Source: Lachnospiraceae bacterium (GTDB taxonomy: Bacteria; Bacillota; Clostridia; Lachnospirales; Lachnospiraceae). Taken from it: a stretch of DNA of 64,000 bases. The DNA is taken from positions 1,733 to 65,732 of the forward strand of contig JAGBEO010000001.1 in NCBI GenBank assembly GCA_017936885.1, given 5' to 3'. This document shows, piece by piece, positions 1-64,000 of this stretch. The notes beneath the pieces were generated by a model. The model ran no database searches. It saw nothing but the letters and a program-made list of their open reading frames with translations, and was not told the origin of the DNA. The translations under genes were made by a program, and so were the position numbers. Positions within the stretch are counted from its first letter, which is position 1. Each line of letters begins with the position of its first letter.

Positions 1-2
1 CA

Positions 3-1286
3 ACGGAGCAGTTCTATGCGAATGAGATTTCCTGCGACAGAGCATTGGTCGTGGAGGATAATGGTGATGCACTGGCAGAGCGAATCCGCCTGATAGAACA
101 GGCACAGGACAACATCATCTTATCCACCTTTGATTTTCGGGCAGATACAGCGGGCAAACAGGTGATCGCAGCCCTGATGGCAGCAGCGGACCGGGATGTT
201 TCGGTAGAAATATTGGTGGACGGTTTTAATTTTCTAATGCAAATGCAGGGGAATCCCTATTTCTATGCTTTGACAGAGAAGGAAACTGTTACAGTCAAGG
301 TGTACAATCCCATCAATCTGCTGACTCCCTGGAAGGGCATGAGCCGTCTGCATGATAAATATGTGATCGCAGACGACACCCTTTATCTGTTAGGCGGACG
401 AAACACCTTCAATTATTTTCTGGGCGATCAGGAAGGACATAAGAATCATGACAGGGATGTACTTGTCTATAATACCGGCGGTACAGAAGCTTCTGTCTAT
501 CAGATCATAGATTATTTCGACACTGTATGGAACCAAAAGGAATGTAAAAGCTGGAAGCCCAGTAAATGGCTTACGGATACCCATGCGGTCAAAGAGAAAA
601 CCAATGAGCTTTATGAACTATATGACAGGATGCAAAAAGAACATGAAGACTGGTTTTCCGCAGCAGACTATGAAGCTAAGACTCTTCCGGTCAATAAAAT
701 CACGCTGCTTTCCAATTCAACGAAGCTCTATGCGAAGGAGCCGCGGGTATTTTACGGATTGGGGAAATTAATGGAACATGCAGAAGAAAGCGTATTAGTA
801 CATACACCTTATATTATGTGTAACGATATGATGTATGATAGCTTTGCTCATATTTGTGAGAGCGGGGTTCCGGTCACTGTCATGACCAATTCGGTCAAAA
901 ACAACGGGAATGCTTTCGGCGCCGTGGATTATGCGCTGCATAAAGAAGAGCTTTTAAATACAGACATGCAGATTCTGGAATATGAGGGCGGTATTTCTTA
1001 TCACGGGAAAAGTATCGTCATTGATGATGATATTGCCATAATAGGCTCTTTTAATATGGATATGAAAAGTGTCTACCATGATACGGAGATGATGCTTGTC
1101 ATTAACAGCAAAGAATTGACTGCACAACTCAAAGAGAATCTGGAAAGCTATCAGACGGAAACCAAAGAAGCAAGCCTGCAGGAAAACATAAACGATGAGC
1201 TGTTCGGGGACGGTGTTTCCGTGCCGCAGAAAATTCAGCGGTTTTTCATCCGGCTTCTGGACAAGCCGCTGCGGTTTCTGCTGTAG
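3..1286 (+). CDS. Phospholipase D / cardiolipin-synthase-like protein, 5'-partial
   Basis: The frame is open from nt 3 to the window edge. Two HKD motifs are present (HDKYVIADD and HGKSIVIDDD) in the typical two-domain PLD layout. Confidence 0.8.
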   Translation, partial: TEQFYANEISCDRALVVEDNGDALAERIRLIEQAQDNIILSTFDFRADTAGKQVIAALMAAADRDVSVEILVDGFNFLMQMQGNPYFYALTEKETVTVKVYNPINLLTPWKGMSRLHDKYVIADDTLYLLGGRNTFNYFLGDQEGHKNHDRDVLVYNTGGTEASVYQIIDYFDTVWNQKECKSWKPSKWLTDTHAVKEKTNELYELYDRMQKEHEDWFSAADYEAKTLPVNKITLLSNSTKLYAKEPRVFYGLGKLMEHAEESVLVHTPYIMCNDMMYDSFAHICESGVPVTVMTNSVKNNGNAFGAVDYALHKEELLNTDMQILEYEGGISYHGKSIVIDDDIAIIGSFNMDMKSVYHDTEMMLVINSKELTAQLKENLESYQTETKEASLQENINDELFGDGVSVPQKIQRFFIRLLDKPLRFLL

Positions 1287-1296
1287 AAAATCACCT

Positions 1297-1563
1297 TTAC
1301 AACCATTCATAACCGCCGCCTGTGATAGCAAGGCTTAACAGCGTATCCATTTTCTCTACTTCTTCACCCTCTACGATCTGTAAAAGCTTCGCTGTCTCTT
1401 TTGCAGCGGGCATTTCCTCACCCGGTCCGATCTCCCAGTCCAGATCTTCTCCGCAGGTCGGACATACGATCTGAGGCTCCGTATGCAGGGACAGGAATCT
1501 GTCACCGCACTCTGTGCACTCATAAAAACCACATTTGGTTGTTCCGTCAGGGACGTAATACAT
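1297..1563 (-). CDS. Small zinc-ribbon protein (hypothetical)
   Basis: 88 aa with paired CxxC motifs (CTECG ... CPTCG). AGGAGG lies upstream of the ATG. Convergent with the PLD gene. Confidence 0.55.
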   Translation of the reverse strand: MYYVPDGTTKCGFYECTECGDRFLSLHTEPQIVCPTCGEDLDWEIGPGEEMPAAKETAKLLQIVEGEEVEKMDTLLSLAITGGGYEWL

Positions 1564-1762
1564 GTCTTTTTCCTCCTAATATACAAGTATAATAGTTCAA
1601 AACCCAACAGATGGTCGGGCTTACATCCTGCATTATGTACAGTATAATAGATGATAACAACACTTGCAAGAACCACCCCTGATTCTGTTTCACCTCCGGC
1701 TACGCTATAAACAATTGGGAAAAGGAAAAGAGGATAAGCATGAAACTTCTATCCGATGATGT

Positions 1763-2605
1763 TCAGTTCGAATGCTCAAACGCCCATCTTCTCGCCTCCG
1801 CAATATTCATGCCATGAAAACGCCCGAAATCATGCATCAGATGAGATTGGTCAGTGTACCCGTAACAATACACCGCATCCAGAATCCGAAACTGCGGCCG
1901 GTAAAGAATATCCTGCCACAAACACTGATATCGCACAAGTGAAGAAAATGTCTTGGGCGATATCCCGATATACTCTCTGAAAAGCCGCTCCAATGTTCTG
2001 CTGCTTGTGTGCAGTTCACCGGAAAGCGCTCCGATTTCCAGACTGCCTTTTCTCCCTAACATCTCCCCCAAGGCTTCTGTAAGAAGATGATTTTCCCGTT
2101 CCGGATGAAAGTGTTCCAGGAGAACCTTTTCTGTCATTACGGCACGAAGCCTGATATCGGTCACTTCGAACAGAATTGGTTCCAGTTTTTTCTTAATATT
2201 AGCAAAATGATACCCTACGTCGAAAAAAGCATTTTTCGTATCACGCAAACTATCTTCCGCAAAAAGATATGCACTCCATGGGTAGAACCGGATGGCGAAC
2301 ACGGAAACTTCTTTTTCCGCATCATTCGCCTGGCAGGTTTCAAAGGTTCTGTCATCAATGCCGCAGAATTTATTGAAAACCTGATTCCGGGTAAAGTCCG
2401 TGGAGAAAATGATATCCATGCAGGTATCCGGCGTCACAATTCCATGGGTAGGCACATCAGTTTTATGTTCATAATACGGTTTCCTGCTGCCCCAAAAGCA
2501 TCGGATATAAGGCTTTAGTGCCGCACAGGGTTCTAATTCCATATACGTTTCATTGCAGGCAAAAGGAGTCGCCGTAATAGGATGATACATTTTGTCAAAA
2601 TTCAT
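1763..2605 (-). CDS. AraC-family transcriptional regulator
   Basis: C-terminal double HTH (SSRTLERLFREYIGISPKTFSSLVRYQ ... GYTDQSHLMHDFGRFHGM), typical of AraC/XylS. Confidence 0.85.
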   Translation of the reverse strand: MNFDKMYHPITATPFACNETYMELEPCAALKPYIRCFWGSRKPYYEHKTDVPTHGIVTPDTCMDIIFSTDFTRNQVFNKFCGIDDRTFETCQANDAEKEVSVFAIRFYPWSAYLFAEDSLRDTKNAFFDVGYHFANIKKKLEPILFEVTDIRLRAVMTEKVLLEHFHPERENHLLTEALGEMLGRKGSLEIGALSGELHTSSRTLERLFREYIGISPKTFSSLVRYQCLWQDILYRPQFRILDAVYCYGYTDQSHLMHDFGRFHGMNIAEARRWAFEHSN

Positions 2606-2663
2606 TGCTTGCCCTCGCTTATGCTTTATTATCGCATAAAGCGGACATATTGAAAAGATTTGT

Positions 2664-2987
2664 CTATCTTTTCTTTCCTTTCTTCACCCGCTCGGGCAGT
2701 TCCGGTTCCATGGCTTTTACCATCTCCTGTAGCAATTCCCTGTTATCCAGAATCGTTACGGGAAGCATGGGTTTAGCGCCATCGTAGGGTGGTTCCGGCT
2801 CACTGTCCGGCATATAACGGCGGGCTGCCTCCGTATTCTTTACCAGAAAACCATTGCCGTAAATACCGCCTATGATCTTCTCTCTGTAATAAAAAATGTA
2901 CCCGCCCATCATGGGTATGTTCCTGATATCGCCAAGTTCTGCAAGCTGATCCATGATGTAAGCGGCAAGTTCTTTGTTATTCGCCAT
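2664..2987 (-). CDS. TfoX/Sxy N-terminal-domain family protein
   Basis: MANNKELAAYIMDQL...MMGGYIFYYREKIIGGIYGNGFLVK resembles the TfoX_N fold. The start is placed at the internal Met (MANNK). Confidence 0.6.
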   Translation of the reverse strand: MANNKELAAYIMDQLAELGDIRNIPMMGGYIFYYREKIIGGIYGNGFLVKNTEAARRYMPDSEPEPPYDGAKPMLPVTILDNRELLQEMVKAMEPELPERVKKGKKR

Positions 2988-3123
2988 TTGAATCCTCTCT
3001 TCTGTGTCATAATTTTGCAAAAGAAGTATACCGTACCGTCTTAGATTTTTCTTGTAGAAAAGCGACAGGTTTTCGCTGCCGCCTTTCCTTTCTTATTTAT
3101 TCAGCTTTTAGACAATGTCATGA

Positions 3124-3609
3124 TTACAGATTTTCTTTCTGCCTGAATTGCTCTATATTTTGTGCTTCGGAAGCAGATAAAAGCCACTGTTCCAGCACTG
3201 TCTTGTCCTGTTGAGAGACGATTTTCTCTCTTAAATCTGCGGGAACCTCGCCCATGTTTTCTAACAGAGTCAGGATAGAAGCTGACATTCCTTCTTTCAT
3301 TCCTTCTTTTCTGCCAATCGCGATCCCCTCGTCTCTGATATAATCATCCTCAGCCCAGCGATCCCGTTTTGCTTTCCAATAATCATCGTAGAGCCACCGC
3401 AATGACTTTCTGATGCTCATATTTTTAACCATCCTGATGGCTTCTGCCATTCCCTCATTTTTAACTGCAATCATAGCCAGATCTGCCTCCTCCCGCGCAT
3501 TAAAAAGTCTGATCCAGTCATCCACCGGTGTCCCTTGTAATGCTTTTGTCAGTTCAATAATGTGTACTTCCCATAAATCTGTCAATTCTTTTCCCCAAGT
3601 GTCGCGCAT
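3124..3609 (-). pseudogene. C-terminal fragment of a PDDEXK_2/Rpn-type putative transposase (N-terminal nuclease core missing)
   Basis: The sequence WEVHIIELTK...DDWIRLFNA...EGIAIGRKEGMKEG matches only the C-terminal half typical of this family. No PD-(D/E)XK core is encoded upstream. Confidence 0.45.
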
Positions 3610-3784
3610 ACGGTATACCGAATGATACTCCTGCTCTTAAATTGTGATTGTCTGAATTTAAAAGCATAGATTCTCTGAAGTTTAGAATGTTTGATTTGAC
3701 ATAATATTGTTAACTAGAAATTGTTATACTTCGGTTTGATTATAGCATATATGAATCTTTGCCAATCTGTAAAAATTTGAAGCT

Positions 3785-4120
3785 GTGTCTTCCGGCACTC
3801 ACGGATTTTGCACAACGCTTCGCCCAACTCTGCCGGAGCACTTTATCATGCTGACAGCATACCCTATAGATAAAGACTCCTTAAAGGCAGAATTTATGGC
3901 ATATTCTGATTATGTACCCGTAACGAGTCTTATATTAAGTCTTACAAATGAGAATGACTGTTGCAGTCAAATGATGGCGCTTCAGACAGAAGACAGCATG
4001 ATTCATTTTGTGATAGGTCCTGAGACCAGGGTAATCGACTGCAGACGGCTCCTACTCGGGCTTCGCGTTACTGCGTTTTATGACCGTTCCCTTCCCGCCC
4101 CGCTGATTTATCCGCCCTAG
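3785..4120 (+). CDS. Hypothetical protein (possibly a gene remnant)
   Basis: ORF only, with no recognisable motif. It is separated from the next ORF by a single in-frame TAG. Confidence 0.25.
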   Translation: MSSGTHGFCTTLRPTLPEHFIMLTAYPIDKDSLKAEFMAYSDYVPVTSLILSLTNENDCCSQMMALQTEDSMIHFVIGPETRVIDCRRLLLGLRVTAFYDRSLPAPLIYPP

Positions 4121-4132
4121 TACCGTACGCAA

Positions 4133-4519
4133 ATGATCATCGCGGTCACTCTGCGCTATCCGTTTATGAAACTATTTCTGATTCTCTTTCTATGCAGGGA
4201 ACTGTATATGGCTCTGATGGGGCTCTATCTGCTGAAACACAAAAATGTATGCAACGTCGCGCAGTGGTATGGGAAGATCTGCACAACCATGATAGACGCT
4301 GGCGTTTTTATCCTCCGCTTCCCAGGGATCCCCTATCAGGCTGCCAACATAATCATCATCGTCATGGGAATCGTAAGCCTGCTCAATTACCTGTTTGACG
4401 CTCCGCTCACCTCGCTGCAGCTTGTCATAAACGGTATCAGCATCCTTCTATTCGCGGCAGTATGCTTCTTATTCTCCTGTCCGATAAGCATTCTGATCTT
4501 TAGCAGAAAAGAATATTAA
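4133..4519 (+). CDS. Small membrane protein resembling the C-terminal part of a CDP-alcohol phosphatidyltransferase (possible remnant)
   Basis: Three to four hydrophobic helices. The AQWYGKICTTMIDAGVF segment is reminiscent of a PgsA-type C-terminus. The catalytic DG..D...D motif is absent. Confidence 0.3.
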   Translation: MIIAVTLRYPFMKLFLILFLCRELYMALMGLYLLKHKNVCNVAQWYGKICTTMIDAGVFILRFPGIPYQAANIIIIVMGIVSLLNYLFDAPLTSLQLVINGISILLFAAVCFLFSCPISILIFSRKEY

Positions 4520-4680
4520 CAGCGTTCGGATATCACAAATTGTAACCAGGATGAGACATACTACAGCACCCACTTCCTAATGTCAGAAATACTATACCAG
4601 GAAACCTCTTGAAATCATTCCATAAATCAGACTGGTCGGTGTACCCATAGCGGTACACCGCATCCACGACCTGAAAAAGA

Positions 4681-5622
4681 TTATATATTTATCATTCCTC
4701 CGGCGGCGGCATATTCCTCTCTGGAGCATCCCGTTACACGCATTATGATCTGTTCATCTAACCCTTCGCGCAACAGACTGCGGAGGATGCGAATTCTTTC
4801 TTCCTGTTTGCCTTCTTTCCGGCCCACTTTTCTTCCCTCTTTCCTGCCATTCTGCTTCTCTTCCTTAAGCCATTCATCCAATGCCTTACACATAGGTTCA
4901 CCCTCCTCCTCTACCTTTCTCAACAAGACCTTATTATTCAGATGCGCTGATATTACCACTTCTGTTTCATGACTAAGCTTCTGAAACCGCTCCAGACGAA
5001 TCAGTTCTTCCAGCTTCTCCCTATCGCCTCTGCACTGCATCGCCTGAAAAAACTCCCTTAAATCCGTATGGTAATTCCGCACATCGATATAATCAGCTTC
5101 CATCAGTGGAAAACCGTAATCGTTGAACAGCACGCCAGATTGGCTTGCGACCTTTTGCGATATCCGAAGCAGCTCAGCCAGATTCTTCCTGCCGCGCCAG
5201 CGCCCTTCTCCCATATATAAAACCATCGTAATAACAGGCTTCAGACAATCTATTTCTTTCATCCGGCTCTTCTTCTCCCGATACGCCTCATAAGCCTTAC
5301 TCTTCCGATGTTCTCTGTCAATCTCCCGTATCTGGCACTCATATTCACTGGCATCGTAAACCATAATGCGCTCCGGCATGCTGTAATCAGATTCCAGCTC
5401 AATTTCCAGTCCATAACAGATATTCTGTCCGGAATCATACATCAATATGTCCCGTTCTTTCTCCCCGGATGCTGATGACAGCGACGGGTAGCTTCTTTTT
5501 AACAGTTCCAGCCTCTCTGGTACAAGAACCTTCTCTCCATGATAAATCTCCATGTTAATCAGTTCTGCAAACCTGTCTGGTCCGGCAAAGAACCTTCTGT
5601 CCAGTATATCAATTTTGCCCAT
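4681..5622 (-). CDS. Rpn (YhgA-like) family recombination-promoting nuclease / putative transposase, copy A
   Basis: PD-(D/E)XK-like core (RDILMYD ... GLEIELESDYSMPERIMVYDA, compare the YhgA motif LIEHQS..MxxR). Lys/Glu-rich C-terminal tail. Paralogous to 25391-26287. Confidence 0.8.
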   Translation of the reverse strand: MGKIDILDRRFFAGPDRFAELINMEIYHGEKVLVPERLELLKRSYPSLSSASGEKERDILMYDSGQNICYGLEIELESDYSMPERIMVYDASEYECQIREIDREHRKSKAYEAYREKKSRMKEIDCLKPVITMVLYMGEGRWRGRKNLAELLRISQKVASQSGVLFNDYGFPLMEADYIDVRNYHTDLREFFQAMQCRGDREKLEELIRLERFQKLSHETEVVISAHLNNKVLLRKVEEEGEPMCKALDEWLKEEKQNGRKEGRKVGRKEGKQEERIRILRSLLREGLDEQIIMRVTGCSREEYAAAGGMINI

Positions 5623-5674
5623 ATATCCCTTTCCGGCTGTATATACAATATACCTCGATTTGTGAAGGCAATTG

Positions 5675-5771
5675 TATCAGCCATCTTCTGATATTCGTGT
5701 GAAATATGGCTGATAACGCCGAAACCGGATATGGCCGGTTAATCAATTCCGAACGGAATTTTGAATTTCAC
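5675..5771 (-). promoter_or_regulatory. Structured 5' leader element of Rpn copy A
   Basis: Closing stem GTGAAAT (5699-5705) / ATTTCAC (5765-5771) encloses hairpins AACCGG..CCGGTT and AATTCC-GAAC-GGAATT. An alternative 10-bp stem TATCAGCCAT (5675-5684) / ATGGCTGATA (5706-5715) is also possible. The element is conserved upstream of copy B. Confidence 0.55.
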
Positions 5772-5799
5772 TGTTTATAAAACGTTTTTTATTAATTGC

Positions 5800-5828
5800 A
5801 TTATAGAAAGAATCTCATATGATGTCAA
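5800..5828 (-). promoter_or_regulatory. Consensus sigma-70-type promoter of Rpn copy A
   Basis: The minus strand reads TTGACA, a 17-nt spacer, then TATAAT (-35 at 5828-5823, -10 at 5805-5800). Confidence 0.7.
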
Positions 5829-6477
5829 TAGATTTCAGGACAAATAATGTACTAATTTTCGTTTATCTCATCTACTTTTCCCTTTTACATTGCCACATAA
5901 AACAATGCATTATACATAATATATAATACAATATTTTGTATTTTATTTATAAAGGTATTCGTTAATACACTACACTTAGTAGCATTTCTATATGGGTCAT
6001 TATTACGCCCATCTTTTTTCTACACATATTAATTCCAAAATTGTTCCGCTTCTTCTGTGTTATATCTTATAATATATTTATCTTCAATTGCTCTCTACAT
6101 CAATTCTGGTTGGTTGAAAACATCTCGGTTTCATCTTATTTTATGAAAGGTAATTTCCATGCAGGTTAAATCAACCGCTCCTTTTCAAATTTCCGGCTCT
6201 GCTCGCTCACCATACTTGCGCAAACTGACAGTCTTTTGGTCAAAACTCCATGATCCGACCTGATTCCACGTATAGCTTTCTGCATTTTTCACATAATAAA
6301 GCCGGAGGACATAGTGTGAAAAATCACACTGATGTGCTATTGTTTCACAAACTGAACGAGTTCAGTTGGTTATTTGTTTCTGAGCGAAAACAAATAGCTC
6401 TGATGGCAGATGAGAAACCATCTACGCGGATTTCTCATCGCCTCTTCGTGACAAGTCGTTCAGAAATGAGGATTAAA

Positions 6478-6588
6478 ATGAAAACAATTGCATTTTTACT
6501 ACTACTTTTATATGATTTTTTCATATGGACGCTTTGTAAAGCATGCTCCATAGCTGATGAACGCGAAAATTTTGACGGAAGCTATTAG
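6478..6588 (+). CDS. Candidate 36-aa hydrophobic peptide (hypothetical)
   Basis: GAGGA lies 5 nt upstream of the ATG. Sequence MKTIAFLLLLLYDFFIWTLCKACSIADERENFDGSY has one TM-like helix and a charged tail. It is preceded by four consecutive hairpins. Confidence 0.25.
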   Translation: MKTIAFLLLLLYDFFIWTLCKACSIADERENFDGSY

Positions 6589-6704
6589 ACTTCCCATAAA
6601 GCAAAAAGCACCTCCGTGAATTTTTATTACGTTGGTGCTTTGGTCATTATATATCATTTATTTTCTGCTATTAAAGCTCTCTTCAATTTCAAAAAATGCT
6701 TATC

Positions 6705-6787
6705 CCTCCATTGCCGCGGCATATTCCTCTTTTTCCCCGGTGCAAGAACCTTCTCTCCATGATAAATTTCCGTGTTAATCAATTCTA
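6705..6787 (-). pseudogene. Internally deleted remnant of an Rpn (YhgA-like) gene
   Basis: 6739-6787 matches the N-terminal coding part of copy A (about 5518-5567; AAGAACCTTCTCTCCATGATAAAT is identical). 6705-6730 matches the 3' end of copy A (about 4696-4724). Roughly 0.8 kb in between is missing. Confidence 0.65.
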
Positions 6788-6816
6788 CGGTATACGGTAA
6801 ATCACGAGTACCGTAG

Positions 6817-6848
6817 TTTTTAAAAGCCGCCAATGCTGATCTGGCGGC
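6817..6848 (-). terminator. Rho-independent terminator downstream of the XRE gene / cps cassette
   Basis: 7-bp GC-rich stem GCCGCCA (6826-6832) / TGGCGGC (6842-6848), followed on the minus strand by TTTTAAAAA. Confidence 0.55.
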
Positions 6849-6960
6849 TACAGTCTGAGCAGGTTCTTCGGAACCTACTTTTCTATTTTTAGACATAAAA
6901 ATGGAGCCATTGCTCCATAGATGATTACTCATCTATTTTGCAACAGCCCCGACCAGATTT

Positions 6961-7401
6961 TCAATTGTCCACATACCATTTAATCAGTTCTAAAACTTTC
7001 TTCTGCTTTTCATTCTCAAGCTTTTCCATATACGACACTGCTGCTGTAATTGCCGGCGATTTCACAACCTGTTGCACCGGCTTTCTTGTATCTGTCTGAT
7101 TCAGATGATCTGTGGCAAGCACATGACCGCTTTTCTCCTGATCTTTCATAATTCTGAAACAGGCTTCCAGTTCACTTCGCTTTGATGCATCCAGATGCAT
7201 TTTGGAAATAAACACATCCGTTGGGATATCGTATAATTCTGCCATCCCGACAATGGATTGATACGTGGGCAGATTTCGCCCGGTTTCATAGTGGGAATAT
7301 GCCTGTCTGCCTATTCCCAGTACTTGTGAAAGATATAATTGGGAATAGCCGTGTGAAATTCTTAATTCTGTTATGTATTCTGCGATTTCACTATGATTCA
7401 T
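6961..7401 (-). CDS. XRE-family HTH transcriptional regulator
   Basis: N-terminal Cro/C1-type HTH (HGYSQLYLSQVLGIGRQAYSHYETGRNLP). Confidence 0.8.
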   Translation of the reverse strand: MNHSEIAEYITELRISHGYSQLYLSQVLGIGRQAYSHYETGRNLPTYQSIVGMAELYDIPTDVFISKMHLDASKRSELEACFRIMKDQEKSGHVLATDHLNQTDTRKPVQQVVKSPAITAAVSYMEKLENEKQKKVLELIKWYVDN

Positions 7402-7514
7402 GTCATACTCCTTATCTGCAGTGCTTGGTGACTTCTCTATTCTGTGAAAAATTTTGTACCTTCATCTCTATTTTAAAATGCCTTGTTACAATAGAGCTCA
7501 TAATCGGGATTCCT

Positions 7515-8627
7515 CTACAATACTTCTTTCGTTTTATCCAAAGCTGCCGCGATCACCGCATCCATGTCATAATACTTATATTCTCCAAGCCTTCCGCCAA
7601 TAATTACCTTTGCTTCCTTATCTGCCAATGTTCTGTATTTTTTATATAGTTCATTATTTTTCTCATCATTGACAGGATAATAAGGTTCATCCCCCTGTTT
7701 CCATTCGGAGCTGTATTCGCGGCTGATAACAGTCTTGGGTAAATCTCTTCCCTCTTCATCCTTGCCGAACTCAAACCATTTATGTTCAATAATACGAGTC
7801 CAAGGCGTTTCCTTGTCTGTATAATTGACTGCCGCATTCCCCTGAAAATTAGGTATATTCAAGATTTCTGTTTCAAAACGCACGGAACGATATTCCAGTG
7901 TTCCCAACTTATAGCCAAAATAGGCATCAATCGGTCCGGTATAAATTATTCTTGATGCAAGCTTGTCCAGTTCCGCTTTATTTTCCAGATACTCAATTCC
8001 ACGGCTGACTTCGATACCATCTAACATATTCATAACCATTTGCGTATAGCCGCCAACAGGAATGCCCTGATATAAAGCGTTGAAATAATTATTATCAAAA
8101 GTAAATCTGACCGGAAGCCGTTTGATGATAAATGCCGGAAGTTCTTTACAGGGTCTTCCCCATTGCTTCTCTGTGTACCCTTTGATTAATTTCTCATAAA
8201 TGTCAGTCCCCACTAAGCTAATCGCCTGCTCTTCAAGATTCGTGGGTTTTTCGATGCCAGCAACTTTCTTCTGTTCTTCTATTTTGGCAGCCGCTTCCTC
8301 CGGCGTTATAACACCCCACATCTTATTAAAGGTGTACATATTAAAAGGAAGGGAATATAATTCACCACAATAATTTGCTACCGGAGAATTGGTAAAACGG
8401 TTAAACGCTGCAAATCGATTCACATAGCTCCAGACCTCCCTGTTATTTGTATGAAAAATATGAGCGCCGTATTTATGTACATTGATACCCGCTATTTCTT
8501 CTGTAAAAATATTTCCTGCAATGTGAGGCCGCTTGTCAATGACAAGAACCGATTTACCTGCGTCTGCCGCTTGTCTTGCAAATACGGAGCCGTATAGACC
8601 GGCGCCTACTATTAGATAGTCGTACAT
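7515..8627 (-). CDS. glf: UDP-galactopyranose mutase
   Basis: N-terminal FAD fold YDYLIVGAGLYGSVFA, ...VHKYGAHIFHTNN, and full-length resemblance to Glf. Confidence 0.92.
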   Translation of the reverse strand: MYDYLIVGAGLYGSVFARQAADAGKSVLVIDKRPHIAGNIFTEEIAGINVHKYGAHIFHTNNREVWSYVNRFAAFNRFTNSPVANYCGELYSLPFNMYTFNKMWGVITPEEAAAKIEEQKKVAGIEKPTNLEEQAISLVGTDIYEKLIKGYTEKQWGRPCKELPAFIIKRLPVRFTFDNNYFNALYQGIPVGGYTQMVMNMLDGIEVSRGIEYLENKAELDKLASRIIYTGPIDAYFGYKLGTLEYRSVRFETEILNIPNFQGNAAVNYTDKETPWTRIIEHKWFEFGKDEEGRDLPKTVISREYSSEWKQGDEPYYPVNDEKNNELYKKYRTLADKEAKVIIGGRLGEYKYYDMDAVIAAALDKTKEVL

Positions 8628-8643
8628 TTATTTCTTCACCTTC

Positions 8644-9858
8644 TTATAAAATAGAAATTGTCCTAGTTAATCTTTCTGACAGATTATATCCATCCCAAAT
8701 CAGATCAAAATCCATAGTTTGACCGACCGGAACAATACGATCAATTCCTTTAATGCCAGATTTAATCAGAGGAATAAACATATCTTTGTCACCAATATAT
8801 CCTATCGTCTGGCATTTCTTGTCATTACAAAGATTATATAACTCAAGAATCTCATGACAATCGTACTCAAAGAAATACCCAGAATTATCTTTCATATCCA
8901 TGAGGTCATCTATAATTTCAGTAATTTGAACTCTAACGATTAGATTATCGCCGTTTTGCTTAATCTTAACTTTGTCTGCATGAACAGCCATCAAATAAGC
9001 ACTAGTTATTTTGTTAATTCCCTGAATAGGCTGAAAAGTATATTTCTTTAATACAACTTCGTGCAAATGAATCCAAAACAAATCTTTTGCTTTCGTTATA
9101 CAACTACCTGTCCACACAACAATACGCGGACTAGTGCAAGCATTCTGATCAGTCAAATATGTATCATTATAAAAATCTTCGGCAACTTTAGCCTTATTTT
9201 CAATTTCAATATATTTATCACTGTCAATAACAGCCAGCGAATATCTATCGGCAAATGTAACCTCACCTGCTCTAGATGATAACGGAGATTTACGGATTTC
9301 TTCAATTGTAGCATCACCGCCCCAAATAATTCTTACATCAGCTATAGCCGATAAGAAGTCATTAACTTTCTGATCTCTGTCATAACGAACAAGACAAATA
9401 TATGCTTTCATCTCTACAAATTCTTCAAGAGTCTCTTTAATAGCCCGATTGATAATTTCAACCTGTGGAAAATCTTTCGATGGAATTCTTACTATATTGG
9501 CATTGCCAGTAAGTAATCCACTCACCAAAGAATAGGCATAGTTTACGGGAACATTCGACGGTGCAATATGTAAGACAATTCCTCTTCCAAGGTGTAAATT
9601 ACTATCATCACATGAAAATCTATCCCTAAGTTTTATAATAGAAGTTTTTCTCATCCAAAATCCTAATGTAATGATATCAGGATATACTTGTGCTTCCGAA
9701 GATCTCATTAAACGTTTTGAGACATTACTAAGGAAATCCACAACTGATTCATCAAAAGGTTCTTTAGCTGCCACTTTAGACATTCCTTCAATTGTTTCAG
9801 CAGATCCAACTAAATAGGAAATGTTATCTAATACTTTTTTATTTATACTTTGCTGCAT
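8644..9858 (-). CDS. LuxC-like acyl-CoA/acyl-protein reductase (aldehyde-forming)
   Basis: HIAPSNVPVNYAYSLVSGLLTGNANIVRIPSK and the putative catalytic-Cys region TDQNACTSPRIVVW resemble the LuxC family. Start is placed at the internal Met, overlapping the upstream gene by 20 nt. Confidence 0.7.
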   Translation of the reverse strand: MQQSINKKVLDNISYLVGSAETIEGMSKVAAKEPFDESVVDFLSNVSKRLMRSSEAQVYPDIITLGFWMRKTSIIKLRDRFSCDDSNLHLGRGIVLHIAPSNVPVNYAYSLVSGLLTGNANIVRIPSKDFPQVEIINRAIKETLEEFVEMKAYICLVRYDRDQKVNDFLSAIADVRIIWGGDATIEEIRKSPLSSRAGEVTFADRYSLAVIDSDKYIEIENKAKVAEDFYNDTYLTDQNACTSPRIVVWTGSCITKAKDLFWIHLHEVVLKKYTFQPIQGINKITSAYLMAVHADKVKIKQNGDNLIVRVQITEIIDDLMDMKDNSGYFFEYDCHEILELYNLCNDKKCQTIGYIGDKDMFIPLIKSGIKGIDRIVPVGQTMDFDLIWDGYNLSERLTRTISIL

Positions 9859-10930
9859 AAGTATCACTACACCCCCTAATCTCTGCATTCTTTAATCTTC
9901 CGATAATCTTAAAATATTTACCTTTTCTACCACATGGACAATCATCTTCACCCAAAATAATTCCCTCATCCTCAGTAATCAAAGAATGCCCTGGATACGA
10001 CTCTGGAATTGTTGATACAACCTGTATAATACCCCTCTCTCCAAAATCACACTCAGAAAAATCTGTTGGTCTACGGGTAATCACATCCGAAAAAATGCTC
10101 GCATGAAGATGCCCACATTCACATTGCATATATATACATCCAGTTTGTTCTACCATTCCATAGTAATCGTGTATTTTGTCCAATCCACACATATCTTTCA
10201 GGCAATTGTGAAATTCTTTTGGGCTTACAGATTCATTAACAAGTTTCTTCCATCCACCACCATGAATGAGAATTCCGTTAGATAAATCAAATGTAATTCC
10301 TTCTTTTTTTAACTGACGCAACTCTTTATAAAAATGCTGCCATATCATAAAAGTGAAACCAAATAAAAGAATTTTCTGACCTTGAAATTTATTTAGAAAT
10401 TCTTTTAAACCTTCTACATCCAGTCTCATATCATCATCTAAAGCATACATTTTTCTTGTTCCGAATATAGAAAATCCCAAAATACCAGCACCTCTTGCTG
10501 AAAACATCGCTCTATCTTTCACGACAGATGGACAATCAATAATAATCATGGGCATACGACTAGAACCCGTAAAATCAGAAACAATTTTAACCATAGCCTT
10601 CTGTTGATTAGAAGATGTTTTTTTATCCAAAAATATTTTTGAAACAGCCTGTCCTGATGTTCCTGAGGATGTCATAGTCTTTACTATCTTTTCTTGAGGA
10701 ACACTTTTCAATGATAACTCCTTAAAAAGCCGTACCGGTAAAAAGGGCAACTCTTTATATGAAGTTACTATACAAGAATTATAGCCGATACTTTCCAATA
10801 TCCTTTTATATTCATCACAATGCTCTTTATGGTATATTGTCAACTCTACTAGGCGTTTTGTAAGAATTTTCTTCTTATCCTCTTTTTCAAGCGAATAGGG
10901 TGAAATATCTATAATTTCTTCAAATTCCAT
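9839..10930 (-). CDS. LuxE-like acyl-protein synthetase (adenylate-forming)
   Basis: TMTSSGTSGQ P-loop-like motif. Overall layout matches LuxE / F390-synthetase-like enzymes. Translationally coupled to the LuxC-like gene. Confidence 0.7.
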   Translation of the reverse strand: MEFEEIIDISPYSLEKEDKKKILTKRLVELTIYHKEHCDEYKRILESIGYNSCIVTSYKELPFLPVRLFKELSLKSVPQEKIVKTMTSSGTSGQAVSKIFLDKKTSSNQQKAMVKIVSDFTGSSRMPMIIIDCPSVVKDRAMFSARGAGILGFSIFGTRKMYALDDDMRLDVEGLKEFLNKFQGQKILLFGFTFMIWQHFYKELRQLKKEGITFDLSNGILIHGGGWKKLVNESVSPKEFHNCLKDMCGLDKIHDYYGMVEQTGCIYMQCECGHLHASIFSDVITRRPTDFSECDFGERGIIQVVSTIPESYPGHSLITEDEGIILGEDDCPCGRKGKYFKIIGRLKNAEIRGCSDTYAAKYK

Positions 10931-11642
10931 AACTATTATTTAACCTTTCCAATATTATTTCTGCCATTTTCCTGTAATGTTCCTGAATAAAGAAATGATT
11001 CCCTTCAAATTCATAGAAACAACAATTATCTGTAAAATATTGTTGCCATTGCATCATATCTTTCAATGGTGTATCAGTCTCAGAATAAAATATTGTTGCT
11101 GGAATCTTTGTTTCTAGGGAAAGTTCTTCAAACCTATATTTTCCAATGATTAAATAATCGGCTCTATATATAGGCAGATATACTCGCCAAAAAATTTTAT
11201 TATTTACTAATTTCTCTGGAATCCCACCGAATTTTATTGTTCTCTCTTTTACGTATTCATCTAATTCATTTTCATCAAAGCTTACTAATTCTGTCTTAGA
11301 ATGGGGTTCATGAGCAGCCAAAAATATATGTCTTGGAAGTAATATTTCATTTCGTTTCATTATAAGCTTCAACACTTCTATTACTGTAATACTTCCCATG
11401 CTGTATCCCATAAGTGCATAGCTATTACAACCATGGAGATAACTTCTTATGTTGCGATACATATCTTCCGCAAGCTCATTAAAATCATTATAAAATGGCT
11501 CTTTATGACGCATCCCATGTCCTGAGTATTCTAACTTAACAAACTTAATCTGTGGGAGACAGTCATCTAACTGATCAAAAAAGTTTAATGTACCTCCTGC
11601 ATATGTAAAACAAAATAAAATCATCAATTCACCTGATTCCAT
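10920..11642 (-). CDS. Type II thioesterase (alpha/beta hydrolase)
   Basis: FCFTYAGG N-terminus, GYSMGS nucleophile elbow (GxSxG) and C-terminal GNHFF, as in GrsT/TEII-type thioesterases. Confidence 0.75.
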   Translation of the reverse strand: MESGELMILFCFTYAGGTLNFFDQLDDCLPQIKFVKLEYSGHGMRHKEPFYNDFNELAEDMYRNIRSYLHGCNSYALMGYSMGSITVIEVLKLIMKRNEILLPRHIFLAAHEPHSKTELVSFDENELDEYVKERTIKFGGIPEKLVNNKIFWRVYLPIYRADYLIIGKYRFEELSLETKIPATIFYSETDTPLKDMMQWQQYFTDNCCFYEFEGNHFFIQEHYRKMAEIILERLNNSYGI

Positions 11643-11669
11643 AATAATGTGTCATCCATCACTTCTTAA

Positions 11670-13121
11670 TTAAATATTTCGAGCAATTTTGGATAAAATT
11701 TGTTTAAAAATATCATTTACCAAAGGCTCTTTGAGAATAAGAAGAACTATTCCGTAGAATCCAAAAAATAATGTTCCTGAAATTAATAACGAAAGAACAC
11801 TACTGAAATCAAACCATTTAACCCATATGCAACTTAAACAACTAACAACCAACGCAATAAAAATTCGACCGTAATGAATTTTCCTATAAGCATTAATTAC
11901 TTGATCTTTCAAAACAATAAGCTGATAAACAAATACAGATATCTCCGCAATCAAAGTGCCTATTGCCGCTCCAGTTGCGGCTAATTTAGGAATTAAAAGC
12001 AGATTCAAGATCAAATCAACCACTGCCCCTACTATTTCAGAATATAAAACTACAATTTCCCTATTAAGCGGAACTAATATTTGAATCCCCATGATATTAG
12101 TCAATCCAATAAATAATATCGTTGGAATAATAACCTGCATTGGAACAATTGCTCCAACATAAGAAGTCCCTGATAGAAAAAAAATCCCTTCTTTAGCATA
12201 AATAATAAAATAAATCACCATCGGTGTAGCTAATAGTGCAACAAAATTTAATGCTTTCGTGGTAATTCTGTCGAATTCTTTTATTTTTCCTTGTTCAACA
12301 TAGTAAGAGGATCTGGGTAACAACACTGTACCTAAAGAAGTCACGATACTGAGCATTACTGTTTTTATTTTTACGGCAGCATTATAATACCCTACATCTT
12401 CATCTGTTGTCATGAAGCCAAGCATTACTGTATCCAAATGTGTATATATTGTTGTTGCACATGCCATAGCAAAAAATATTGAAATTGGCTTAAAATGAAC
12501 TCTAAGGTCATACCCTCCTACTGGTTTCACATCAATATATTTATGTACATTAAAAAAGTTAAAAATATTAGATGCAGAAGAAGCAAAAATTGAAATTGCG
12601 CCATATATAACATAATCGCTCCTATGATGTATAAGTAAAAACATCGAAATCAATGCTATAAATTTAAAAATCACTGATCTAATAGTAATATATGTATATT
12701 GCTCCAATGCTTTGTAAAGCCATTCCATTCCAATTGCATTTAGTGCAATTGTAAAACTAACGATAATATACAATGTTCTATCATCATAAAGCCTCGAAAC
12801 AGTAAATAAAGCCACACCGAGAGCAATATATGCAAGTATACTCATTAAAATATTCATGAATAATAATTCATGTGCAGTTCTTGTTAATGCTACTTTATCT
12901 TCTCTAACCTTTGCACATGCACGAACTCCATATGTAGGAATTCCCATTTGAGCAAACATATTAAAGTAATATATTAATGAAGTGGCAAAAGATACTCTTC
13001 CAGTTCCTTCTGGCAATAAAATTCTTGATATATATGGAAAGGTAACTAATGGAAAAATGAATGAAGACATTGTAAGCAATGAATTCATAATAAAGTTCCT
13101 TTTTATCGATGGATGACTCAT
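11670..13121 (-). CDS. wzx: Wzx-type oligosaccharide flippase (MOP superfamily)
   Basis: 483 aa with about 12-14 TM helices. The polysaccharide-biosynthesis-protein N-terminus and the locus context fit a flippase. Confidence 0.8.
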   Translation of the reverse strand: MSHPSIKRNFIMNSLLTMSSFIFPLVTFPYISRILLPEGTGRVSFATSLIYYFNMFAQMGIPTYGVRACAKVREDKVALTRTAHELLFMNILMSILAYIALGVALFTVSRLYDDRTLYIIVSFTIALNAIGMEWLYKALEQYTYITIRSVIFKFIALISMFLLIHHRSDYVIYGAISIFASSASNIFNFFNVHKYIDVKPVGGYDLRVHFKPISIFFAMACATTIYTHLDTVMLGFMTTDEDVGYYNAAVKIKTVMLSIVTSLGTVLLPRSSYYVEQGKIKEFDRITTKALNFVALLATPMVIYFIIYAKEGIFFLSGTSYVGAIVPMQVIIPTILFIGLTNIMGIQILVPLNREIVVLYSEIVGAVVDLILNLLLIPKLAATGAAIGTLIAEISVFVYQLIVLKDQVINAYRKIHYGRIFIALVVSCLSCIWVKWFDFSSVLSLLISGTLFFGFYGIVLLILKEPLVNDIFKQILSKIARNI

Positions 13122-14356
13122 TTTTTATTTCCTTCCATAGAATCGCAAAACTCAGTATAACGTTTCAGAAAAGCTTTATCATCAAAGTATTCTTTCTGAA
13201 TTGCCCTATTTTTCATTTTCATTTCATCCAAATCACCATCAAGAATATCTATAAGCCCTGCTGTATCATTAAAATCACTCACAAACAAACCGCTGCCATC
13301 TTTAATTACTTCCAAATTTCCTCCTACCGGAGTTAGGATTGGAATTCCTCCATAATACATAGCCTCAAGTGTTGATAAATCAAAAATAGAGTATTTATGA
13401 AATAAAATATAAAAATCCGATATAGAAAAAAGTTGTAGAATTTCTTCATGAGACATATAGTCTTTTATCCATATTGTCTCCTTTTGAATCCCGGCTTTTT
13501 CTATTTCCAAAGCTACAGTCTCTGCTTGAACACCATTTCCTACAAGTACCCACTTAAAATTAATTCCCGAACTCTTCACTTGACCAAGGTACTGTGGAAT
13601 TCTCTCTACAGCTTTTGCGGTATTAAGGGTGGCAACAGTCGTAAAAATATAACCTTTAAATCTTTGAAGTTCTTTAATCCACTTGCTGCAATCAGCTAAA
13701 TTTATGTCAGGACAATTTACACCATTGTACAGGAAGCAATATTGACATTTAGCTTCATATTTTCTTAATTCGTTTTCAGATTCAAAAAAACTGTTCTTTG
13801 CACCTTCTGACGGAAAACCTATATAATGCATATTTGATATTATCTGCTCATAGCAGCTTTCGTAATATTTCTTCACGGCAATGCAATCATACCCATGAGA
13901 CGCCCTCCATTCATTATAAAAACTTCCTTGTGTATGAATTACCATGATACATTTGGGGAATGAATATAAATTTACAAAAGATCTAGCAAATTGAAGATCG
14001 TGAAAAATATAGATATCATCACATGTAAAATGATATGTTTCTCCCAACTTTTTCATATATGATTGAAGTCGCAAATAATTCTTTTCATATTGTCTAACCT
14101 TGACGAATCCTGGAATATTTCTTGTAATAAATGCTTTTACCACCGAACTTGATTTCTTTTTTTTCTCAGCTAACGGTCCACTATCATTATTACCTTGTAT
14201 TACTCGATCTCCAAACACAAAATATGCATTATTCAACAAACTATATTTCTTATTTGCTTGGTATAGTCTATATACAACCCCTTGTCCACCACCTGTTTCC
14301 CCATAACATGGCTGATATGCAAAAATAAATGTTCTACTCACTTGACTGACCTCCAT
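13118..14356 (-). CDS. GT-B glycosyltransferase (GT4/GT1-like)
   Basis: C-terminal EAMYYGGIPILTPVGGNLEVIKDG matches the E-x7-E-type GT-B motif. Confidence 0.75.
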   Translation of the reverse strand: MEVSQVSRTFIFAYQPCYGETGGGQGVVYRLYQANKKYSLLNNAYFVFGDRVIQGNNDSGPLAEKKKKSSSVVKAFITRNIPGFVKVRQYEKNYLRLQSYMKKLGETYHFTCDDIYIFHDLQFARSFVNLYSFPKCIMVIHTQGSFYNEWRASHGYDCIAVKKYYESCYEQIISNMHYIGFPSEGAKNSFFESENELRKYEAKCQYCFLYNGVNCPDINLADCSKWIKELQRFKGYIFTTVATLNTAKAVERIPQYLGQVKSSGINFKWVLVGNGVQAETVALEIEKAGIQKETIWIKDYMSHEEILQLFSISDFYILFHKYSIFDLSTLEAMYYGGIPILTPVGGNLEVIKDGSGLFVSDFNDTAGLIDILDGDLDEMKMKNRAIQKEYFDDKAFLKRYTEFCDSMEGNKK

Positions 14357-15617
14357 ATAAAAATTGCTTTTCCTTTATTATTGTTGGTATATAATAGCAC
14401 AAGGCAAATAACAAAAGCGGAAAAGAGTCTCTGAAAATATGGTCATCCGTAATCATGCAAATCAGCAGTGCAATAAAACTTGCACTTATAACACAGGCAA
14501 CTTTATCATACAGAAAACGGTAATTGCTCTTACTGCAAATGGAAATATAAATAAGAAACAAGATCAATGCTATAATTCCGCCTTCATATAATATCCATAA
14601 GAAACTGCTATGCGGATTACCCAATGAAAGGATTCTCCATACTTCAACATTTCCTTCATCTAAATATCCACGTCCAATAATAGGATGTTCAAGCCAAGCA
14701 TTAATTGCGTTAATCCATATTGATACCCTAGTAGAAATCTTAACTTGTCTATTCATGACATTAGACATCCACGACATCAACAAATTTAACCACTGTGAGT
14801 CATTATTCGTATAAAAGAATACATATACAGCAATAATAATAGCTATAATAGACTTTAAACTAAATTTAATCTTATATTTATGCAATAAATAAATACCAAT
14901 AAACATTACAATGATAATATAATTAGTTGCGGAATTTGCAATAAGAACTTCTGCAAGGCAAGTAATAATTAATACTTTGCTTCGAAAACATAATTTTCCC
15001 TGATTATTCACAAAATATGAATACAATACTGCTACGCATAATGCTGGTAATACATATCTAATAAGAGTCGTTTGATGTCCCAATAACCAGTGAACTCTTG
15101 TAGAACTTGTCCGCACAAAGTCTCTTGTATTTTTTACCACCTCATCTCCCAATGTTCCTGTGACAGAATGATACATTCCGTTAGGATACAAAATCATAAA
15201 AAACAAATTAACATAATTTAAGACTTCCATTACCTTCATTAAAATAGTAATTGTTCGCATTGCTTTATATCTACTAAATAAATAAGAAATAAGCAGCACA
15301 AAAGATATTCTTCGGATTGTTCTTATTAAACACAAACCAAACTTATCCGGACACATGAAAAGAGTAGAAAATAAAAAGTATCCAAAAAAAAGAGACGTAA
15401 AGACAATAAGTTTATTAAATGCTCTTCTTTTTGCAAAAAAAGTAATAAAAAATACATCACTTACACAAATAATAATCAAACATATCGAACTCCAGCCAGG
15501 TATATCCACTACTCTTGTTACAAAAGTTGTAACATATAAAATAAACAAAATTGTGTATATAACATCCTTTATGTTGAATTTTAAGCTCATTTTTTTTTCA
15601 GCCTTTTTCAACCTCAT
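14334..15617 (-). CDS. wzy: Wzy-type O-antigen/capsule repeat-unit polymerase
   Basis: Polytopic membrane protein with a large loop and a Wzy_C-like segment (GNPHSSFLWILYEGGIIAL). AAGGAG lies 9 nt upstream of the ATG. Confidence 0.7.
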   Translation of the reverse strand: MRLKKAEKKMSLKFNIKDVIYTILFILYVTTFVTRVVDIPGWSSICLIIICVSDVFFITFFAKRRAFNKLIVFTSLFFGYFLFSTLFMCPDKFGLCLIRTIRRISFVLLISYLFSRYKAMRTITILMKVMEVLNYVNLFFMILYPNGMYHSVTGTLGDEVVKNTRDFVRTSSTRVHWLLGHQTTLIRYVLPALCVAVLYSYFVNNQGKLCFRSKVLIITCLAEVLIANSATNYIIIVMFIGIYLLHKYKIKFSLKSIIAIIIAVYVFFYTNNDSQWLNLLMSWMSNVMNRQVKISTRVSIWINAINAWLEHPIIGRGYLDEGNVEVWRILSLGNPHSSFLWILYEGGIIALILFLIYISICSKSNYRFLYDKVACVISASFIALLICMITDDHIFRDSFPLLLFALCYYIPTIIKEKQFLYGGQSSE

Positions 15618-15643
15618 TGGTGTCTGCTCCTTGTTCTAAACAT

Positions 15644-16789
15644 TCAATACCTTAGTGTATTTTCATACGCTTCTACATAAAAATTTTTCAGTTTTTTAGA
15701 TTCATATCTAATATCATATCCTGCTTCAATAAGTTCTTCTGCTTTATCTGACCGCTCATAATTTTTTATTCCAAGTAAATAATCAGCCCAAATCTCAGGT
15801 TCCTGATTTAAAGAAAACACACCAAATTGATTAAAAGTGTTCATTTCCGGATCTAACGAATCAGAGATAGCCCCCTTAAGACCAGTGCACTGAACTTCCA
15901 CAGTAACAACACTAAAGCCTTCATATAAGGATGGAAAAACAAAACAATCCATGGCTTGTAAATAATCAGCTACATTACTTACAGACCCTGTAAAGATAAT
16001 CTTATCCAATATGCATAACCGATTTGCTTTTTCAATTATTTTTTCTTTTAATGGACCTTCTCCAATCATTAATAAGCGCGATTTAGGTTCCTTTTCAAGC
16101 AGTTTGCTGAATATGTCTATCACAAAAGACTGATTCTTTTGATTTCCTTCATATCTCCCAACGTGCCCGACTAAATACTCGTCTGATATTCCTAACTGCT
16201 TTCTGACAGTCGTCCTTATCCCCATATCATAATGAAAAGAATCCGTATTAATTGCATTATGCAAAACGAAATTCTTTGGATTATCCATTATTTTTTTACC
16301 AAATGCACTTTCTCCTGCCTGTTTACCACATCCTATACAATGGGTTGCCAGCTTTTGTGCATTATATCTTAAGATTTTCCTATAAATCGGTCTTATTATT
16401 GGATTACATTTATCTGCCATAATGTTATAATCACAGTGAGAATGAAGAATTCTTATGGGGACTCCATGTTTTTTTGCCATATAGAGTGGCAATATTTTTT
16501 CCGGAAAATTATTATGAACAATATCAAACTTGTATGTTTTGAAAAGATTCTCATACTCCTTAATATTTTGCTTATTAATTCTAATTACATGTACAGGAGA
16601 TAATTGATGCACAATGAATCCCATACTTTCAAAATATTTTTGTCTTGGAATATATGGATCCATATGTGTTACAATATGAAGCTCAAATTTATTTCTGTCC
16701 ATATTAGAAAAATAGTTCTCAAATACTTTTTCCACTCCACCATTGTGGAATCCTTTAATAAATAAACATATCTTAATTTTCCTATTCAT
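15644..16789 (-). CDS. GT4-family glycosyltransferase
   Basis: FVFPSLYEGFSVVTVEVQCTGL (EX7E motif) and an N-terminal GT4 fold. Confidence 0.8.
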   Translation of the reverse strand: MNRKIKICLFIKGFHNGGVEKVFENYFSNMDRNKFELHIVTHMDPYIPRQKYFESMGFIVHQLSPVHVIRINKQNIKEYENLFKTYKFDIVHNNFPEKILPLYMAKKHGVPIRILHSHCDYNIMADKCNPIIRPIYRKILRYNAQKLATHCIGCGKQAGESAFGKKIMDNPKNFVLHNAINTDSFHYDMGIRTTVRKQLGISDEYLVGHVGRYEGNQKNQSFVIDIFSKLLEKEPKSRLLMIGEGPLKEKIIEKANRLCILDKIIFTGSVSNVADYLQAMDCFVFPSLYEGFSVVTVEVQCTGLKGAISDSLDPEMNTFNQFGVFSLNQEPEIWADYLLGIKNYERSDKAEELIEAGYDIRYESKKLKNFYVEAYENTLRY

Positions 16790-16813
16790 AATAGTTATAT
16801 AAACTCCCGTGAA

Positions 16814-17839
16814 TCACATAAAATCCTTCTCTTCTAATAATGTATCGGATTCAACATCATGTCTTAATGTCCTTCCTAAATACTTCTTCTTATCATCCAG
16901 TGCAACACCAATTCCAGGTCTTTTACCATCCAAATCCTCTGCGCCAATAATCTCTCCTGCTTTCATGTCTCTAACATAAATCAAACTACGACGCATTTTC
17001 GTTCTCTGTTCGATTTCTTCCTTGGATACAATCCTTTCATACGATCCTAGAGCCTGCTGTACATTCCTGCAGGAATCCACAAGTTTTTTCATTTCGTCCG
17101 GCTCAGTTGCCATCTGATTATCCATACCTATCTTCGTCTTATCCAAGGTTAAATGTTTTTCAATGAGACATGCCCCCAATGCAATAGCAGCAGAAGCCAT
17201 TTCTGTTCCAATAGAATGGTCTGAAAAGCCAATCGTATAATCAGGAAATTCATTCTTTAGCATGCAGATATTGTATAAATTTATAGTTTCCGGTGCTGCG
17301 GGATAAATAGAAATGCAATGCAACAGGCAAATATTTTTATTTCCTGCACTTTCAATAACACTTACCGCTTTTCTTATCTCATCCATATCGCCCATTCCTG
17401 TTGATAGAACAATTGGGAAACCGGTTTTCGCTATATATTCCAAAAAATCGTAATTATTCAGCTCCATTGAAGCAATTTTAATAAAAGGAACTTTATTTTT
17501 CACTAGAAAATCAACTTCTTTTTTAGAATATGGAGTCGAAGAAAAGGCAATTTTTTTTTCACTGCAATATTCCACAATATCTAAAAGCTGTTCCTCACTC
17601 AAAGCAAATTTTTTTACAAATCTTTTAGAGATTGGGTTTTGCGCATAATATGTTTTTGAATACAATGATTCAGTTGACCATGATTGAAATTTAACACAGT
17701 TGCATCCGCATTCTACAGCAGCATCAATCATTTTCTTTGCAACATTAACATCTCCGTTATGGCTTGAATTAACTTCAGCAATCACATAAGGACTCCATCC
17801 CTGTCCCACTTCTGTACCATCTTTAAATTTAATACTCAT
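16814..17839 (-). CDS. NeuB-family (N-acylneuraminate / nonulosonate synthase-like) PEP-aldehyde condensing enzyme with SAF domain
   Basis: YVIAEVNSSHNGDVNVAKKMIDAAVECGCNCVKFQ, LSTGMG, GFSDHS, IEKHLTLD, and a C-terminal SAF-like segment RRSLIYVRDMKAGEII. Confidence 0.85.
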   Translation of the reverse strand: MSIKFKDGTEVGQGWSPYVIAEVNSSHNGDVNVAKKMIDAAVECGCNCVKFQSWSTESLYSKTYYAQNPISKRFVKKFALSEEQLLDIVEYCSEKKIAFSSTPYSKKEVDFLVKNKVPFIKIASMELNNYDFLEYIAKTGFPIVLSTGMGDMDEIRKAVSVIESAGNKNICLLHCISIYPAAPETINLYNICMLKNEFPDYTIGFSDHSIGTEMASAAIALGACLIEKHLTLDKTKIGMDNQMATEPDEMKKLVDSCRNVQQALGSYERIVSKEEIEQRTKMRRSLIYVRDMKAGEIIGAEDLDGKRPGIGVALDDKKKYLGRTLRHDVESDTLLEEKDFM

Positions 17840-17852
17840 TTTAATTCCTTCC

Positions 17853-18599
17853 CTACGACCACAATCTTCCGCCATCAACAACCATAACCTGTCCAGTCAT
17901 AAATGATGATTGATCTGATGCCAAAAATACAATTGCATTTGCTATTTCTTCAGGATTTGCCATACGCTTCATGCTGCTTCTATCTAATACTTTTTGAAGA
18001 TCAGCATCTGGAATTTCTTTATTCATTTTGGTATCTGTCAAGCCCGGTGCCAATGCGTTAACTCGAATATTATACTGTGCAAGTTCTTTCGAAATTGTCT
18101 TCGAGGCATAAATCAATGCAGCCTTACTGGAACCATATGCCAATTTTCCCTCCGTCGTTTCTATACCACTTACAGATGCGACATTCACAATAGAACCTTT
18201 TTTCTGCCTCATCATCAATCTGGCAACCAATTGCATTATATAAATTTGTTCAAAATAATTAACTTCAAACACTTCCTTTAACTTGCTGATCGATGTCATG
18301 GTAAACATACCATTGTAAACTGTACCAGCAGCATTCACCAGCACGTCTATACTTCTTTTTTCCAAAGAAATTTCCTTAATAGCAGTCTTCATTTGACTCT
18401 CATTAGTCATATCAAAATATACTGCTTTAATCCATACGCCGTATTGATTAGCTATATTCTGCAAATCCTGTTCAAACTGTTCCGTTTTAGTGCGGGTACA
18501 TGCCCACACATTTCCGCCATTTTCAGCGATTTTATTTACAGTTGCCAGACCTATTCCGCCTCCTGCTCCAGTGACTATTACATTTTTATTTTTTAACAT
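17853..18599 (-). CDS. SDR-family oxidoreductase (FabG-like)
   Basis: VTGAGGGIG cofactor motif and YGSSKAAL catalytic YxxxK. Confidence 0.85.
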   Translation of the reverse strand: MLKNKNVIVTGAGGGIGLATVNKIAENGGNVWACTRTKTEQFEQDLQNIANQYGVWIKAVYFDMTNESQMKTAIKEISLEKRSIDVLVNAAGTVYNGMFTMTSISKLKEVFEVNYFEQIYIMQLVARLMMRQKKGSIVNVASVSGIETTEGKLAYGSSKAALIYASKTISKELAQYNIRVNALAPGLTDTKMNKEIPDADLQKVLDRSSMKRMANPEEIANAIVFLASDQSSFMTGQVMVVDGGRLWS

Positions 18600-18616
18600 C
18601 TTGCATCCTCACTCAA

Positions 18617-20008
18617 TCACTTTACCGGCAACTGTGAGTACAGGACTTTGCCAGACTCATTATGCGGAATTTCATCAATATGTTTAACAGAAAACGCTGT
18701 TCTATTTAAACCTGTTTTGGAAGAGATAAATTCAACTAGTTTTTCGCAATCATCCGCAGTTGTATAAACAAGCATATGATCATCTTCGCCAACACATGCG
18801 ACTTCATATCCTTCTTTACCAAAAAGGTCTTCTACTTCTACCAAATTTACACGATTACCAAAAATTTTAAGGAAACGTTTCTTTCTGCCAACTACATAAT
18901 AAAAACCATCCTTATCTCTTTTAGCCATATCTCCAGTCTCAAGGCGGCCTTTTCGTTCATCACCCTTATTCAGATCTTCTCTGGATTCTGCATATCCAGG
19001 GGTAACATTTGGTCCATAATAAACCAATTCGCCAACTTGCTCTGGCTCAGTAATCACACTGCCATCCACATCAATAAGTTCAAAATGTCCACCAGGGATT
19101 GCAATGCCAATACTTCCGGCTTTTTCTACCGTTTTATCTGCAGGTACATAACTCATTCTTGCTGTAGCTTCAGTAGCGCCATACATAACTACAAGTGCCT
19201 TCCCTTTTTCACGCATACCTAACCCAAACTTACCGTGAAGCTCTTCTCCCAATCTTCCTCCTGCCTGAGTAATATATCTGAGAGAAGGGAGATCCATTTG
19301 AAGAAAACGTAATTTATCCAACATTTGATATGTATAAGGAACTGCACCAAAAGTAGTAGCCTGAGACTTCTGGAAGTAATCCCAAAAACCTCTGTCAAAG
19401 AAGGTCTGTTCTGTTAGTATAAGTCTTGCTCCTGCCAAAAGATGTGACTGGACAATTGATAGTCCATAAGTGTAATTCATTGGCAAAGTTGTTATTGCCC
19501 TATCTTGCGGAAGAATCCCTAAATATTTAACGATAGCTTCGGTATTGGACTGAATATTGACATATGTTTGTCTCACGAATTTAGGACTCCCTGTACTACC
19601 GGATGTTGTCAGCATAACAGCTAAATCTTCATCCATTGCCGGAACCTGTGTTCCGGTTTCGATAAGTTTATAATTCTCCATCTCATATACAGGCAAATTA
19701 TCTACGAAATCATTTGGGCACCAAATATACTGTGGCTTGTAAATATTTACAAGATTTTCATACAATGCCCTATCAATTGTATGACCAAGCATTACTGGCA
19801 CAATCCCTTTTTGAAGGAAACCAACATATCCAGCAACTGCCCCAATTGAATTTTGGCAAATGCAAAAAAGCAACGAACGCTGCGAAATACGGCTTGAAAT
19901 TTCCTGAGCCATTTTATCCAGCTGCCCATAAGTAATTTCTCTGGATTCCTCCATCAATGCTACGGAATCCTCAAATTGTGCAAGATTGCACCAAAAATAA
20001 TTGCTCAT
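18617..20008 (-). CDS. AMP-binding adenylate-forming ligase (acyl/aminoacyl-carrier-protein ligase-like)
   Basis: TTSGSTGSPKFV, YGATEA and GDMAKRDKDGFYYVVGRKKRFLKIFGNRV core motifs. It sits immediately downstream of the carrier-protein gene. Confidence 0.85.
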   Translation of the reverse strand: MSNYFWCNLAQFEDSVALMEESREITYGQLDKMAQEISSRISQRSLLFCICQNSIGAVAGYVGFLQKGIVPVMLGHTIDRALYENLVNIYKPQYIWCPNDFVDNLPVYEMENYKLIETGTQVPAMDEDLAVMLTTSGSTGSPKFVRQTYVNIQSNTEAIVKYLGILPQDRAITTLPMNYTYGLSIVQSHLLAGARLILTEQTFFDRGFWDYFQKSQATTFGAVPYTYQMLDKLRFLQMDLPSLRYITQAGGRLGEELHGKFGLGMREKGKALVVMYGATEATARMSYVPADKTVEKAGSIGIAIPGGHFELIDVDGSVITEPEQVGELVYYGPNVTPGYAESREDLNKGDERKGRLETGDMAKRDKDGFYYVVGRKKRFLKIFGNRVNLVEVEDLFGKEGYEVACVGEDDHMLVYTTADDCEKLVEFISSKTGLNRTAFSVKHIDEIPHNESGKVLYSQLPVK

Positions 20009-20020
20009 TCTTACTACCTC

Positions 20021-20260
20021 TTAAATTTCCACTTCGTATTTCTTCAGAATTTCTTTTCCTTTTAAATAGGAAGAAAAATCAATAATATCATCCGTATCCA
20101 TCATAATATCAAATGCATCCTCAAGCGCAGCAACAAGCGACATATGACCAACAGAGTCCCATTGCTCAACACCCATATACTGAAGACTATCGAAGTCTGG
20201 ATTTGCCAGTTCGAAAGTTTCGCAAAATGCCTGATTATACTTTTCTAAATTTGTCATCAT
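20021..20260 (-). CDS. Acyl carrier protein (phosphopantetheine-binding, DltC-like)
   Basis: 79 aa, acidic, with the WDSVGHMSLV serine attachment motif. Confidence 0.8.
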   Translation of the reverse strand: MMTNLEKYNQAFCETFELANPDFDSLQYMGVEQWDSVGHMSLVAALEDAFDIMMDTDDIIDFSSYLKGKEILKKYEVEI

Positions 20261-20305
20261 TATTCTCCTTTTTTGAAAAAAAATTATTAATCATGTTGAA
20301 AAGAA

Positions 20306-20977
20306 TTACTCCTCCTCAACTATTTTCCTATACTTCATTTTATTTGCCGGAATACCGGCCACCTTCTGATCAGGCTTTATATTAGCAAATACCATGCTTC
20401 CCGAGTAAACTTGGACATTGTCTCCGATTTGTATATGTTCCATTAAGAAAGCATGACTCCCAATCCGAACCTTCTTACCTATATCAGCATTTGTAATATT
20501 GGCAAGTGCATCTATTGTCGTATATGCACCTACATGAGCGGCTCCCGCCATAACATTTATCATCGTCACAAACTCATCAAATACCGCCCCATCTTTAAAA
20601 CTATAATTTGATATTACACAGCCTTCACCTATATGGAGATGATCCGGCACCAAAGTCCAAGGAGTAAGAATTGTCAAAAAATCTGCGCCTTTATCTTTCA
20701 GAATTTTCGCAAAGTGTTCTTTACTTTCAGGATTTTTTATTCCCATAACATATTGTTCATTTTTAGTTGGCTGCCATGAATCTATATCTCCTAAAATTGG
20801 TTTAATGCTATTGTCAACCAATCTAAACGGATGCGAGTGGTTAGAAATAAAACCCATAATATTGTATGTGTCATTAGATAACCGTTCTTTTTCAACATAA
20901 CCATTGATCTCATTTAAAATTGAATATATTTCTAATCCAAATAAATCCTCACAGACTATGATTACATTTTTTTGCAT
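20306..20977 (-). CDS. NeuD/PglD-type sugar N/O-acyltransferase (left-handed beta-helix), paralog 2
   Basis: N-terminal Rossmann-like NVIIVCEDLFG followed by C-terminal hexapeptide repeats. Paralogous to the adjacent gene. Confidence 0.75.
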   Translation of the reverse strand: MQKNVIIVCEDLFGLEIYSILNEINGYVEKERLSNDTYNIMGFISNHSHPFRLVDNSIKPILGDIDSWQPTKNEQYVMGIKNPESKEHFAKILKDKGADFLTILTPWTLVPDHLHIGEGCVISNYSFKDGAVFDEFVTMINVMAGAAHVGAYTTIDALANITNADIGKKVRIGSHAFLMEHIQIGDNVQVYSGSMVFANIKPDQKVAGIPANKMKYRKIVEEE

Positions 20978-20997
20978 ATAATTAACCTTTCTATGCT

Positions 20998-21642
20998 TTA
21001 CATCTGCGATTCAACCGCAGGAAATCCAAATACTTTCTTATCTGAAGGAATATCTTTTGTTACAATACTTCCTGCTGAAATATTGACATTACTGCCTACT
21101 GTTACTCCTTCCGTAACAACTGCATGACTGCCAACATAAACGCCCTCACCAATAGACGCATTTTCAACAACTGCAAATCCTGTTGTGGTACTGTAATCTC
21201 CAATAACAGCTCCCGGCATAATCATTGATCCGTGCATATTAACATAGTTTCCTATCTTTACACCACTTGCGATATGGTAAGCTTTTATCAGGCAGCCTTC
21301 ACCAATTATTAAATCTTCAGGAAGAATAACATAAGGTGCAATAATTGTTTCAAACTGGCAACCTCTGTCTTTGAGCTTTTCCACGACTTCTTTCTTTGAT
21401 GAAGGCTTGCCTAATCCAAGTGCATAGGCTTCATGTCCAACAGGTTTCCAATCTTTAATTGTCCCTAAAATAGGAAGATCAATTTCTGTATTATCTAAAG
21501 CATCCGGAATATCATTAATAAATCCCAATAAATTGTATGGTTCCTCTTTCCCATCTTTTTTTGCAGCCTGGTTTATTTTTCTTATGGTATAGTACATTTC
21601 TTTTCCATAACTGCCCGCACATACAATAATGATATCTTTCAT
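20998..21642 (-). CDS. NeuD/PglD-type sugar N/O-acyltransferase (left-handed beta-helix), paralog 1
   Basis: MKDIIIVCAGSYGKE N-terminus and hexapeptide repeats (IGEGVYVGSHAVVTEGVTVGSNVNISAGSIV). Confidence 0.75.
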   Translation of the reverse strand: MKDIIIVCAGSYGKEMYYTIRKINQAAKKDGKEEPYNLLGFINDIPDALDNTEIDLPILGTIKDWKPVGHEAYALGLGKPSSKKEVVEKLKDRGCQFETIIAPYVILPEDLIIGEGCLIKAYHIASGVKIGNYVNMHGSMIMPGAVIGDYSTTTGFAVVENASIGEGVYVGSHAVVTEGVTVGSNVNISAGSIVTKDIPSDKKVFGFPAVESQM

Positions 21643-21663
21643 AGTTATCCTCTTATTTTTTTA

Positions 21664-22626
21664 TCAATTAACTTTGAATGACTTTTTGAAAGAGTACTTT
21701 AAGCTTCGTCTACACCCTACACTTTCTTTAAAATCACATAATCCATAATTTGGAATACTGTCCTCTGTTGCTATTTCTTTGTTCAATATCTTATAGCCTA
21801 AATTTCCATAATAATTAATAGTAAAATAGGTCAGCATATTCATTCCATTATCTCCTGCATGATCAGGAAGTGTCCCTGTATATATGCCCTGTACAATTTC
21901 TTTATTAATTCGATATAAAAATTCAGCAACTATCCCAATCTCCCCATTTCTTACGATAAACACATCATGATCTACTAATTTCATTGTATCCATCAATTGT
22001 TCAAAAGACATACGAACGGGAAATCCTTTAAACTCATGTCCCATTTTCACTATTTCATATGCCTCAGCATATTCTTCTTCCGTTTCACATTTTTGAATGG
22101 TGAGACCATTTCTCTGTGCGCGTCTTAAACTCTTTCTTCCTTTAGCTGTAATCAATTGACCATAAGATTCGACATCAACATTCATCTCCTCTAAATCAAT
22201 TGCATAATTCACATCTATTTTAGTCAGTTCATAATTACATCGATAGAATGAACTAATCCATGCAGACAAAATATGCTCATCATAAAACATAGGAGGAAAA
22301 GTAAATCTAATTTCTGACACTCCAATGCTAATACAATAATTTTCTAAAGCCTGCACCGCCTCATCGTATGTAGCTAATTTTTCATTCTTTTTAATTTCCA
22401 CGGGATAAGAATAAGATGCCGAAAAAGGGCATTTAACCAAATCACCCGTTCTACCTAATATCAAACCAAATTTTGCAGCCTTCTCTCTCATAAATATAAG
22501 ATAATAGACCTCATCAACTTTATCCCTATTCAATTCACAAAAAACCGGCTCATTAAAAAATATACGTCTATCTAAGACCAAACTTGTATATTCTTCTGCC
22601 GTAACTCTTAAAACATCCATAAACAA
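21664..22626 (-). CDS. FemAB/GNAT-fold acyl(aminoacyl)transferase-like protein
   Basis: About 320 aa with a two-lobed layout and a GRKSLRRAQRNGL segment reminiscent of FemAB/Acetyltransf_6 proteins found in glycan loci. The assignment is tentative. Confidence 0.4.
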   Translation of the reverse strand: MFMDVLRVTAEEYTSLVLDRRIFFNEPVFCELNRDKVDEVYYLIFMREKAAKFGLILGRTGDLVKCPFSASYSYPVEIKKNEKLATYDEAVQALENYCISIGVSEIRFTFPPMFYDEHILSAWISSFYRCNYELTKIDVNYAIDLEEMNVDVESYGQLITAKGRKSLRRAQRNGLTIQKCETEEEYAEAYEIVKMGHEFKGFPVRMSFEQLMDTMKLVDHDVFIVRNGEIGIVAEFLYRINKEIVQGIYTGTLPDHAGDNGMNMLTYFTINYYGNLGYKILNKEIATEDSIPNYGLCDFKESVGCRRSLKYSFKKSFKVN

Positions 22627-22634
22627 TTAATCCC

Positions 22635-23441
22635 TTATACTTTTCCGTAAAGTTCTTTCGCCGTATTCATACTTAGTGCATGTCCTTGCTCATCATATCC
22701 GACAAAATAAGATGCCGCATTTCCTTTCGCGCGTCGGTCTCTTACCTTTACTTCAAAAACCATCTTTACCAATAAGAAACACATACGGATATCTGTTATT
22801 AAACTCACATGCTCGACATACCAAATATCATTTTCAAACTGAATGTGGTACTGACACAGTCGTTCGCCTTCAGGCATAATAACACGAGGGCATTCCAATC
22901 CAGGTCGAACAACTGTCCTCATTTTATGTCTATCATTCATACGATCATGAAAAAACATCGGTAAAGGTCTGGGTCCAATAATGGACATGTCACCCTTTAA
23001 TACACTCCAAAAATTTAATAATTCATCCAAAGAATACTTGCGCATAATACGACCAAACTTGGTAACTCTCTCAGAAACCGGTAAGAGCTGCCCATTTTTA
23101 TCCTTATTATTATTCATATTTCTAAATTTAACTAACACGAATTCCTTGCCATCTTTTCCGCATCTGGATTGCTTGTATAAGATCGGGCTTCCCACATCTA
23201 TAAATGTACAAATTGCAAAAATCAGATTAAACGGCAAAAGAACTGTACACGCCGATAGCGATATCACAATATCTATCACTCTTTTACCATACTTTGTATA
23301 AAAAGTTTTTTTCGGGCATACTTTTTTTGCAACTTCGTTGGCATGAACAAGATTTTTAGTTCTTAACATTTCTGCCATTTCAGCTTCATTCCAAGAGATC
23401 AGGCTTGAATTTCCCACATATTTCTTTTCATCTATAATCAT
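22635..23441 (-). CDS. Small monotopic phosphoglycosyl transferase (PglC/WbaP C-terminal-type priming sugar transferase)
   Basis: KRVIDIVISL...SPILYKQSRCGKDGKEFVLVKFRNM...LDELLNFWSVLKGDMSIIGPRP is the bacterial sugar-transferase signature. Confidence 0.88.
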   Translation of the reverse strand: MIIDEKKYVGNSSLISWNEAEMAEMLRTKNLVHANEVAKKVCPKKTFYTKYGKRVIDIVISLSACTVLLPFNLIFAICTFIDVGSPILYKQSRCGKDGKEFVLVKFRNMNNNKDKNGQLLPVSERVTKFGRIMRKYSLDELLNFWSVLKGDMSIIGPRPLPMFFHDRMNDRHKMRTVVRPGLECPRVIMPEGERLCQYHIQFENDIWYVEHVSLITDIRMCFLLVKMVFEVKVRDRRAKGNAASYFVGYDEQGHALSMNTAKELYGKV

Positions 23442-23456
23442 CTATAATTAAAAACC

Positions 23457-24566
23457 TCAGAATTCATTAATAACATCAATCACATACTGCACTTCTTCAT
23501 TTGACATACCATAATACATTGGCAGACTTAGCTCTGTGGCACTGATTTCTTCTGCAATAGGATAATCACCTTGTTTAAAGTCTAAATCTTTGTAACACTT
23601 TTGCAAATGCATAGGAATAGGATAATGTTTATTCGTACCAACTCCCTTATTTTTAAGATACGCTTCCAATTCATCTCTTCTCTTACAACGAATTCCAAAA
23701 ATATGCCAAACCGGAACTGCATCCTCAATTATGTATGGAAGAATCACATCCGGATTCTTAATTCCTTTCAAGTATCGATCTGCTATTCTACGTCTTTCTA
23801 CATTCATTCTCTCAAGATGCGGAAGCTTTGCCGCAAGAAATGCCGCCTGCATTTCATCAAGTCTGGAATTGTGCCCCTGATAAATGTGATGATATTTATA
23901 ATCAGAACCATAATTGCCCAAAGCTCTTACTCTATCAGCCAGTTCTCTATTGTTGGTCAATGCCGCGCCAGCATCACCAAGTGCTCCCAGATTCTTGCCC
24001 GGATAAAAACTAAAACCTGCCGCATTACCAAAAGAGCCTACCTTCTTCCCTTTATATGTTGCACCATGAGCCTGTGCGCAATCCTCAATCACATACAAAT
24101 TATGCCGTTTTGCAATTTCCATGATTGGATCCATATCACAAGGTTGACCATAAAGATGTACCGGCATAATAGCTTTTGTCTTATCTGAAACAGCTGATTC
24201 TATTTTGCGTGGATCTATATTAAAGGTTCTGATATCTGGCTCTACAAAAACAATCGTTGCTCCCACATATGTGACGGCTAAGGCTGTTGCAATATATGTA
24301 TTGGAAGGTATAATAACTTCATCTCCTGATTTAATATCGAGTGCTTTCAGGATAAGCATCAATGCGTCAAGACCATTGCCAACACCAACACAGTAATTAA
24401 CTGTACAATATTCAGCAAAAGCTTTCTCAAACTTTTCGTCTTCTTTACCATCAATATACCAACTTCGTGTATATACTCTCTCAAATGCAGTTCTCAAATC
24501 TTTATCTAATTCACGCTCCATTGGAAGAAAACTAACAAAAGGGATTTCCATAATCTCATTCCTCAT
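23457..24566 (-). CDS. DegT/DnrJ/EryC1-family PLP-dependent sugar aminotransferase (FdtB/QdtB-like)
   Basis: Full-length match to the family layout and adjacency to the 3,4-ketoisomerase gene. The start may be the Met at 24551. Confidence 0.88.
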
Positions 24567-25005
24567 CCTGCTTCTTTTTTACATATGCTAAGTACTCATC
24601 ATAATCTCTAATGTATTCATCCGGATCATAGTATTCAGAAGCAGCGACACAGAGTACAGAATCATCATGTTTCCATATCATTTCTCTCCAAAGCCCCGGA
24701 TGAAGAACCAACCCTTTAGATGGCTCATCTAATGTCACCGTTTCGATATCTACACCGTCATTTAGAATAATTTCTATTGAACCATACGGACAAAAAAGTA
24801 ATTGCCAATTTTCTTTATGTGCATGAAAACCTCTATGCTGATTTTTTTCAGTTCTGTAAATGCAATAAACTCTCTGGATTGAAAATGGAATATCTCTTTT
24901 ACTCTCAACAAAAGACAAACCACCTAATTTGGGATCCGGATTCATTACAGTGTTAAGATTCATCAACTCGTACTTCATAACTAATTTCCTTTTCAAATTA
25001 ATCAT
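24556..25005 (-). CDS. FdtA/QdtA-type (WxcM-like cupin) dTDP-4-keto-6-deoxyhexose 3,4-ketoisomerase
   Basis: [44 protein letters not shown] is the family signature. The start codon is uncertain (alternative Met at 24978). Confidence 0.8.
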
Positions 25006-25317
25006 TATATTTCATTAATAACATCAAAAATATTCTTATATATCTCATTAATACCGCTTATCATACCATTATTTCAACAATAACTCCTCTTCAAACCAAG
25101 TCACTTATGAACATTTAAGTATCCCCTCTGGTATGATAATTTCAACCTTTTAATATTCAAATTCAAAGAATCATTTTAAAAATTAGTTCTATTTTCATTT
25201 AATAATTTTCCACCTCGATAAATTATATTCAACGTAGTATAATAGATCCGCTACAAATACATTTATTGTTAACCATACCTCGCTTTTTTGTTTCACAATA
25301 AAAAACTCCCAACATAA

Positions 25318-25337
25318 GACAATTACATACCTTACAT
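25318..25337. repeat. Left arm of a perfect 20-bp inverted repeat flanking Rpn copy B
   Basis: GACAATTACATACCTTACAT is the exact reverse complement of 26555-26574. Confidence 0.95.
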
Positions 25338-25390
25338 CAGGAGTTTCTTCCATAAATATTATTCAGCTGTATAATTTCAGACCTTTCTTC

Positions 25391-26287
25391 CTATCTTCCA
25401 GCTTCTGCAAGCACAAGCTCTTCCTTCGTGCAGTTCAGAATACTCATAATCAAATCTTCTTCCAGTCCAACCTGCAACATCTTCTGCATCGTTTGATGTC
25501 TTTCTTCTGCTCTGCCAATTTCTCTTTCTTCTTTCATCCAATCATCCAATGCTTTACACATAGGCATTCCCTCCTCTACCTGCTCAAACAGTCTGTCATT
25601 CCCCAGATGCACAGCAATCACCCGCTCTGTTTCCCGACTGAGTTTCCGAAATCTTTCCGTTTGACACAGTTCCTTTAATTGTTTCTTATCTCTACGGCAC
25701 TGCATCGCCTGAAAGAATTCCCTCAAATCTGTGCAATACTTTTCAGGCTGAACATACTCTGTCTCTATAAGCGGGAAATCATAATCCCAAAGTCTCCTGC
25801 CAAGCTGATGCTTTACCTGTTCCGAAACCCGAAACATCTCCCAAAGCTTCATTTTGCCTTCCCAGTGCCCTTCCCCTATATAAAGAACTATCGTCACAGT
25901 TGGAATCAGAAAGTCGCTTTCCTTCAAGCGGCTCTTCTTATCACGGTATTTCTTATATTCTCCTTTGTCTCTATGTGCCTTGTAAATCTCTCGTATCTGA
26001 TATTCATACTCGCTGGCATCATAAGTCATGACACGTTCCGGCATACTATAATCAGACTCTGTCTCAATTTCCAATCCATAGCAGATGTTCTGTCCGGTAT
26101 CCTGCATCAGCACATCCCTGACTTTCTCACCGGATGACGATGCAAGGGAAGGATAACTTCTCTTAAGCAACTTCAATCTATCCGGCACAAGAATTTCCTT
26201 TCCGTGATACAGTTCCGTGTTAATCAGTTCCGCAAACCGCTCCCGGTCACCAAAGAATTTTTTATCCAGTATGTCAAATTTTCCCAT
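25391..26287 (-). CDS. Rpn (YhgA-like) family recombination-promoting nuclease / putative transposase, copy B
   Basis: MGKFDILDKKFF... is collinear with copy A (same EIE.ESDYSMPER core). Start is placed at the Met equivalent to the copy A start, preceded by GGAAAGGGG. Confidence 0.8.
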   Translation of the reverse strand: MGKFDILDKKFFGDRERFAELINTELYHGKEILVPDRLKLLKRSYPSLASSSGEKVRDVLMQDTGQNICYGLEIETESDYSMPERVMTYDASEYEYQIREIYKAHRDKGEYKKYRDKKSRLKESDFLIPTVTIVLYIGEGHWEGKMKLWEMFRVSEQVKHQLGRRLWDYDFPLIETEYVQPEKYCTDLREFFQAMQCRRDKKQLKELCQTERFRKLSRETERVIAVHLGNDRLFEQVEEGMPMCKALDDWMKEEREIGRAEERHQTMQKMLQVGLEEDLIMSILNCTKEELVLAEAGR

Positions 26288-26352
26288 ATACCCCTTTCCG
26301 GCTGTATGTATCACACTACTGTACTGCATACAATATCGCAGCTTCTTACCAC

Positions 26353-26445
26353 CAGCCATTTTCATTTATTTATGTGAAATATGGCTGATAACGCCGGAAC
26401 CGGATATATCCGGTTATGCAATCCAGAACAGGATTGGAATTTCAC
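26353..26445 (-). promoter_or_regulatory. Structured 5' leader element of Rpn copy B
   Basis: Same architecture as copy A: GTGAAAT (26374-26380) / ATTTCAC (26439-26445), hairpins AACCGGAT..ATCCGGTT and CAATCC-AGAACA-GGATTG, and an alternative stem CAGCCAT (26353-26359) / ATGGCTG (26381-26387). Confidence 0.55.
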
Positions 26446-26475
26446 TATGAAAGTAACGTTCTTTCATTTAAGTGA

Positions 26476-26504
26476 ATTATAAGGAATCCTTTTTCTTATG
26501 TCAA
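26476..26504 (-). promoter_or_regulatory. Consensus sigma-70-type promoter of Rpn copy B
   Basis: The minus strand reads TTGACA, a 17-nt spacer, then TATAAT (-35 at 26504-26499, -10 at 26481-26476). Confidence 0.7.
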
Positions 26505-26554
26505 TAGGATTTACGAAAAAATATAAACTTTTTTTCGTTCACCCTGTTCTTCTA

Positions 26555-26574
26555 ATGTAAGGTATGTAATTGTC
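26555..26574. repeat. Right arm of the perfect 20-bp inverted repeat flanking Rpn copy B
   Basis: ATGTAAGGTATGTAATTGTC is the reverse complement of 25318-25337. Confidence 0.95.
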
Positions 26575-26690
26575 AAGGTACATTTATTTCATTTTTCAGG
26601 ATACACAACAAAACCTACGTCCCATTCATCTTCTATTCATCCGGCGTAGGTAGGCTCATTCGGGTAGAACATAACCGCACTACGGAAATA

Positions 26691-26701
26691 CCCCCCCCCC
26701 C
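26691..26701. repeat. Homopolymeric C11 (G11 on the minus strand) tract
   Basis: Eleven consecutive C residues in intergenic DNA between the cps conserved module and the Rpn-B unit. Confidence 0.95.
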
Positions 26702-26754
26702 GAAAAAATATCAACTTTTTCACTTAATATCGGAATAATCCTTTTTGAAAACAT

Positions 26755-26774
26755 GCTGCCACCGAAGTGGCAGC
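26755..26774 (-). terminator. Putative terminator hairpin downstream of the secreted-protein gene
   Basis: GCTGCCAC-CGAA-GTGGCAGC (8-bp stem, tetraloop), followed on the minus strand by ATGTTTTCAAAAAGG. It is preceded by the palindrome T6GAATTCA6 at 26792-26809. Confidence 0.5.
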
Positions 26775-26828
26775 ACGCCACCCCACACTCGTTTTTTGAA
26801 TTCAAAAAAGTTATCCCTTAATCAAAGA

Positions 26829-27401
26829 TTAAGGAAGTTCTACGAAAGCAACTGCTCCTGAGTTCTTTAAGTTAAGAACAACATGATCAGCTCTTACTTC
26901 TACAACTTCTACGTCAACCCAAGCACCATTTACATACTGCTTAGCTACAACCTTCTTGCCCTCAGCAAGACCTTTAACATAGAAATTGATAGTTGCTACA
27001 TTGTAGTTTGCACCGGGGAAATCAATCTTTACTACATTCAGTAAAGTACCGCCGAGTGCTGCTGCCTGAGCATTTGCAGACGTTACTACCGCCTGAACTG
27101 CTTTAGACAGAGTTGCTGTCAGGTTAGTTGCAACACCATTAATCATGATCTTGCCGCCCTGACCTACCGGCATAGCAGATGCTAAACCGGGAGTTTCTAC
27201 TACTGCATTGTTGTAGTATTCACCCGCACTCATGCCTCTTTCTGCTGCTGCCTGCTGGTCAGCTGCTGCGTGGAAGCCTTCACTTGCATAAGCAGGGGAA
27301 GAACTTGCAACTACCGCTGCTGCTGTAGGGGAACCAGCTGCGCATACAGTCATGGAAGCCATCATTACGGATGCTGTTAATAAAGCTACGAATTTTTTCA
27401 T
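26829..27401 (-). CDS. Secreted Ala-rich protein of unknown function
   Basis: Signal peptide MKKFVALLTASVMMASMTVCAAG. AAGGAGG lies upstream. No recognisable domain. Confidence 0.6.
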   Translation of the reverse strand: MKKFVALLTASVMMASMTVCAAGSPTAAAVVASSSPAYASEGFHAAADQQAAAERGMSAGEYYNNAVVETPGLASAMPVGQGGKIMINGVATNLTATLSKAVQAVVTSANAQAAALGGTLLNVVKIDFPGANYNVATINFYVKGLAEGKKVVAKQYVNGAWVDVEVVEVRADHVVLNLKNSGAVAFVELP

Positions 27402-27515
27402 TGGCATCGTCCTCCTTTCATAGTCTAAGTGTGGTATATATTAACATCTAAGATGCTAATACCTGATCATTCATCCCGAAGTGGTTTCATCAGCACTTCG
27501 GTGCAATCCAGCAGT

Positions 27516-28373
27516 CTATTCCAAGATCATGCGGTCAATGGTTCCCGCCGCGTCTTCTATCAGCGCTCCCACCACCACATACTGAGTATTATCTTCGCGA
27601 ATACTGCCGTCCAAAGTTACTAAGAAATGATACGGGGTCAGATCATCCCATCCTTCCCGCATATTTTTATTCATACTTTTGTATCCATACATATCTTCCA
27701 GATAACTTTGGCATCCGCTATAGGTAGTATAATCATATCTGCGCAGGATATCCGTGCCTTCATCGTAATATGCCGCAACCACTTCATAGGTCAGCACATT
27801 GTCCGGCAGATAGAGATAAAATACTTCATTTTCCCGGAAAAAATCTCCGTCTTCGAATTTATGTAAACTATAAAACCAATCATCCTCTTCCAAATCTTTG
27901 CCATGAAGAATGGTATTGAAATCACACATATTCATCAGATTCGGCATCTCGGTAAAGACGGAACCTGCCGCCCCTTCTTCACCGTCCGGGGTGTGGGTTT
28001 TATAATATTCATCTGTCTCATGGCTCTGGAGCACGGGTATATCAATTCCCGTTCCCGGCACATAGAGCCATGCAAAAATATCCGGATTGATCTGCTGCAG
28101 GGCATCAAAATCCACATGTCCGTCTGCGGCAGACTCTCCTGTAAAGGCATCTCCTGCAGGCAATGTCTCCTGCCCGTTGTCTGCCGTTTCTGCGCCTGTC
28201 GTTCCATCAAGAAGTTCTTCTTGTGTATCCTGGTCTTGCGTGGCTGTTTCGTCTGCTTTCTGCTCATCGGCAGACGTCTGAGCGCAGCCTGCCAGCAGAC
28301 ACGCTATCGCCAGTGCGCTGACCATTTTTTGTATGCTTTTTTTCTTTGTTTTTAATCTTTTTATTCTTTTCAT
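27516..28373 (-). CDS. Sortase-B-fold lipoprotein with substituted catalytic residues (probable pseudo-sortase)
   Basis: Lipobox LLAGC. It is collinear with class B sortases (INPDIFAWLYVPGTGIDIPVLQ, NTILHGK, VTLDGS...QYVVV), but the TLxTC Cys is Ser and the conserved Arg is Tyr. Confidence 0.6.
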   Translation of the reverse strand: MKRIKRLKTKKKSIQKMVSALAIACLLAGCAQTSADEQKADETATQDQDTQEELLDGTTGAETADNGQETLPAGDAFTGESAADGHVDFDALQQINPDIFAWLYVPGTGIDIPVLQSHETDEYYKTHTPDGEEGAAGSVFTEMPNLMNMCDFNTILHGKDLEEDDWFYSLHKFEDGDFFRENEVFYLYLPDNVLTYEVVAAYYDEGTDILRRYDYTTYSGCQSYLEDMYGYKSMNKNMREGWDDLTPYHFLVTLDGSIREDNTQYVVVGALIEDAAGTIDRMILE

Positions 28374-28449
28374 TTTTTATTTGCTCCCGTGTCCGGCATA
28401 CATATATCATGATTGTCTATCAAGTCAGGACATCATAAGCTTTCCGTCC

Positions 28450-29610
28450 TTATGGCATCTCCACCGGTTCATAGAATATATTCAGGATCATTTCATACAG
28501 TGCTGCCTCATCCACGTAGAACTCCTCAAACTCTTCTCCCTGTACAGTTTCCCCTTCCAGAGAATAGATATGACTTTGATCGAAACGATAATCTAACGCA
28601 ATAGAGGACAGGTATGCCACTTCATCTGCCGTCACATCAGTCGTCATATAGGAAGACAGCTCATTGTACATTTTGACCGGAAGAAGTAAATCTTTTCCTG
28701 TCTGTACCTTCACTTTATTCATCATTTCTGCCAGATACTGCTTCTGCCTTTGCAGGCGCATATCCGCTGACCCGAATTGCTTCGTATCCCGGAATCTGAC
28801 ATAGGAATATGCCGTCTCACCATCCAGCAGCTTCGTCTCTCCTTCCTGCAGGATCACCGTGCCGCTCTTATCTCCATAACGTTTTACATTCTCTAATGCG
28901 GTAAGTTCTACACCGCCTGCCATATCCGTCAGCGGAATAACCGCCTTGGCATTAATGGCACAATATCCGTGAATCGGAATCTGATAGAAAAGGTTTCTGA
29001 CGGCTTTCACCTGATATTCACAGCTTTCTTCCACACCGTTTCCGAAGCCGTGCTGCACAGCAATCTGTGCCGTAATAGTATTCACATAAGCGCCTTCCTC
29101 ATTGTAAATATCAATATCCGTCATGCTGTTTCGGTTAATGCCGATCACACTGATGGATTCCGTGTGGGGATTTAACACCAACAGGAAAAGGGCATCTGCC
29201 TGTCCGCCGTTTGTTCCTTCCTCCACTTCCTTTACCACTTCATCATTTTTATCTATTCCCATAAAAAGGAATGTGAGCACGTCTTCGTTATAGGCATAAA
29301 TCTGCCCCTTATACTTTACCCAGCCTTCCTGCCAGATCTGCTCCTCTTCCTCTGTCAGCTCCTCTGCATGTTCCGACACCATCCTATCCGGTTCTATCAC
29401 CTGATCTGCGCGGTGCAGTCTTGCTTTTCCCATCGCACCTGCCACGATATAGGACAGGATAACCACTCCGATCACGATCACCAATGCCAGAACGACTGCC
29501 AGTACTATGCGGCATATTTTCTGTTTTTTCTTTCTTTTTACTCTCTCCGGACTAAGCAGCTCTTCTTTTTCCAGATTTGCCGCCTTATCGCTCCGCTTTT
29601 TCTTTCCCAT
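28450..29610 (-). CDS. LCP (LytR-CpsA-Psr) family glycopolymer-peptidoglycan ligase
   Basis: N-terminal TM helix, then FMGIDKND...GQADALFLLVLNPHTESISVIGINRNSMTDI, typical of the LCP domain. Confidence 0.85.
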   Translation of the reverse strand: MGKKKRSDKAANLEKEELLSPERVKRKKKQKICRIVLAVVLALVIVIGVVILSYIVAGAMGKARLHRADQVIEPDRMVSEHAEELTEEEEQIWQEGWVKYKGQIYAYNEDVLTFLFMGIDKNDEVVKEVEEGTNGGQADALFLLVLNPHTESISVIGINRNSMTDIDIYNEEGAYVNTITAQIAVQHGFGNGVEESCEYQVKAVRNLFYQIPIHGYCAINAKAVIPLTDMAGGVELTALENVKRYGDKSGTVILQEGETKLLDGETAYSYVRFRDTKQFGSADMRLQRQKQYLAEMMNKVKVQTGKDLLLPVKMYNELSSYMTTDVTADEVAYLSSIALDYRFDQSHIYSLEGETVQGEEFEEFYVDEAALYEMILNIFYEPVEMP

Positions 29611-29627
29611 ATTGATACCTTTCCCAA

Positions 29628-30488
29628 TTACTTTCTTACATGTACCATTACGGTAACCGAATCAGACAGATTTCCGTCAGAATCCTCCGCCTGCAAAGTA
29701 ACCGGATAATCTCCTGCCTTGCCAGATGTAAACTTGCTGATGTGTAAGTTATAGTACAAGGTCGTATAATCATCCTTATCATCCCGCAAGGTTTCTATCA
29801 GCTCTGTCCATGGAGGTGAGGTTCCTTCCTGAATCGTCACTTCGCTTTTCTTAAGTGTCAGCATAGGATAGCCGCTCTTGTCCACAGCCTGCTTTACAGG
29901 TTCCGGCTCCGGCTCGTCTTCATCTGCCGCTGCCTCTTCATCCTCTTCTTCCTCATCGTCCGGCTCCGCGTCAGCGTCTTCTTCATCTTGCGTCCGGCTT
30001 TCCTCATCGTCTTCCGTTTCACTGTCTGCGTCCGACTCACTGCTCTCCTGCCCGTTTTCTTCTTCGGTTTCTTCTGATCCTGCTGCCTCGCCCGTCTCGT
30101 TTTCTGCCGTGTTTGTTTCCTTCTGCTGCTCTGTCACATATTCCGGCACTTCATCGCTTGGCTCCATGGGAAATATTCTGGATACCTTCGTTACGTTGCC
30201 TGCCATATCACTGACCGCATAGTAGACTACCGCCGTACTGCTGTCTTCATTCTCCACAATCTTTTCAATCACAATACGTTCCGTAATATTGCCATCCTGA
30301 TTGTCGTAAGCTATGATGTTATCCAAAAGCAGATCTTCACCATCAGAGTGCAAATAGGTATAGTCGCTGGTCTGAAAGCGGAATTCCGGCGGTGTATTGT
30401 CTTCCTGCATCAGCAGAAAAACGCAGCCGCATAGTATGAAAATGTTAACCACTATAATAGAAATTACAATCCATCCGTTACGTTTCAT
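29628..30488 (-). CDS. Membrane-anchored protein with two Ig-like (DUF5011-type) modules joined by a long D/E-rich linker
   Basis: N-terminal TM helix. AYDNQDGNITERI...YYAVSDMAGNVT and GDYPVTLQAEDSDGNLSDSVTV resemble DUF5011 Ig-like repeats. An acidic low-complexity segment of about 90 aa lies between them. Confidence 0.5.
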   Translation of the reverse strand: MKRNGWIVISIIVVNIFILCGCVFLLMQEDNTPPEFRFQTSDYTYLHSDGEDLLLDNIIAYDNQDGNITERIVIEKIVENEDSSTAVVYYAVSDMAGNVTKVSRIFPMEPSDEVPEYVTEQQKETNTAENETGEAAGSEETEEENGQESSESDADSETEDDEESRTQDEEDADAEPDDEEEEDEEAAADEDEPEPEPVKQAVDKSGYPMLTLKKSEVTIQEGTSPPWTELIETLRDDKDDYTTLYYNLHISKFTSGKAGDYPVTLQAEDSDGNLSDSVTVMVHVRK

Positions 30489-31339
30489 TATGATTCCTCA
30501 TCTAATATTTCCAAATCCATCTCTTCGATGTCATCAACTGTGCTCTTAAGCTTCTTGGCCTTGTCCGGCTTTGCTTCGCCTTTCGGTTCCACTCTGTTTT
30601 CCGCTTTGCCCTCTTCTCTGCTTACTGCACTTTCTGCCCCGTAATTACCGTAGTATTGTCCGTAATACTTCCCGTAATATCTGCCATAATGGCCGTAATA
30701 GCCTTTACTGTTCAGATTAACTTTGTTCAGCACTACCCCTAAGATTCTGCTCTCGGTCTTGTCCAACTGTTCTTTGACTTTTTGTACGAAACGGTAGCTC
30801 ACCGCATTATTTTCCACCACGATAACCATTCCATCGCACCGCTTGGCAACTACGGCTGCATCGATAACGCTCCCAAGAGGCGGGGTATCAATGATAATAT
30901 AATCAAAGGCTTTCCTGAGTTCCTGTAGCATCTGTTCAAACAGATCATCTCCTAACAATTCACTGGGATTGGGAGGCACCGGCCCTGCAAAGATTAAATA
31001 CAGGTTGTCCAGATTCGTCTCACAGATTGCATCCTCCAGCACTGTCCTGCCGATAAGAGTCTGGCTTAAGCCCTTGCGCACAGCACCTGTCTTATATCTT
31101 CCCACCAGCACGGATTTACGCATGTCCGCATCAATCAGTATGGTGCGTGATCCTGCCTCCGCAAAGGATTTAGCCACTTCCATCGCCACACTGGATTTAC
31201 CTTCATTCGGTGTGCAGCTGGTTATGCCAATCACTCTGATGTCACTTCCGCTGAATTCTATATTGCTTCGCAGTGTTTTAAAGGCTTCTTTTATCCTGTA
31301 ATCACTTTTCTGATCAAACTGTAACTTTACTGACTGCAT
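30488..31339 (-). CDS. cpsD: BY-kinase (CpsD/CapB-type tyrosine autokinase)
   Basis: Walker A TSCTPNEGKSSVA, Walker A' ILIDADMRKS, Walker B IIIDTPP, and Tyr cluster KGYYGHYGRYYGKYYGQYYGNYG. Confidence 0.9.
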   Translation of the reverse strand: MQSVKLQFDQKSDYRIKEAFKTLRSNIEFSGSDIRVIGITSCTPNEGKSSVAMEVAKSFAEAGSRTILIDADMRKSVLVGRYKTGAVRKGLSQTLIGRTVLEDAICETNLDNLYLIFAGPVPPNPSELLGDDLFEQMLQELRKAFDYIIIDTPPLGSVIDAAVVAKRCDGMVIVVENNAVSYRFVQKVKEQLDKTESRILGVVLNKVNLNSKGYYGHYGRYYGKYYGQYYGNYGAESAVSREEGKAENRVEPKGEAKPDKAKKLKSTVDDIEEMDLEILDEES

Positions 31340-31342
31340 CTC

Positions 31343-32080
31343 TTACCCTTTCACTTTCCTCTTTTTGCTTTTCTTATCGCCGCGGCTGTTGTCATCGGCT
31401 GCCATAGGTATCAGGGCCAGCGTACTAAGCCCCAGATATTTCTCCACATCCTCGGACGACTTGATCGTGTCATCCAACAGATACCGCACAAGTACCGCCA
31501 CACAGATCAATGCCACTCCGACCATACCTCCCACCAGAGTCCACAAGCTGCACCGCGGCCCCGCTTTCTCCGTGGGCATATTCGCTGTCTCGACCACATT
31601 CACCGCCTCGATATCCATCACATTCTGGATATGCTCACTGGCAGCTTCCCTGATACAGTTGGCAATCTTCATGGCCTGTACCGGATCATGATCTTCCACG
31701 GTAATTGATACGATACGGGTGTCCGTAGGCGTATCTACATTTACCTTGTTAAGCATATCTTCATATTCCGCATCCAGTGAAAGCATCTGGATTACTTCTT
31801 CCAGTACATATCTGCTGCTGATCAACTGGGCATAGTCCTTCGTCAACTGTGTACCCATCTGTACATCACTGTAGGTAACAGAGGATGTCTCCGTCTTATT
31901 CAGGATGTATATTTTCGTAGTAGACTCATATACCGGTGACAGCACAAATTTACTCACCACAAACCCGATCAGTGCCGTTAAGATTCCAACACTTATAATT
32001 AACCCTATCTGCCCTAACAGCACATGGAATAATTCCAGCAGATCAATTTCTATCACATCATTATTTCTTTGATTTTCCAT
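31343..32080 (-). CDS. cpsC: Wzz/CpsC-type chain-length regulator / kinase activator (YveK family)
   Basis: Two TM helices flank a periplasm-like domain. N-terminal IDLLELFHVLL... motif. Located upstream of the BY-kinase. Confidence 0.85.
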   Translation of the reverse strand: MENQRNNDVIEIDLLELFHVLLGQIGLIISVGILTALIGFVVSKFVLSPVYESTTKIYILNKTETSSVTYSDVQMGTQLTKDYAQLISSRYVLEEVIQMLSLDAEYEDMLNKVNVDTPTDTRIVSITVEDHDPVQAMKIANCIREAASEHIQNVMDIEAVNVVETANMPTEKAGPRCSLWTLVGGMVGVALICVAVLVRYLLDDTIKSSEDVEKYLGLSTLALIPMAADDNSRGDKKSKKRKVKG

Positions 32081-32136
32081 TTCTGTTTTCTCTATACTTT
32101 CTTAAATATTTTATCCAAACGTCATAATTCTCTTAT

Positions 32137-32883
32137 TTATATGTATTCGTCTCTGATCACCTTAGACGGATTCTCTGTCAGAAGACTATGCATATATTCC
32201 GCACCGTATTTCTTGCAGATATATTCTGCGCACTTAGCCATATCCGGTGTTCTGTTCGTGGCATTGTGGGCATCCGTTGCTATAAAATCAACCAACCGCT
32301 GCTTCAACAGCTTTTTGACATAACCTTTTATTCCCATACCATATCTGCCCATGACGCTTGCAGCATTCACCTGTATACAGCATCCCATCTCCCGTAATCG
32401 GATCACCCGTTCCACATCCTTACAGACTTCCTGATACCTCTCTATATGCGCCAGAATAGGCCGGTATCCTGCCATCAGCATGTCATTGACTCCATCTCTG
32501 ATATATTCCCATCTGTCCGCCGGCTGGAATTCGAGTAATACATACCTTGAATCAGCCATAGTACTTGCTTTTCCTTCTTCAAGGCACTTCACCAGATCTT
32601 CCCTGTAATAAAGTTCATTTCCCGGATACAGTTCTATTTCTATCTTCTCCTGTTTCATCTGTGCCCGAAGCAAATGAATCAGTTCCTGCATCTTTTCTTT
32701 TCCCACGTTGTGATGCATCGGTTTGTTATGGGGCGTAACGACCATTCTTCTGATTCCTTCCGCATATGCATGCCGTAGCATTTCCAGGCTCATATCCAGA
32801 TTCTTGGAACCGTCATCGACTCCCGGTAGGATATGAATATGAATATCTGTATAATTATCATAATTTGGGGTTATCTTACTCAT
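32137..32883 (-). CDS. cpsB: PHP-family manganese-dependent protein-tyrosine phosphatase (CpsB/YwqE-type)
   Basis: DIHIHILPGVDDGSK...VVTPH...ATDAHN metal-binding motifs. Confidence 0.88.
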   Translation of the reverse strand: MSKITPNYDNYTDIHIHILPGVDDGSKNLDMSLEMLRHAYAEGIRRMVVTPHNKPMHHNVGKEKMQELIHLLRAQMKQEKIEIELYPGNELYYREDLVKCLEEGKASTMADSRYVLLEFQPADRWEYIRDGVNDMLMAGYRPILAHIERYQEVCKDVERVIRLREMGCCIQVNAASVMGRYGMGIKGYVKKLLKQRLVDFIATDAHNATNRTPDMAKCAEYICKKYGAEYMHSLLTENPSKVIRDEYI

Positions 32884-32921
32884 GTGTCTTACTCATATTT
32901 CTCTCAAAATATATAGTTACA

Positions 32922-33024
32922 TTTTTCAGTATATTCTTTGCTTATTATAGATACTTTTTTCAGTATATGCAAGAGAAAATTTTGCCAGCATACTTTCTAT
33001 AAGGGGGGAGTTTTTTCAGCACAT
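32922..33024. promoter_or_regulatory. Three copies of a TTTTTCAG(T/C)A(T/C)AT motif in the cpsB / HTH divergent intergenic region
   Basis: TTTTTCAGTATAT occurs at 32922-32934 and 32956-32968 (identical copies). TTTTTCAGCACAT occurs at 33012-33024. Confidence 0.5.
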
Positions 33025-33098
33025 TTACTATAGTCATATCTATTTAAAGCTTAAGTGATTTCTGGCTAGTGTGTGAAAAGTACAAGGGGAGAAGCAAA

Positions 33099-33293
33099 AT
33101 GATCAGTTATACGCCATTGTGGAACACTATGAATGAGAAGGGAATCACTACTTATACCTTAATTAACAAGCACAATATCAATCCACGCACCATCAACAAT
33201 CTGAAACATAATAAAAGTATTACCATGGATACTTTAGAGAAGCTGTGTACAATTTTAGACTGTTCACCGAATGATGTAGTATCTTTTCTTTAA
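33099..33293 (+). CDS. Small XRE/Cro-like HTH protein (YozG/HTH_26-like)
   Basis: ITTYTLINKHNINPRTINNLKHNKSITMDTLEKLCTILDCSPNDV. AAGGGGAG lies upstream of the internal Met. Confidence 0.7.
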   Translation: MISYTPLWNTMNEKGITTYTLINKHNINPRTINNLKHNKSITMDTLEKLCTILDCSPNDVVSFL

Positions 33294-33439
33294 TTACTCA
33301 CCAAGCAAACTTCTTGCGAATCCCGTCCAAATCAGTTACAATGTATCCACGAAACTTTACGAAATCAGCAAAAAATTCCTATAGCGGAAAAATGCATATT
33401 ATAAGGAAGATATCATCTATTAAGAAAGGATGTAGCGTC

Positions 33440-35698
33440 ATGTTTGGAAAACTACTGGATTATTCCCTGACAGGGCAGACTGTGACTCTTCACTATGAAA
33501 AACAGACTGCTTTCCTGCAGGTGCTGACACCGGAAATCATCAATGTGTTTGTTCCTTTTTACACGGAAAAACACCGTTCCAAAGCCATCGAAGGCAACAA
33601 GGAGCAGACTGTTGCCGTTGCGCTTGAAGAAATTACCGTTCCCGGCGGGTCTCATATTATGTTAACTACCCCTGTACTTTCCTGCAGCATTTATGATGAC
33701 TTTAAACTGGATTTCTATGACAAAGACGGCAATTTGCTCTGTGCCGATTACCGCGGCAGCAGAGTTCCCCGGTTCCAGTTACAGGAATCTTTCATCGAAT
33801 TTATCAAACAGGAAGGACACGATGTGGATATGGCAGGCAGCAGGGATTATCCGGTGCAATGCGTCAAGGTGCTGGATGAGGGCGACTGTATCTACGGACT
33901 GGGCGACAAAACGGGCGTCCTAAACAAGCGTTGCTATGAATACGAGAATTGGAACAGTGATATTCCGGACGCCCATGAGGATTCTTTCAAATCCCTCTAT
34001 AAGAGCATTCCCTTCTTTATTACTTTAAAGGAAAAAGGGATTTACGGTATTTTCTATGACAATACCTTCAAGAGTTACTTTAACTTCGGCAAAGAGAACA
34101 ACGGCTATTACAGTTTCGGCAGCGATAACGGCAATCTGGATTATTACCTGATCGGCGGCTCTTCCATGCCCGACATCGTGAAGAATTATACCTACCTGAC
34201 CGGACGGATGCCCCTGCCCCAGAAGTGGACGCTGGGCTACCAGCAGTCCCGCTGGGGTTACGACAGCGAGGAAACCTTTCGTTCTCTTGCCGAGAATATG
34301 GCGAAGCACCGGATTCCCTGTGATGCCCTCCACTTCGACATTGATTACATGGATCATTACAAAGTGTTCACATGGGACAAGGAGCGTTTTACGGATGCTA
34401 AAGTTCTGCTCTCCGATTTGAAGAAACAGGGAATCAAAGCGGTCACCATTATTGACCCCGGTGTAAAAGTAGAAAAAGATTACCCCATGTATGAGGATGG
34501 CATAGCACAGGACTATTTTGCAAAAGACAGCGACGGCAGCGTCTATGTCAATGCAGTCTGGCCCGGTGATGCGGTTTATCCCGATTTCGGAAAGCCTGAC
34601 GTGCGAAACTGGTGGGGTGAGAATCTTTCGTTTTATGTAAACTTAGGTGTGGCTGGAATCTGGAATGACATGAATGAACCGGCAAGCTTTAACGGTCCCC
34701 TGCCGGACGATGTAGTTTTTACGGACGAAGACCGGGTTTCTACCCATGCAGAACTTCACAATGTCTATGGACACAATATGGCGAAAGCAACTTACGAAGG
34801 TTGGAAAAAACTGACCGGCAAACGTCCTTTCGTCATCACAAGAGCCTGTTACAGCGGCTCCCAGAAATATACGACCGCATGGACAGGAGACAACCAGAGT
34901 CTATGGGGTCACCTGCGGATGGCGATTCCCCAGCAATGTAACCTTGGTTTAAGCGGTATGGCTTTCATCGGTACGGATATCGGCGGATTCGGTGCGGATA
35001 CCACACCGGAGCTGCTGGCAAGATGGGTAGAAGTGGGCTGTTTCTCCCCACTGTTTCGGAATCACTGCGCCAAGGGCAGCATGAATCAGGAACCCTGGCT
35101 TTTCGGGGAGGAAGTGCTGGATATCTACCGCAAATATGTAGAACTCCGATACAGCCTGCTGCCTTACTTCTATGATTTATGCAGAGTCTGTGCACAGACC
35201 GGGCTTCCGGTGATCAGACCGCTTGTACTGCATTATGAGAATGACAGGAATGTGCAGAATTTAAATGATGAATTTCTGGTGGGAGAACAGCTTCTGGCTG
35301 CCCCGGTTGTGGAACAGGGCGCCACAAAACGCATGGTTTATCTGCCGGAAGGTATCTGGTATGACTACTGGACCCACAAAGAATATCAGGGCAAAGAATA
35401 CTATCTGGCAGACGCGCCGCTTGACACCTGTCCTCTTTTCGTCAAGGCAGGTTCTATTCTGCCTAAAGCGCCTGCACAGATGTATGTGGGAGAACTGGAT
35501 GATCCGGAGTTGATTCTGAAGCTCTATCCCGGTGAAGGCTCTTATGTACACTATCAGGATAACGGAGAAGATTTCGCCTATGAAAACGGTGCATACAATG
35601 AATACCTTTTCACGAAAAAGGCAGACGGCACACTGGAAACTAAAATGCTGCATGAAGGATATAAGAAGTATCCCGAAATTAAATTAGTAACAATCTAA
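33440..35698 (+). CDS. GH31 alpha-glucosidase/alpha-xylosidase family glycoside hydrolase
   Basis: GIWNDMNEP nucleophile motif, WTGDN, and a family-typical size of about 750 aa. Confidence 0.88.
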   Translation: MFGKLLDYSLTGQTVTLHYEKQTAFLQVLTPEIINVFVPFYTEKHRSKAIEGNKEQTVAVALEEITVPGGSHIMLTTPVLSCSIYDDFKLDFYDKDGNLLCADYRGSRVPRFQLQESFIEFIKQEGHDVDMAGSRDYPVQCVKVLDEGDCIYGLGDKTGVLNKRCYEYENWNSDIPDAHEDSFKSLYKSIPFFITLKEKGIYGIFYDNTFKSYFNFGKENNGYYSFGSDNGNLDYYLIGGSSMPDIVKNYTYLTGRMPLPQKWTLGYQQSRWGYDSEETFRSLAENMAKHRIPCDALHFDIDYMDHYKVFTWDKERFTDAKVLLSDLKKQGIKAVTIIDPGVKVEKDYPMYEDGIAQDYFAKDSDGSVYVNAVWPGDAVYPDFGKPDVRNWWGENLSFYVNLGVAGIWNDMNEPASFNGPLPDDVVFTDEDRVSTHAELHNVYGHNMAKATYEGWKKLTGKRPFVITRACYSGSQKYTTAWTGDNQSLWGHLRMAIPQQCNLGLSGMAFIGTDIGGFGADTTPELLARWVEVGCFSPLFRNHCAKGSMNQEPWLFGEEVLDIYRKYVELRYSLLPYFYDLCRVCAQTGLPVIRPLVLHYENDRNVQNLNDEFLVGEQLLAAPVVEQGATKRMVYLPEGIWYDYWTHKEYQGKEYYLADAPLDTCPLFVKAGSILPKAPAQMYVGELDDPELILKLYPGEGSYVHYQDNGEDFAYENGAYNEYLFTKKADGTLETKMLHEGYKKYPEIKLVTI

Positions 35699-35732
35699 CT
35701 GCCGTTCTTTCGGTCTGCAGATCTCCAATATA

Positions 35733-37766
35733 TTATCCCGCTTCCCGCTCTTCCTGCAATACCTGCAAAAATACAGTAACAATATGCGGGTCAAACTGGC
35801 TGCCGGAACACCGAAGCAGTTCCTCCACGGCAGCCGCATGACTCATTGCCGTATGATACGGCCTGTCATGCACCATTACGTCATGGGAATCCACCACGGT
35901 AATAATACGGGACAAGAGCGGTATTTCCTCTCCGGACAAGCCGCCCGGATATCCATGTCCGTCCCATCTCTCGTGATGATGCAATATGTATTCCGCAATA
36001 GGCTTCAGTTCCTTAGATGCACTGGCAATACGGTAGCCCTTTTCCGTATGGGTCTTCATAACCTCCCACTCTTCCTCCGTCAATTTGCCCGGTTTGAGAA
36101 GAATGGAATGGGGCACTGCAATTTTACCGATATCATGGAGCACCGCCAGTAACGCCAGCTTTCCCAACTCCGCATCAGATAAGTTAAGCGCTCTTCCTAA
36201 TTTGACCGCCATTTCCTTGGTGCGTTCTACGTGCTCTTCCGTCTCATAATCGCTCTCAGTAAGCGTCTGTTTCAGGGAATCCAACTGGGAACTTTTCTGG
36301 GAAGTCTCGTTCATCAGCTTCTTGGTATGCATACTCTCGATTGCTTCTCTCACTGCCTGCTCCACACTTTTACTGTTATCCCGTATAACCGCAATACCAT
36401 ATTCCAAATCTGCATTAATTCCGGTATCATTTGCCTGCCGATACTGTTCCCTGATATTCTCAAACAGTCTGACCGCATATTCCTGCTCTGCCTGAGCAAG
36501 ACCAGCCGCCATATCACCGTCATCCATCCTTGAAATGATTGCCTTCTGGGGCAGCGTATTACGCAGCAGATCCGCCGCCATCCTCAGCATCTCATTGCCC
36601 TTGGTCCAGCCATACACGTCGTTGACCAGCCCGATACCGTTTGCATTACACACCACCACAGTAACCGGATACATCTGTTGATTCACAATATGCTCCATTC
36701 TGCTGTAGAAGCTTTGCTTGGAATAGAGCTGTGTCAGCATATCTTTCTCCATCTCCACATTCTTCATCAAAAGCAGATGCCCTATATTCCGGTCCTTCTC
36801 ATCTTTCAGGCAGGTAAAGGTGCATTGATACACTCTGGCACCTTCGTCACCGGGATTATACCATTCGAATATCTGATTGGTACTTGTGTTCTGCAGATCA
36901 CGAATAGAGGCAATCTGCATGAAATCCATCATGGTGATCCTTCTCTCCTGACTGTTCAGCACAGGAAACAGTTTTCTCATGTCCCTGTTCGTATCCGCTA
37001 CATACCCTTCATAATCAAACAAAATCATGGGAGTTCCCATATATTCCAGTATCATCTTACGGGTAGAGTTAAGCATTCCCTTAGAGGTATAATCAAAAGT
37101 ACTCCAATAAACTGTGGAAGTGGAAAAGCCAAACATCAGCACAGTCACATCCACCGGCAGTTTCAGAATACCGGCGACATACAGACCGGAAACTATCCCG
37201 CATCCCAAAAGCTCCAGCGGAATACAGCAGTACCGGCTTCTGTAGATTTTGGGCACACTTAATGCCTTATACAGCCAGAGACAAATCACTCCGCAAATGC
37301 TCAGATACAGGAAACACATATGGAAATAGAATAACGGCTGCTCCACATACATGTACTTAATCGCATAAAAACTGTTCGCGTCATACTGGTAACGCAGTTC
37401 CACTTCATGAAACACATTCACCATCAGAAGCAGCGCATCTAAAATAATAACAGTATCCCAAAGGATAAGTAGTAATTTCTTATATCCGGGCGAACTGATC
37501 ATAGACTGTGTGAATTCTATCCCGTGATGTATGACAAAAAGAAGCAGAATATCCAAACATACCATAAAAATACTCGTAGATAAAGATGCTGAAAAATAGG
37601 ATTTTGCACTGATTCGTGCCAGATACATTATATTGACCAGGGCTGCTGCCGCACAGACACCTCCTACAAGCGGCGCCAGCCGGTTTGTTTTATTATTGAC
37701 AATAGCCTTCACCGCATATATTGCTGCACACAGTGCTGCCAGTCCATACCATACGTAATACCACAT
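35733..37766 (-). CDS. Polytopic membrane protein with a degenerate GGDEF-like domain and a C-terminal HD-GYP domain (c-di-GMP phosphodiesterase-type)
   Basis: HDIGKIAVP ... HHERWDGHGYP. The middle domain LVNDVYGWTKGNEMLRMAADLL...RMDDGDMAAG aligns to GGDEF with DDGDM replacing GGDEF. Start is placed at the Met preceded by AAGGGGA. Confidence 0.8.
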   Translation of the reverse strand: MWYYVWYGLAALCAAIYAVKAIVNNKTNRLAPLVGGVCAAAALVNIMYLARISAKSYFSASLSTSIFMVCLDILLLFVIHHGIEFTQSMISSPGYKKLLLILWDTVIILDALLLMVNVFHEVELRYQYDANSFYAIKYMYVEQPLFYFHMCFLYLSICGVICLWLYKALSVPKIYRSRYCCIPLELLGCGIVSGLYVAGILKLPVDVTVLMFGFSTSTVYWSTFDYTSKGMLNSTRKMILEYMGTPMILFDYEGYVADTNRDMRKLFPVLNSQERRITMMDFMQIASIRDLQNTSTNQIFEWYNPGDEGARVYQCTFTCLKDEKDRNIGHLLLMKNVEMEKDMLTQLYSKQSFYSRMEHIVNQQMYPVTVVVCNANGIGLVNDVYGWTKGNEMLRMAADLLRNTLPQKAIISRMDDGDMAAGLAQAEQEYAVRLFENIREQYRQANDTGINADLEYGIAVIRDNSKSVEQAVREAIESMHTKKLMNETSQKSSQLDSLKQTLTESDYETEEHVERTKEMAVKLGRALNLSDAELGKLALLAVLHDIGKIAVPHSILLKPGKLTEEEWEVMKTHTEKGYRIASASKELKPIAEYILHHHERWDGHGYPGGLSGEEIPLLSRIITVVDSHDVMVHDRPYHTAMSHAAAVEELLRCSGSQFDPHIVTVFLQVLQEEREAG

Positions 37767-37977
37767 TACCCAGAATCCCCTTAATCTGTTTTCTTTCGTA
37801 ACCCTTATACTATGATGACACACTGTTTCATCATCGTTCCGCGCACTTGTCACATATCCGCTTCGCACCAGCGACTCATTGTGTCCATGTATATTATTGT
37901 ACCACAATTCTCCAAATCCAAGAATCATTTCCTTATAGTAATAAAGCACAAATATACATTCTGAATTTTATCTATAT

Positions 37978-38529
37978 TTACCGATATGTGATTCCCCTGC
38001 CAATATGCGGCATGACCGCACTATAAGCAGCGTCTGCCACGAAAAGCAACACGAAAAACAGCCCCACGCCTGCCCGCATCCAAAAAGGCAGCTTCCGGTA
38101 AAGAGACCGGAACAAGGGGGCCATTACACACACAAGCAATACGCCCGCTATACCGAAAAGCAGACTGCTGGCAGCGCAAATATATCCGTGCAGATTCCAT
38201 CTCATTTGACTATAGTCCCACCATTTGACTCCCCAGGTCAATTCCAGGTACCATCCCGCCAGATATTCTAACAAAGTACATAGAATCATAGATGACACAA
38301 ATGTCAGACCTGTCCTGTCTCTCCATTTATGGAACAACAGTTCCAGCATAACCGCACCGCATCCATAGATCGGCAGCCATGGGCCGGACAAAAAGCCCCG
38401 ATTGACGTATGTGTCACCTTTTAGAAAATACAACCCCACTTCCCATATCCATCCGAAAAAAGCTGTCAGAAAAAACAGCCACACGTAAAAGAAAAAATCC
38501 CATTTTAAAGTCTTATATTTTCGTTTCAT
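37978..38529 (-). CDS. Membrane protein, putative ABC-transporter type IV (CmpB/DUF1113-like)
   Basis: FFGWIWEVGLYFLKGDTYVNRGFLSGPWLPIYGCGAV resembles that family. Confidence 0.55.
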   Translation of the reverse strand: MKRKYKTLKWDFFFYVWLFFLTAFFGWIWEVGLYFLKGDTYVNRGFLSGPWLPIYGCGAVMLELLFHKWRDRTGLTFVSSMILCTLLEYLAGWYLELTWGVKWWDYSQMRWNLHGYICAASSLLFGIAGVLLVCVMAPLFRSLYRKLPFWMRAGVGLFFVLLFVADAAYSAVMPHIGRGITYR

Positions 38530-38726
38530 ATTCAGTTAGTATAATTTTTTTCTAAATTTTTATTCGTAAAATATTTTACACGTTAAAATTTTTATGCATA
38601 AACCCATTGAGTCAATCCAATTTGCAGCACAGACGAAAACAGGCGCAGACTAAAACCGCTGTATACACAGATGATTTATCTGCATATACAACGGTTCTTT
38701 CTTATCCTGTGGTATTCTTTACCCGG

Positions 38727-38936
38727 CTATCCTACTATGGTGTTATCCTCGGGAATCACAATCGCTGCAATGATATACACTAACAATCCCGTCCCGCAGC
38801 TTGCCATGGAACATAACAGCCAGATCAGTCTGACGATAGTCGGGTCCACATTCAGATATTCCCCCACACCGCCACATACACCGCACAGCATTCTGTTTTC
38901 CTTAGAACGTACTAATTTTTTGAAATCATTTCCCAT
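38727..38936 (-). CDS. PspC-domain protein
   Basis: RMLCGVCGGVGEYLNVDPTIVRLIWLL is the PspC signature, followed by a TM helix. Confidence 0.8.
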   Translation of the reverse strand: MGNDFKKLVRSKENRMLCGVCGGVGEYLNVDPTIVRLIWLLCSMASCGTGLLVYIIAAIVIPEDNTIVG

Positions 38937-39012
38937 CTTTTTTCCTCCATTCTGAATCCTTTATTTTTTAGGTAATGGAATCCATTACTCTTACTTTCTG
39001 TCAAGTTTCTTT

Positions 39013-40056
39013 TTACCTGGCTGACGACTCATCGAATACAATCGTTACATTACCCATGGCACAGTCAATGTCAAACGTACTGCGGTTTTGACTGCCCCAT
39101 TCCGCATTATCACTAAGAGCAGTGTAAGTACGGCTGCCGATGGTCACACTGCCCATAGCACAATCTACATTATAAGAATGATCCTCTTCCGATCCCGTCA
39201 ACTGCATCATCAGATTTCCCATGCCGCAGTCCGCATCCAGATCCCCTGTGATCGTACCGTTAATCTCCGCACTGCCCACACCGATATCCAGGTCTGCATT
39301 TCCATCTGTTCGAATGTCCTCAATAACCAATTCTCCGGCACCCACGTCCAGATCCGCCTCTTTGGCAGTCAGCGTGCTGACAATTGCCTCGCCCGCTCCT
39401 ACCGACAGAGAAACGGTATTTGCCTCTAACGCTTCCACATTGCAGACACCTGCCCCGAATTCGATGTCAATATTGTTTGCCTTTAAAGCACCCATATCTA
39501 TCTTTCCGGCTCCGAATTCCAAGTCAATCTCATCCAGTACGGCGCCCTTAGGAAGGGAAAGATATACGACCGTGCTCTCCACATTTTTCTTCCAACCAAA
39601 CCATCCGAAAACAGGATCATAGGAACTTTCAATGACCAGGGTATCTCCGTTCTCTATGGCATAGTGTATTTCCTGCGTGTCTCCTTCTACAGCCATCCAT
39701 ACATGATCATCCCCCGATTCCTGCACGGACAGCGCGCAGGCACCCAGATCCACTTCCAGATTACGCAGTGTGGCCGATGTCAGTTCAAGCTGCTTCTCCG
39801 ACTGGGTTCCATGTATCTCTATCCTCTCCTGAATATCCTCCATATCCATATCCCAGTCATTTCCATAGGGATCAAAGAAACCAAACTGCACACTGCCGTC
39901 TGCTCCTCTGTAATACCTGAAAGGAATCCCACTTGTTTCACTGATATTCTCCAACTGCTTAAAGCCGCCTAACAGTCCGCTGACTCCGCATATCACACAG
40001 CCGGTTACAAAGATCACAAGAGCTGTCAGTAAACACCCTTTGGTAAATTTCTTCAT
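39013..40056 (-). CDS. DUF4097 (toastrack) beta-repeat protein
   Basis: N-terminal TM helix and repeated GAG/VGAG..(I/V)D beta-strand units (EFGAGKIDM, EFGAGVCNV, SVGAGEAIV, DVGAGELVI, DIGVGSAEI). Confidence 0.75.
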   Translation of the reverse strand: MKKFTKGCLLTALVIFVTGCVICGVSGLLGGFKQLENISETSGIPFRYYRGADGSVQFGFFDPYGNDWDMDMEDIQERIEIHGTQSEKQLELTSATLRNLEVDLGACALSVQESGDDHVWMAVEGDTQEIHYAIENGDTLVIESSYDPVFGWFGWKKNVESTVVYLSLPKGAVLDEIDLEFGAGKIDMGALKANNIDIEFGAGVCNVEALEANTVSLSVGAGEAIVSTLTAKEADLDVGAGELVIEDIRTDGNADLDIGVGSAEINGTITGDLDADCGMGNLMMQLTGSEEDHSYNVDCAMGSVTIGSRTYTALSDNAEWGSQNRSTFDIDCAMGNVTIVFDESSAR

Positions 40057-40823
40057 GCCTGAGCACCTCCTCTATGAAATAGTCTGTTGCACAGATTCAC
40101 GATACCGCGTATCAGCCCCGGAACCGCCGCAGCGATCACGATTACCATAAGCCAGATAAATACAAGACCTATGGCAAAACAAATCATGCCGCCGCCTATC
40201 ATACATAAGCCGCCAAGCGGTGCCGAAACCATCGCCGCGATACCCGCAACAAAAAGTGCAATGCCCACAACCGCCAATACCACGCCTACAATCAGAAAAG
40301 CTGCAAAAATACCAAGCAATGTCGCAAGCAGCCCAACTACAATTCCAAACAAACCGCCTGCCAAACCGATCCATAACGGTGAGCTTAAGATCACTGCAAT
40401 GACAATGAGTGCAACCATACCGCCGGACATAGATTTCTTCCGTGCGCCGTTCCCCGCATTTCCCTGAGCGGTTTGTCCGTATGAATTCCCTCCGTAAGCC
40501 GTCTGACCGTACGGATTTTGTCCGTAAGCGGTTTGCCCGGACTCAGCCTGCCCGGTCTTCATTACTTCGTTCTTATAGGTCTCTCCATATCCCTTAAAGC
40601 CGGATTCCGTGAATTCCCCTGCATTTCCGCCATCGTTAAGTCCGGCCTTAATGATTCCGGCAAGTTCCTCCGGTGTCCCTAACGATGCGATTACACCGGC
40701 TTCATTCTCTGCGCCCGCATCATCGAAATAATCATTATAATATTGAATTGCTTCCTCCCGTTCCATCGGCGGCACATCGCTCAAAAGATCTGTCAGCCGA
40801 CGCATAAATTCCGCTCTATCCAT
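40053..40823 (-). CDS. DUF1700 (HAAS) membrane protein
   Basis: MDRAEFMRRLTDLLSDVPPMEREEAIQYYNDYFDDAG N-terminus, a Y/G/Q-rich linker and C-terminal TM helices. Confidence 0.75.
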   Translation of the reverse strand: MDRAEFMRRLTDLLSDVPPMEREEAIQYYNDYFDDAGAENEAGVIASLGTPEELAGIIKAGLNDGGNAGEFTESGFKGYGETYKNEVMKTGQAESGQTAYGQNPYGQTAYGGNSYGQTAQGNAGNGARKKSMSGGMVALIVIAVILSSPLWIGLAGGLFGIVVGLLATLLGIFAAFLIVGVVLAVVGIALFVAGIAAMVSAPLGGLCMIGGGMICFAIGLVFIWLMVIVIAAAVPGLIRGIVNLCNRLFHRGGAQA

Positions 40824-41142
40824 TCTTCAATCCTCCCTCAAAGATACTGTTCAATTTGGCAGAATACCGATACCACTCACTGATGTATAAGTTAAGCTGT
40901 GCTCTTCCTTTCTCCGTGACCTTATAGTAACGTCTGTTCCGTCCCGCACACTCCATGTCGTACACTTCCAGACATTCATCCTTCTGCAGTCTCCTCAGAA
41001 CCGGATACAGGGTGGATTCGGATATTTCAATAACCTGCCGCACTTCCTGCGTGATCTTATAGCCATACGTTCCTTCCAGTTCATGTGATACGACTGCCAG
41101 AACTATGGCATCCAGTAATGCCGCACCCGTGTTAAAAACCAT
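40816..41142 (-). CDS. PadR-family transcriptional regulator
   Basis: GYKITQEV...STLYPVLRRLQKDECLEVY winged helix. AAGGAG lies 8 nt upstream of the chosen Met. Confidence 0.85.
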   Translation of the reverse strand: MVFNTGAALLDAIVLAVVSHELEGTYGYKITQEVRQVIEISESTLYPVLRRLQKDECLEVYDMECAGRNRRYYKVTEKGRAQLNLYISEWYRYSAKLNSIFEGGLKNG

Positions 41143-41469
41143 GCGATATACTCCTTTCCTGCTTTTTACATATCTCATAACGACCTCTCTACCATATCGC
41201 CTTCAAATAAATATATTATTTTGTTTTATAATATTATTTATTTCTATAATATTATATGTCGTATAATATTGTTTCTACTGATACTATATGGCATATAATA
41301 TTGTTTGTCAACACTTATTTTACAAATATATCATGTTAAGCATGTAATGTTTAATTACTGTTCAGACTGCTCAGACCGCAATGAAAAAAGATAGAAATCA
41401 TCCGCTGCATATGCTAGACTAAAAAAGAGGGTCTTGTATCGGGTATTTATTTTGGAAGGAGAAGTTGTA

Positions 41470-43062
41470 TTGAATCTGTATTTGTTATTCTGTGCGGTAG
41501 TGTTGCTTGTCTGTGTGCTGTTTGGACGGTTTTCCTCCAAGGTCGGCGTTCCTGCCCTGCTTCTTTTCATGGTAATCGGTATGATGTTCGGTTCGGACGG
41601 CTTATTTCATATTAATTTTGAAAATTATAATCTGTCAGAGCAGATTTGCAGCGTAGCGCTGATCTATATTATGTTCTACGGCGGTTTCTGCGTAAAATGG
41701 GAGTCGGCAAGGCCCGTCATCGGAAAGGCGGTCATGCTCTCAACACTGGGCGTTGTTTTGACAGCCGGAATCACCTGTATTCTCTGCCACCTTCTGCTGC
41801 GGATCGGGTTGGCTGAAAGCTTTCTGATCGGAGCAGTCATCAGTTCCACCGATGCAGCATCAGTATTCTCGATTCTGCGCTCCAAAAATTTAAGCTTGAA
41901 ACATGCCACCGCACCGCTTCTGGAAATCGAAAGCGGAAGTAATGACCCCGTGGCTTATATGCTGACCATGATCGGACTGGCTATGGTGGAAGGAAACAGC
42001 AATACATCCATTCCTTATCTGATCTTTGCACAGATTGTATTCGGACTGATCTGCGGCATCGGTATCGCAGTCATTGCCATCTGGCTCATGCGCAAGCTGT
42101 CCATTGAAGCAGAGAATCTGGATATGATTTTCATGATTGCGATTGCAATGCTCGCCTATGTCGTTCCTTCCTTAATAAATGGCAATGGCTATTTAAGCGT
42201 GTATCTGGCGGGCATTATTCTGGGTAACAGCCGCCTGAAAAATAAGGCGAATCTGGTACATTTCTTCGACGGCATTACCGGACTTGCGCAAATCTGCCTG
42301 TTTTTCCTGCTGGGGCTTCTTGCATTTCCTCATAAACTGCCGCAAGTCATACTTCCGGCAATTGTGATCGCACTGATTCTTAATTTTGTAGCAAGACCGG
42401 CGGCAGTATTTGCGATTCTGCTTCCGGCCAAAGCCTCCGTCAGCCAATGTCTTCTTGTATCCTTTGCGGGATTACGCGGAGCCGCATCTATCGTTTTTGC
42501 GATTATGGTAACTGCAAGAGGCGCTGTTTTAAAAGGTGACTTGTTTCACATTGTATTTCTGATTTCTCTATTCTCGGTGGCTTTACAGGGATCGCTTCTT
42601 CCTGTCGTCGCCAAGAAATTACATATGGTAGATTATGACAACGATGTCAGAAAAACCTTTAACGATTATCAGGAAGAGACTGCCATTACTTTGATGCGGA
42701 TGGATATTAAGGAAGGGCACAATTGGCAGAACCGCATGATTAAGGATGTATCCCTACCGCCGGATTCTCTTGCCGTGATGATTAAAAGGGACGGCGAAAC
42801 TTTGATTCCGAAGGGAGATACCAGGATTCTTGCCGGTGACAGTATCATCCTGAACATCCCTTACTACAGTGCCGACAATGATGTGAAACTGCAGGAAATT
42901 GCCATTGATAAAAGCCACGAGTGGTGTGATAAGAAAATTATGGAATTGCAGATCCCCCAGAATATGCTGGTGACCATGATCCGCAGGGAAGAAGAAACCA
43001 TCATTCCCGATGGCCAGACGACCATCCGGAATAAAGATATTGTGGTAGTTTGTGAACAGTAG
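41470..43062 (+). CDS. CPA1-family K+/H+ antiporter (NhaP2/CvrA-like) with C-terminal TrkA_C (RCK_C) domains
   Basis: Polytopic N-terminal domain (SSTDAASVFSILR, EIESGSNDP). Two C-terminal RCK_C-like repeats (LAVMIKRDGETLIPKGDTRILAGDSIIL; LVTMIRREEETIIPDGQTTIRNKDIVVV). A TTG start after GGAAGGAG is preferred; 41434 is the alternative. Confidence 0.85.
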   Translation: MNLYLLFCAVVLLVCVLFGRFSSKVGVPALLLFMVIGMMFGSDGLFHINFENYNLSEQICSVALIYIMFYGGFCVKWESARPVIGKAVMLSTLGVVLTAGITCILCHLLLRIGLAESFLIGAVISSTDAASVFSILRSKNLSLKHATAPLLEIESGSNDPVAYMLTMIGLAMVEGNSNTSIPYLIFAQIVFGLICGIGIAVIAIWLMRKLSIEAENLDMIFMIAIAMLAYVVPSLINGNGYLSVYLAGIILGNSRLKNKANLVHFFDGITGLAQICLFFLLGLLAFPHKLPQVILPAIVIALILNFVARPAAVFAILLPAKASVSQCLLVSFAGLRGAASIVFAIMVTARGAVLKGDLFHIVFLISLFSVALQGSLLPVVAKKLHMVDYDNDVRKTFNDYQEETAITLMRMDIKEGHNWQNRMIKDVSLPPDSLAVMIKRDGETLIPKGDTRILAGDSIILNIPYYSADNDVKLQEIAIDKSHEWCDKKIMELQIPQNMLVTMIRREEETIIPDGQTTIRNKDIVVVCEQ

Positions 43063-43070
43063 CTGCTAAA

Positions 43071-43109
43071 GACCGTTACCTTCTGAACGAAGTGTAGCGG
43101 TCTTTTTAT
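43071..43109 (+). terminator. Rho-independent terminator of the antiporter gene
   Basis: AGACCGTTA ... TAGCGGTCT stem, followed by TTTTT. Confidence 0.65.
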
Positions 43110-43117
43110 GCTCTCAT

Positions 43118-43495
43118 TTACATATCTGACTGTATTTTCAAATATTGTTTTATCAGAAAAGAACAAAAATACGGAAACGTATATATTCCATTTGCATATC
43201 CGATATTTCCTGCCGAGAGTTTTATTCCATGATGTATATCACTGTAATTTTCATTCTTGATCAGTGCTGCTAAAGATTTGGAACGTTCTTTATTTGATTT
43301 TACCTCAACAGGTATCAGCTCCTTTTGCGAACGTACGAAGAAATCTTCTTCCAACGTAGAATTCTCTTTCTTAAAATAATATAGTCCCAGCCCTTGCTTT
43401 AAAAATGCCTCCGCAACAAAATTCTCATAAAGCGCACCTTTATAAACACCCAGATTCTTATTAGCTCTCAGATCCTCCTGCGCTTCTTCATCCAA
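43118..43495 (-). pseudogene. C-terminal (DUF4143) fragment of an AAA-family ATPase
   Basis: GALYENFVAEAF...IPVEVKSNKE matches only the DUF4143 tail of the roughly 400-aa AAA_14/DUF4143 proteins. There is no room for the ATPase domain upstream. Confidence 0.5.
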
Positions 43496-43699
43496 TGAAG
43501 CAACTAAGAGTCCCGTATCCGGATAATATAATTTAAATTTAGACAGATCACAGTTTCCTTTATAGTATATCTTTATGAGTTATTTATTTCAATATACTCA
43601 TCACAAAAAAATAGGATGTTTTAATTCATTTAACACATTTTATGAGTTTTATCTAAAACCTTTTTCACATTTTATGCCAAAAGAAACCTCTGATTCTAA

Positions 43700-44410
43700 T
43701 CAGAGGTTTTCATTGTCTATCATACGGTATCCGATACCGATCTCCGTAAGAATATACTGCGGATCGGCAGGATTGTTCTCCAGCTTTCTGCGGATATTCG
43801 CCATATTCACACGCAGAATACGGTTGTTGCTGTCCGCAAAAGGCCCCCACACATGGGTGATCAGCGAATCATAGGTAATCACTTTTCCGGCATTGCGGGA
43901 AAGATACGTCAGAATTTTATATTCAATTTGGGTAAAATGCACGATTTCTCCGTTCACGGTAACGATATGCTTCTCATAATCTATTACCAGATCCTTCGCC
44001 GTATACTTATTCTGGGCAGACAGCGGCGTACTGCCGCTTAGGGCAGAACGTCTCAGTGCGGTACGGATTCTCGCCATCAGTTCAGAGGTTCCGAAGGGCT
44101 TCGTGATGTAATCATCCGCTCCGGCATCTAAGGCCTCTACCTTTTCCTTCTCCTGTGTTCTGGCGGAAATGACGATAATCGGTACGTTGCTCCATTCCCT
44201 GATATTACGAATTACTTCTATCCCATCCATATCCGGCAGTCCCAAATCAAGCAGAATTAAATCCGGGCACCCTGACGCGGCAAGCGAAAGGCCGCTGACG
44301 GCATTGACTGCAAAATCCACTTTATAATCCTGTGTTTTTAATGTTGTCACAATGAAGTTGCATATATTTCGTTCGTCTTCAATCAGTAAAATTTCATGTC
44401 TTGGATTCAT
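43700..44410 (-). CDS. kdpE: OmpR-family response regulator, KdpE-like
   Basis: DLILLDLGLPDMDGIEVIRNIREWSNVPIIVISAR...ALDAGADDYITKPFG is the KdpE-typical receiver, followed by a winged-helix output domain. Confidence 0.8.
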   Translation of the reverse strand: MNPRHEILLIEDERNICNFIVTTLKTQDYKVDFAVNAVSGLSLAASGCPDLILLDLGLPDMDGIEVIRNIREWSNVPIIVISARTQEKEKVEALDAGADDYITKPFGTSELMARIRTALRRSALSGSTPLSAQNKYTAKDLVIDYEKHIVTVNGEIVHFTQIEYKILTYLSRNAGKVITYDSLITHVWGPFADSNNRILRVNMANIRRKLENNPADPQYILTEIGIGYRMIDNENL

Positions 44411-45485
44411 AGTTCACCTCGTCCTTGGGCAATGTAAAATAAAATTCCGCACCCTGCCCGTGATTTCTGGCATTAATCGTACCATTATGGGCGGTAATAA
44501 TTGTTTTACAGATAGAAAGACCGATTCCCATTCCCTTATTGGAATCGGATTCCTGGTTGCCGATATAAGAATTGCCGTCAAAAATATTCTGCAGCCTTTC
44601 TTCGCTGATTCCAATCCCGAAGTCCTTCACATGGAAAGATACATAGTCCGAATGATTCTCCACATAACACTGAATCGGTTTGGTGGTCTTGGAATGTACA
44701 ATGGCATTTTCCAGCAGATTAATAAGTACCTGTTCAATCAAAATGGCATCCATCGGGATAATGAGCAGTTCATCCGGAACAGATACATTGACCGTAATCT
44801 CCCGGAATCTTTTCTTCAGCCTGAGAATAGCGGCCGAAACAATTTCCTCCACGGATTCATCGGTTTTCTTCACTTTCGAAGACTGGTTATTAATCCGTGT
44901 AACAGAGAGCAGATTTTCTACCATATTTAAAAGCCAGTTCGCGTCCTCCTGAATATGGGTGACAATCGTATTTTTCTCTTCTTCGGCAAGCAGGGCGCTG
45001 TTTTCCAGATAAGAAGAACTGGCGCCGATAATGCTCGTAAGAGGTGTGCGCAGGTCATGGGATACCGCACGCAGCAAATTGGCTCGCATTTTCTCTTTCT
45101 CCGTCTCAGATAACAGCTTATCCTTCTCCGCAATCATACGTGCCTGCTGCTTCATATTGGTTGTCATGGTACTGGTAATCAGCGTGACACCAAACATCTC
45201 CAGAAAAGTGATGGGATAGCCCGACAGCGTGAAATTCAATTCAAAATAAGGATAGGTAAACAGAAAATTCACACAGACAACGGCAATCACGGAAGAAATC
45301 AAACCCGGCAGATAACCGTCCGTAAAACGGATAATAATAACCAGCGCCAAAATATAAATCAATGCAATATTACCGCTGTTTTCCGGTACAAAGAAGGAAA
45401 ACAGAAAGGCAAACGCGGTAGCCGCTGCCAGACCGGAACATGTTATAATAGTATTTTTCAATGTTGATGACATTTCCATAACCAT
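44394..45485 (-). CDS. kdpD: Sensor histidine kinase, short KdpD-type (DUF4118 membrane domain + HisKA + HATPase_c; no N-terminal KdpD/Usp sensor domains)
   Basis: H-box LLRAVSHDLRTPLTSI, N/G boxes (LLENAIVHS; GMGIGLSICK) and four TM helices at the N-terminus. Confidence 0.7.
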   Translation of the reverse strand: MVMEMSSTLKNTIITCSGLAAATAFAFLFSFFVPENSGNIALIYILALVIIIRFTDGYLPGLISSVIAVVCVNFLFTYPYFELNFTLSGYPITFLEMFGVTLITSTMTTNMKQQARMIAEKDKLLSETEKEKMRANLLRAVSHDLRTPLTSIIGASSSYLENSALLAEEEKNTIVTHIQEDANWLLNMVENLLSVTRINNQSSKVKKTDESVEEIVSAAILRLKKRFREITVNVSVPDELLIIPMDAILIEQVLINLLENAIVHSKTTKPIQCYVENHSDYVSFHVKDFGIGISEERLQNIFDGNSYIGNQESDSNKGMGIGLSICKTIITAHNGTINARNHGQGAEFYFTLPKDEVNYESKT

Positions 45486-45637
45486 GCCTTTCTCTCAGCC
45501 TGCAGCCTTCCTGTATGCTGTGCATACATTGTGCAAGGCACATAATGAACTGAGTTTATTATATATGATTGTCATAAAAAGAAAAACTATATGCGATGTT
45601 AAAATAATGCTAAGAAAAGGATAAGAAAACGCAAAAG

Positions 45638-45659
45638 ATACGTTAAAAATACGTTAAGA
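45638..45659 (+). promoter_or_regulatory. Tandem 11-nt direct repeat ATACGTTAA(A/G)A x2, candidate OmpR-family (KdpE) box
   Basis: ATACGTTAAAA ATACGTTAAGA has one helical turn of spacing and lies about 80 nt upstream of the kdpF-like ORF. It is flanked by phased TAAGAAAA repeats. Confidence 0.45.
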
Positions 45660-45739
45660 AAAGTTTGTTACACTGTTAAATTTTTTTCCTGTGTGGTAGT
45701 ATTTTCATACCGTTACGAACATAGGCAGGAGGGGATAAC

Positions 45740-45823
45740 ATGGGTATCGTAGAATATTTGATTCTCGGAGTAGTATTTGTTGCTTTGGGCGGATGTTTTA
45801 TTTATGCAGTGAAAAACAATTAG
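45740..45823 (+). CDS. kdpF: 27-aa hydrophobic peptide, KdpF-like
   Basis: AGGAGGGG lies 6 nt upstream. MGIVEYLILGVVFVALGGCFIYAVKNN has a single helix ending in an xIYAV motif, as in KdpF (LVYAL). Divergent from kdpDE. Confidence 0.4.
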   Translation: MGIVEYLILGVVFVALGGCFIYAVKNN

Positions 45824-45842
45824 CAGTAAAAAGATGGACAAA

Positions 45843-45898
45843 GAAAACCGGAAGGTTTATGACATTCAATGAAGAATGGTATGAACCTTCCGGTTTTC
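45843..45898. terminator. Bidirectional terminator hairpin
   Basis: 15-bp perfect stem GAAAACCGGAAGGTT (45843-45857) / AACCTTCCGGTTTTC (45884-45898), flanked by A/T runs. It lies between the convergent mini-ORFs. Confidence 0.65.
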
Positions 45899-45922
45899 TT
45901 TGTCACTGCACTATATCGATTT

Positions 45923-46066
45923 CTATTGGTTCAAAGAATAGCCATACCTGAAGCGGCGATAGATTTTCCATACGATCACGGTAGGAAGGCTTACCAGCAG
46001 ATAAAGTGTACTGAGAAGACCGGCAGCACCACCGATCAATGCAACAATAAGCATACCAATATTCAT
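45923..46066 (-). CDS. 47-aa small membrane protein (hypothetical; not in the supplied ORF track)
   Basis: GAGAGGAGTG lies upstream of the ATG. MNIGMLIVALIGGAAGLLSTLYLLVSLPTVIVWKIYRRFRYGYSLNQ has a hydrophobic helix and a basic tail. It ends at the shared terminator. Confidence 0.4.
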   Translation of the reverse strand: MNIGMLIVALIGGAAGLLSTLYLLVSLPTVIVWKIYRRFRYGYSLNQ

Positions 46067-46266
46067 AACAAGAATCACTCCTCTCCTTTTTCTCAGAGCA
46101 ATTATAGAAAATTTGCATCCTCAGGAAAATAGAAAAAAGAGTTTCTTAACATAAGCTGAGCAAAATGAAAACAAAAAATTAACATTGGCTTAGCAGATTC
46201 TTAGCGCAGCTCTCCCATCATAGGCCGTGTTGCTGTCAGCCTACTTCAGGTAACGGTGCATTGATA

Positions 46267-47058
46267 TCACGCAAGATTGAATTCCTTAAGCAGCTTCTGC
46301 TGATACTCTGTATCCTTAGCAGATCTGATAATATCCTCCATACGATTCTGCCCGGCAAGCATCTGTATCAGTTGATTAATTTCCTGTTTTCCTTCTTCTT
46401 TGATATCAAAATCATGTAACAATTCCTTCATATACTCACGCCTCCATTTCTCGTTGCGCTTTGTACGTTCAACCTCGTGGTCGATTTTCTTCGTAAATTC
46501 GCTTTCCGGCTGCTTTGTCTCTATATACTGTAAAAAAATTCTGAGTTCTTCCGGTGCATCCTCCAGATTGCCCTTTGTATTAAAAAAGAGCTTCGTCATC
46601 CCATCTTCCAGTACCAGGCTTGTATCTTCTTTACATAAGTGCTGAAACGTATACCGATACTTTCCTTCGCCAAAAGGATCGAAAGTGCAGATAAATATAA
46701 TATAGCTTTTATTGAGTGCTGTATAGGGCAGTCCTCTTTCTATCAGGCTCAAATCAAGCATTCCCTGATAGTAGCGGCTTCTCTTTGGTAATTGTTCTAA
46801 AATTTCACTGCCGTCTTTTTGCTGCATTTCGGCATTATAGACAGTGTTCATGTCATCTGCTACATAGACGTCCAAACGAACGCTTTTCCCCTGATAAGTG
46901 ATATTGATTATTTTCTGCGTTTCGGGATATTCGATATTCTCTATTTGAATTCCCAATAGAACTTCTAATGTCTTTTTACAGATTTCCTTGTTCTGCATAA
47001 CCTTTCCAAACATAAAATCGTCCCGTAACTCCAGTTCTTCGAATTGTTTCTGATTCAT
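46267..47058 (-). CDS. PDDEXK_2-type Rpn-family putative transposase/nuclease
   Basis: LRDDFMFGKVMQN...SVRLDVYVADDMNTVYNAEMQQK is the classical PD-(D/E)XK_2 (TIGR01784-like) N-terminus. Start is placed at MNQKQF, preceded by AGGAG. Confidence 0.8.
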   Translation of the reverse strand: MNQKQFEELELRDDFMFGKVMQNKEICKKTLEVLLGIQIENIEYPETQKIINITYQGKSVRLDVYVADDMNTVYNAEMQQKDGSEILEQLPKRSRYYQGMLDLSLIERGLPYTALNKSYIIFICTFDPFGEGKYRYTFQHLCKEDTSLVLEDGMTKLFFNTKGNLEDAPEELRIFLQYIETKQPESEFTKKIDHEVERTKRNEKWRREYMKELLHDFDIKEEGKQEINQLIQMLAGQNRMEDIIRSAKDTEYQQKLLKEFNLA

Positions 47059-47061
47059 ACT

Positions 47062-47099
47062 GAATCTCCTTTCTTTTGTTTGCAGTCCGCAGGAGATTC
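47062..47099 (-). promoter_or_regulatory. SD-sequestering hairpin in the leader of the PDDEXK_2 gene
   Basis: The minus-strand RNA reads GAAUCUCCU, a 20-nt loop, then AGGAGAUUC, AGU, AUG. This is a perfect 9-bp stem whose 3' arm contains the Shine-Dalgarno sequence. Confidence 0.5.
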
Positions 47100-47421
47100 C
47101 TATAAAAAATTTTTGCTCTCGGAAATCCCTGCTTTTGTTTGTTGTGAATAAAAGCATAGATTTCTTTGATAAACAGAATTGATATCAGAATCACTCATTG
47201 AAATTTAGAAAGTATGCTTTGTTTTTACTATATCAGCAACATAATATTTTATCAAGTGTTTTTATAAATATAACGTATTTTTTCTATACATTTTTACGTT
47301 TTCGGATTGATTTCGCATTAAAATGACTGTGGATATGACAGAAATATTTCAGTTGTCCAAGCAGGCGGATTGCTATATAATGGGACAGGATGAAAAAGAG
47401 CGTGCAGAAAGGATCTTTCAC

Positions 47422-48330
47422 ATGAAAAACAAACTTGGCACAAACGGAACACTTCTTATTATATTGGCAGGTATCTTCTGGGGCAGCATGGGCATCTTTG
47501 TCCGCGGGCTGACCTCCCTTACCGATTTTACCTCCATTCAGATTGTCTGTGTCCGTCTGGTTGTGGCTGCCGTTTTCTTTTCTGTCATATTATGGAAGAA
47601 AGACCGCCGCGGTTTTCGTATCAGCAGAAAGGATATTCCTCTATTTCTGGGGCTTGGCTTATGCAGTATTCTGTTCTTCTCTACCTGCTACTTTACCGCC
47701 ATCCGTATGATGACACTGTCCATTGCCGCGATCCTGCTCTACACATCGCCGATCTGGGTCATGCTGATGTCTATGGTGGTGTTCCATGAGAAGATGAATA
47801 GAAATAAACTGCTTGCCCTGATTATCTCTTTTCTGGGCTGTATCTTTGTCTCCGGCATCGGTTCAGGTGACAGTATCGTCACACCTCTGGGCATCCTGAT
47901 CGGGCTTTGCTCCGGTTTGGGCTATGGACTTTACAGCATCTTAGGAACCATTGCCCTGCGCAAATACTCAAGCTATACAGTCACTACATATACCTTCGTA
48001 ATAGCCGCCATCGGTTCTCTGTTTGTATGTTCCTTCCCTGATTTATGGCATAAAATAACGGTTTGCGAAAGCAAACCGTATCTGTGTTTCTTTATTATAT
48101 TGACCGGATTAGTCACGGCTGTAATTCCTTTCCTGCTGTACACATTGGGCTTAGAACATGTGGAAGCCAGCCGCGCCGCCATCCTTGCCACCATTGAACC
48201 GATGGTGGCAACCCTGATCGGAGTCCTTGTCTTCCATGAATATCTGACATTTCTGTCAACCTTGGGAATCCTCTGCATTCTCGCTGCTATCGTTATGCTG
48301 AATATGCCGCATAACCCAAATAAACCTTAA
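47422..48330 (+). CDS. EamA/DMT-superfamily transporter
   Basis: Ten TM helices in two EamA-like halves. The start is uncertain (47323 alternative). Confidence 0.8.
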   Translation: MKNKLGTNGTLLIILAGIFWGSMGIFVRGLTSLTDFTSIQIVCVRLVVAAVFFSVILWKKDRRGFRISRKDIPLFLGLGLCSILFFSTCYFTAIRMMTLSIAAILLYTSPIWVMLMSMVVFHEKMNRNKLLALIISFLGCIFVSGIGSGDSIVTPLGILIGLCSGLGYGLYSILGTIALRKYSSYTVTTYTFVIAAIGSLFVCSFPDLWHKITVCESKPYLCFFIILTGLVTAVIPFLLYTLGLEHVEASRAAILATIEPMVATLIGVLVFHEYLTFLSTLGILCILAAIVMLNMPHNPNKP

Positions 48331-48385
48331 CCCCAAATATGGCAGCACTGTCAGCCCTGCTCATGCAGGCCGTCATCCCCGCTGC

Positions 48386-48601
48386 TTAGAACAAATTCAC
48401 CTTGCCGCAGAAGCCGTCATTAATTACGTAGTAAGCAGTAAACTCTTCCGGCTTCACATAAACCTGCAGGCTTTCTATGGAATCCTCCGTGTTTCCCTTA
48501 GCTACATAATGTGCTTTGACTCTCTTAGTCACATCATCCATGTTTACTTCGTATTCACGATACTGCAATATTACTTCCGGCACTGTCTTTTTCTGATCCA
48601 T
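48386..48601 (-). CDS. Small hypothetical protein
   Basis: AGGGAG lies upstream of the internal Met (MDQKKTVPEV...). No recognised domain. Confidence 0.45.
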   Translation of the reverse strand: MDQKKTVPEVILQYREYEVNMDDVTKRVKAHYVAKGNTEDSIESLQVYVKPEEFTAYYVINDGFCGKVNLF

Positions 48602-48865
48602 TGAATTCTCCCTTTCAGCATAACCCCCGCGCCGAAATCTTCCCCTGAATTTGACACGGAATTTTACGCAAAACACAATTAACTGTCAACATATGACTTA
48701 TTGTAACATCAATTGTCCTTTTCCACAAGCATTTATGCCGGACTTTCCCAACCAATGATTGCCCCTAAGTTACAGTTCACACCCCATGTCAGTTTTAGCT
48801 CATTATTCGAAATATCTGATGTGCACTGTAACAGCTGATGCACACAAAATGCCAAAAGCAGGCAT

Positions 48866-50326
48866 CTATCTTCTCGTCCACGTACTTTTCGAAAACAGAA
48901 TCAGGATCGGGAATATCTCCAATCGTCCCGCCAGCATATCCACGATCAGCATCCCCTTAGACAACACGCTGTAGCCGCCGAAATTGCAGGTCGGTCCCAC
49001 AGTTTCCAGTCCCGGTCCGATATTGTTAAAGCAGGCAAGCACGGCGGAGAAATTCGTCATTGTTGAAAATCCGTCGATGGAAATCACAATAAAGCTAAAT
49101 ACAATAATAAATGCATATGCTGCCAGATAAGCGTTGGTATTGTCCAGCACTCTCTCCTGCACCATCTGATGATTTACACGCACTACCTGTACCTTCTGCG
49201 GGTGCAGAATCTGTCTTACATTGCGCCGCAGGCTCTTTAACAGCAATAAGGCTCTGCCGCATTTAAAACCGCCGCCCGTACTTCCCGCACAGGCTCCGAT
49301 CAGCATAAGCCCCAGCAGAATCGCCTTGGAGAAGCTGGGCCACAGATCAAAATCTGTTGTGGCAAACCCAGTGGTCGTCATAATACTTGCCACCTGAAAC
49401 GCTGCGTGGCGCACAGTCTCTTCCAGAGAGCCGTACATATCTCTCACATTCCAGGCAATCAGCACGATACTGCCCAGCGCAATCCCCACATAAAACCGCA
49501 GTTCTTCATCCCGAAACACACTCTTAACCTGCTTGATCAGCAGCATATAATAACAAGTAAAGTTCACGCCGAACAACAGCATAAATACCGTACACACATC
49601 CTGTAAATAGGGACTATAGCCTGCCATACTGTCACTCTTAATACCAAAACCGCCCGTTCCTGCCGTGCCAAACGCCGTACAGACCGCATCAAACAGCGGC
49701 ATCCGCCCGATCAACAGGAAGATCACATTCAAAACAGTCAAAAAGAAATAGATAAAATACAATATTTTGGCAGTTTCCTTCATCTTCGGCACCAGCTTGC
49801 CCACCTTAGGTCCCGGGCTTTCTGCCCGAAGCAAATGCATGGTATAGCCATCACTTTTATCATTTCCGTTCCCCCTGCCAAGCGCCAGCACGAATACTAA
49901 AACACCCATGCCGCCCAGCCAGTGGGTAAAACTTCGCCAGTATAAATTGCCCATGGAAAGCGCTTCCACATCCGCTAATACAGAAGCGCCGGTCGTCGTA
50001 AAGCCTGACACCGTCTCAAACAAAGCATCCATAAAGTGCGGTATCTCCCCGGAAAAATAGAACGGAAGGCACCCTAAAAGACTCATCACAATCCAGCTTG
50101 CACCTACACAAACGAGTCCTTCCTTGGCATAAAATCCCTTCTTGGCCTTTCTGCACAGAAACCATAAAGCTAAAGCCAGCGACAACGTAATGACTATGCT
50201 GGTCAAGAATCCGCATACCGACCGCATTTCACTTTCATATAAGCTGATCAGCAGGGCAGGCAGCATAAACGCCGCTTCTACCAATAAGATTCTGCTGATA
50301 AACTTTCCCATCATTCGATAATTCAT
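48866..50326 (-). CDS. trkH: TrkH/KtrB-family potassium uptake membrane subunit
   Basis: Polytopic protein with repeated selectivity-filter-like TTTG/GTGG segments (SGFTTTGAS, FGTAGTGGF, MTTTGFAT, CAGSTGGG). Confidence 0.9.
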   Translation of the reverse strand: MNYRMMGKFISRILLVEAAFMLPALLISLYESEMRSVCGFLTSIVITLSLALALWFLCRKAKKGFYAKEGLVCVGASWIVMSLLGCLPFYFSGEIPHFMDALFETVSGFTTTGASVLADVEALSMGNLYWRSFTHWLGGMGVLVFVLALGRGNGNDKSDGYTMHLLRAESPGPKVGKLVPKMKETAKILYFIYFFLTVLNVIFLLIGRMPLFDAVCTAFGTAGTGGFGIKSDSMAGYSPYLQDVCTVFMLLFGVNFTCYYMLLIKQVKSVFRDEELRFYVGIALGSIVLIAWNVRDMYGSLEETVRHAAFQVASIMTTTGFATTDFDLWPSFSKAILLGLMLIGACAGSTGGGFKCGRALLLLKSLRRNVRQILHPQKVQVVRVNHQMVQERVLDNTNAYLAAYAFIIVFSFIVISIDGFSTMTNFSAVLACFNNIGPGLETVGPTCNFGGYSVLSKGMLIVDMLAGRLEIFPILILFSKSTWTRR

Positions 50327-50339
50327 ATGACACCTTTAT

Positions 50340-51698
50340 CTATTCAAAAATATCGTTCAACTGATAGATCACTTCGTCCCTTCCGGTTACAATGATCACT
50401 ATATTTCCTTTGGAGAAATAGGAATCGCCGTTGGGCAGTTCAAACTTTGCCCCCTTGGAGATACTGACTACACGAATATTTTTCTTGAGTTTAATATCTT
50501 TTAGCGGCTTGCCCTGATGCAGTGTGTTCTCATCCACGATAAACTCAATAGCTTCCGCCTGTCCGTCCGCGATCACATGCACTGCCTGTGCCGCTCCGGT
50601 CTGGTTCTTGACCGCACGCACATACCGCAGAATACTGTTGCAGCACAGCTCCTTCGGGCTGATAATACTGCCGATGGAAAGCGTATCTAAAATACTGTTA
50701 TTATTCAAGCGCCCCAGCTTCGTAATGATCTGTGGTACATTACAGTTGTTTCCATACAGGGAAATGATAATATTCATTTCGTCCACGCCGGTCAATGTCA
50801 CAAGCACATCACAATCCGCAATTCTCTCACTCTCTAACAGGAACTCACTGCTGGCATCGCCATGCACCACCGTTACCTCCGGCAGCTGATTGGCAAGGGA
50901 AAGGCATCTTTCATAATCCTGCTCAATGATCTCCACCATAATGCCGTCTTTGACAAGCATCTGTGCCAAATAATAGCTCAGCCTGCCGCCGCCGCACAGA
51001 AGCACCCGCTTCGCCTTATGGGTGATCACTCCTATATTTTTGAGGAACAAAGTCAGTTCTCTGACTGCCGCAGTGACGAAAATTCTGTCTCCTGCCTGCA
51101 GGGTAAAATTACCGTCCGGGATAATCGCCTTGCTGTTTCTAAGCACCGCACAGACCAGAATCTTACATTTCACAATATTACCCAAATCATAAAGGCTCGC
51201 ATTGCACAGCTTGGAATCCTCCCTGATACGCAGCTCCACGATTTCCACCCTGCCCTTGGCAAAGGTGTCCCTCTTTAAGAAACCCGGATACTTAATCAGC
51301 CGCACCATCTCCATCGCAGCCTGTCTCTCCGGGTTGACCATCATGGACAATCCGAAAAGATTACGCATCTCATAGATTTGATCCGTATATTCCGGATTCC
51401 GTATTCTTGCAATCGTATGTATCTTCGGGTTCATGCCGTGAGCCGTGGTACAGCATAACATGTTTACCTCGTCCGCACCGGTCATGGCAATCAGAAGTTC
51501 CGCCTCCTGTACCCCTGCCTGAGATAAAGTAGCCATGGATGCGCAATTCCCCTGCACTATCATGACATCATATCTCTCTTCACTCAGTTCCAACACCTCA
51601 GCTTTGGCATCGATCAGCGTAATATCATGCCCCTCCGCTGCCAGTTCTCTGGTAAGCGTTGATCCCACCTTACCATCGCCCGCTATTATGATCTTCAC
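50340..51698 (-). CDS. trkA: TrkA potassium uptake NAD-binding subunit (tandem RCK)
   Basis: MKIIIAGDGKVGS and VLLCGGGRLS Rossmann motifs, plus two RCK_C segments. GTG start after GGAGG. Confidence 0.9.
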   Translation of the reverse strand: MKIIIAGDGKVGSTLTRELAAEGHDITLIDAKAEVLELSEERYDVMIVQGNCASMATLSQAGVQEAELLIAMTGADEVNMLCCTTAHGMNPKIHTIARIRNPEYTDQIYEMRNLFGLSMMVNPERQAAMEMVRLIKYPGFLKRDTFAKGRVEIVELRIREDSKLCNASLYDLGNIVKCKILVCAVLRNSKAIIPDGNFTLQAGDRIFVTAAVRELTLFLKNIGVITHKAKRVLLCGGGRLSYYLAQMLVKDGIMVEIIEQDYERCLSLANQLPEVTVVHGDASSEFLLESERIADCDVLVTLTGVDEMNIIISLYGNNCNVPQIITKLGRLNNNSILDTLSIGSIISPKELCCNSILRYVRAVKNQTGAAQAVHVIADGQAEAIEFIVDENTLHQGKPLKDIKLKKNIRVVSISKGAKFELPNGDSYFSKGNIVIIVTGRDEVIYQLNDIFE

Positions 51699-51705
51699 TT
51701 GAAGT

Positions 51706-51798
51706 TCCTCCGTAACTTTGTCGCTTTATATTTTGTCTCTTTGTATTTGTCACTCTGTATTTTGCCGCTTTGCATCTTGCTGCTCTGTATTTTATTGC
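51706..51798 (-). repeat. Five to six tandem degenerate 14-15-nt units (CAAAATACAGAGNGA-like) in the trkA 5' leader
   Basis: The minus strand reads GCAATAAAATACAGAGCAG CAAGATGCAAAGCGG CAAAATACAGAGTGA CAAATACAAAGAGA CAAAATATAAAGCGA CAAAGTTACGGAGGA, directly abutting the SD sequence. Confidence 0.7.
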
Positions 51799-51942
51799 TT
51801 AATCATATTTCTTCTTTCACAGATAGATTCCAACCCAGAGAAGCAGGTTATCTTCCACCCTATTATAGCACCCTTGTTAAAAAAGGCAACGACAAAACAG
51901 CTTTCAACTTTTAGTCAAATATTGTTTTCTCGGTAAAACAAT

Positions 51943-51989
51943 AAGCAGTAAACTCCGGTATCAAAGACCTCTGACCGGATTTACTGCTT
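51943..51989 (-). terminator. Terminator hairpin downstream of the GH1-PMI gene
   Basis: AAGCAGTAAACTCCGGT ... ACCGGATTTACTGCTT long stem, followed on the minus strand by TATTGTTTT and a second small hairpin. Confidence 0.6.
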
Positions 51990-52056
51990 AAGCTGTTATC
52001 CTATGCTGTTATTCTGCTTCTTAAATGTTACCCTATACGACTGCGGTGCCTGCATA

Positions 52057-54384
52057 TTACCCTATATCCTTCTGCTGCCTGGCGGGCGCAGAGATCATCA
52101 GTTCCATCTCTCCCTGCAAAGCCGCCTTCCCGTATCCGAAGGGCAGAATAAAATGATCTCCCTTGCTAATCATCTGTCCGTTAATCAGTCCTTCGCCTTC
52201 CACCACACTGACAAGCAGATAGCTCTCCTGCTCCTCCAGCACATAAGGCGCCGTCACATTCAGCTTCCATACCTGATAATAATCACAGGCAATCAGTCTG
52301 TTCATTGTATTATCCGGCAATCCGGCAGTGTCCAGAATACTATCCTTTGCCTCTTTGGCAGGAACGGTAATGACATCGATACTCTTCTCAATATGAAGCT
52401 TGCGTGGCACACCGCCGCTTAATCTGTCATAATCATAGACTCGGTAAGTAATGTCACTGTTCTGCTGCGTCTCTAACAGCAGGATGCCTCCCTTGATGGC
52501 ATGAACCGTACCCGGCTCGATCTGGATGAAATCCCCCTTCTTCACCGGAATTTCACGGATCAGTTCGCCCCATCTGTGTTCCGCTATCATTTGGCAAAGC
52601 TGCTCTTTGGTAGCAGCATTATGTCCCACTACCAATGTGGCATCCTGCGGGCAGTCCAGCACATACCAGCATTCCGTTTTCCCCAGGGAACCGTTTTCCT
52701 TTTCTTTCGCATAAACGTCATCCGGGTGCACCTGAATGCTCAGATCATCCCTGGCATCAATCACCTTTGTAAGCAGCGGGAATCTGTCCCCCGTGGGATT
52801 ACCGAAGAGCTGCGGTTCCTCTGTCCACAACTGCGACAGGGTTTTGCCGGCATACTCCCCTTCTCTCACCGTACAGTCACCGTTTGGATTGGCGCTGATG
52901 CCCCAGCATTCCCCGGTGTTTCCTCTGGGAATATCATATCCCCATTCCGTGCCGAGGCGGTCGCCGCCCCAAACGGTCTGCTTCAGCACCGGATCAAAGA
53001 ACAGGATCGGCTTTTTCCCCTGATTGACAGTGAGATTTCTGCCGTTACATTCCATTGTTTTCTGATACCAGTAGGCAGAGTCCTTGGCAATCCTCTTCTG
53101 GGTTGTAAAATCCACATGAACAATGCCGAACCGCTCCGTATAGCCTTTATCCCACTCAAAATTATCCAGAAAAGTCCACAGGAAATATCCTCTCACGTCT
53201 GCCCCGTCATCACATGCCTTCTGCAATGCAGAAAGATAAGCATCCAGAAACGTAATGCGGTTTGGATCACGCACCTGCCCGTCAGCAGACACGATATCAT
53301 GGCAGGACATACCGTTTTCCGTCACATAGAGGGGCATCTGATATCTGTCATATAAGAATTTCACTCCCCAGTAGAGACATTCCGGTGTTACCGGCCAGTT
53401 TGCCGCGGTCTTGGGGAATCCCGCCGGTCTTTCCACGAATTCCGGTTCTCCGTCTTTGCCTGCCCGCACCATGTACCCGTTATAAATATTCTGACCCATA
53501 AAGTCAATCGGCTGGTGAATCAGTTCCATATCTTTCTCTGTGATAACCGGAAGGTACTCTTTAAACTTCTCCAGCCCGTTTGCCGGATACTTGCCTAAGA
53601 ACACGGGATCGTTGAACCATGCCACATTCCAGGTCCAGTTATCCATCGGATTATAGAAGGAGAAGAGAACTTTTCTTGCTGCCTCCACATCCTCTTCGCT
53701 GCTGCTTGCAGGATAGGCCATACTGCAAGTCGGGGCATAGCCTATCTTAACCGGCTGTTTTGCATATTTTCTGAGATGGATCACTGCCTGCCCGTGTGCC
53801 CGCAGAACATTATGTGCTATTTGAAAAGTTTCCTGATAGGTCAGCTTTTGCCCCGGCGCATGGACGCCGTTCAAATACCCAAGCCCCACGAAGCATTCCG
53901 GCTCATTTAATGTAATAAAGTATTCACAAATATCAGAGAAATTCTCTGCAATCACTCTGGCATACTCACCAAACCAACCGATGATCTCTTCGTTCAGCCA
54001 GCCGCCCCTATCCTGCAGTGCCTGGGGCAATTCCCAGTGATACATCGTCAGATAGGGCGTTATCCCATTCTTCTTCATTTTCAGAATCATATCCCGGTAC
54101 AGGGCTATGGCTTTCCTGTTCACGGTGCCTATCCCCTCCGGCATGATCCTGCTCCAACTGACGGAAAAGCGATAGGCTTTCACACCAAGCAGGCGCATCA
54201 TTCTGTAATCGTCAGGATAACGATGTATGTGGTCACAGGCAACAGAAGCGCCTTTGCCATCCAAAGTTCCGCCCGCTTCCACAAAGGTATCCCAAATCAT
54301 TCTGCCCGCACCGTCATCCGCATCCCTGCCTTCCATCTGATATGCACTGCCGGCAACGCCCCACACGAAATCATCTCGAAACAT
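52057..54384 (-). CDS. Fusion protein: N-terminal GH1 beta-glycosidase + C-terminal class I mannose-6-phosphate isomerase
   Basis: GH1 motifs are FVWGVAGSAYQMEG, TLNEPECF and YVTENGMS. From about aa 455 come the type I PMI motifs VWGGDRLG..ECWGIS, LSIQVHPDD and GKTECWYVL..VHAI. Confidence 0.88.
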   Translation of the reverse strand: MFRDDFVWGVAGSAYQMEGRDADDGAGRMIWDTFVEAGGTLDGKGASVACDHIHRYPDDYRMMRLLGVKAYRFSVSWSRIMPEGIGTVNRKAIALYRDMILKMKKNGITPYLTMYHWELPQALQDRGGWLNEEIIGWFGEYARVIAENFSDICEYFITLNEPECFVGLGYLNGVHAPGQKLTYQETFQIAHNVLRAHGQAVIHLRKYAKQPVKIGYAPTCSMAYPASSSEEDVEAARKVLFSFYNPMDNWTWNVAWFNDPVFLGKYPANGLEKFKEYLPVITEKDMELIHQPIDFMGQNIYNGYMVRAGKDGEPEFVERPAGFPKTAANWPVTPECLYWGVKFLYDRYQMPLYVTENGMSCHDIVSADGQVRDPNRITFLDAYLSALQKACDDGADVRGYFLWTFLDNFEWDKGYTERFGIVHVDFTTQKRIAKDSAYWYQKTMECNGRNLTVNQGKKPILFFDPVLKQTVWGGDRLGTEWGYDIPRGNTGECWGISANPNGDCTVREGEYAGKTLSQLWTEEPQLFGNPTGDRFPLLTKVIDARDDLSIQVHPDDVYAKEKENGSLGKTECWYVLDCPQDATLVVGHNAATKEQLCQMIAEHRWGELIREIPVKKGDFIQIEPGTVHAIKGGILLLETQQNSDITYRVYDYDRLSGGVPRKLHIEKSIDVITVPAKEAKDSILDTAGLPDNTMNRLIACDYYQVWKLNVTAPYVLEEQESYLLVSVVEGEGLINGQMISKGDHFILPFGYGKAALQGEMELMISAPARQQKDIG

Positions 54385-54433
54385 TTATATATCCTGCCTT
54401 TCCCATACCTTTTTCCTATGGCTTTGTTTTCCT

Positions 54434-55561
54434 TTAACAGTTTTCTTCCGCGCAGGCGCTGATCACTGACACCAGATAGAAGGGCACCGCATTCTTTTCA
54501 CGCGTTTCCTTCAGTCTGATTTCCACCTTATGCGTACCGCCCGCAATATGATGCGCCAGGGTACTGATGTACAGACAATCGCCCCATGTCTCATCAAAGT
54601 TGGCATCCAGTTCTATCGCATTGTTCTCATCATCATCTACTATCGCAACGGCAACCGGAGCCGGATGCTTCACCGATTTACGGTACTGCACGGCAATCTC
54701 CGTGCCTTCCGTCTCGAATATAATACAGGCGCCCTCCCTGTCAGCCGTCCATCCGCCCCGGAACATGTCGTTCACATATTTTTTCAGGGTATGGTCCGGC
54801 GCAAAGCCGTCACAAAGGGGTGCACTGTTATGATTCTGATACCGTCTGACATTGCCGTAAGCATTTGCTGTGAGTGGTTTCGGCATAGCGGCAGGTTCCT
54901 CTTTCTGCATCATCTGCACATATACCTGATCCAGAAAATCCGTGATCACTTCCGCCACCAGCCCATGACCGTCAGAATTAGGATGCAGATCATCCGGCGT
55001 AATCAGCCGGTTAGGAATCGCGCCCGATACGACCTCCGGGTAAATCGTGGTTTTCATACTCACACTCGGCAGATCATAATGCGCTCCGATCTCCCGATGG
55101 CTTCTCTCCGCGCTGATGCCTGTGTCATAACGGATATTGTGAACCAACAGGACAGCAGGTTCATAGGCATTGCCGTAAACTCTGCGTACCAATCCTTCAT
55201 AGGTCTCTTTGTAAAAGTCCGTATCATCATCATTAACGGAAAATTCAATCATCACCAAATCCGGCTTATAAAGAAGCACATCCTCATCCACTCTGGAGAC
55301 GCCAAACTGCGACGTGGTTCCTCCCACGCCTGCATTGATGTAAGTAAAGGCTGTCCTGGGGAACCTTCTTACAAACCAGTCATACACGATGTAGGCATAA
55401 CAGTCCGTATACCGGGATGACACGGAGCCCTGCGTAATCGATCCGCCCAAAAAAGCCAGCGTCATTCTGTCCCCTGCCTTTGCCCGCTTCATCAATTCCT
55501 TCATCCGGTATAGATTTCCCCTGTTAACCCATCCGTTTTCTGCATGTATTTCATATCCCAT
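54434..55561 (-). CDS. SGNH/GDSL-family esterase with a C-terminal beta-sandwich-like domain (acetyl-mannan esterase candidate)
   Basis: LAFLGGSITQGS block I, GVGGT block II and DDLHPNSDGH block V. Locus context supports the call. Confidence 0.7.
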   Translation of the reverse strand: MGYEIHAENGWVNRGNLYRMKELMKRAKAGDRMTLAFLGGSITQGSVSSRYTDCYAYIVYDWFVRRFPRTAFTYINAGVGGTTSQFGVSRVDEDVLLYKPDLVMIEFSVNDDDTDFYKETYEGLVRRVYGNAYEPAVLLVHNIRYDTGISAERSHREIGAHYDLPSVSMKTTIYPEVVSGAIPNRLITPDDLHPNSDGHGLVAEVITDFLDQVYVQMMQKEEPAAMPKPLTANAYGNVRRYQNHNSAPLCDGFAPDHTLKKYVNDMFRGGWTADREGACIIFETEGTEIAVQYRKSVKHPAPVAVAIVDDDENNAIELDANFDETWGDCLYISTLAHHIAGGTHKVEIRLKETREKNAVPFYLVSVISACAEENC

Positions 55562-55657
55562 GACATTCTCCCCATATATCATTTCCTGTAAGGCACCGGC
55601 TGACGCAGATACGGTTTCAATGTGCCGGTGCCTTTTACTGTCTATACAACCTATTGG

Positions 55658-56680
55658 TTATCGGATTCCGATCTCTGTGTCAGCTTCCGATACGCGGCTG
55701 TGCGTCTTAATATAATCTACGATTTCATCCAGCTTCGTAAAAGCAAGCCCGACATAGCTGTCTGCGCAGCCGTAATACAGCGCAATCTTTCCGCTCTCCG
55801 CATCATGGATCGTCGCACAGGGGAAGCACACATTCGGCACGAAGCCCCTTTCCTCATACCACTCTTCCGGTGTGAGCAGGAAATTCTCACAGCGGTATAA
55901 CACCTTGGACGGATTGTCAATATCTAAGATGGCACCGCCGATAGAGTACACGAAACCGTTACAGGTGCCGCTTACGCCGTGGTAGAACAGAAGCCATCCT
56001 TCTGTGGTCTCAATCGGTGCGGCGCCGCCGCCGATCTTGACGGACTCCCACCATTCGCTTCCTTTGCCCATCACATGTCTGTGTTTGCCCCAGTAGACCA
56101 TATCCGGGCTTTCACTTAAGAAGATATCACCGAAAGGCGTATGTCCCGAATCAGAGGGACGGGAAAGCAATACATAGTTACCGTTAATCTTACGCGGGAA
56201 CAGCACTGCATTTCTGTTAAACGGAATAAAAGGATTCTCAATTCTTGTAAAGGTCTTGAAATCCGTGGTCTTCGCCATGCCGATGGATGCGCCGTAGAAA
56301 TCCTGACACCAGATAATATAATAAGTGTCCTCTACTTTCACAAGACGCGGATCATATGCATATACCGGCATAAAATCGTTGCCGTTTTCATCCTGAAAAG
56401 GAATCTTCTCTGCCTCAAACTCCCAGTGAATGGCATCCTTGCTGTGTCCCAAGTAGATATAAGGAATACCATTCGTCTGCTCGCCTCTGAATACACCGAT
56501 GAATTTCTCCCCGTAAGGCATTACGGCACTGTTAAAAATTCTTGCCACTCCTTCTATCGGATTTCTGCCGATAATGGGATTCTCACGATATCTCCAGATC
56601 GGTGCACCCTTTAACCCTTCCGGTTTCTCCTGCCAGGGTACATTCTTTACTACAGGACTGATCATTTTTACTTCGCTCAT
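55658..56680 (-). CDS. GH130 beta-1,4-mannooligosaccharide phosphorylase-type enzyme
   Basis: About 340 aa with a GH130 five-bladed propeller pattern (FNSAVMPY, YYIIWC, NRNAVLFPRKING, GGGAAPIETTEGWLLFYHGV). GGAGG lies upstream of the chosen Met. Confidence 0.8.
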   Translation of the reverse strand: MSEVKMISPVVKNVPWQEKPEGLKGAPIWRYRENPIIGRNPIEGVARIFNSAVMPYGEKFIGVFRGEQTNGIPYIYLGHSKDAIHWEFEAEKIPFQDENGNDFMPVYAYDPRLVKVEDTYYIIWCQDFYGASIGMAKTTDFKTFTRIENPFIPFNRNAVLFPRKINGNYVLLSRPSDSGHTPFGDIFLSESPDMVYWGKHRHVMGKGSEWWESVKIGGGAAPIETTEGWLLFYHGVSGTCNGFVYSIGGAILDIDNPSKVLYRCENFLLTPEEWYEERGFVPNVCFPCATIHDAESGKIALYYGCADSYVGLAFTKLDEIVDYIKTHSRVSEADTEIGIR

Positions 56681-56843
56681 ATTTCCTCCATTCCAAAGCC
56701 TTTTTTGACTGCAGCAGATTCCTTCGGCTTTCTCCTTTTTCTCATTGAACCATGCCTCTCTTTCATCCCACAGATTTCGTACAGGCTTACCCGATACCGT
56801 ACACAACTCCATGCGCCGCAGTCCAAACAGGCATTGATCCCTA

Positions 56844-58016
56844 TTATTGTTGCTCCAAAAACTCCAGATTCCTCTGAATCAGTTCACATCTCTGTGTCAC
56901 ACACTCCACGGAACGCAGCGGATCAGCCGGAGTGTTAAATACATAATCAAGCAGCTTATCCACCGTAGTCGTTGCCACATGCATTCTCGTATCGCTGGAG
57001 GCATAATAAATATACACCTCCCCGTTGTCTTTGGCGATAGCGCCGTTGGTAAATACCACATTGGATACATCCCCCACACGCTCTCCCTCTCTGGGGCCGA
57101 TCAACATACCTGAGGGCTCTGCGATAACTTTGGAAGGGTCCTGCAAATCCGTGGCAAAGGCATAAATCACATAACGCAGTCCTGCCGCCGTATTCCTGAC
57201 ACCGTGCGCAATATGAATCCAGCCCTTCTCCGTCTTGATCGGCGTAGCGCCTGCCCCGTTCTTCGCCTCGGTAATGGTATGATATTTGCGCAAAGAAGTC
57301 ATCTTCTCCTCATCAATCACCGCGTGGGTGATATCCTCGCACAAGCCGAAACCGATACCGCCGCCGGACCCGGTCTCAATGAAATCATCCATAGGTCTTG
57401 TATAAAATGCATACTTACCGTCCACGAATTCAGGATGGAGCACCACATTTCTCTGCTGCGGGGAGCGAAGGGTCGTAAGGTTATCCAGTCTCTCCCAGTT
57501 CTTTAAGTCCTTCGTGCGGACAATGCCTGCTGCCGCCACCGCTGCGGATAAATCATTTACCGTCTTATCCTTACTCTCGGAACAGAACACGCCGTAGATA
57601 TAGCCGTCTTCATGCTTCGTCAGACGCATATCGTACACATTGGTTTCCTCCGGACAGGTATCCGGCAGTAAGATAGGATAGTCCCAGAAGCGGAAACCGT
57701 CGATACCGTTATCACTCTCGGCCACACCGAAGAAGCTCTTTCTGTCATTTCCCTCAATCCGTGCCACCAGATAATACTTGCCGTTTAACGCGATGGCACC
57801 GGAATTCATAACCGCATTCACACCCAGACGCTCCATAAAATAAGGATTGGTCTCCGGATTCAGATCATATTTCCAGTGCAGCGGAATATGCTCTCTTGTC
57901 AGCACCGGATATTTATACCTGTCATAGATACCGTTGTAAATCTCTGATTTTACATTTTTGCGATTGATCAGTTTGTTATATTTCTCTAATTCCACATAAT
58001 ATCTGCTATGTAACAT
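56844..58016 (-). CDS. GH130 4-O-beta-D-mannosyl-D-glucose phosphorylase-type enzyme
   Basis: N-terminal helix extension followed by [31 protein letters not shown], typical of the MGP subgroup. Confidence 0.8.
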
Positions 58017-58068
58017 ACTATTACCATGCCTTTCTTCCATTCCTGCCGCCTCACACGGCATAGACTCT

Positions 58069-59238
58069 TCATTCCCCGCTTCTTCTGATTACCTCCAGAC
58101 ACATTCTGCCGTTATGGTAAGGACATTTCCAAGGCTCCACGATGGGTTTTGCGCTGACCGCTTCTCCCTTACTGTTCACATCCCAGAACCACTCGGAGCC
58201 GGGACGCTTATCAATCATATGCTCCCTGATAAAGTCCCACTCTGTCTTAGCAGCTTCCAGATATTCCGTATGCTCAGGCGCCAGCGCGTATCCGTTCAGG
58301 AAGCCTACAACCGCCTCTGCCTGTACCCACCAGATTCTGTTCTGATCCACTACGCCCTTTTCACATTCATTAGCAAAGGAGTGCCCGTCAAATGCCGCCT
58401 TATAGGTTTGACCGGTTAAGTCAAGTATGATAGGAAGCATCTTATCTTCGTATGACTTCTCTCCCAGCACATCCGTTCCTCTGCGAAGCAGCCATGCCGT
58501 CTCTATATCATGGCCGTAAGAATGCAGATCTATAATAGAATGCATCTGTCTGTCAAAAAACACCTCCTGACGGTGCAGCCCAGGATTATATACCTTATCT
58601 GCAATGGTATCAAGAATCCATTCCAGCCTTCTCTTTACTTCCTTATTATAACTCACACGGTACAATTCCGTATATGCCTCAAATACATGAAGCAATGTGT
58701 TCATGGTTTTATCGGCAATGACACCGTTTTCGGACAGCTTATCATTCTCAATCTCCCTAAAGTCCCTGTCGAAGGCCTCTTTGTAACCGATCTCATCCGT
58801 GCATTTGTCCTCAATCATATGAAATAATTCCAGCGCTGTCTGCAGGGCGTTCTCATCCTTCGATGCATCATAATAAGAGGATAATGCATAGATGGAAAAA
58901 GCCTGATTGTAAGTATGCTTAGTCGTATCTTCCGGTGTGCCGTCATACTTTACCGACCAGTAGACACCGCCTTTTTCCTGATCCACACAGTATTTTTTCA
59001 TAAATTCATATCCGTGCCTTGCCTCTGCAAGCAGCGACTCATCCTTAAGCGTCAGATAGGCATTGGCAAAAAACCAAGTGATGCGGCTGTTTAAGATACA
59101 GCCCTTCACTGCCTTTTCATTCACCCTCAGGTCATGATCCATATAGCCGTAATATCCGCCCCATTCATCATCTCGAAGTTTTTTCCAAAAGGGAATAATG
59201 CAGTCTGTCAGATGATTCCTGATTTCCTCTACCATCAT
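58069..59238 (-). CDS. AGE-family (cellobiose/mannobiose) 2-epimerase
   Basis: (alpha/alpha)6 barrel family pattern ([42 protein letters not shown]). Located next to the GH130 genes. Confidence 0.8.
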
Positions 59239-59269
59239 GTCTGTTACCTCACATATCTTTATATTCCAT

Positions 59270-60118
59270 CTATCCCTTCACGGAGCCTGCCGTCATACCG
59301 CTGTAAATCTGCTTCTGGAACAAAATGAATATGATCAATGCCGGAAGCAGCGAAATAATAACACCTGCACATATGAGGTTATACTGGCTGCCAAGGGGCC
59401 CTACGAAGGTGTAAAGGGAAGTTGCCACCGTAGGAAATCTCTTCTTGTCCTGCAAATACAGATTCGCACAATAGTACTCGTTATAAGTAGCCACGCCTTT
59501 TAAAATACAGGCGGTTACAATCGCAGGCCTTAACAGGGGCAGCAGTATCTTATAATATATCTTGAAATAAGAAGCACCGTCAATAATAGCTGACTCGTCT
59601 AACGATACGCTGATGTTCTCAAAGAACTGAATATAGATGTAGATCGCAATCACATCCGTACCGCACATCATAACGATATATCCCGCTAAGGAGTTAATAA
59701 AATGCAGCTTATACATAAGCTCGTATACGGCAATCTGCATCGCCACACCGGGAAGCAGCGTTGCAAACAGGAATAAGCTTCTGATGATGCCGTTGCCCGG
59801 GAATTTGAATCTGTTGAGAATATAAGCAAGCTGTGTACCCACAAGCACCGATACGACTAACACGCACACCAGAATAATGGTGGAATTAAGAAAAGCTCTT
59901 CCCATGTTCGCCTTACCGAATGCCTGCACGAAATTATCGAAATTCAGCCATGACTGCGGCATCGTCATAACATTCGTCTGCTCATACTCCGTTTTGGTCT
60001 TAAATGCCGTAATCACACAGGATACGATCGGCAATACCGCAACAAAAGAGAAAAATACCAAAGAAATATATTTTAAGCAAACAACAATCGTTGCTGCCAT
60101 TTTGCGTAGAACTGTCAT
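59270..60118 (-). CDS. Carbohydrate ABC transporter permease (MalG-like)
   Basis: Six TM helices and an EAA-like loop DESAIIDGASYFKIYYKILLP. Confidence 0.88.
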   Translation of the reverse strand: MTVLRKMAATIVVCLKYISLVFFSFVAVLPIVSCVITAFKTKTEYEQTNVMTMPQSWLNFDNFVQAFGKANMGRAFLNSTIILVCVLVVSVLVGTQLAYILNRFKFPGNGIIRSLFLFATLLPGVAMQIAVYELMYKLHFINSLAGYIVMMCGTDVIAIYIYIQFFENISVSLDESAIIDGASYFKIYYKILLPLLRPAIVTACILKGVATYNEYYCANLYLQDKKRFPTVATSLYTFVGPLGSQYNLICAGVIISLLPALIIFILFQKQIYSGMTAGSVKG

Positions 60119-61123
60119 TTATCTCCCCGCCTTTCTTGCTGCATATTTTGCAAGCTTCCTGTCACGTCTCTTAGTTGCATTGAAATCTTCATCCTCAGCA
60201 TTTTTAAATACGTACTTAAAGAAAAGCTTCTGTGCAATGGTCGCCGCAAAAATAATCATCAAAAGCACTACCGCCATCGCCGATGCCAGACCTACCTTCT
60301 GTGATGTATGCGCGATATCATGCATTACCACGAAATAGGTCGCCGTACCGTTGGCACCGTCCGTAATAACATAAGGCGGTTCGAATGCACTTAAAGAGCC
60401 GGTAATCGATAAGATTACATTCAATGTCACGATTGTCTTGATACTTGGCAGAATAATATATATAAACTGCTGGAAACGGTTCGCACCGTCTAACATAGCT
60501 GCTTCGTAAAGCTCGGAATCCACTGACATAATGGCACCGATGAAAAGCACCATGTTCTGTCCGAAGTATCTCCACACACTAGTTCCCACAAGGGATATAT
60601 TATTAATGCTCTGGTCCTTTAACCAATAAGGCAGATTCTCCAACTCAAAGCCACACCACTGCAGTACCGTATCGAATACGAATCCTCTGGTGTAGAAAAA
60701 TTTAAAAATAAAACCAATTGCAATACCGTTAATCAGATAAGGGAAGAACATAAATCCCTTGAAGATATTGCCGCCCTTTACCTTAAAGCTGAGTACTGTA
60801 GCCAGATAAAGCGCCAGTATAAGCTGTACAATGGAACCGCCCATATAATACAGACTTAACTTTAGTGCACCGAAGCAGTCTTTTCTGCTGAATACGCTGG
60901 CATAATTGTCTAATCCCACGAATTTTCTGGCACCGATATATTTCATTCTGTAAAAGCTGTATCCCACCATCTTGCCAAATGGAAAATATGTAAAAGTAAA
61001 TAGTAAAACCAGCGGGATCAACATAAATGCGATGATGATAATTACCTGCTGTCCCTTTCTGCTTCTCGCCCACTGCAGGAAGCCTTTTTTCTGTGTCCCT
61101 GCTATACCTGTCTGTGCCGACAT
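60119..61123 (-). CDS. Carbohydrate ABC transporter permease (MalF-like)
   Basis: EAA loop YEAAMLDGANRFQQFIYIILP. Directly abuts the downstream permease gene. Confidence 0.88.
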   Translation of the reverse strand: MSAQTGIAGTQKKGFLQWARSRKGQQVIIIIAFMLIPLVLLFTFTYFPFGKMVGYSFYRMKYIGARKFVGLDNYASVFSRKDCFGALKLSLYYMGGSIVQLILALYLATVLSFKVKGGNIFKGFMFFPYLINGIAIGFIFKFFYTRGFVFDTVLQWCGFELENLPYWLKDQSINNISLVGTSVWRYFGQNMVLFIGAIMSVDSELYEAAMLDGANRFQQFIYIILPSIKTIVTLNVILSITGSLSAFEPPYVITDGANGTATYFVVMHDIAHTSQKVGLASAMAVVLLMIIFAATIAQKLFFKYVFKNAEDEDFNATKRRDRKLAKYAARKAGR

Positions 61124-61251
61124 ACGCTACCCTCCTGATTATTCAAGCCGGGGAGAGCTTCCCCGGCTCAAACTTCACACCAATTACCTGTTATTACTAT
61201 CCGTTTCCATGTCCGAACCGCCTCCTTTGAAACGGTACGGCCAGACCGCTT

Positions 61252-62691
61252 TTAGTACAGCACCTCTATGCCGCATGCTTCCTGTGCATCATTCCACTTA
61301 AGCGTCCAGTCTTCCATGATATCATCGAAACTCTGGGAACCTGTAGCCGCTGCTTCCACGATTGCCTGAACCTTAGCATCGCCGCCTGCATTGAAGTTTA
61401 ATTCGGACTCTGCATTCATCTCATTGAGCAGATCTTCCTCACCGGATAATGCTGCTGCGTTCTCAACGATCTCTACACCATCGAATACGAAAGAGGTATC
61501 TGCTGTCTTGGAAATCGGATAACCGCCCTCGAAATCACACCAGCCGGACTCTTCTACCATCCATTTAACGAATACCATGGATGCTGTCTGATTGTCCTCG
61601 GAAGAATTAGCATTGATACCGTAGCAGTAGTCAGGCCCTGCTGTCGCATACTGCTTGCCGTTTACTGTAATAGGGAACGGCATATAACCGATATCGTCCG
61701 GATTATCGCCTGCCGCCTTCATCTGTGCAATAGCCCAGGAGCCGAGCACCATACAGCCGATCTCGCCATTGTTGATCATTGCCTTACAGCCTTCCCAGTC
61801 TGTAGTCGTATAGTCGTCCTCGATCAGTCCCTGTGCAACCGCATCATAGAGAATCTTATACAAAGCGTATGCGCCCGTGCCGTCGCCGTTATCCTTGAAC
61901 GGTTCTGCCGTATGAACGAATTTCTGATTCAGCCATGTCTCATCGCCTGTTGTGATACCGCCTAAGAATGCATCCCACTGGCCGCCCATGGTCCAACCTG
62001 CCGCATAGTTTGTGTAAAGCGGGATTGCATCTGTGTTATCTTTGATCGCCTGCAGCGCTGCAATCAGTTCATCCGGTGTGGACGGCAATTCTGTAATGCC
62101 TGCGTCTACAAATACTTTCGTGTTATAGAGAAGGCCCTGTGCGTTACCCATATATCCGATACCGTAGCACATGCCGTCTAATTCCCAGTTCTTAGGGAAA
62201 TTAATGTACTGCTCCATCTCCTCTGTCGTGCCGTAAGGAATGAAATAGGTAGAAAGCTCTGCCTTATCAATCGCGGGGATAAACATGATATCGCCCCAGT
62301 CACCTGTGGAAAGACGAAGAAGTGCGTCCTCCTGATAATCTGTAATGCCTTCCGTCTCAACTGTGATGTTCGGATATGCCTCGTTAAATCTTGAAATCAG
62401 ATCTGCAATCGTACCGTCTTCCTCACGGTCTGTCTTGTGATGGATAAACTTAATGGTTGTGGTCAGGTCTGTGTAATCCTCGCCTAAATTGATGGATGCG
62501 TATGTAACACCGCCCGGCTGTACTGCCTGAGCCTCTGCGGAATCTTCTGCTTCCTCCGTCTGGGATGTTTCCTCTGCAGCATTCTCTGTTGCGGGCGCAT
62601 CTGTGGAAGTGCTGTCAGAAGAACCGCATCCTGCCAATGAGAATGTCATGGCTGCTGCCAAGGTAAGTGCTGTAACCTTTTTCAGTTTCAT
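61252..62691 (-). CDS. Extracellular sugar-binding lipoprotein of the ABC importer
   Basis: Lipobox SLAGCGSS, an acidic linker, then the SBP family 1 pattern. Confidence 0.85.
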   Translation of the reverse strand: MKLKKVTALTLAAAMTFSLAGCGSSDSTSTDAPATENAAEETSQTEEAEDSAEAQAVQPGGVTYASINLGEDYTDLTTTIKFIHHKTDREEDGTIADLISRFNEAYPNITVETEGITDYQEDALLRLSTGDWGDIMFIPAIDKAELSTYFIPYGTTEEMEQYINFPKNWELDGMCYGIGYMGNAQGLLYNTKVFVDAGITELPSTPDELIAALQAIKDNTDAIPLYTNYAAGWTMGGQWDAFLGGITTGDETWLNQKFVHTAEPFKDNGDGTGAYALYKILYDAVAQGLIEDDYTTTDWEGCKAMINNGEIGCMVLGSWAIAQMKAAGDNPDDIGYMPFPITVNGKQYATAGPDYCYGINANSSEDNQTASMVFVKWMVEESGWCDFEGGYPISKTADTSFVFDGVEIVENAAALSGEEDLLNEMNAESELNFNAGGDAKVQAIVEAAATGSQSFDDIMEDWTLKWNDAQEACGIEVLY

Positions 62692-62730
62692 AAAAGTATC
62701 CTCCTTTTAGTTTGTTTTTTAACAACTTAT

Positions 62731-62969
62731 TTATTAATTGATTAACTTTAATTTAAGTATACATTACTTCATTTTTTAATCATCAATTTTTATTGTTTTT
62801 TATATATCATTCTTGTTATATTTGTTCTTTTCTGCTATTTTGCTATTTTTATCTTGTATTTTTTGTTTATTTTTCACATAAATAATGCTTTGATTAAATT
62901 AATTAAGCTTAATAATTAACCTCAATTTAAGTCAATACTATGTTTTTTAATTAATTTTATTGTTTTTTA
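62731..62969. repeat. Two imperfect direct repeats of about 60-75 nt in the SBP / AraC divergent intergenic region
   Basis: 62731-62800 and 62893-62969 share TTAA(C)..CAATTTAAGT..ATAC(T)A..TTTTTTAAT..ATTTTATTGTTTTTTA. Confidence 0.6.
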
Positions 62970-63088
62970 GTTTTTTGAAATGTATTATAATATATAGAAA
63001 CAGATATTTTTAAGCCTGTTTCGATGTTTCATGTATGATTCTTGTATTTTAGGAATTGTTATTGTGATAAAGGAGACCGAAAGATACC

Positions 63089-63988
63089 ATGACCTTTGCC
63101 GAACGCTATGAACAATCTCTGATGATAACGCCTGCTTTACCTGCCGGTCATTCTGCACACAGCTTTGCAGGCACTTTCTATGAGCTGTTAGATGAGACAG
63201 CCTACAGACTTCCCACCGTGCTTTGCGGCGGCAACATTGAAGTGGATTCTCACTATACGCTGACCTTCAAACCCATGAACTGCTGTATGCTGCTATACAC
63301 CAAAGCAGGATGTGGCAGTTTACGGCTGCGCACCAGAACCTATTTACTGGAACAGGATACGCTTGTGTATTTAGACTGCCATACCGCATCCTTTCTCCTG
63401 GAAACCTCCCATGCCCCCTGGCGCTTTACCCTCTTTCTGGTACAGGGCGATCTTTTCTCCTGTTACAACTCTCTGGTTCCTTTCGAGACTGCGGTACTGC
63501 ATACGCCTGCCCCTTATTCTCCTATCTTAAAGAGCTTAGGGCTGCTGCTTTCGGGTGACACTGCCGCCAATCTGTATAATAAACTGACAGATGCAGGCAT
63601 ACTGACAGAGCTTATGACCAATCTGTGGCTGGAAGTATATGATTTAAAGGGAAATGATACGAAATGTGCCGCTTACTTACTGGAAATAAAGCGTTACCTT
63701 GATGTTACTTTTACGGAACCGTTTCGGCTGGATGATTTAGAGAAGCGCTATCATATGAGTAAATACAGGATCTGCCATGAATTTTCGGACAGCTTCGGCA
63801 TTCCTCCCCTTAAGTACCTGAATCGAAAGCGGCTGGAAGCTGCCGTGAATCTGCTGTTTTCCACCGATAAGCGGATTCATGAAATTGCGCTGGAAGTGGG
63901 GTATGAGAACACCAACCACTTTATCAATTTATTTAAGAAGGAATACGGCACTACGCCGCAGGCATATAGAGAGGCGCATCAGACATGA
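63089..63988 (+). CDS. AraC-family transcriptional regulator (locus regulator candidate)
   Basis: C-terminal double HTH (MSKYRICHEFSDSFGIPPLKYLNRKRLEAAVNLL ... GYENTNHFINLFKKEYGTTPQAYR). Confidence 0.85.
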   Translation: MTFAERYEQSLMITPALPAGHSAHSFAGTFYELLDETAYRLPTVLCGGNIEVDSHYTLTFKPMNCCMLLYTKAGCGSLRLRTRTYLLEQDTLVYLDCHTASFLLETSHAPWRFTLFLVQGDLFSCYNSLVPFETAVLHTPAPYSPILKSLGLLLSGDTAANLYNKLTDAGILTELMTNLWLEVYDLKGNDTKCAAYLLEIKRYLDVTFTEPFRLDDLEKRYHMSKYRICHEFSDSFGIPPLKYLNRKRLEAAVNLLFSTDKRIHEIALEVGYENTNHFINLFKKEYGTTPQAYREAHQT

Positions 63989-64000
63989 TGCGCCACACTT

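Follow-up and report, generated by a model that had tools for sequence, protein, structure and literature searches.

The mRNAs of type I toxins (tisB, zorO, hok) carry a long structured 5′ UTR that blocks the ribosome-binding or standby site, and refolding or 5′ processing activates them. In IS200, the Shine-Dalgarno sequence of tnpA is hidden in a stem-loop of the 5′ UTR and the transposase is nearly silent (PMC4513863; PMC5435999); this 5′ UTR is highly structured and is itself processed into small regulatory RNAs (PMC5435999). Rpn nucleases are described as widespread toxic antiphage proteins whose long forms are toxic nucleases blocked by short C-terminal forms made from the same gene; the release of the long form and the ratio of the two forms are stated there to be unresolved, and 'additional regulation' of this ratio is noted as unexplained (PMC10400941).

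Within a 64,000-nucleotide stretch of DNA from a Lachnospiraceae bacterium, hereafter the window, two Rpn-like genes (copies A and B) are each preceded by a structured leader, probably of the ribosome-binding-site-occluding kind, that is new by sequence and fold, and that is attached to a system in which it would answer the open question of the long/short ratio. Judged from its sequence, the leader is probably a cis-acting 5′ UTR element controlling translation initiation of the full-length, expectedly toxic Rpn-like protein, a putative PD-(D/E)XK nuclease. It belongs to none of the translational riboswitches, the IS200 5′ UTR and the type I toxin mRNAs by sequence or fold; by analogy, it would resemble all three in its working principle.

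With translational riboswitches, which sequester the Shine-Dalgarno sequence, the leader shares a conserved multi-helix 5′ domain, the junction strand of which is complementary to and pairs with part of the ribosome-binding region. Also shared are a second fold that would open this region and, possibly, a pseudoknot reaching from sensor to ribosome-binding site. It differs in its single nuclease gene family, in a conserved core made of helix strands with no obvious unpaired pocket, and in the lack of an Rfam match even at E ≤ 10 in region 5500-6000, where only two chance-level snoRNA matches (E = 1.9 and 4.2) were returned. Like the type I toxin mRNAs, it would keep the ribosome-binding site of a toxin inaccessible by a long structured 5′ UTR, the antitoxin here being a would-be RpnS-like protein inside the same gene and not an antisense RNA. 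The IS200 tnpA 5′ UTR has in common with it a transposase-type gene and a ribosome-binding site occluded by 5′ UTR structure (predicted here); the two are unrelated in sequence and fold, with seven helices here versus a single stem-loop, no antisense promoter was found in the window leaders, and the protein is Rpn-like and putatively of the PD-(D/E)XK type versus the HUH transposase of IS200.

Organisation of the Two Leaders

All sequence features given in the original prediction were recovered. It had placed TTGACA-N17-TATAAT in front of both paralogs, and a 12/12 consensus match was confirmed at 5828-5800 for copy A and at 26504-26476 for copy B, both on the minus strand. A promoter of the form TTGACA-N16-18-TA(T/C)AAT was present 23-36 nt upstream of helix P1 in 32 of 36 distinct leaders. 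Since the promoter is kept at a conserved distance upstream of P1, the leader is almost certainly transcribed, as predicted from promoter conservation, and its transcription start site is likewise a predicted one.

The leaders of copies A and B are read, like the genes themselves, from the minus strand and are members of one RNA motif of ~170-190 nt with seven helices, P0-P6. For each gene, the order on the minus strand is promoter, P0, GUGAAAU, two hairpins and the strand U(U/C)CGGC-GUUAU-CAGCCAU-AUUUCAC, which leads into a linker. In the window copies, this linker is 14 nt long and A/U-rich and is followed by AUGGCUG, a variable hairpin of 40-50 nt, GCCGGAAAGG and the start codon, the latter being located 15 nt past the first G of GCCGGAAAGG (14-16 nt in all homologues).

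In copy A, with all features on the minus strand, the predicted transcript begins with a weak P0 hairpin of only −0.3 kcal/mol (5772-5799). The closing stem of the original prediction, P1, was recovered with its 5′ strand GUGAAAU at 5771-5765 and its 3′ strand AUUUCAC at 5705-5699, enclosing the hairpins P2 (AAUUCC-GUUC-GGAAUU; 5745-5760) and P3 (AACCGG-CCAUAU-CCGGUU; 5723-5740). The P5 5′ strand UUUCGGC, the strand of the junction that opposes the ribosome-binding site, spans 5718-5724, and the P4 5′ strand CAGCCAU spans 5706-5712, extending to UAUCAGCCAU at 5706-5715. The A/U-rich linker between the 3′ strands of P1 and P4 occupies 5685-5698, the P4 3′ strand AUGGCUG 5678-5684 (extending to 5675), the variable hairpin P6 5638-5677, and the P5 3′ strand with the Shine-Dalgarno sequence, GCCGGAAAGG, 5628-5637.

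Copy B, also on the minus strand, starts with a P0 hairpin AUGAAAG-AACGUUA-CUUUCAU at 26446-26475. Its core (26374-26445) comprises the P1 5′ strand (26445-26439), P2 (26419-26436; CAATCC-TGTTCT-GGATTG, against AATTCC-GTTC-GGAATT in copy A), P3 (26398-26415; AACCGG...CCGGTT as in copy A), the P5 5′ strand UUCCGGC (26393-26399), the P4 5′ strand (26381-26387) and the P1 3′ strand (26380-26374). The segment 26353-26373 holds the linker (26360-26373) and the P4 3′ strand AUGGCUG (26353-26359), and the segment 26293-26352 holds P6 (26303-26352) and the P5 3′ strand with the Shine-Dalgarno sequence, GCCGGAAAGG (26293-26302).

The alternative stem that had been proposed for copy A, here P4, proved to be exactly 10 bp long, joining 5675-5684 with 5706-5715; in copy B, it has 7 Watson-Crick pairs and can be extended by wobble pairs. 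All homologues retain this second pairing, ATCAGCCAT/ATGGCTG. P0 is a hairpin of differing, unrelated sequence and length in most or nearly all homologues, and P6 is a hairpin of unrelated sequence formed by a 17-57-nt segment in nearly all of them.

Conservation and Genomic Distribution

There are exactly two copies of the 23-nt core CGGCGTTATCAGCCATATTTCAC in the 64-kb window, versus 0 expected. Protein-guided scans yielded 16 loci with a relative of the Rpn-like gene when one genome per species was used, and 44 such loci in metagenomes. The leader was sought with a covariance model, R1 (98 positions, 18 pairs), and with a sequence profile; R1 gave 57 matches of 47-103 bits in the ~331 kb scanned, the core of copy B scoring 97.7 bits. 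Among later loci, which were fetched via more divergent proteins, the leader motif was found in 11 of 11.

In total, 68 covariance-model matches (66 other loci and the window) were obtained, and all 68 precede the same Rpn-like gene; an association with metabolism or transport genes of one compound was not seen among them. The motif is present upstream of every Rpn-like homologue that retains upstream DNA, with no covariance-model match elsewhere in the scanned DNA and no second copy away from an Rpn-like gene in the scanned loci. A leader match was lacking in three loci that are unrelated and in five contigs truncated at the 5′ end of the gene. The notion of a conserved structured 5′ leader behind a consensus promoter is thus supported across the homologues.

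The host assemblies of the relatives are Lachnospiraceae, Acetatifactor and unclassified Clostridia, plus one MAG labelled Oscillospiraceae. Relative to protein A, best-segment identity was 42-66%, and full-length matches in the contig scans had 42-59% identity. In 36 distinct homologous leaders, the conserved leader blocks are ~98% identical, versus ~60% over the initial 99 nt of coding sequence. Carriage of the motif by plasmids or phages was considered and is not evident, because blastn searches of PLSDB plasmids and INPHARED phages with the leader and an exact-pattern scan of IMG/VR for the motif gave no match.

Scanning the whole window with the Rfam 15 covariance models at gathering thresholds revealed no match, which agrees with the earlier statement that the fold is of no known riboswitch class, and among the papers searched, none treats Rpn nucleases together with a riboswitch or leader. 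The leader would be an undescribed structured RNA family of abundant gut bacteria, for which >36 distinct sequences provide a clean seed.

Covariation and Invariance of the Helices

Covariation was assessed in a model alignment of 31 distinct rows. P2 and P3 showed compensatory changes, with both sides changed, in 8 pairs and 47 cells, including all 6 modelled pairs of P2, and 0 of 500 column shuffles reached the observed score; when the partners were slid out of register, pairing dropped from 92% to 24-52%. As an example, the second pair of P3 is U-A in 18, C-G in 11 and U-G in 2 distinct sequences. The P2 loop is usually RUUC. The hairpin stems of the original prediction are, accordingly, genuine, and RNAalifold without a supplied structure recovered P2, P3 and P4 independently.

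The remaining helices behave differently. The strands of P1 (GUGAAAU/AUUUCAC), P4 (CAGCCAU/AUGGCUG) and P5 (UUCCGGC/GCCGGAA) are ~95-99% identical in the 36 distinct leaders, with P1 and P4 ~98% invariant, and their variants (GUGGAAU, CGGCCAU, GUGGCUG, UUUCGGC, GUCGGAA) are all wobble-compatible. The P1 5′ strand is invariant save for an A-to-G change, giving a G-U pair, in 4 distinct sequences and for variation at the last pair; P4 has 7 pairs with 98.6% of cells paired and only G-U or U-G variants; and P5 keeps 6-7 of 7 pairs in all distinct homologues, again with wobble variants only. Compensatory covariation in P1, P4 or P5 was absent among the homologous leaders examined, because no relatives divergent enough were reached; when the protein search was repeated with the most divergent member as query and 7 further contigs were looked up, loci were added but no new variation in these helices. 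The covariance-model search that had been suggested as a check thus bore out the two hairpins, whereas for the closing and alternative stems it yielded wobble compatibility only. The invariance of P1, P4 and P5 is consistent with pairing, yet it is not covariation, and a constraint from protein recognition or tertiary structure could also explain it. Since P2 and P3 of these very leaders have diverged without restraint, the strands of P1, P4 and P5 are constrained beyond simple pairing.

Many of the pairs are G-U and correspond to A-C on the opposite strand; therefore, the fold is one of the sense RNA, not of double-stranded DNA. This bears on the alternative that the element acts as a DNA duplex, be it a recombination site, as raised in the original prediction, a transposon end or an operator. 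Because the G-U pairs work only on the transcribed strand, such a site is highly improbable. Annotation of the genes as putative transposases or recombination-promoting nucleases would suit it, as would a 26-nt inverted repeat around copy B and at least nine homologous loci; however, the inverted repeat is outside the leader, the stems are kept via G-U pairs and compensatory changes that are meaningful only on the sense single strand, the spacing between the complementary heptamers is variable, and the element is positioned exactly between promoter and ribosome-binding site.

Pairing with the Ribosome-Binding Region

The P5 helix (UUCCGGC/GCCGGAA), which would be the actual link to expression, was absent from the original prediction. 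In every homologue, P5 joins the junction strand UUCCGGC to GCCGGAA, the 5′ part of the ribosome-binding region; P4 is nested just inside P5, and P6 occupies the third arm. An alternative pairing that involves the ribosome-binding site, as in the expression platform of riboswitches, is hence present in the predicted folds.

Unconstrained minimum free energy (MFE) folds of both window leaders, at −49.9 and −61.0 kcal/mol, had the ribosome-binding region occluded, and the whole-leader folds of the two copies had z-scores of −4.3 and −4.5. In the MFE folds of 36 homologues, P4 was formed to ~77% and P5 to ~76%. In nested folding of these homologues, the P1 fold averaged 4.4 kcal/mol above the P4+P5 fold and was outright favoured in six. 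With P1 enforced, the Shine-Dalgarno core was predicted to be 89% unpaired versus 42% in the free ensemble. These models suggest translational repression by the leader, and also a capacity for switching.

Of the ribosome-binding region, the universal P5 pairing covers only the 5′ part (GCCGGAA). The clade to which the window copies belong allows a longer P5 that takes in the AGG core and the AUG and competes with P3. Because this extended helix, in which the P3 loop and 3′ arm pair with the Shine-Dalgarno core and AUG, is absent or register-shifted elsewhere, it was rejected as part of the conserved core. A contact of the P2 loop (UUC) with a GAA of the linker, inspected by eye, was inconsistent across homologues and was also discarded.

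An intrinsic terminator, that is, a G+C-rich hairpin followed by a U-run, was not found in either window leader, and no U-tracts follow the P6 hairpins in the homologues. We conclude that the platform is translational, since neither leader has a terminator. For the same reason, there is next to no prospect of the element being a transcription attenuator, in which alternative hairpins decide on premature termination, as the original prediction had considered: alternative pairings do exist, as this would demand, but G+C-rich hairpins with U-runs are missing from both leaders, P6 lacks a following U-tract in homologues, and the conserved downstream partner is the ribosome-binding region.

Translational control leaves room for a metabolite riboswitch, in which the P1-P2-P3 junction and its conserved 3′ strand would form an aptamer and a ligand, for example a nucleotide-derived, stress or infection signal, would free the ribosome-binding site. 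We consider this unlikely. The three-way junction with covarying peripheral helices and an invariant core, the predicted translational expression platform and the lack of a match to any known class would all fit; on the other hand, the leader precedes one nuclease gene family only and never metabolic or transport genes, such a tie to a single gene family being atypical of metabolite riboswitches, the invariant bases are all in helix strands and not unpaired pocket residues, the spacer between the invariant heptamers varies, and the phylogenetic range is narrow. Given the single gene family and the location of the invariant bases in helices, a small-molecule ligand has only a minor share of the probability within the translational-control reading.

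Coexistence or Exclusion of P1, P4 and P5

The either/or pairing of the original prediction stands insofar as both stems are present; that they exclude each other is less clear. P1 shares zero nucleotides with P4 and P5. The P4 5′ strand abuts the P1 3′ strand directly, with zero bases between them, the P3 3′ strand adjoins the P5 5′ strand, and the P1-P4 arrangement has the layout of an H-type pseudoknot with an A/U-rich third loop. Each base of the junction strand is part of P4 or P5 except for a variable 4-5-nt spacer. The linker from the P1 3′ strand to the P4 3′ strand measures 12-17 nt in 35 of the 36 distinct leaders and is A/U-rich and variable in sequence; the exception is homologue L004, with a self-folding 100-nt insertion. 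Folding programs treat P1 versus P4/P5 as alternatives because P1 crosses P4 and P5 in the nested model. As there are no shared bases and the layout is of the H-type, P1 and P4 might coexist, and P1, P4 and P5 could all be formed at once as pseudoknots, hence without switching. On the folding models, a mutually exclusive logic of P1 versus P4 is plausible.

A static arrangement without a switch, with P0-P6 formed together as a compact, double-pseudoknotted RNA in which P4 is stacked on P1 and P5 on P3, is possible, though clearly not the probable case. It would result in constitutive damping of long Rpn translation and/or stabilisation of the mRNA 5′ end, with a fixed, low toxin-to-antitoxin ratio. 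The directly adjacent P1 3′/P4 5′ and P3 3′/P5 5′ strands without shared bases, the short, A/U-rich and sequence-variable linker as expected of a pseudoknot loop, the tolerance of L004 towards its insertion, and the use of the whole junction strand save the spacer in P4 or P5 argue for it. However, constitutive occlusion would need no conserved P1-P2-P3 junction, and the near-equal nested energies of the two folds fit a bistable design. Within the translational-control reading, a true switch would be somewhat the likelier case.

In another reading, processing of the structured 5′ domain would yield a stable RNA with a function in trans or with Rpn as its binding partner, be it an RNA antitoxin or partner or an IS200-like sRNA. 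The 5′ UTR of IS200 tnpA yields regulatory RNAs (PMC5435999), and such processing would be compatible with the highly structured 5′ domain of the leader and with the single-stranded, A/U-rich linker behind it, a possible RNase site. Against it, there is no terminator or defined 3′ end, the variable P6 segment is self-paired and not guide-like, and no second copy exists away from the gene in the scanned loci; this reading is, consequently, quite improbable.

The Rpn-Like Proteins

Gene A encodes an Rpn-like protein of 313 aa (4681-5622, minus strand; start codon 5620-5622) and gene B one of 298 aa (25391-26287, minus strand; start codon 26285-26287). A putative internal start for a short RpnS-like product is located at 4891-4893 in gene A, preceded by GGAGG-N7, and at 25559-25561 in gene B, preceded by GGAGGG-N7, both on the minus strand. 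The corresponding Met244 is nearly invariant in the homologues, with GGAGG-N7 before it in both window copies, which suggests that the internal start may actually be used for a short product.

The Transposase_31 profile gave a best E of 2.7e-4 with matches in 5 of 13 members, below the curated cut-off, and TIGR01784 matched with 25.9-28.1 bits versus a cut-off of 52.1 and in the C-terminal part only; in both respects, the proteins differ from the E. coli Rpn systems. Precomputed PF27070 (HTH_Rpn_C) matches exist in some relatives. An AlphaFold model of the Rpn-like protein (pLDDT 84, pTM 0.74) was used for structural comparison. Its C-terminal domain matched E. coli RpnA-S (7th0) with a probability of 0.97 as scored by the search, an rmsd of 1.4 Å and 39% identity, at a target-normalised TM-score of 0.74. 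For the N-terminal domain, many of the top Foldseek matches in the PDB are restriction-endonuclease-like, all of them weak (E ≥ 0.03), and include Card1, the R2 endonuclease domain, PaqCI, Can2, McrC and MGME1. Little or no variation is seen at the acidic residues D58, D63, E73 and E75 and at the lysine K118, and four-residue repeats, e.g., GRKEGRKVGRKEGK, GRKE-like, differ in number between homologues. PADLOC defence-system models matched neither window protein.

An RpnS-type three-helix C-terminal domain, four-residue repeats and a putative internal start were thus all found. Together with a putative N-terminal PD-(D/E)XK domain, these are the features shared with the E. coli Rpn systems as described (PMC10400941); term searches of that description found no mention of a 5′ leader element. 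No inverted repeats were found at E. coli rpn genes (PMC10400941), whereas some copies here are bracketed by them.

Annotations of the Rpn-like genes read putative transposase or recombination-promoting nuclease. Copy B and at least nine homologous loci are flanked on both sides by the 26-nt inverted repeat, but copy A and most homologues are not; it is situated outside the leader, ~45 nt upstream of the −35 box and past the stop codon. A target-site duplication was not seen at these repeats.

Proposed Mechanism

From the strong constitutive sigma-70 promoter, a single mRNA would be made that starts with the hairpin P0, followed by the three-way junction P1-P2-P3, the 3′ strand of which bears UUCCGGC and CAGCCAU. 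P4 would clamp P5 shut around the variable P6. Formation of P4 and P5 would block access to the ribosome-binding site, so that little of the long Rpn protein is produced; with the junction strand held within P1-P2-P3, the ribosome-binding site would be freed and translation turned on. Candidate triggers are a bound protein, a small molecule, cleavage within the A/U-rich linker or the kinetics of (co-transcriptional) folding.

The long product would depend on the weaker site GGAAAGG, which P5 and P4 can occlude, and the short RpnS-like product would arise from its own canonical internal GGAGG-N7-ATG start. As the short product would have its own internal start, the leader would gate the long form and thereby set the toxin-to-antitoxin ratio, with a higher ratio upon release of the ribosome-binding site from P4 and P5. 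An RNA element gating only the ribosome-binding site of the long form would be a concrete, mutable control point for this ratio.

A bolder proposal, which we put forward tentatively and regard as having the odds against it, is that the leader is a new sensor RNA switching on toxic Rpn translation upon a specific signal. This signal could be a metabolite or a phage product, or even the RpnS-type antitoxin, and the sensor may work through the double-pseudoknotted fold. If this were true, the leader would be the trigger of an intragenic toxin-antitoxin/antiphage system in gut Lachnospiraceae.

Reading Frames and Promoters within the Leader

Other coding or antisense functions of the leader were considered and rejected. 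For an antisense small ORF (MADNAG...), similarity of the translations is confined to the invariant RNA block, past which the frames are no longer alike; an antisense promoter with at least 9/12 matches was not found within or reading into either window leader. An upstream ORF starting from AUGGCUG occurs in frames 0, 1 and 2, with lengths from 3 to >97 aa, and no Shine-Dalgarno sequence is present at proper spacing for it. In gene B, the true start is the ATG at 26287, and a 324-aa ORF from 26365 begins inside the leader. As a consequence for annotation, automated gene calls repeatedly start too early, at the AUGGCUG of the leader, as seen for the 324-aa version of copy B and the 357-aa P0142.

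Inverted repeats bracketing copy B and some of its homologues

The promoter, leader and gene of copy B, one of the two Rpn-like genes under study, are flanked by a 26-nt inverted repeat with the core GACAATTACATACCTTACAT, whose arms at 25318–25343 and 26549–26574 of the window are 92% complementary; the unit including the repeat comprises 1257 bp. The same repeat pair was found to flank the gene in at least nine other homologous loci (L001, L010, L014, L023, L044, L066, L069, L070/71 and L073/74), being placed there ~220–315 nt upstream of the ATG and ~33–100 nt downstream of the stop codon. Copy A and the majority of homologues are without it, and a target-site duplication was not found at the bracketed units (copy B and the bracketed homologous loci). 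The 26-nt inverted repeat may constitute the boundary of an insertion-sequence-like cassette. By contrast, PMC10400941 reported no inverted repeats for the rpn genes of E. coli.

The downstream repeat arm is contained in a terminator-like site of gene B at 25302–25347 (−), which consists of a long hairpin with a U-run behind it (AACTCC...GGGAGTTTTTT); the motif GGGAG(C/T)TTTT flanking this arm is kept in the other bracketed loci.

At L001, a second unit (1452–2708), enclosed by an inverted repeat related to the first, is located directly upstream of the homologue. Its product is a distinct protein of 315 aa that shows Rpn-like features (QEGLQQG-type repeats), and the unit is devoid of the leader of copies A and B, so that tandem Rpn-type cassettes appear to have the bracket in common but not the leader.

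Genomic surroundings

Copies A and B are co-oriented within polysaccharide-biosynthesis clusters at about 7500–13000 and 20000–32000 of the window, with UDP-galactopyranose mutase, DegT aminotransferase and FdtA encoded around them. Several homologues (L066, L069, L070, L072 and L073) are likewise flanked by epimerase, glycosyltransferase, NeuB or Bac_transf genes. Insertion may thus favour such variable loci for surface polysaccharides.

Near copy A, a short remnant at 6708–6785 (−) gives a tblastn match (E = 1e-4) to residues 20–45 of the Rpn-like protein under study, and a 161-aa ORF at 3124–3609 (−) matches Pfam PDDEXK_2 in its C-terminal part only. As judged from sequence, the two together indicate additional, putatively decayed Rpn-type genes in this region. 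Upstream of the copy B cassette, an intergenic run of 11 C residues (26691–26701) could be a slippage-prone tract; a similar C-run is present upstream of L024.

Conserved box upstream of the promoter

A conserved, partly palindromic (AACG...CGTT) box, AAAACGAAAAAACG(TTT), is present on the minus strand at 5854–5866 and 26525–26540 as well as in many, though not all, homologous loci, where it precedes the −35 hexamer by ~25–45 nt. An operator or UP-like function is conceivable, in which case the box would possibly add a layer of transcriptional control.

Start codons and gene integrity

Putative internal ATG codons, each preceded by GGAGG at 7-nt spacing and opening MCKALD..., were located at Met244 of copy A (4891–4893, −) and Met243 of copy B (25559–25561, −). 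The predicted RpnS-like, i.e., short antitoxin-like C-terminal, products of 70 aa (copy A) and 56 aa (copy B) begin shortly upstream of the four-residue repeats.

The homologues at L006, L007 and L008 (gene at 3001 onward) contain in-frame stop codons with the leader intact; in L007 and L008 the stop comes immediately behind the invariant FFQAMQCR, at residue 198. These could be pseudogenes or reflect a natural split into nuclease and C-terminal parts.

ORFs are often called from the conserved AUGGCUG, the 3′ strand of leader helix P4, or from farther upstream when in frame, yielding products of 324–399 aa, as for 25391–26365 of the window and the homologous proteins P0142, P0044, P0036 and others. 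Such calls are a systematic annotation artefact in this Rpn-like family.

Follow-up and report, generated by a model that had tools for sequence, protein, structure and literature searches.

What do relatives of LuxE and LuxC, proteins of the lux fatty acid reductase, do in a capsule locus of a gut bacterium? The question is raised by a 64-kb stretch of Lachnospiraceae bacterium DNA (GCA_017936885.1, contig JAGBEO010000001.1), referred to here as the window, in which three overlapping minus-strand ORFs encoding a thioesterase, a LuxE-like protein and a LuxC-like protein lie between wzx and glf (Table 1). These genes had been predicted to form a translationally coupled unit analogous to LuxD, LuxE and LuxC, with an aldehyde as its product, in a locus devoid of luxAB. 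The arrangement itself was as described: the thioesterase and LuxE frames overlap by 11 nt, and those of LuxE and LuxC by 20 nt with the LuxC start at 9858 or by 50 nt with the start at 9888, the former being preceded by an AGGGGG ribosome-binding site and coinciding with the start of a 100%-identical NCBI protein (P0001). The end of wzx lies 27 nt upstream of the thioesterase gene, and glf follows the LuxC gene after 16 nt. The motifs GYSMGS, SSGTSGQ and DQNACTSP were all found in the translated ORFs, and a profile search for the Bac_luciferase family, consistent with the expected lack of luxAB, returned no match in any window ORF of at least 150 aa.

Table 1. Features of the cassette and of the surrounding capsule locus in the window.
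Feature	Coordinates	Strand	Supporting match
UDP-galactopyranose mutase glf, last operon gene	7515-8627	-	PF03275, 5.7e-80
LuxC-like acyl-thioester reductase, probable start 9858	8644-9888	-	PF05893, E 3.7e-28
LuxE-like acyl-protein synthetase, adenylating, C-terminal acyl-accepting Cys	9839-10930	-	PF04443, E 1.4e-56
Type II (editing-type) thioesterase, optional cassette member	10920-11642	-	PF00975, E 2e-23
GT1, Wzy, GT1, Wzx block between cassette halves	11670-16789	-	Pfam matches
Wzx	11670-13121	-	PF01943
NeuB-family (PEP-dependent aldehyde-condensing) enzyme, cassette-specific clade, probable start ~17839	16814-17881	-	PF03102 + SAF
FabG-like SDR	17853-18599	-	adh_short_C2, 3e-56
AMP-binding ligase, presumed ACP loader	18617-20008	-	PF00501, 4e-43
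Small ACP, first gene of the cassette's upstream half	20021-20260	-	weak PP-binding match, E 0.015
Hexapeptide-repeat N-acyltransferase, directly upstream of ACP	20306-20977	-	Hexapep match; VioB best PDB, 1e-11
Second PglD/VioB-like N-acyltransferase	20998-21642	-	Hexapep + PglD_N; VioB 4.5e-18
DegT aminotransferase (FdtB)	23457-24566	-	PF01041, 7.9e-118
FdtA-like 3,4-ketoisomerase	24556-25005	-	PF05523, 1.8e-40
CpsB, Wzz, CpsD-like ATPase and LytR	28450-32883		

Profile searches bore out all three family assignments. The LuxE-like protein scored 192.5 bits against PF04443 (cut-off 24.9) over its full length, with residues 6-361 covering profile positions 21-389 of 391, and matched LuxE chain 7xc6_E end to end (2.4e-20), the alignment taking in SSGTSG and the C-terminal GCS. 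Its SSGTSG motif is that of adenylate formation, and an acyl-accepting Cys is located some 10 residues before the end of the chain; this residue, Cys354, is invariant in 27 diverse homologues, and in 71 of 79 loci GC[ST] was found close to the C-terminal end, the remainder being mostly LuxE-LuxC fusions, which are common among homologues of the window LuxE. The LuxC-like protein scored 99 bits against PF05893 (cut-off 21) in a match limited to residues 99-259. Its DQNACTSP motif aligns with DQQACFST of Photobacterium phosphoreum LuxC (7xc6_A), catalytic Cys included; the aligned Cys occupies position 285 of that chain and would be the catalytic Cys296 (PMC9157457) if the numbering is offset by 11, a value inferred from the lengths. 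Among 82 neighbouring LuxC genes, 76 encode the motif DQNAC[TSN]S. An AF2 model of the protein (pLDDT 84.9, pTM 0.80) retrieved 7xc6_A first in Foldseek (E 3e-14, TM 0.74), followed by members of the ALDH superfamily, and the modelled fold is thus aldehyde-dehydrogenase-like and closest to LuxC. On the conserved Cys, the SSGTSG motif and this fold, the LuxE/LuxC pair is likely to be aldehyde-forming, which upholds one part of the predicted aldehyde route; the other part, in which the triad acts as a self-contained LuxD/LuxE/LuxC unit, did not hold.

The thioesterase was the first point of departure. It scored 84.3 bits against PF00975 (cut-off 26.4) in a Pfam scan that otherwise returned only a weak Hydrolase_4 match and no LuxD-type family, placing it among the type II thioesterases. 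Its best PDB matches were the SrfA-D TEII (1e-19), then RedJ, RifR and YbtT, and its catalytic triad (Ser81 in GYSMG, Asp190 and His216) is at least 90% conserved among 23 orthologues. As in those systems a carrier-protein pathway adjoins, although the partner in the window is the stand-alone ACP of a glycan-tailoring cassette rather than an NRPS or PKS. By sequence, the protein is akin to editing thioesterases of the SrfA-D and RifR kind, not to LuxD. The window thus shares with the lux fatty acid reductase (7XC6) a LuxE that aligns from end to end, with its adenylation motif and its acylated Cys near the C-terminus, and the fold and catalytic Cys of LuxC; it differs from a lux system, in which LuxC, LuxD and LuxE feed LuxAB, in that matches to luciferase and to the LuxD transferase family were absent, in a LuxC identity of about 15%, and in that an ACP and a further adenylating enzyme nearly always accompany LuxE/LuxC of the window type.

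This linkage emerged from a gene-neighbourhood survey of 59 species-level loci with full flanks around LuxE orthologues (64-81% identical). The ligase was found in all 59, ACP in 57 (mostly directly upstream of the ligase), LuxC in 56 (the others being LuxE-LuxC fusions), SDR in 48 and the thioesterase in 19. The resulting cassette has the layout ACP, AMP-ligase, [SDR, NeuB-like], [thioesterase], LuxE, LuxC, where brackets mark members that are not always present. Because the constant partners of LuxE/LuxC are ACP and ligase, and the thioesterase occurs in only 19 of the 59 loci, the thioesterase/LuxE/LuxC triad is not the functional unit. For the same reason a thioesterase that releases the acid to be activated anew cannot be an essential part. 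This bears directly on a LuxD/LuxE/LuxC-like series, in which the thioesterase would free an acid, LuxE re-activate it and LuxC reduce it to a free aldehyde (or derived alcohol or amine) on the glycan. The order thioesterase-LuxE-LuxC, with frames that overlap in the window, does recur in many loci, and a thioester hydrolase, either the thioesterase or a nearby MBL-fold protein, was found in 28 of 59, so that hydrolysis may be more than housekeeping. Nevertheless, we consider the series unlikely: 40 of the 59 orthologous cassettes lack the thioesterase whereas ACP and ligase are nearly universal; the enzyme is of the PF00975 editing type; loading onto ACP, hydrolysis and re-adenylation would be futile unless the acid were modified in between; and a free aldehyde would offer no activated carboxyl to the N-acyltransferases encoded beside the ACP.

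A cassette for the synthesis or reduction of a long fatty acyl chain, which would lipidate a capsule sugar as in the 'liposugar' idea of the flagellin-island papers, would agree with myristate as the substrate of true LuxE/LuxC (PMC9157457), with the published annotation of such genes as fatty-acid biosynthesis genes (PMC7874193, PMC4875605) and with the KAS III or FabA genes that accompany some loci. Against it, both proteins fall far below the lux-operon equivalog cut-offs of NCBIfam, LuxC scoring 41.3 bits against 750 for NF052251 (long-chain-fatty-acyl reductase) and LuxE 77.9 bits against 550 for NF052244 (long-chain-fatty-acid--protein ligase). At 404-414 aa, the LuxC-like protein is about 80 residues shorter than true LuxC (488 aa), in which the C-terminal segment P460-P488 helps to form a long hydrophobic cleft for C14 chains; the window protein may or may not retain this segment. 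The usual cassette partners (transketolase, NeuB-like, Ldh/Mdh-like enzymes and SDRs) handle small polar substrates, and the sole structure linked to such genes, the tetronate of Vibrio cholerae, is a C4 dihydroxy acid (PMC3441752). Lipidation is therefore, in our estimate, very improbable.

Within the window, ACP, AMP-ligase, SDR, LuxE and LuxC all lie in one minus-strand operon (8644-20260), with ACP and ligase about 7 kb upstream of the thioesterase/LuxE/LuxC genes and the upstream half of the cassette at 16.8-20.3 kb. From gene content and order, the thioesterase/LuxE/LuxC genes are the downstream half of a conserved, horizontally mobile cassette, split here by GT-wzy-GT-wzx. In P0031, a common gut homologue, the genes are contiguous in the order SDR-ACP-ligase-thioesterase-LuxE-LuxC. 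The cassette block is of low GC content, and transposase-like genes lie on its flanks. Together with the four interrupting genes, these features could mark a decaying remnant without function at this locus, but we give that reading almost no credence: all cassette reading frames are intact and their catalytic residues conserved, the same split order is kept in a different Lachnospiraceae species (L026, 58-77% protein identity; L022 repeats the arrangement too), and no convincing terminator was found within the operon.

The genes of the upstream half point to the acyl group that may be made. The ACP carries a WDSVGHM motif in which Asp35-Ser36 is at least 90% conserved among 71 orthologues. The best PDB matches of the ligase were oxalate-CoA ligase (3e-28), whose substrate is a small dicarboxylate, and chain 3wvn_A (7e-28), which we take to be VinN, loading 3-methylaspartate onto a stand-alone ACP; these relatives would loosely fit a dicarboxylate-type substrate, at a similarity too remote to assign specificity. 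The SDR scored under every NCBIfam equivalog cut-off. Directly upstream of the ACP, the first hexapeptide-repeat protein, which keeps this place in the syntenic L022 and L026 loci as well, has as its closest structure VioB, an aminosugar N-acetyltransferase, and by analogy of position with V. cholerae RfbO is a candidate acyl-ACP:aminosugar transferase. The predicted capsule and 3-amino-3,6-dideoxyhexose setting was recovered as well: FdtA, DegT, two VioB-like transferases, Wzx, Wzy and glycosyltransferases are all present, with Wzy, two GT1 genes and Bac_transf inside the operon and CpsB, Wzz, CpsD-like ATPase and LytR genes at 28450-32883. FdtA and DegT are predicted to supply a 3-amino-3,6-dideoxyhexose as the acceptor.

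A different acceptor would follow if the NeuB-like enzyme made a genuine nonulosonic acid and the cassette N-acylated that sugar instead of the 3-amino hexose, in line with what has been assumed of pseudaminic acid in flagellin islands. The NeuB and SAF domains do match NeuB, PseI and SpsE structures (1e-44 to 1e-50), and the Aeromonas cassette lies among pse genes (PMC7874193). However, the protein missed both the NeuB and the PseI equivalog cut-offs (TIGR03569, 317.6 against 399.65; TIGR03586, 269.8 against 340.25). No tblastn match to a CMP-sugar synthetase or NeuC-like protein, with cassette-neighbour queries, was obtained in the 64-kb window, and the NeuB-like gene is the only nonulosonic-acid gene found there. 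In NeuB-anchored look-ups, homologues of at least 60% identity adjoined ACP-ligase-LuxE-LuxC in five of five cases. This clade travels with LuxE/LuxC, FabA and TPP enzyme genes, whereas the NeuB paralogues that adjoin CMP-synthetase genes are those of lower identity. A nonulosonic acid product is accordingly, in our view, highly doubtful.

The cassette most likely builds an unusual acyl decoration for a capsule amino sugar. The specific route we favour, and to which we give about an even chance, is one in which the ligase tethers a diacid to the ACP, LuxE/LuxC reduce its distal carboxylate and the product N-acylates the 3-amino sugar. From the gene families, conserved catalytic residues, cassette membership and co-occurrence counts that were observed, we infer the substrate class, tethering during reduction, step order and final acceptor as follows. 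The AMP-ligase would load the ACP, in thioester linkage, with a small acid bearing a further carboxyl group. The free distal carboxylate would be adenylated by LuxE, held on its C-terminal Cys354 and passed to the active-site Cys of LuxC, where reduction with NAD(P)H would yield an ACP-tethered aldehyde. The SDR would reduce this aldehyde, and/or the NeuB-like enzyme would lengthen it with PEP by three carbons, in which case the SDR would reduce the new 2-oxo group. With the completed hydroxy-acyl-ACP as donor, one of the two VioB-like hexapeptide transferases would then N-acylate the dTDP-3-amino-3,6-dideoxyhexose that FdtA/FdtB produce. The type II thioesterase would serve as an accessory proof-reader that clears mis-loaded ACP, with no LuxD-like step. 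Two carboxyl groups are the simplest explanation because two adenylating enzymes share one carrier protein and one reductase. In support of the route, 48 of the 59 loci have at least one C-C-forming enzyme of an aldehyde-acceptor family (split transketolase in 33, NeuB-like in 21, ALS-like TPP enzyme in 13). Against it, the KAS III and FabA genes of some loci suggest another kind of chain building, and the NeuB-like enzyme could also act before LuxE/LuxC, for example by making the acid that is later activated.

The closest known system is the V. cholerae O1 rfb/wbe region, and the analogy drawn in the original prediction proved apt. Morona et al. in 1995 reportedly described RfbK-O (VC0248-VC0252 for RfbK, L, M, N and O) as an ACP, an AMP-ligase, an alcohol dehydrogenase, a LuxE-LuxC fusion and an acetyltransferase-like protein. 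Compared by gene description only, this parts list is that of the window, and both systems combine N-acyl tailoring of an amino-deoxyhexose with a surface polysaccharide locus. The window departs from it in several respects: the iron alcohol dehydrogenase gives way to an SDR, LuxE and LuxC are encoded by individual genes, the cassette is interrupted and also includes a type II thioesterase and a NeuB-family enzyme, the predicted acceptor sugar bears its amino group at C3 and not at C4, and the host is a Gram-positive anaerobe. The genes assigned to tetronate synthesis in V. cholerae include rfbN, encoding a LuxE domain, and the pathway, for which the same two-carboxyl logic was put forward, is a sequence-based proposal (PMC3441752, PMC4772473).

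V. cholerae O1 is not, as had been supposed, the only precedent. ACP, FabG, ligase, LuxE and LuxC genes have been reported in flagellin glycosylation islands of Aeromonas group II, Enterobacteriaceae and Dickeya zeae, where they are labelled by annotation as fatty-acid synthesis genes (PMC7874193, PMC4875605, PMC7575072). These islands share the five core families and their neighbourhood with the window, including an aminotransferase and a hexapeptide acetyltransferase, and that of Dickeya adds a split transketolase module (PMC7874193, PMC4875605, PMC7575072); they differ in serving pseudaminic acid-based flagellin glycans rather than a Wzx/Wzy capsule operon with a 3-amino-3,6-dideoxyhexose pathway. 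A pseudaminic acid derivative of 376.14 Da and a moiety of 102 Da, left unexplained, have been described from Aeromonas piscicola AH-3, a strain with the minimal cassette (PMC7874193). By our arithmetic on these nominal or low-resolution masses, both fit a C4H6O3 dihydroxybutanoyl group (316.13 - 42.01 + 102.03 = 376.15).

A broader reading, possible though on balance doubtful, is of the cassette as a short assembly line on a carrier protein, extending its product by a logic so far undescribed: LuxE/LuxC would not end a pathway, and their ACP-tethered aldehyde would feed interchangeable C-C-forming modules. In the window the module would be the NeuB-like enzyme, adding C3 from PEP; elsewhere it would be an ALS-like TPP enzyme or a split transketolase, the latter adding C2, with the product trimmed by SDR, FabA or Ldh-like enzymes. 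If so, polyhydroxy- or keto-acid N-acyl decorations would be expected on capsule, O-antigen and flagellin sugars in many phyla, and a whole clade of 'N-acetylneuraminate synthase family' proteins would be reassigned to a non-sugar aldehyde substrate.

Cassettes of this kind are widespread, already noticed at the level of annotation and biochemically unsolved; searches of the literature for biochemical work found no data for any cassette member. The Gram-positive gut version, put forward as a novelty, is not rare: the LuxC-like protein forms at least 5993 clusters at 90% identity, and for one close homologue the search returned 503 contigs, while the index of the assembly collection has it in 873 blocks. 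The cassette occurs in at least 596 stretches of species-representative genomes, in polysaccharide loci of Arcobacter and others, and in an EPS locus of Deinococcus with the order ACP-SDR-ligase-LuxE-LuxC-acetyltransferase. In Lacrimispora saccharolytica, a window-type cassette adjoins a flagellin gene.

The families assigned to the thioesterase (TE), LuxE-like and LuxC-like proteins in the original prediction were confirmed by profile searches, in which all three passed the curated Pfam cut-offs (thioesterase, E = 2e-23; LuxE, 1.4e-56 over the full length; LuxC, 3.7e-28), and the motifs quoted for them were found in each protein. Luciferase was likewise correctly said to be missing, as window ORFs of at least 150 aa gave no luciferase-family match. 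The reading frames of TE and LuxE share 11 nt, and those of LuxE and LuxC share 20 nt or 50 nt for LuxC starts at 9858 and 9888, respectively. The longest LuxC ORF opens at 9888; the ATG at 9858 is preceded by an AGGGGG ribosome-binding site and is the start of most homologues and of an NCBI protein 100% identical to the LuxC-like protein.

From end to end, the LuxE-like protein could be aligned with LuxE of the P. phosphoreum reductase complex (7XC6; 2.4e-20), of which it keeps the SSGTSG adenylation motif and the near-C-terminal Gly-Cys-Ser, and its C-terminal Cys is invariant among 27 diverse homologues aligned. The LuxC-like protein matched the LuxC chain, 7xc6_A, weakly in sequence (1e-4), with DQNACTSP placed opposite DQQACFST and the motif Cys equivalent to catalytic Cys296 of the published structure under an inferred chain-numbering offset. 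Its AlphaFold model (pLDDT 84.9) had 7xc6_A as best structural match (TM 0.74), ranked above ordinary aldehyde dehydrogenases. Both proteins score far under the cut-offs of the NCBIfam equivalog models for LuxE and LuxC of lux operons; they belong to these families but are not orthologous to the enzymes of bioluminescence.

The three genes belong to a minus-strand run of tightly packed genes reaching from 25005 down to 7515, all in a single orientation, and the locus was classed as Wzx/Wzy capsule-type because CpsB, Wzz, a CpsD-like ATPase and LytR are located upstream of the operon.

Genes of the capsule operon in order of transcription
Feature	Position	Strand	Placement and remarks
FdtA-like isomerase	from 25005	-	first gene of run
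DegT aminotransferase		-	after FdtA-like isomerase
Bac_transf initiating transferase		-	after DegT aminotransferase
320-aa protein	21664-22626	-	between initiating transferase and first hexapeptide acyltransferase; no Pfam family above cut-off
Two hexapeptide N-acyltransferases		-	after 320-aa protein, adjoining ACP
ACP, 79 aa		-	after hexapeptide N-acyltransferases
AMP-binding ligase		-	after ACP
FabG-like SDR		-	after AMP-binding ligase
NeuB-family protein	16814-17881	-	after FabG-like SDR
GT1, Wzy, GT1, Wzx block		-	between NeuB-family protein and thioesterase
Thioesterase	10920-11642	-	after Wzx
LuxE-like	9839-10930	-	after thioesterase
LuxC-like	8644-9888	-	after LuxE-like
Glf	to 7515	-	final gene of run

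The 320-aa protein gave a weak FemAB-like match (E 0.018), below the Pfam cut-off, and has a 60% identical homologue at the equivalent position of a syntenic locus in another genome (L022). FdtA and FdtB require dTDP-4-keto-6-deoxyglucose; no rmlA or rmlB homologue was found by tblastn in the 64-kb window, and the genes for this precursor must therefore be placed elsewhere in the genome. The GC content of the variable capsule part is 31-39%, vs 42-50% in the flanks. ORFs of the Rpn/YhgA-like or PD-(D/E)XK 'transposase' type (25391-26365, 4681-5622, 3124-3609 and 46267-47157) bracket this low-GC part, which suggests that the serotype-specific block was exchanged by recombination. Between the transposase-like gene and fdtA, a hairpin resembling a terminator (20-bp stem followed by a T-run; 25302-25347, minus strand) sets the variable operon apart from the conserved genes cpsB/wzz/cpsD/lytR. 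A promoter scan found 85 sites vs 86 expected.

Related loci were fetched with an alignment of 27 LuxE representatives, using one genome per GTDB species. A LuxE relative was encoded in at least 596 of 600 pattern-matched stretches of species-representative genomes. The best 80 of these at least 596 loci (64-81% LuxE identity) were retained and annotated using the window proteins and clusters built from genes that recur nearby, and genes were counted in the 59 of the best 80 that had at least 8 kb upstream and at least 5 kb downstream (hereafter, counted loci). The AMP-ligase was present in 59/59 counted loci, ACP in 57/59, LuxC in 56/59 (the remainder being LuxE-LuxC fusions), the SDR in 48/59 and the thioesterase in 19/59, with an MBL-fold hydrolase in the same neighbourhood in 9/59. 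Co-occurrence of LuxC and LuxE recurs in this gene-neighbourhood survey, with ACP and ligase as standing partners; given the near-universal presence of these partners and a thioesterase in a minority of loci, the triad is not the functional unit. The commonest order was ACP-ligase-[TE]-LuxE-LuxC, and SDR-ACP-ligase-TE-LuxE-LuxC is uninterrupted in a very common gut organism. From the neighbour counts and this usual contiguous order, the window contains one cassette, whose halves are separated by the GT-Wzy-GT-Wzx genes. The identical split order is kept in another Lachnospiraceae species (L026) at 58-77% protein identity, and 71 orthologues of ACP conserve its WDSVGHM motif, which includes the Asp-Ser site of attachment.

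The simplest role for the thioesterase is housekeeping of mis-loaded ACP, because it is optional and of editing type: Ser81, Asp190 and His216 are conserved, and among solved structures it is nearest to the editing thioesterases SrfA-D, RedJ, RifR and YbtT. It had been predicted to act as the LuxD-like release step of a serial route through LuxE and LuxC. A thioester hydrolase of either fold (TE or MBL) is encoded in 28/59 counted loci, which keeps a release step, and hence the serial route, in play; with the thioesterase itself confined to 19 of the 59 and editing-type, we regard that route as unlikely. In cassettes L060, L063, L065, L067, L069, L071, L073, L085, L088 and L091, which lack the PF00975 thioesterase, an MBL-fold protein of ~236 aa adjoins the ligase and may be a non-orthologous replacement for a thioester hydrolase.

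Two adenylating enzymes beside a single carrier protein and a single thioester reductase would most likely match a substrate acid that bears two carboxyls. The ligase would tether one carboxyl to ACP, keeping it activated for later N-acyl transfer; LuxE would adenylate the other and pass it through Cys354 to the LuxC Cys, and LuxC would reduce it to an aldehyde. A scheme of this kind has been proposed for the tetronate of V. cholerae O1, leading from malate to 2,4-dihydroxybutanoyl. The di-acid reading fits Ldh/Mdh-like genes after LuxC in 12/59 counted loci, the kinship of the ligase to oxalate-CoA ligase, its best solved relative, the resemblance of both hexapeptide transferases adjoining ACP to the aminosugar N-acetyltransferase VioB, and masses from Aeromonas. 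The PDB matches of the ligase (E about 1e-28) are too remote for substrate assignment and may serve as a weak hint alone; the second of them, 3wvn, is VinN, an enzyme that attaches 3-methylaspartate to a stand-alone ACP. For Aeromonas piscicola AH-3, which has a minimal cassette, a 376.14-Da pseudaminic acid derivative and an unexplained 102-Da unit were reported (PMC7874193). By our arithmetic, replacement of acetyl by C4H6O3 gives 316.13 - 42.01 + 102.03 = 376.15, so the 376.14-Da species may carry C4H6O3 in place of acetyl.

Many genomes have a second, paralogous LuxE2-LuxC2 pair adjoining the main cassette (L007-L010, L011, L025, L055, L071 and L087), directly following an SDR-split-transketolase module or a NeuB-like gene, which suggests that carboxylate reduction occurs twice in succession within a single pathway.

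At least one C-C-forming enzyme of an aldehyde-acceptor family was present in 48/59 counted loci (split transketolase, 33/59; NeuB-family, 21/59; ALS-like TPP enzyme, 13/59). The NeuB-like protein of the window falls under both the NeuB and the PseI equivalog cut-offs and belongs to a clade with 60-76% identity across phyla. In look-ups anchored on this clade (L095-L099, from Arcobacter, Halobacteriovoraceae and three metagenomes), ACP-ligase-LuxE-LuxC was adjoining in 5/5 loci, usually with the arrangement FabA-TPP enzyme-NeuB. No CMP-sugar synthetase (CTP_transf_3) was among the listed Pfam hits within 9 kb in these five loci; CMP-synthetase genes accompany lower-identity NeuB paralogues instead. 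For the cassette clade, whose members are named 'N-acetylneuraminate synthase family', annotation as sialic acid synthase is probably wrong. As tblastn of the window found no CMP-sugar synthetase, NeuC, Ldh, transketolase, FabA or flagellin, neither a nonulosonic-acid product nor a flagellar setting was considered further here. Given the clade's scores, its LuxE/LuxC company and the lack of CMP-synthetase and NeuC, we think that in the window the NeuB-like enzyme, using PEP, and the SDR would elaborate the aldehyde made by LuxC. The order could also be the reverse, with the NeuB-like enzyme making an acid that is activated later. Aldehyde extension, if true, would be a new way to build acyl chains on a carrier protein, with chain extension from a carrier-bound aldehyde a possible route.

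A membrane-anchored GT2 (GtrB/ArnC-like), small EamA/SMR-like proteins and large polytopic membrane proteins often accompany the cassette. The GT2/EamA/SMR-like pattern, present in 23/59 counted loci (including L013, L017, L020, L039, L089 and L098), is that of an undecaprenyl-phosphate-sugar modification system, so there the acylated amino sugar may be attached extracellularly.

Taxa represented in the survey included Lachnospiraceae, Oscillospiraceae, Treponema bryantii, Gastranaerophilales, gut Alphaproteobacteria, Smithella, a 'Candidatus Proruminimicrobium' MAG and Muribaculaceae, a spread that implies horizontal transfer. Beyond this set the cassette occurs in Deinococcus, Rhizobium, Arcobacter, Aeromonas and Dickeya, and overall it amounts to thousands of protein clusters. 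A Deinococcus plasmid EPS locus has the order ACP-SDR-AMP-binding-LuxE-LuxC-acetyltransferase, Rhizobium plasmids hold a transketolase variant, and in Lacrimispora saccharolytica a window-type cassette adjoins a flagellin gene. Aeromonas group II flagellin glycosylation islands encode ACP, 3-oxoacyl-ACP reductase, an AMP-dependent synthetase, luxE and luxC (PMC7874193), and a matching gene set was described in enterobacterial islands of some 70-80 strains (PMC4875605). The tetronate genes of V. cholerae O1, likened here to the window cassette by description of gene families, are a proposal from homology (PMC3441752, PMC4772473). With the cassette present in Aeromonas, enterobacterial and Deinococcus loci, V. 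cholerae O1 is not the sole precedent, and the cassette is neither unique nor rare in gut Firmicutes. The observations of the original prediction (families, motifs, no luciferase) stand, and its interpretation does so in part. The locus is a Gram-positive capsule, split-form instance of an already known glycan-tailoring cassette, an ordinary one and not a unique system. Shewanella oneidensis sfmABCDE was rejected as the same cassette on its published gene content (NeuB-domain protein, TPP enzyme, SDR, methyltransferase and ATP-grasp), which resembles the accessory modules only.

Of the glycan-tailoring modules measurable here that await characterisation, the cassette is one of the most widespread; no biochemical study of it was found in the literature searched, where mentions are at annotation level only. 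Its product is known in one organism only, as the tetronate of V. cholerae O1, and there by inference. That tetronate is a protective antigen and phage receptor. The chemistry of gut Clostridia surface glycans is almost uncharted, and their decorations shape phage, antibody and innate-immune recognition. Once worked out, the chemistry of the cassette would provide annotation for all such loci and account for unexplained flagellin masses, among them those of 376 Da and 102 Da in Aeromonas.

Downstream of the capsule locus and unrelated to the triad, a mannoside-utilisation cluster (52057-62691, minus strand) encodes a GH1-phosphomannose isomerase fusion, a GDSL esterase, two GH130 phosphorylases, an N-acylglucosamine 2-epimerase-like protein and an ABC sugar transporter.

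Follow-up and report, generated by a model that had tools for sequence, protein, structure and literature searches.

A NeuB-like synthase in a Lachnospiraceae capsule operon probably serves a conserved glycan-decoration module rather than nonulosonic acid synthesis

Within a conserved module for glycan decoration, the NeuB-like protein encoded in a capsule operon of a gut Lachnospiraceae bacterium probably carries out a C3 extension that depends on PEP; judging from its sequence and gene neighbours, it is not a nonulosonic-acid synthase. The module consists of an acyl carrier protein (ACP), an adenylating ligase, a thioesterase or MBL hydrolase, LuxE, LuxC and the NeuB-like enzyme. The stretch of DNA analysed, hereafter the window, is 64 kb long, and the genes in question lie in an 18-gene low-GC operon on its minus strand, in which neighbouring genes overlap or are separated by gaps of 45 nt or less (Table 1). 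As described in the first-pass annotation, four consecutive genes for a carrier protein, a ligase, an SDR and a NeuB-family enzyme with a SAF domain occupy positions 16814-20260, and they were found on the minus strand. The LuxC/LuxE pair reported in the same operon (8644-10930) was also recovered by Pfam matches, together with the thioesterase.

Table 1. Features of the capsule operon, with positions counted from the first letter of the 64-kb window
Feature	Position	Strand	Evidence
UDP-galactopyranose mutase	7515-8627	-	Pfam
LuxC-like acyl reductase (predicted aldehyde-forming)	8644-9888	-	Pfam LuxC E 4e-28
LuxE-like acyl-protein synthetase	9839-10930	-	Pfam LuxE E 1e-56
Type II thioesterase (PF00975)	10920-11642	-	Pfam Thioesterase E 2e-23
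Wzx	11670-13121	-	Pfam
GT1	13118-14356	-	Pfam
Wzy	14334-15617	-	Pfam
GT1	15644-16789	-	Pfam
NeuB-like PEP-condensing synthase (TIM barrel + SAF), 341 aa	16814-17839	-	Pfam NeuB (PF03102) E 4e-80; SAF (PF08666) E 2e-8
FabG-like classical SDR	17853-18599	-	Pfam adh_short_C2 E 3e-56
ANL-family adenylating ligase	18617-20008	-	Pfam AMP-binding E 4e-43
Divergent acyl carrier protein, 79 aa, WDSVGHMS	20021-20260	-	Profile vs PDB; Pfam PP-binding E 0.015
Beta-helix acyltransferase 2 (left-handed, NeuD/PglD/VioB-type)	20306-20977	-	Pfam Hexapep; NCBIfam TIGR03570 below cut-off
Beta-helix acyltransferase 1 (left-handed, NeuD/PglD/VioB-type)	20998-21642	-	Pfam Hexapep; NCBIfam TIGR03570 below cut-off
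320-aa protein, weak FemAB-like signal	21664-22626	-	Pfam FemAB E 0.018, below cut-off
Bac_transf phosphotransferase (initiating transferase)	22635-23441	-	Pfam Bac_transf E 2e-47
DegT aminotransferase (amino-sugar gene)	23457-24566	-	Pfam DegT E 8e-118
FdtA-like 3,4-ketoisomerase (amino-sugar gene)	24556-25005	-	Pfam FdtA E 2e-40

The two beta-helix acyltransferases are paralogues with a mutual identity of 39%, and the 320-aa FemAB-like protein (cluster 33) is kept only in the window and in two syntenic Lachnospiraceae loci (L007 and L008). Neither a nucleotidyltransferase nor a 4,6-dehydratase for the substrate of FdtA was found within the 64-kb window, and the window therefore relies on genes elsewhere in the genome for this precursor.

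The open reading frame of the NeuB-like protein spans 16814-17881. The start was placed at the ATG at 17839, because this codon lies 13 nt past the SDR stop and is preceded by a GGAAGG Shine-Dalgarno sequence. With N. meningitidis NeuB (NmNeuB) as the numbering reference, the equivalents of E25, K53, Q55, K129, S132, Y186, S213-H215, H236, D247 and R314 do not vary among 120 members of the clade; the catalytic, metal-binding and PEP-binding residues of the family are all kept, including the Arg of the SAF domain. The protein shares the TIM barrel plus SAF fold and these residues with NeuB, LegI, PseI and B. subtilis SpsE, the solved structures of NeuB, SpsE and PseI being approximately 35-40% identical to it, and its chemistry is presumably the same condensation of PEP with an aldehyde to a 3-deoxy-2-keto acid. 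However, it cannot be called a canonical member, as had been proposed, since it scored 317.8 against the NCBIfam NeuB equivalog TIGR03569 (cut-off 399.65) and 270 against the PseI equivalog TIGR03586 (cut-off 340.25). In addition, clade-specific invariant residues (N24, S26, R73, Y104, M239 and N241) adjoin the catalytic positions. When the family was clustered at 50%, the whole clade was one representative, with 432 bits against 330 for the runner-up. This tight clade spreads over more than 10 phyla, with members in Lachnospiraceae, Selenomonas, Helicobacter, Bacteroidales, Melainabacteria, spirochaetes and others, and automatic annotation labels its proteins 'N-acetylneuraminate synthase'. 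On sequence grounds, the protein of the window belongs to a module-associated clade that is distinct from NeuB, LegI and PseI.

A phmmer search of the whole 64-kb window in six frames with five partner seeds drawn from annotated loci (PseF, acylneuraminate cytidylyltransferase, PseG, PseB and UDP-GlcNAc 2-epimerase) gave zero matches, in agreement with the earlier statement that CMP-sugar synthetase and epimerase partners are missing at this locus. Because the window depends on off-locus genes in any case, the absence of a CMP-synthetase from 64 kb is no proof of its absence from the genome. Among 80 related loci, a CMP-synthetase homolog was present within 10 kb in only three, and a PseG homolog and a 2-epimerase homolog in one each. 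One of the three loci with a cytidylyltransferase (L055) carries a separate PseI together with PseF, PseB and PseG beside the module. P0125, a near outgroup with 48% identity, served as a control and lies in a cluster of the classical Leg type that includes two CTP_transf_3 genes, and NeuB-CTP_transf_3 fusions were found among other family members; P0122 (48% identity) and P0124 (45%) are still in the ACP/ligase/LuxE/LuxC module.

These neighbourhoods bear on the orphan nonulosonate step that had been offered as one reading of the locus, in which the product of the NeuB-like enzyme is an acid of the legionaminic, pseudaminic or neuraminic type, formed from an off-locus hexosamine, while the ACP, ligase, SDR and LuxEC only make an N-acyl decoration of that sugar or of the 3-amino sugar. 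The fold and all catalytic residues, the R314 equivalent included, would suit such an enzyme; its nearest relative outside the module, P0125, is a Leg-type synthase; the locus in any case draws its dTDP-sugar precursor from genes encoded elsewhere; and ACP/FabG/ligase/LuxE/LuxC genes stand beside pse genes in Aeromonas and in enterobacterial flagellar islands (PMC7874193, PMC4875605). We nevertheless regard this reading as quite unlikely, because 77 of the 80 related loci are without a cytidylyltransferase within 10 kb, the full Pse set, where present, brings its own canonical PseI, both equivalog cut-offs are missed, the substitutions adjoin catalytic positions, and the NeuB-like gene is tightly coupled to its neighbour, which encodes either a ThDP enzyme or an SDR and is separated from it by a 13-nt spacer. 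The company of ACP, ligase, LuxE and LuxC in place of CMP-synthetase and hydrolase/epimerase partners is what separates the clade from NeuB, LegI and PseI at the level of gene context.

The context survey covered the 80 related loci, from more than 10 phyla, and gene counts were taken over 81 loci including the window. ACP was present in 65/81 loci, the ligase in 62/81, and LuxE and LuxC in 56/81 each, plus five LuxE-LuxC fusions. In the 43 loci where each flank extended for 8 kb or more, the counts were 41 for LuxC, 39 for LuxE, 39 for the ligase and 37 for ACP. A ThDP enzyme was found in 58/81 loci, plus three fragments, at a median distance of 13 nt upstream of the NeuB-like gene, and of 31 loci carrying this enzyme, 28 also had a FabA-like dehydratase. 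The window represents a minority form of the module, with an SDR instead of the ThDP enzyme: its SDR sits directly upstream of the NeuB-like gene, in the slot of the ThDP enzyme in most relatives, and the best relatives of this SDR (46-50% identity) are SDRs located 0-150 nt from NeuB-like genes in loci lacking a ThDP enzyme. Beta-helix acyltransferases are commoner where the ThDP enzyme is absent (9/12 loci, versus 11/31 with it). The closest relative of the window, L089 (74% identity), has ACP, ligase, SDR, NeuB, thioesterase, LuxE and LuxC as seven contiguous genes. A pyruvyl-transferase gene adjoins the module in this one relative, and is the sole support for the earlier idea of a ketal substituent.

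The ThDP enzyme, which lies directly upstream of the NeuB-like gene in 61/80 relatives (fragments included), is a YerE/JanthE-like carboligase. Its best solved relatives were JanthE (E 1.5e-113) and 5ahk (6e-75), the latter of which we take to be PpYerE, and both outscored acetolactate synthases. The window itself yielded no homolog of the ThDP enzyme or of transketolase at E up to 10. Characterised enzymes of the YerE-like class make acyl-branched sugars from 4-hydroxy-2-oxo acids, the donors of ErwE and MMAR_2332 (PMC12247030, PMC9306805). In the erwiniose (ErwE/ErwI/ErwJ) and caryophyllose (MMAR_2331/2332) pathways, an aldehyde generator leads to a 4-hydroxy-2-oxo acid, which a ThDP carboligase then uses on a keto sugar, and this is the logic proposed here (PMC9306805, PMC12247030). 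The relatives differ from these pathways and from the JanthE locus, which carries DmpF-like and DmpG-like genes, in having neither an aldolase of the DmpG/BphI or HpcH type nor an acylating aldehyde dehydrogenase: DmpF and DmpG homologs were found in 0/80 related loci. The NeuB-like enzyme, a candidate on chemical grounds for forming a 4-hydroxy-2-oxo acid from an aldehyde and a C3 unit, shows a complementary distribution with DmpG- or HpcH-type aldolases and occupies their place in known clusters. Given that all 80 loci lack both the aldolase and the dehydrogenase, it is most likely that the NeuB-like enzyme and LuxEC, with ACP and ligase, replace them in an erwiniose/caryophyllose-type pathway.

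The aldehyde-generating enzyme is present in the window at the gene level. LuxE has a conserved Cys354, 10 residues before the C-terminus, and LuxC has an invariant Cys251 within a QNAC motif, as expected from the C-terminal Cys and the catalytic Cys of the LuxCDE enzymes of bioluminescent bacteria. The thioesterase directly upstream of LuxE-LuxC matches the LuxD-LuxE-LuxC logic, and may serve in a LuxD-like release or in editing. The relationship is very distant, however: the Pfam family level was reached, but the NCBIfam equivalog level was missed (LuxE 78 versus 550; LuxC 41 versus 750), the thioesterase is of the PF00975 family instead of LuxD, and luciferase genes are absent. The window ligase has a conserved P-loop, YGxTE and GD motifs and a catalytic Lys454; its closest solved structures are oxalate-CoA and malonate-CoA ligases and stand-alone adenylation domains, and it is presumed to load the adjoining carrier protein. 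In the PDB, a profile of 21 carrier sequences matched almost nothing but acyl carrier proteins (best E 1.6e-5). The first-pass assignment as a carrier protein was correct; likeness to DltC is only loosely supported (D-alanyl carrier protein, E 0.66). Its Asp35-Ser36 is invariant, and the protein is unusually conserved across phyla, with a mean column identity of 58% in the alignment (A2) and 30 positions at 85% or more.

Such conservation would be expected of a carrier with many protein partners, and it raises an ACP-tethered route, in which the ligase would charge the carrier with a hydroxy acid or a dicarboxylic acid, LuxE and LuxC would reduce the free carboxyl group, the NeuB-like enzyme would extend the tethered aldehyde, and an acyltransferase or the thioesterase would release the product. 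The kinship of the ligase to oxalate and malonate ligases points the same way, and the FabA-like dehydratase of the ThDP loci fits a 3-hydroxyacyl-ACP product. We consider this route unlikely: its support is purely inferential, no NeuB-family enzyme is known to use a carrier-bound substrate, and the LuxE enzymes of bacterial luciferase systems activate free acids.

From the observed gene content, conserved residues and co-occurrence, a module acting through a small, non-sugar aldehyde is proposed, every chemical step of which is drawn from comparative genomics. A small carboxylic acid would be activated, possibly while bound to the carrier protein, where the ligase may handle it and the SDR may tailor it; LuxE and LuxC would reduce the acid to an aldehyde; and the NeuB-like enzyme would form a 4-hydroxy-2-oxo acid from the aldehyde and PEP. 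The YerE/JanthE-like carboligase of most relatives would then take this keto acid as its donor and yield an acyl-branched sugar. As a best guess for the window, the keto acid would be reduced to a 2,4-dihydroxy acid, loaded by the ligase onto ACP and transferred by one of the two beta-helix acyltransferases to the product of FdtA and DegT, a 3-amino-3,6-dideoxyhexose. The earlier speculation of a PEP condensation on an acyl-derived LuxCE aldehyde is thereby supported by comparative genomics, that is, by the ACP/ligase/LuxE/LuxC company, the YerE-like coupling and the rarity of cytidylyltransferases. The order of the steps is ambiguous. The recurrent order ligase-(thioesterase/MBL)-LuxE-LuxC in relatives speaks, like the FabA-like dehydratase, for ACP chemistry ahead of the reduction, in which case the window variant has no obvious route for attachment of the keto acid. 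Lacking any ThDP enzyme, the window also lacks the gene that gives the keto-acid reading its support in the literature. The conserved R314 equivalent counts against that reading as well; we take R314 of NmNeuB to contact the N-acetyl group of ManNAc.

The same enzymes could be arranged to build a short 3-deoxy-2-ulosonic acid de novo, used as a monomer or joined to the amino sugar by reductive amination. The FabG-like SDR could yield a 3-hydroxyacyl-ACP, from which thioesterase, LuxE and LuxC would give a 3-hydroxy aldehyde, and its PEP adduct could, on chemical grounds, cyclise like Kdo. This is very improbable, since the route is without precedent, an opine-type dehydrogenase is absent, and an activating nucleotidyltransferase was not found in the window. 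For the clade as a whole, we lean slightly towards a second role of the NeuB family, in more than 10 phyla, in which a LuxE/LuxC-derived aldehyde and PEP would give a 4-hydroxy-2-oxo acid; a YerE-like ThDP enzyme would then add this acid to keto sugars or, as in the window, the acid would be reduced and attached via the carrier.

If this role is true, the sialic-acid-like surface mimicry inferred from annotation in gut and oral bacteria would be wrong for the whole clade, and a concrete chemical role could be assigned to the ACP, ligase, LuxE and LuxC genes that recur in loci for glycans and for flagellin glycosylation. The capsules of abundant gut anaerobes would carry undescribed sugar decorations, with long C-branched sugars or dihydroxyacyl amides as glycan building blocks new for these organisms. 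The module would also be a candidate physiological source of the donors of YerE-like carboligases; for the vast majority of the newly identified enzymes of this type, no branched-sugar structure and hence no physiological substrate is known (PMC12247030).

In the window, a carrier, an adenylating ligase, a LuxE/LuxC-type reductase and beta-helix acyltransferases accompany amino-sugar genes, and this combination also has likenesses elsewhere. By the gene content that we take the locus to have, it resembles Vibrio cholerae O1 rfbKLMNO as an N-acyl decoration set. The rfbKLMNO genes are tetronate genes. Compared by description, the flagellin glycosylation islands of Aeromonas (group II) and Enterobacteriaceae likewise combine carrier, adenylating ligase, LuxE/LuxC-type reductase and beta-helix acyltransferases, in sets termed 'fatty acid synthesis / liposugar' with a putative function (PMC7874193, PMC4875605). 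Unlike the module, these sets have no dedicated NeuB-like gene in the published descriptions, and the ACP/SDR/ligase/LuxE/LuxC set of Aeromonas adjoins a full pse cluster (PMC7874193), so that such modules can decorate true nonulosonic acids. The LuxE-LuxC fusions among the relatives of the window are a further feature in common with sets of the flagellin-island type.

The window carries a tightly packed operon, which runs from an FdtA-like 3,4-ketoisomerase, a DegT aminotransferase and a Bac_transf initiating transferase through a 320-aa protein weakly resembling FemAB, two paralogous beta-helix acyltransferases, a 79-aa carrier protein, an AMP-ligase, a FabG-like SDR and a NeuB+SAF protein (NeuB-like) to GT1, Wzy, GT1, Wzx, a PF00975 thioesterase (TE), LuxE, LuxC and UDP-galactopyranose mutase. 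The carrier protein, ligase, SDR and NeuB+SAF genes described in the first-pass annotation are real. NeuB-like starts at ATG 17839, 13 nt after the stop codon of the SDR gene and preceded by a GGAAGG Shine-Dalgarno sequence. The 79-aa protein did not match Pfam at default thresholds. Its profile from 21 sequences matched almost only acyl carrier proteins (ACPs) in the PDB (best E, 1.6e-5) and Asp35-Ser36 is invariant; therefore, this small protein is a carrier protein. Catalytic residues are conserved in NeuB-like, the ligase, the ACP, LuxC (Cys251) and LuxE (Cys354, 10 residues from the C-terminus). The G+C content of the operon is 31–39%, versus 43–50% in the flanks, and L007 and L008, loci from two further Lachnospiraceae MAGs, are syntenic with it gene for gene; this suggests that the cassette was exchanged horizontally as a unit. 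The host is assigned to Lachnospiraceae, because proteins encoded in the flanks have at least 90% identity to those of Lachnospiraceae MAGs. Upstream on the same strand lie CpsB, Wzz/CpsC, CpsD, LytR-CpsA-Psr, sortase-like and Ig-like surface protein genes, a set of typical Gram-positive capsule regulators. A hairpin probably acts as the terminator parting these regulatory genes from the biosynthetic operon. The 324-aa ORF next to it could be associated with recombination at the edge of the cassette. The combination of sortase-like, LytR-CpsA-Psr and Ig-like/InlK genes is unusual within a cps locus.

Positions of the features in the window and in related loci of the survey (L numbers)
Feature	Location	Strand	Observation
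Biosynthetic operon	25005 to 7515	-	18 genes
NeuB-like	16814-17839	-	341 aa
320-aa protein	21664-22626		sub-threshold FemAB match (E 0.018)
LuxE	9839-10930		Cys38, Cys270 and Cys331-x-Cys333 conserved in module LuxE-like proteins besides C-terminal Cys354
Hairpin	25347-25302	-	20 pairs and a T-run, between the 324-aa ORF and the first operon gene
324-aa ORF	25391-26365		weak YhgA-like transposase match only (E 0.0025); between conserved cps regulators and variable operon
Capsule regulatory region	27516-30488		sortase-like gene (weak match), LytR-CpsA-Psr gene, small Ig-like/InlK-domain surface protein
Canonical pseudaminate genes with module	L055:2-2213 and 9992-11032		Lachnospiraceae; PseB-PseF-PseI, PseG-like gene, full module, second NeuB-like copy
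LuxE-LuxC fusion	L017, L020, L067, L068 (15171-17489), L085		~772 aa
Two LuxE-LuxC pairs	L064, L076, L086		partial case in L045
Split transketolase	L009, L010, L017, L023, L045, L057		N- and C-terminal subunit genes beside the module
Lactate/malate-dehydrogenase-family gene	L019, L028, L051, L052, L072, L075, L080, L081, L008, L092		often after LuxC or before LuxE
Polysaccharide pyruvyl transferase	L089:6731-7819		PF04230, directly after LuxC

NeuB-like shares approximately 35–40% identity with the solved NeuB, SpsE and PseI structures, and all of the catalytic, metal and PEP residues are kept. Its scores were below the curated equivalog cut-offs for NeuB (318 vs 400) and PseI (270 vs 340). 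Beside catalytic positions, six residues are invariant in the clade and unlike the rest of the family: N24 and S26 (E-x-G-x-N-H motif), N241 (after the catalytic Asp), R73, Y104 and M239. When 1.8 billion representatives were searched, the clade appeared as one representative at 432 bits, and the next scored 330 bits. From these sub-cut-off scores, invariant residues and the score gap, NeuB-like belongs to a clade distinct within the family. The best 120 homologs are 60–76% identical despite their distant phyla. Among the homologs near the clade boundary, P0122 (48%) and P0124 (45%) still lie within FabA-ThDP-NeuB-ACP-ligase-(LDH)-LuxE-LuxC clusters, and P0125 (48%) lies within a classical legionaminic-type cluster with two CTP_transf_3 genes. 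NeuB-CTP_transf_3 fusions are present among other family members. The fusion partners of nearby members were CTP_transf_3, GT2, 2'-5' RNA ligase-like, radical SAM and methyltransferase domains; module proteins were not among them, and this fusion survey serves as a control only. A tblastn search of PLSDB with NeuB-like detected canonical homologs only, all with less than 40% identity. Among the full-text papers that could be searched, none tied a NeuB homolog to LuxC/LuxE, a ThDP enzyme or branched sugars. The clade is of interest since it is widespread and routinely annotated as N-acetylneuraminate synthase.

The first-pass annotation had reported the lack of classical nonulosonate partners at the locus, and this was borne out by phmmer searches: seeds for PseF, a second cytidylyltransferase, PseG, PseB and 2-epimerase, taken from annotated or Pfam-labelled loci including two PLSDB loci of canonical homologs, had no match in any of the six reading frames across the 64-kb window. 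Across the 80 related loci, the partners were similarly rare (cytidylyltransferase homolog, 3/80; PseG, 1/80; 2-epimerase, 1/80). One locus, L055, has a full PseB/PseF/PseG set with its own PseI-like synthase, which clusters with the outgroup in the neighbour-joining tree, and the NeuB-like protein of the module is a second copy there. The arrangement of L055 resembles the flagellar glycosylation islands of Aeromonas. A much less likely alternative is an orphan nonulosonate step with partners encoded elsewhere in the genome. The supply of dTDP-4-keto-6-deoxyglucose already depends on genes outside the locus, and therefore a CMP-synthetase of this strain could conceivably be encoded off-locus as well.

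The 80 loci were collected by scanning GTDB species genomes and are 54–68% identical to NeuB-like. The lineages represented are Lachnospiraceae, Oscillospiraceae, Selenomonadaceae, Limosilactobacillus, Bacteroidales, Melainabacteria, Margulisiibacteriota, Elusimicrobiota, Spirochaetota, SAR324, Alpha- and Gammaproteobacteria, Desulfobacter and Helicobacter. Cultured bacteria with an ortholog include Selenomonas infelix ATCC 43532, Lacrimispora saccharolytica, Desulfobacter vibrioformis DSM 8776 and Helicobacter saguini. Genes were called by a simple longest-ORF heuristic, clustered by BLASTP and named by Pfam and NCBIfam, and all survey trees are neighbour-joining trees. Over 81 loci (the window plus 80), many of them on short contigs, we observed ACP in 65, ligase in 62, the ThDP enzyme (a YerE/JanthE-like carboligase) in 58 and in 3 more as fragments, LuxE in 56, LuxC in 56 with 5 additional LuxE-LuxC fusions, a FabA-like dehydratase in 55, SDR in 41 and DegT in 35. 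Where both flanks extended for at least 8 kb (43 loci), LuxC was present in 41, LuxE in 39, ligase in 39 and ACP in 37. The fusions support that LuxE and LuxC act as one reductase unit. In loci with two pairs, the pair adjoining SDR-NeuB has its own LuxE clade and the other pair adjoins ACP-ligase-TE. This implies that reduction takes place twice in such pathways. The additional LuxE cysteines could bind a metal or provide a second thiol relay. The frequent lactate/malate-dehydrogenase-family gene adjoining LuxC or LuxE is a hint of a 2-hydroxy starter acid (for example, lactate or malate). Split transketolase, which in two of its loci occurs where the YerE-like enzyme is missing, may act as another type of ThDP-dependent branching enzyme.

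The ThDP enzyme lies upstream of NeuB-like with a median spacing of 13 nt. Its best match was JanthE (PDB 8rph, E 1.5e-113), followed by 5ahk (6e-75), and both outscored other acetolactate synthases; 5ahk, deposited as an acetolactate synthase, is presumably PpYerE. YerE uses pyruvate as the source of activated acetaldehyde, which it adds to CDP-3,6-dideoxy-4-keto-glucose. The preferred donors of ErwE (erwiniose) and MMAR_2332 (caryophyllose) are C4-C6 4-hydroxy-2-oxo acids; a pyruvate aldolase forms these from an aldehyde supplied by an acylating aldehyde dehydrogenase (PMC12247030, PMC9306805). JanthE, the physiological substrates of which are unknown, accepts 4-hydroxy-2-oxovalerate (PMC12188165). 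Its own locus encodes a nucleotidyltransferase, a 4,6-dehydratase, a DegT-family protein (taken from its position to be a putative E1-type 3-dehydrase), JanthE, a reductase, a DmpF-like dehydrogenase and a DmpG-like aldolase. A DmpF or DmpG homolog was found in 0/80 NeuB-like loci. A NeuB-type reaction converts PEP and an aldehyde to a 4-hydroxy-2-oxo acid. From this product and the absence of DmpF/DmpG, the simplest reading is a non-orthologous replacement, with LuxE/LuxC for the acylating dehydrogenase and NeuB-like for the aldolase.

The explanation with the best support is the speculation preferred in the first-pass annotation, namely that PEP is condensed with a non-sugar aldehyde derived from LuxCE, and we regard this core claim as probable. 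LuxE/LuxC would reduce an acid to the aldehyde, which NeuB-like would extend with PEP to a 4-hydroxy-2-oxo acid. The SDR of the window might then reduce this to a 2,4-dihydroxy acid, which ligase and ACP might pass to a beta-helix N-acyltransferase, with the 3-amino-3,6-dideoxyhexose from FdtA and DegT as the acceptor. This downstream fate is a tentative guess; the full explanation including it is still rather likely, somewhat less so than the core claim. In the Lux system, LuxD releases, LuxE re-activates and LuxC reduces. By this analogy and from the recurrent order ligase-(TE/MBL)-LuxE-LuxC, we tentatively favour ACP chemistry preceding reduction. The LuxE of the window falls in the lineage with this gene order, and the SDR-NeuB-LuxE-LuxC pair of the two-pair loci is a separate clade. 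An ACP-tethered route is also possible, given the unusual conservation of the ACP and the similarity of the ligase to oxalate and malonate ligases.

The window represents a minority variant: in approximately 17 loci, including this one, an SDR instead of the ThDP enzyme precedes NeuB-like. No distant homolog or pseudogene of the ThDP enzyme, transketolase, FabA, MBL hydrolase or KS III was found in the window. The NeuB-adjacent SDRs of this variant share 46–50% identity. A single lineage for the variant was rejected, because in the neighbour-joining tree of NeuB-like the ThDP-lacking loci do not group together but are scattered. In L089, the closest relative at 74% identity, ACP-ligase-SDR-NeuB-TE-LuxE-LuxC is one contiguous block, and in the window a GT-Wzy-GT-Wzx insertion separates NeuB-like from the thioesterase. 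The occurrence of FabA-like dehydratases follows that of the ThDP enzyme (28/31 with it vs 4/12 without), and beta-helix acyltransferases are commoner in the SDR variant (9/12 vs 11/31 ThDP loci). The latter were rejected as a strictly conserved part of the module, being present in 20/43 full loci; the two copies in the window are 57–86% identical to those of the syntenic L007/L008 and only 22–30% to those of other loci. The 320-aa protein, with no significant family match and no PDB match, is conserved in the two syntenic loci only, and could be an amide-forming transferase for decoration.

Follow-up and report, generated by a model that had tools for sequence, protein, structure and literature searches.

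What does a nuclease-like gene with its own promoter, enclosed by perfect inverted repeats, do in the middle of a capsule (cps) locus of a Lachnospiraceae bacterium, and do the repeats around it act in DNA or in RNA? The window (the whole 64-kb stretch of DNA analysed here) carries the promoter-proximal (5') repeat at 26555-26574 on the minus strand, with the gene-strand sequence GACAATTACATACCTTACAT and an arm that extends to 26549. The gene-distal (3') repeat lies at 25318-25337 on the minus strand, with an arm that extends to 25343. The preliminary description was right that GACAATTACATACCTTACAT, at 25318-25337, recurs at 26555-26574 as its perfect reverse complement (20/20). Extended to 26 nt, the pair still matches at 24/26 positions (92%; 25318-25343 and 26549-26574). 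These two copies are the only ones in the 64 kb at up to three mismatches, and none of 100 dinucleotide shuffles gave any such pair; the repeat pair is real and non-random. It sits where the conserved half of the cps locus meets the variable half. All genes in the repeat region are on the minus strand.

The segment forms a self-contained nuclease-gene cassette that lies within the capsule operon and reads in the same direction. It comprises a consensus promoter of its own, a structured leader that is conserved, a gene of PD-(D/E)XK type and a strong intrinsic terminator. Promoter, leader and coding sequence are all present between the repeats, as had been described. The promoter (TTGACA-17-TATAAT, 26476-26504, minus strand) matches the consensus at 12/12 positions and does not vary among 11 homologous loci; in the related cps loci, no other promoter-like site scores 12/12. 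Promoter-like matches in the spacer at 25006-25317 reach only 9/12, which agrees with the earlier view that it shows no comparably good promoter. Two roles considered for the 5' repeat itself were rejected: as a promoter (it contains TTGACA) it has no -10 element at usable spacing, and as an antisense terminator it has a stem of only 5-6 bp that is not conserved. An A/T-rich small inverted repeat (ACGAAAAAA...TTTTTTCGT; 26503-26548, minus strand) just upstream of the -35 element is conserved among homologous cassettes. Immediately beyond the 5' repeat comes the flank GTACCTT (26575-26581, minus strand). A flank of the form (G/A)(T/A)AC(C/A)TT occupies this position in 12/12 cassettes, and the conserved unit therefore starts outside the 5' repeat. 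The leader (26288-26470, minus strand) folds into three helices that are conserved by alignment and consensus fold; over its approximately 190 nt, the fold has a z of -5.15. One of its helices pairs TCCGGC with GCCGGA, adjoining the Shine-Dalgarno sequence. Rfam searches, at the gathering threshold and then at E values up to 10, assigned neither the leader nor the repeats to a family.

The gene itself (25391-26287, minus strand) encodes 298 aa plus a stop codon. Its start is the ATG at 26287, not the start of the longer open reading frame, and the product is identical to P0001. The earlier assignment to the Rpn/YhgA family holds as a sub-threshold resemblance: P0001 bears the NCBI name 'Rpn family', but scores fall short of the family cut-offs (TIGR01784, 27.6 bits against 52.1; PF04754, 17.9-18.2 bits against 21), and only 9/32 homologues reach E<0.01 with Rpn or YhgA-like models. 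The AF2 model of the 298-aa protein has a pLDDT of 86.8. Its closest PDB structures are PD-(D/E)XK nucleases (Card1, Can2, R2 endonuclease, MunI and Shedu), all of them weak matches (E of 0.14 or worse, TM of ~0.2). The family alignment shows no variation at D58, D63, E73 and E75, and the C-terminal tail gives a weak profile match against the PDB to the RpnA C-terminus (7TH0, 49 aa; E = 0.2). The window holds four PD-(D/E)XK genes. The protein shares with the E. coli Rpn (YhgA-like) nucleases weak similarity, several diverged paralogues per genome and a putatively nuclease-like fold (PMC5350276, PMC10400941), but unlike them it stays below both family cut-offs, and the E. coli rpn genes have no reported flanking repeats, conserved leader or operon-nested position. 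Literature searches turned up no account of repeats flanking Rpn genes.

The same repeat pair was found around 12-13 distinct cassettes in Lachnospiraceae/Eubacteriales capsule loci. An exact 20-mer scan of genome contigs returned three loci, all informative. The 19-mer scan of metagenome contigs returned 16, of which 15 are chance matches that lack the leading G and the context, and a degenerate 20-mer scan of viral contigs gave no matches. The question posed beforehand, whether the 20-mer always flanks Rpn genes in relatives, has a divided answer: it flanks a PD-(D/E)XK-type gene each time, but these genes belong to at least three to four divergent families and not to one. Because they bound unrelated cargo too, the repeats are not tied to one enzyme. 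All repeat-bounded cassettes are co-oriented with the host operon, and their proteins are 54-85% identical. Close relatives have the same cps junction without the cassette, and other loci have further cassettes between cps genes; the unit is therefore insertional.

Presence of the 5' repeat follows the context of the unit. It occurs in 12/12 cassettes that have the terminator and a co-oriented downstream gene, and is missing in the 4/4 others: copy A, L006b and P0084/L029, which have a convergent neighbour, and L025, which has no terminator. Copy A is the window's own example (gene, 4681-5622; with promoter and leader, 4681-5835; minus strand). It shares promoter, leader and gene family (58% identity) with the cassette, and the repeat is absent there, as had been noted; copy A also has no such terminator, and its next downstream gene is convergent. 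Where homologous terminators occur without a partner repeat, their apex is different (P0084) or decayed, with two mismatches (L006b). Around the members that lack the 20-mer (copy A, L006b, L025, L028 and L029), no other repeat pair rose above shuffles, with one exception in L028 that is a match between two similar palindromic terminators. Overall, the comparison supports the view that the repeats mark a boundary under selection, within which promoter, leader and nuclease-like gene form a self-contained unit.

The element that changes the reading of this locus was overlooked at first: an intrinsic terminator stands between the cassette promoter and the FdtA-like gene. On the minus strand at 25300-25349, it consists of a 22-pair hairpin (7 G:U) with a 6-nt loop, followed by U6 templated by 25300-25305. 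It folds at -22.1 kcal/mol in the sense direction, against -8.0 kcal/mol for the antisense strand. The cassette promoter does point toward the FdtA-like gene, as had been claimed, but it probably does not fire freely into the operon because this strong terminator intervenes at the exit. The 3' repeat coincides with the upper 5' arm of the terminator, its loop and the first 4 nt of its 3' arm; the remainder of the 3' arm and the U-run lie outside the repeat. In 13/13 hairpins examined, the 3' repeat falls likewise within a terminator-like hairpin followed by a U-run, a pattern that holds despite differing cargo and stem sequences. G:U pairs make up 70/287 pairs in these 13 hairpins, sense folding energies range from -18.5 to -29.9 kcal/mol, and folds of the opposite strand are roughly half as good, which identifies them as RNA-level elements. 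The gene-distal repeat is thus the apex plus 5' arm of the cassette terminator.

These observations make the repeats look more like an RNA device for terminator bypass than a DNA flip-switch. In our best model, which we put forward tentatively and at somewhat less than even confidence, the upstream repeat would be a long-range anti-terminator that lets operon transcripts read through while cassette transcripts stop. The 5' copy lies upstream of the cassette promoter, so RNA initiated at that promoter would not contain it; the terminator would then fold and stop transcription, which would insulate the capsule genes from the strong cassette promoter. RNA derived from the operon would carry the upstream repeat, and 20-25 bp of it could pair with the 5' arm and loop of the terminator. 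Such a long-range duplex would serve as an anti-terminator, or as an RNase III site, and host transcription would run on into the biosynthetic genes. The repeats would work in RNA, and the inserted gene, probably selfish or defensive, would be made non-polar for the host operon.

Sequence variation among cassettes is in part consistent with pairing in RNA. On the sense RNA, mismatches between the arms of the 20-nt core comprise nine G:U-compatible cells against one A.C; counted as independent events, they number seven G:U against one (one-sided binomial p = 0.035), from a small set of cassettes that are not phylogenetically independent. At positions 13-25, the 5' copy and both arms of the terminator change together, with compensatory changes at positions 13, 18, 20 and 22. 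Positions 21-26 show no G:U bias (11 G:U against 13 A.C). In thermodynamic folds, which ignore kinetics, the long-range duplex replaces the terminator in the minimum-energy structure of the read-through transcript in 5/6 cassettes (24-25 pairs and -33 to -38 kcal/mol, against -18 to -27 kcal/mol for the hairpin), and the terminator persists in 6/6 folds of RNA initiated at the cassette promoter. The exception is L004, whose terminator is as stable as the duplex. Read-through is also needed, since the next cps gene follows 35-75 nt past the U-run in L058ii, L023a, L024 and L061i with no promoter-like site between.

Other features fit the anti-termination model less well. Distance counts against it: the terminator's own 3' arm is transcribed within ~30 nt, but the partner strand lies ~1.2 kb upstream. 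The outer 12 nt of the repeat (GACAATTACATA) is nearly invariant across all cassettes and shows no double compensatory changes; this invariance exceeds what pairing explains and suggests that a sequence-specific trans factor reads it. The ACCTT flank outside the 5' copy is not accounted for by the model. Moreover, the window, L024, L023a and L038 have conserved terminator-like hairpins between the upstream gene and the 5' copy (in the window, one at 26757-26775 and a second one), and little upstream transcription may therefore reach the 5' copy.

Known regulatory RNAs offer partial precedents for an anti-terminating repeat. As in the trp, pyr and T-box leader attenuators, the 5' arm of the terminator can pair with an upstream segment instead, and competitor, 5' arm and 3' arm covary three ways. 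Unlike in attenuators, the competitor is ~1.2 kb upstream, beyond a whole gene and its promoter, and the proposed decision would depend on where transcription originates, not on a ligand or the ribosome. The Bacillus eps-associated RNA is an operon-internal read-through element, and the cassette would share with it the purpose of keeping a long polysaccharide operon transcribed. Neisseria Correia elements are ~150-bp non-coding MITEs present in hundreds of copies, with ~26 bp inverted repeats, that carry promoters. Transcribed within operons, their repeats, like those of the cassette, would pair in RNA as possible RNase III substrates; unlike them, the cassette repeats lie 1.2-1.6 kb apart with a gene between.

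A serious rival to the RNA model, possible although rather doubtful, is that the repeats are DNA sites for a host site-specific recombinase or for the PD-(D/E)XK cargo, so that cassettes and intervening cps segments could be swapped as exchangeable modules, with inversion not the main outcome. The 12-nt centre (GACA-ATTACA-TA) hardly varies, in contrast to the outer parts, and is reminiscent of the spacer plus inner arms of a tyrosine-recombinase core site; every cassette carries nuclease-like cargo. Three loci (L023, L058 and L060) contain two cassettes each, with sites ordered + - + -, and this alternating orientation means that the intervening cps segments are also flanked by inverted sites. 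One junction, after a 190/200-aa gene, is occupied by cassettes whose cargo differs between genomes (the window and L024 against L058i and L061i). Strain L003 matches the cassette throughout at 99.7% identity and departs from it precisely at the outer boundary of the 3' repeat. Modules bounded by dif sites are, in addition, documented (PMC6449649, PMC13141974, PMC7399989). Those of Acinetobacter are plasmid-borne, with 11-6-11 XerC/D sites, and the same module recurs in many contexts (PMC6449649, PMC13141974). The cassettes are like them in their varied cargo, inversely oriented ~28 bp sites and orientation alternating along arrays, but differ in that their sites are not Xer-like, they reside in chromosomal cps operons, and no cassette was seen in two different contexts among 63 loci. 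The one protein met with different upstream DNA (P0084) lacks the repeats, and no solo sites were seen in cassette-free relatives. To our knowledge, the site does not match Firmicutes dif. The site architecture also argues against recombination: the 5' copy is non-palindromic and so has no second binding arm, and the 3' copy is palindromic through G:U pairs only (7/11 arm positions match in DNA), hence in the RNA but not the DNA. The cargo families diverge too far for one shared recognition sequence, and none of the ~50 open reading frames scanned in the window encodes a recombinase.

The preliminary description had proposed a hin-like ON/OFF switch, in which the promoter-bearing segment inverts to control the capsule biosynthetic genes. 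The invertase would be the Rpn-like protein or a recombinase acting in trans. Such a switch is unlikely. Its appeal is clear: no consensus promoter precedes the biosynthetic genes other than the one within these repeats of 20-26 bp, ~1.2 kb apart; the repeat pair never occurs without co-oriented genes downstream; and related cps operons do have inversion switches upstream of them (L040 against L042). The last of these doubles as a positive control, since the same look-ups detected the inverted, tyrosine-recombinase-bearing segment in that other cps locus; the repeats of this genuine inverton are unrelated in sequence to those of the cassette. Both this inverton and the Salmonella H segment (hin/hix) resemble the cassette in having 20-30 bp repeats around a gene and a promoter beside surface-structure genes. 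However, 0/18 cassette instances, on 14 contigs from several samples and species, were flipped, and the outer flanks are always polarised, with ACCTT at the promoter side and the terminator 3' arm at the gene-end side. A Pfam scan of the ~50 open reading frames in the window found no serine or tyrosine recombinase, and PD-(D/E)XK proteins are not among known invertases. Unlike in hin/hix, the promoter sits at the far end behind a terminator (-22 kcal/mol) that separates it from the operon, and the repeat overlaps an RNA hairpin; two units per operon and mid-operon units would suit a switch poorly. Two contigs break near the repeats, L002 with its start 25 nt inside the right repeat and L059 with its start within a site. 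These breaks were considered as signs of inversion, a reading rejected since L002 passes unbroken through the left repeat and the assemblers' k exceeds the repeat length. The idea of an 'Rpn invertase switch' should not be propagated without read-level evidence.

The second early proposal, a compact IS-like transposable unit whose Rpn-like protein would be a transposase recognising the terminal inverted repeats, keeps its insertional aspect and little else, and we consider it very improbable. The cassette is indeed present or absent among relatives at one junction and turns up at several places in cps loci, each genome has several paralogues, and the family was historically annotated 'putative transposase'. 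However, the conserved unit runs beyond both repeats in 12/12 cassettes (by ~7 nt upstream and ~25 nt downstream), and the copies have diverged as paralogues to 54-85% amino-acid identity, with none near-identical. As had been observed, there is no consistent target-site duplication: the flanks (...CCTT| and |TTAYG...) share at most a trivial T or TT. The orientation always follows the host operon, unrelated cargo occurs within the same repeats, and many members, among them copy A, P0084 and P0035, have no repeats. Very unlikely, too, is that the 28-bp sites are DNA substrates of the Rpn-like cargo, cut or recombined by it so that cassettes and capsule modules are inverted, excised or exchanged; if true, such cargo-driven cutting would be a new nuclease-driven class of cassette shuffling that diversifies the capsule loci of gut Firmicutes.

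In gut Clostridia and Bacteroidia, few unexplained gene families are as abundant as the Rpn/PDDEXK-type 'putative transposase' genes. Our analysis places one such lineage in a stereotyped capsule-operon cassette, in which a repeat is followed by a consensus promoter, a conserved leader RNA, the gene and, last, a terminator with the second repeat inside it, an architecture that provides concrete, testable handles on these genes. If the RNA model is true, the inserted gene would be both insulated and non-polar, and the terminator would respond to transcript origin over more than 1 kb, which would be unusual for bacterial attenuation and a useful design principle. If the sites act instead in DNA, they would mark a module-exchange system shaping capsule diversity in the Lachnospiraceae.

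The window contains a perfect inverted repeat of 20 nt, GACAATTACATACCTTACAT at 25318-25337 and its reverse complement at 26555-26574; the arms lengthen to 26 nt at 92%. No further copy with ≤3 mismatches occurs in the 64 kb, and 100 shuffles gave none. The genes of this region are all on the minus strand, with 26555-26574 as the promoter-proximal (5') copy and 25318-25337 as the gene-distal (3') copy. Between them are a perfect TTGACA-17-TATAAT promoter (26504-26476), a ~190-nt leader whose fold is much more stable than those of shuffled sequences (z = -5.15), and an Rpn-like gene with its true start at ATG 26287. Copy A (4681-5622), the second such gene of the window and 58% identical, has promoter and leader as in the cassette and no repeats. 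The preliminary description was factually accurate, including the 20/20 pairing of the arms.

The 298-aa product has an identical counterpart, P0001, in a Lachnospiraceae MAG. We call it Rpn-like, not a tested family member. Its scores are sub-threshold against both TIGR01784 (27.6 bits; threshold, 52.1) and PF04754 (~18 bits; threshold, 21), and Rpn/YhgA models reach E<0.01 in just 9 of 32 homologues. An AlphaFold model built from an alignment has high confidence (pLDDT 86.8); its top PDB matches are PD-(D/E)XK nucleases, at nonsignificant E values of 0.14 or worse, and the C-terminal tail weakly matches the RpnA C terminus (7TH0, E = 0.2). Two more PD-(D/E)XK "transposase" genes of PF12784 (PDDEXK_2), one being a fragment, lie at 3124-3609 (-) and 46267-47157 (-), so that the window holds four nuclease-like genes.

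The 3' copy (25318) belongs to a larger structure on the gene strand, a 22-pair hairpin to which it contributes the 6-nt loop, the upper part of the 5' arm, and 4 nt at the start of the 3' arm. With the U6 that follows (25300-49), the hairpin forms an intrinsic terminator immediately past the Rpn-like gene. This structure, previously overlooked, separates the consensus promoter from the FdtA-like gene, so that transcription from the promoter does not simply run on into the 17-18 genes downstream. Across the cassettes, 70 of 287 terminator pairs are G:U, and the sense-strand hairpins have about twice the stability of their opposite-strand counterparts, which marks them as structures of RNA rather than palindromes of DNA.

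We counted 12-13 distinct cassettes (18 instances on 14 contigs), all co-oriented with flanking polysaccharide genes. In each, (G/A)(T/A)AC(C/A)TT borders the outer side of the 5' copy, and the 3' arm and U-run of a terminator lie beyond the 3' copy. Three related lineages (L023, L024, and L038) carry cassette, repeats, and orientation as in the window at the orthologous junction, with proteins 85, 78, and 74% identical, between a conserved CpsB-Wzz-CpsD-LytR-285aa-190aa block and a biosynthetic region that differs by lineage. Others are mid-operon (L023b, L058ii/L059, L060ii-L063, and L009). The cargo also varies: an AAA-ATPase_like plus PDDEXK_9 gene in L004 (a Eubacteriales MAG), a 280-aa protein with a sub-threshold Rpn match in L061i, and a 361-aa protein without family match in L058i. 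One cassette has lost 607 bp internally in L060 (L060 876-1450 versus L061 269-1450); its promoter is gone, as are two thirds of its cargo gene, and both repeats and the terminator are intact. More distant relatives of the 190-aa gene lack the cassette at this junction, the gene being followed directly by an initiating transferase or a NusG paralogue; the cassette is thus an insertion, though old and stable. The NusG paralogue (PF02357; L055-L057) sits at the equivalent junction, where the conserved half of the cps locus meets the variable half, and suggests that anti-termination of the processive type acts there.

We propose that the repeats act in RNA, the 5' copy being predicted to serve as a long-range anti-terminator or as half of an RNase III stem. 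Transcripts of the operon include the 5' copy and would pass the terminator; those from the cassette promoter lack it and would stop there. In minimum-energy folds, transcripts with the 5' copy form a 24-25-pair long-range duplex that displaces the terminator in five of six cassettes, whereas those from the cassette promoter keep it in all six. Arm-to-arm mismatches in the 20-nt core comprise nine cells that are G:U-compatible on the sense RNA versus one A.C (as independent events, 7 versus 1, p = 0.035, from few and related cassettes), and positions 13-25 vary in concert in the 5' copy and both terminator arms. The 5' copy is present in 12/12 cassettes with both a terminator and a co-oriented downstream gene and absent in 4/4 that lack one or both of these; where the partner repeat is absent, the homologous terminator apex differs. 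At several loci the downstream cps genes start 35-75 nt past the U-run with no promoter-like site between, so that read-through must occur.

Several features fit this RNA model poorly. The 1.2-kb spacing is kinetically awkward, the duplex is not favoured in L004, pairing does not account for the conserved ACCTT flank, and the outer 12 nt of the repeat are invariant, without compensatory change. Conserved terminator-like hairpins also precede the 5' copy at junction cassettes (26757-26775). The invariant repeat centre fits a protein-recognised site, and a DNA-level role therefore stays a serious rival, possibly resembling dif modules, with which the cassette sites share inverse orientation and alternation along arrays.

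A compact IS-like unit with terminal repeats, as suggested in the preliminary description, is weakly supported: the conserved unit outruns both repeats, no consistent target duplication accompanies it, identity among copies is 54-85% and thus short of near-identical, promoter and leader occur without repeats in many family members (copy A, P0084, P0035, and L006b), and the repeats are common to unrelated cargo. Identical copies of P0084 (314 aa; L028-L037) have upstream DNA that diverges from 170-240 nt before the start codon, into cps genes in one case and an ECF transporter in another, and many of these contigs begin exactly 349 nt upstream; recombination, or breaks in assembly, within the promoter and leader that they share may account for this. 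The hin-like ON/OFF capsule switch run by the Rpn-type enzyme is unsupported, with 0 of 18 instances (14 contigs) flipped and no serine or tyrosine recombinase among ~50 scanned window ORFs. Contig L002 spans the left repeat unbroken. The assembled contigs remove the positive case for a switch and are compatible with rare flipping. That the same look-up can reveal inversions is shown by Kineothrix-like MAGs, in which a 1.5-kb segment (L040 284-1806 versus L042; 99% identity) directly upstream of a LytR-cps operon is genuinely inverted between samples. Carrying a Phage_integrase (tyrosine-recombinase) gene between 28-nt repeats (TTTTATCGTAAAATATTTTATTTTA...) unrelated to those of the cassette, it is a recombinase-in-inverton capsule switch of a related bacterium.

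Upstream of the cassette, an intergenic homopolymer at 26691-26701 (plus-strand C11, read as G11 on the gene strand), preceded by a TTGATA hexamer, varies in length among near-identical and related loci (window, G11; L003, G10; L024 and L038, G9). Slipped-strand changes in it could make the capsule locus phase-variable. The GC-rich UUCG-tetraloop hairpin at 26757-26775 (-), GCTGCCAC-TTCG-GTGGCAGC then GTTTTC, lies 3' of the 190-aa gene after the palindrome TTTTTTGAATTCAAAAAA. It is kept at homologous positions in L023, L024, and L038, and in L023 an A:U pair has become G:C by compensatory change. Where the conserved cps block ends, the hairpin probably acts as a stability element or partial terminator.

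In the literature searched, neither repeats flanking genes of the Rpn type nor capsule-operon cassettes of this sort were described; we rate the cassette as akin to known kinds, either attenuation or site-bounded modules. The structured leader (26288-26470 and 5623-5800, both minus strand) precedes every Rpn-like homologue examined (11 loci), with proteins just 50-85% identical, and matches no Rfam family. Its invariant blocks are GTGAAAT, TTCCGGCG..TCAGCCATATTTCAC, ATGGCTG, GCCGGAAAGG adjoining the start codon, and a CGG/CCG hairpin in which C:G covaries to U:A. We regard the leader as a candidate for a new RNA, either cis-regulatory or a partner, of the Rpn-like protein family.
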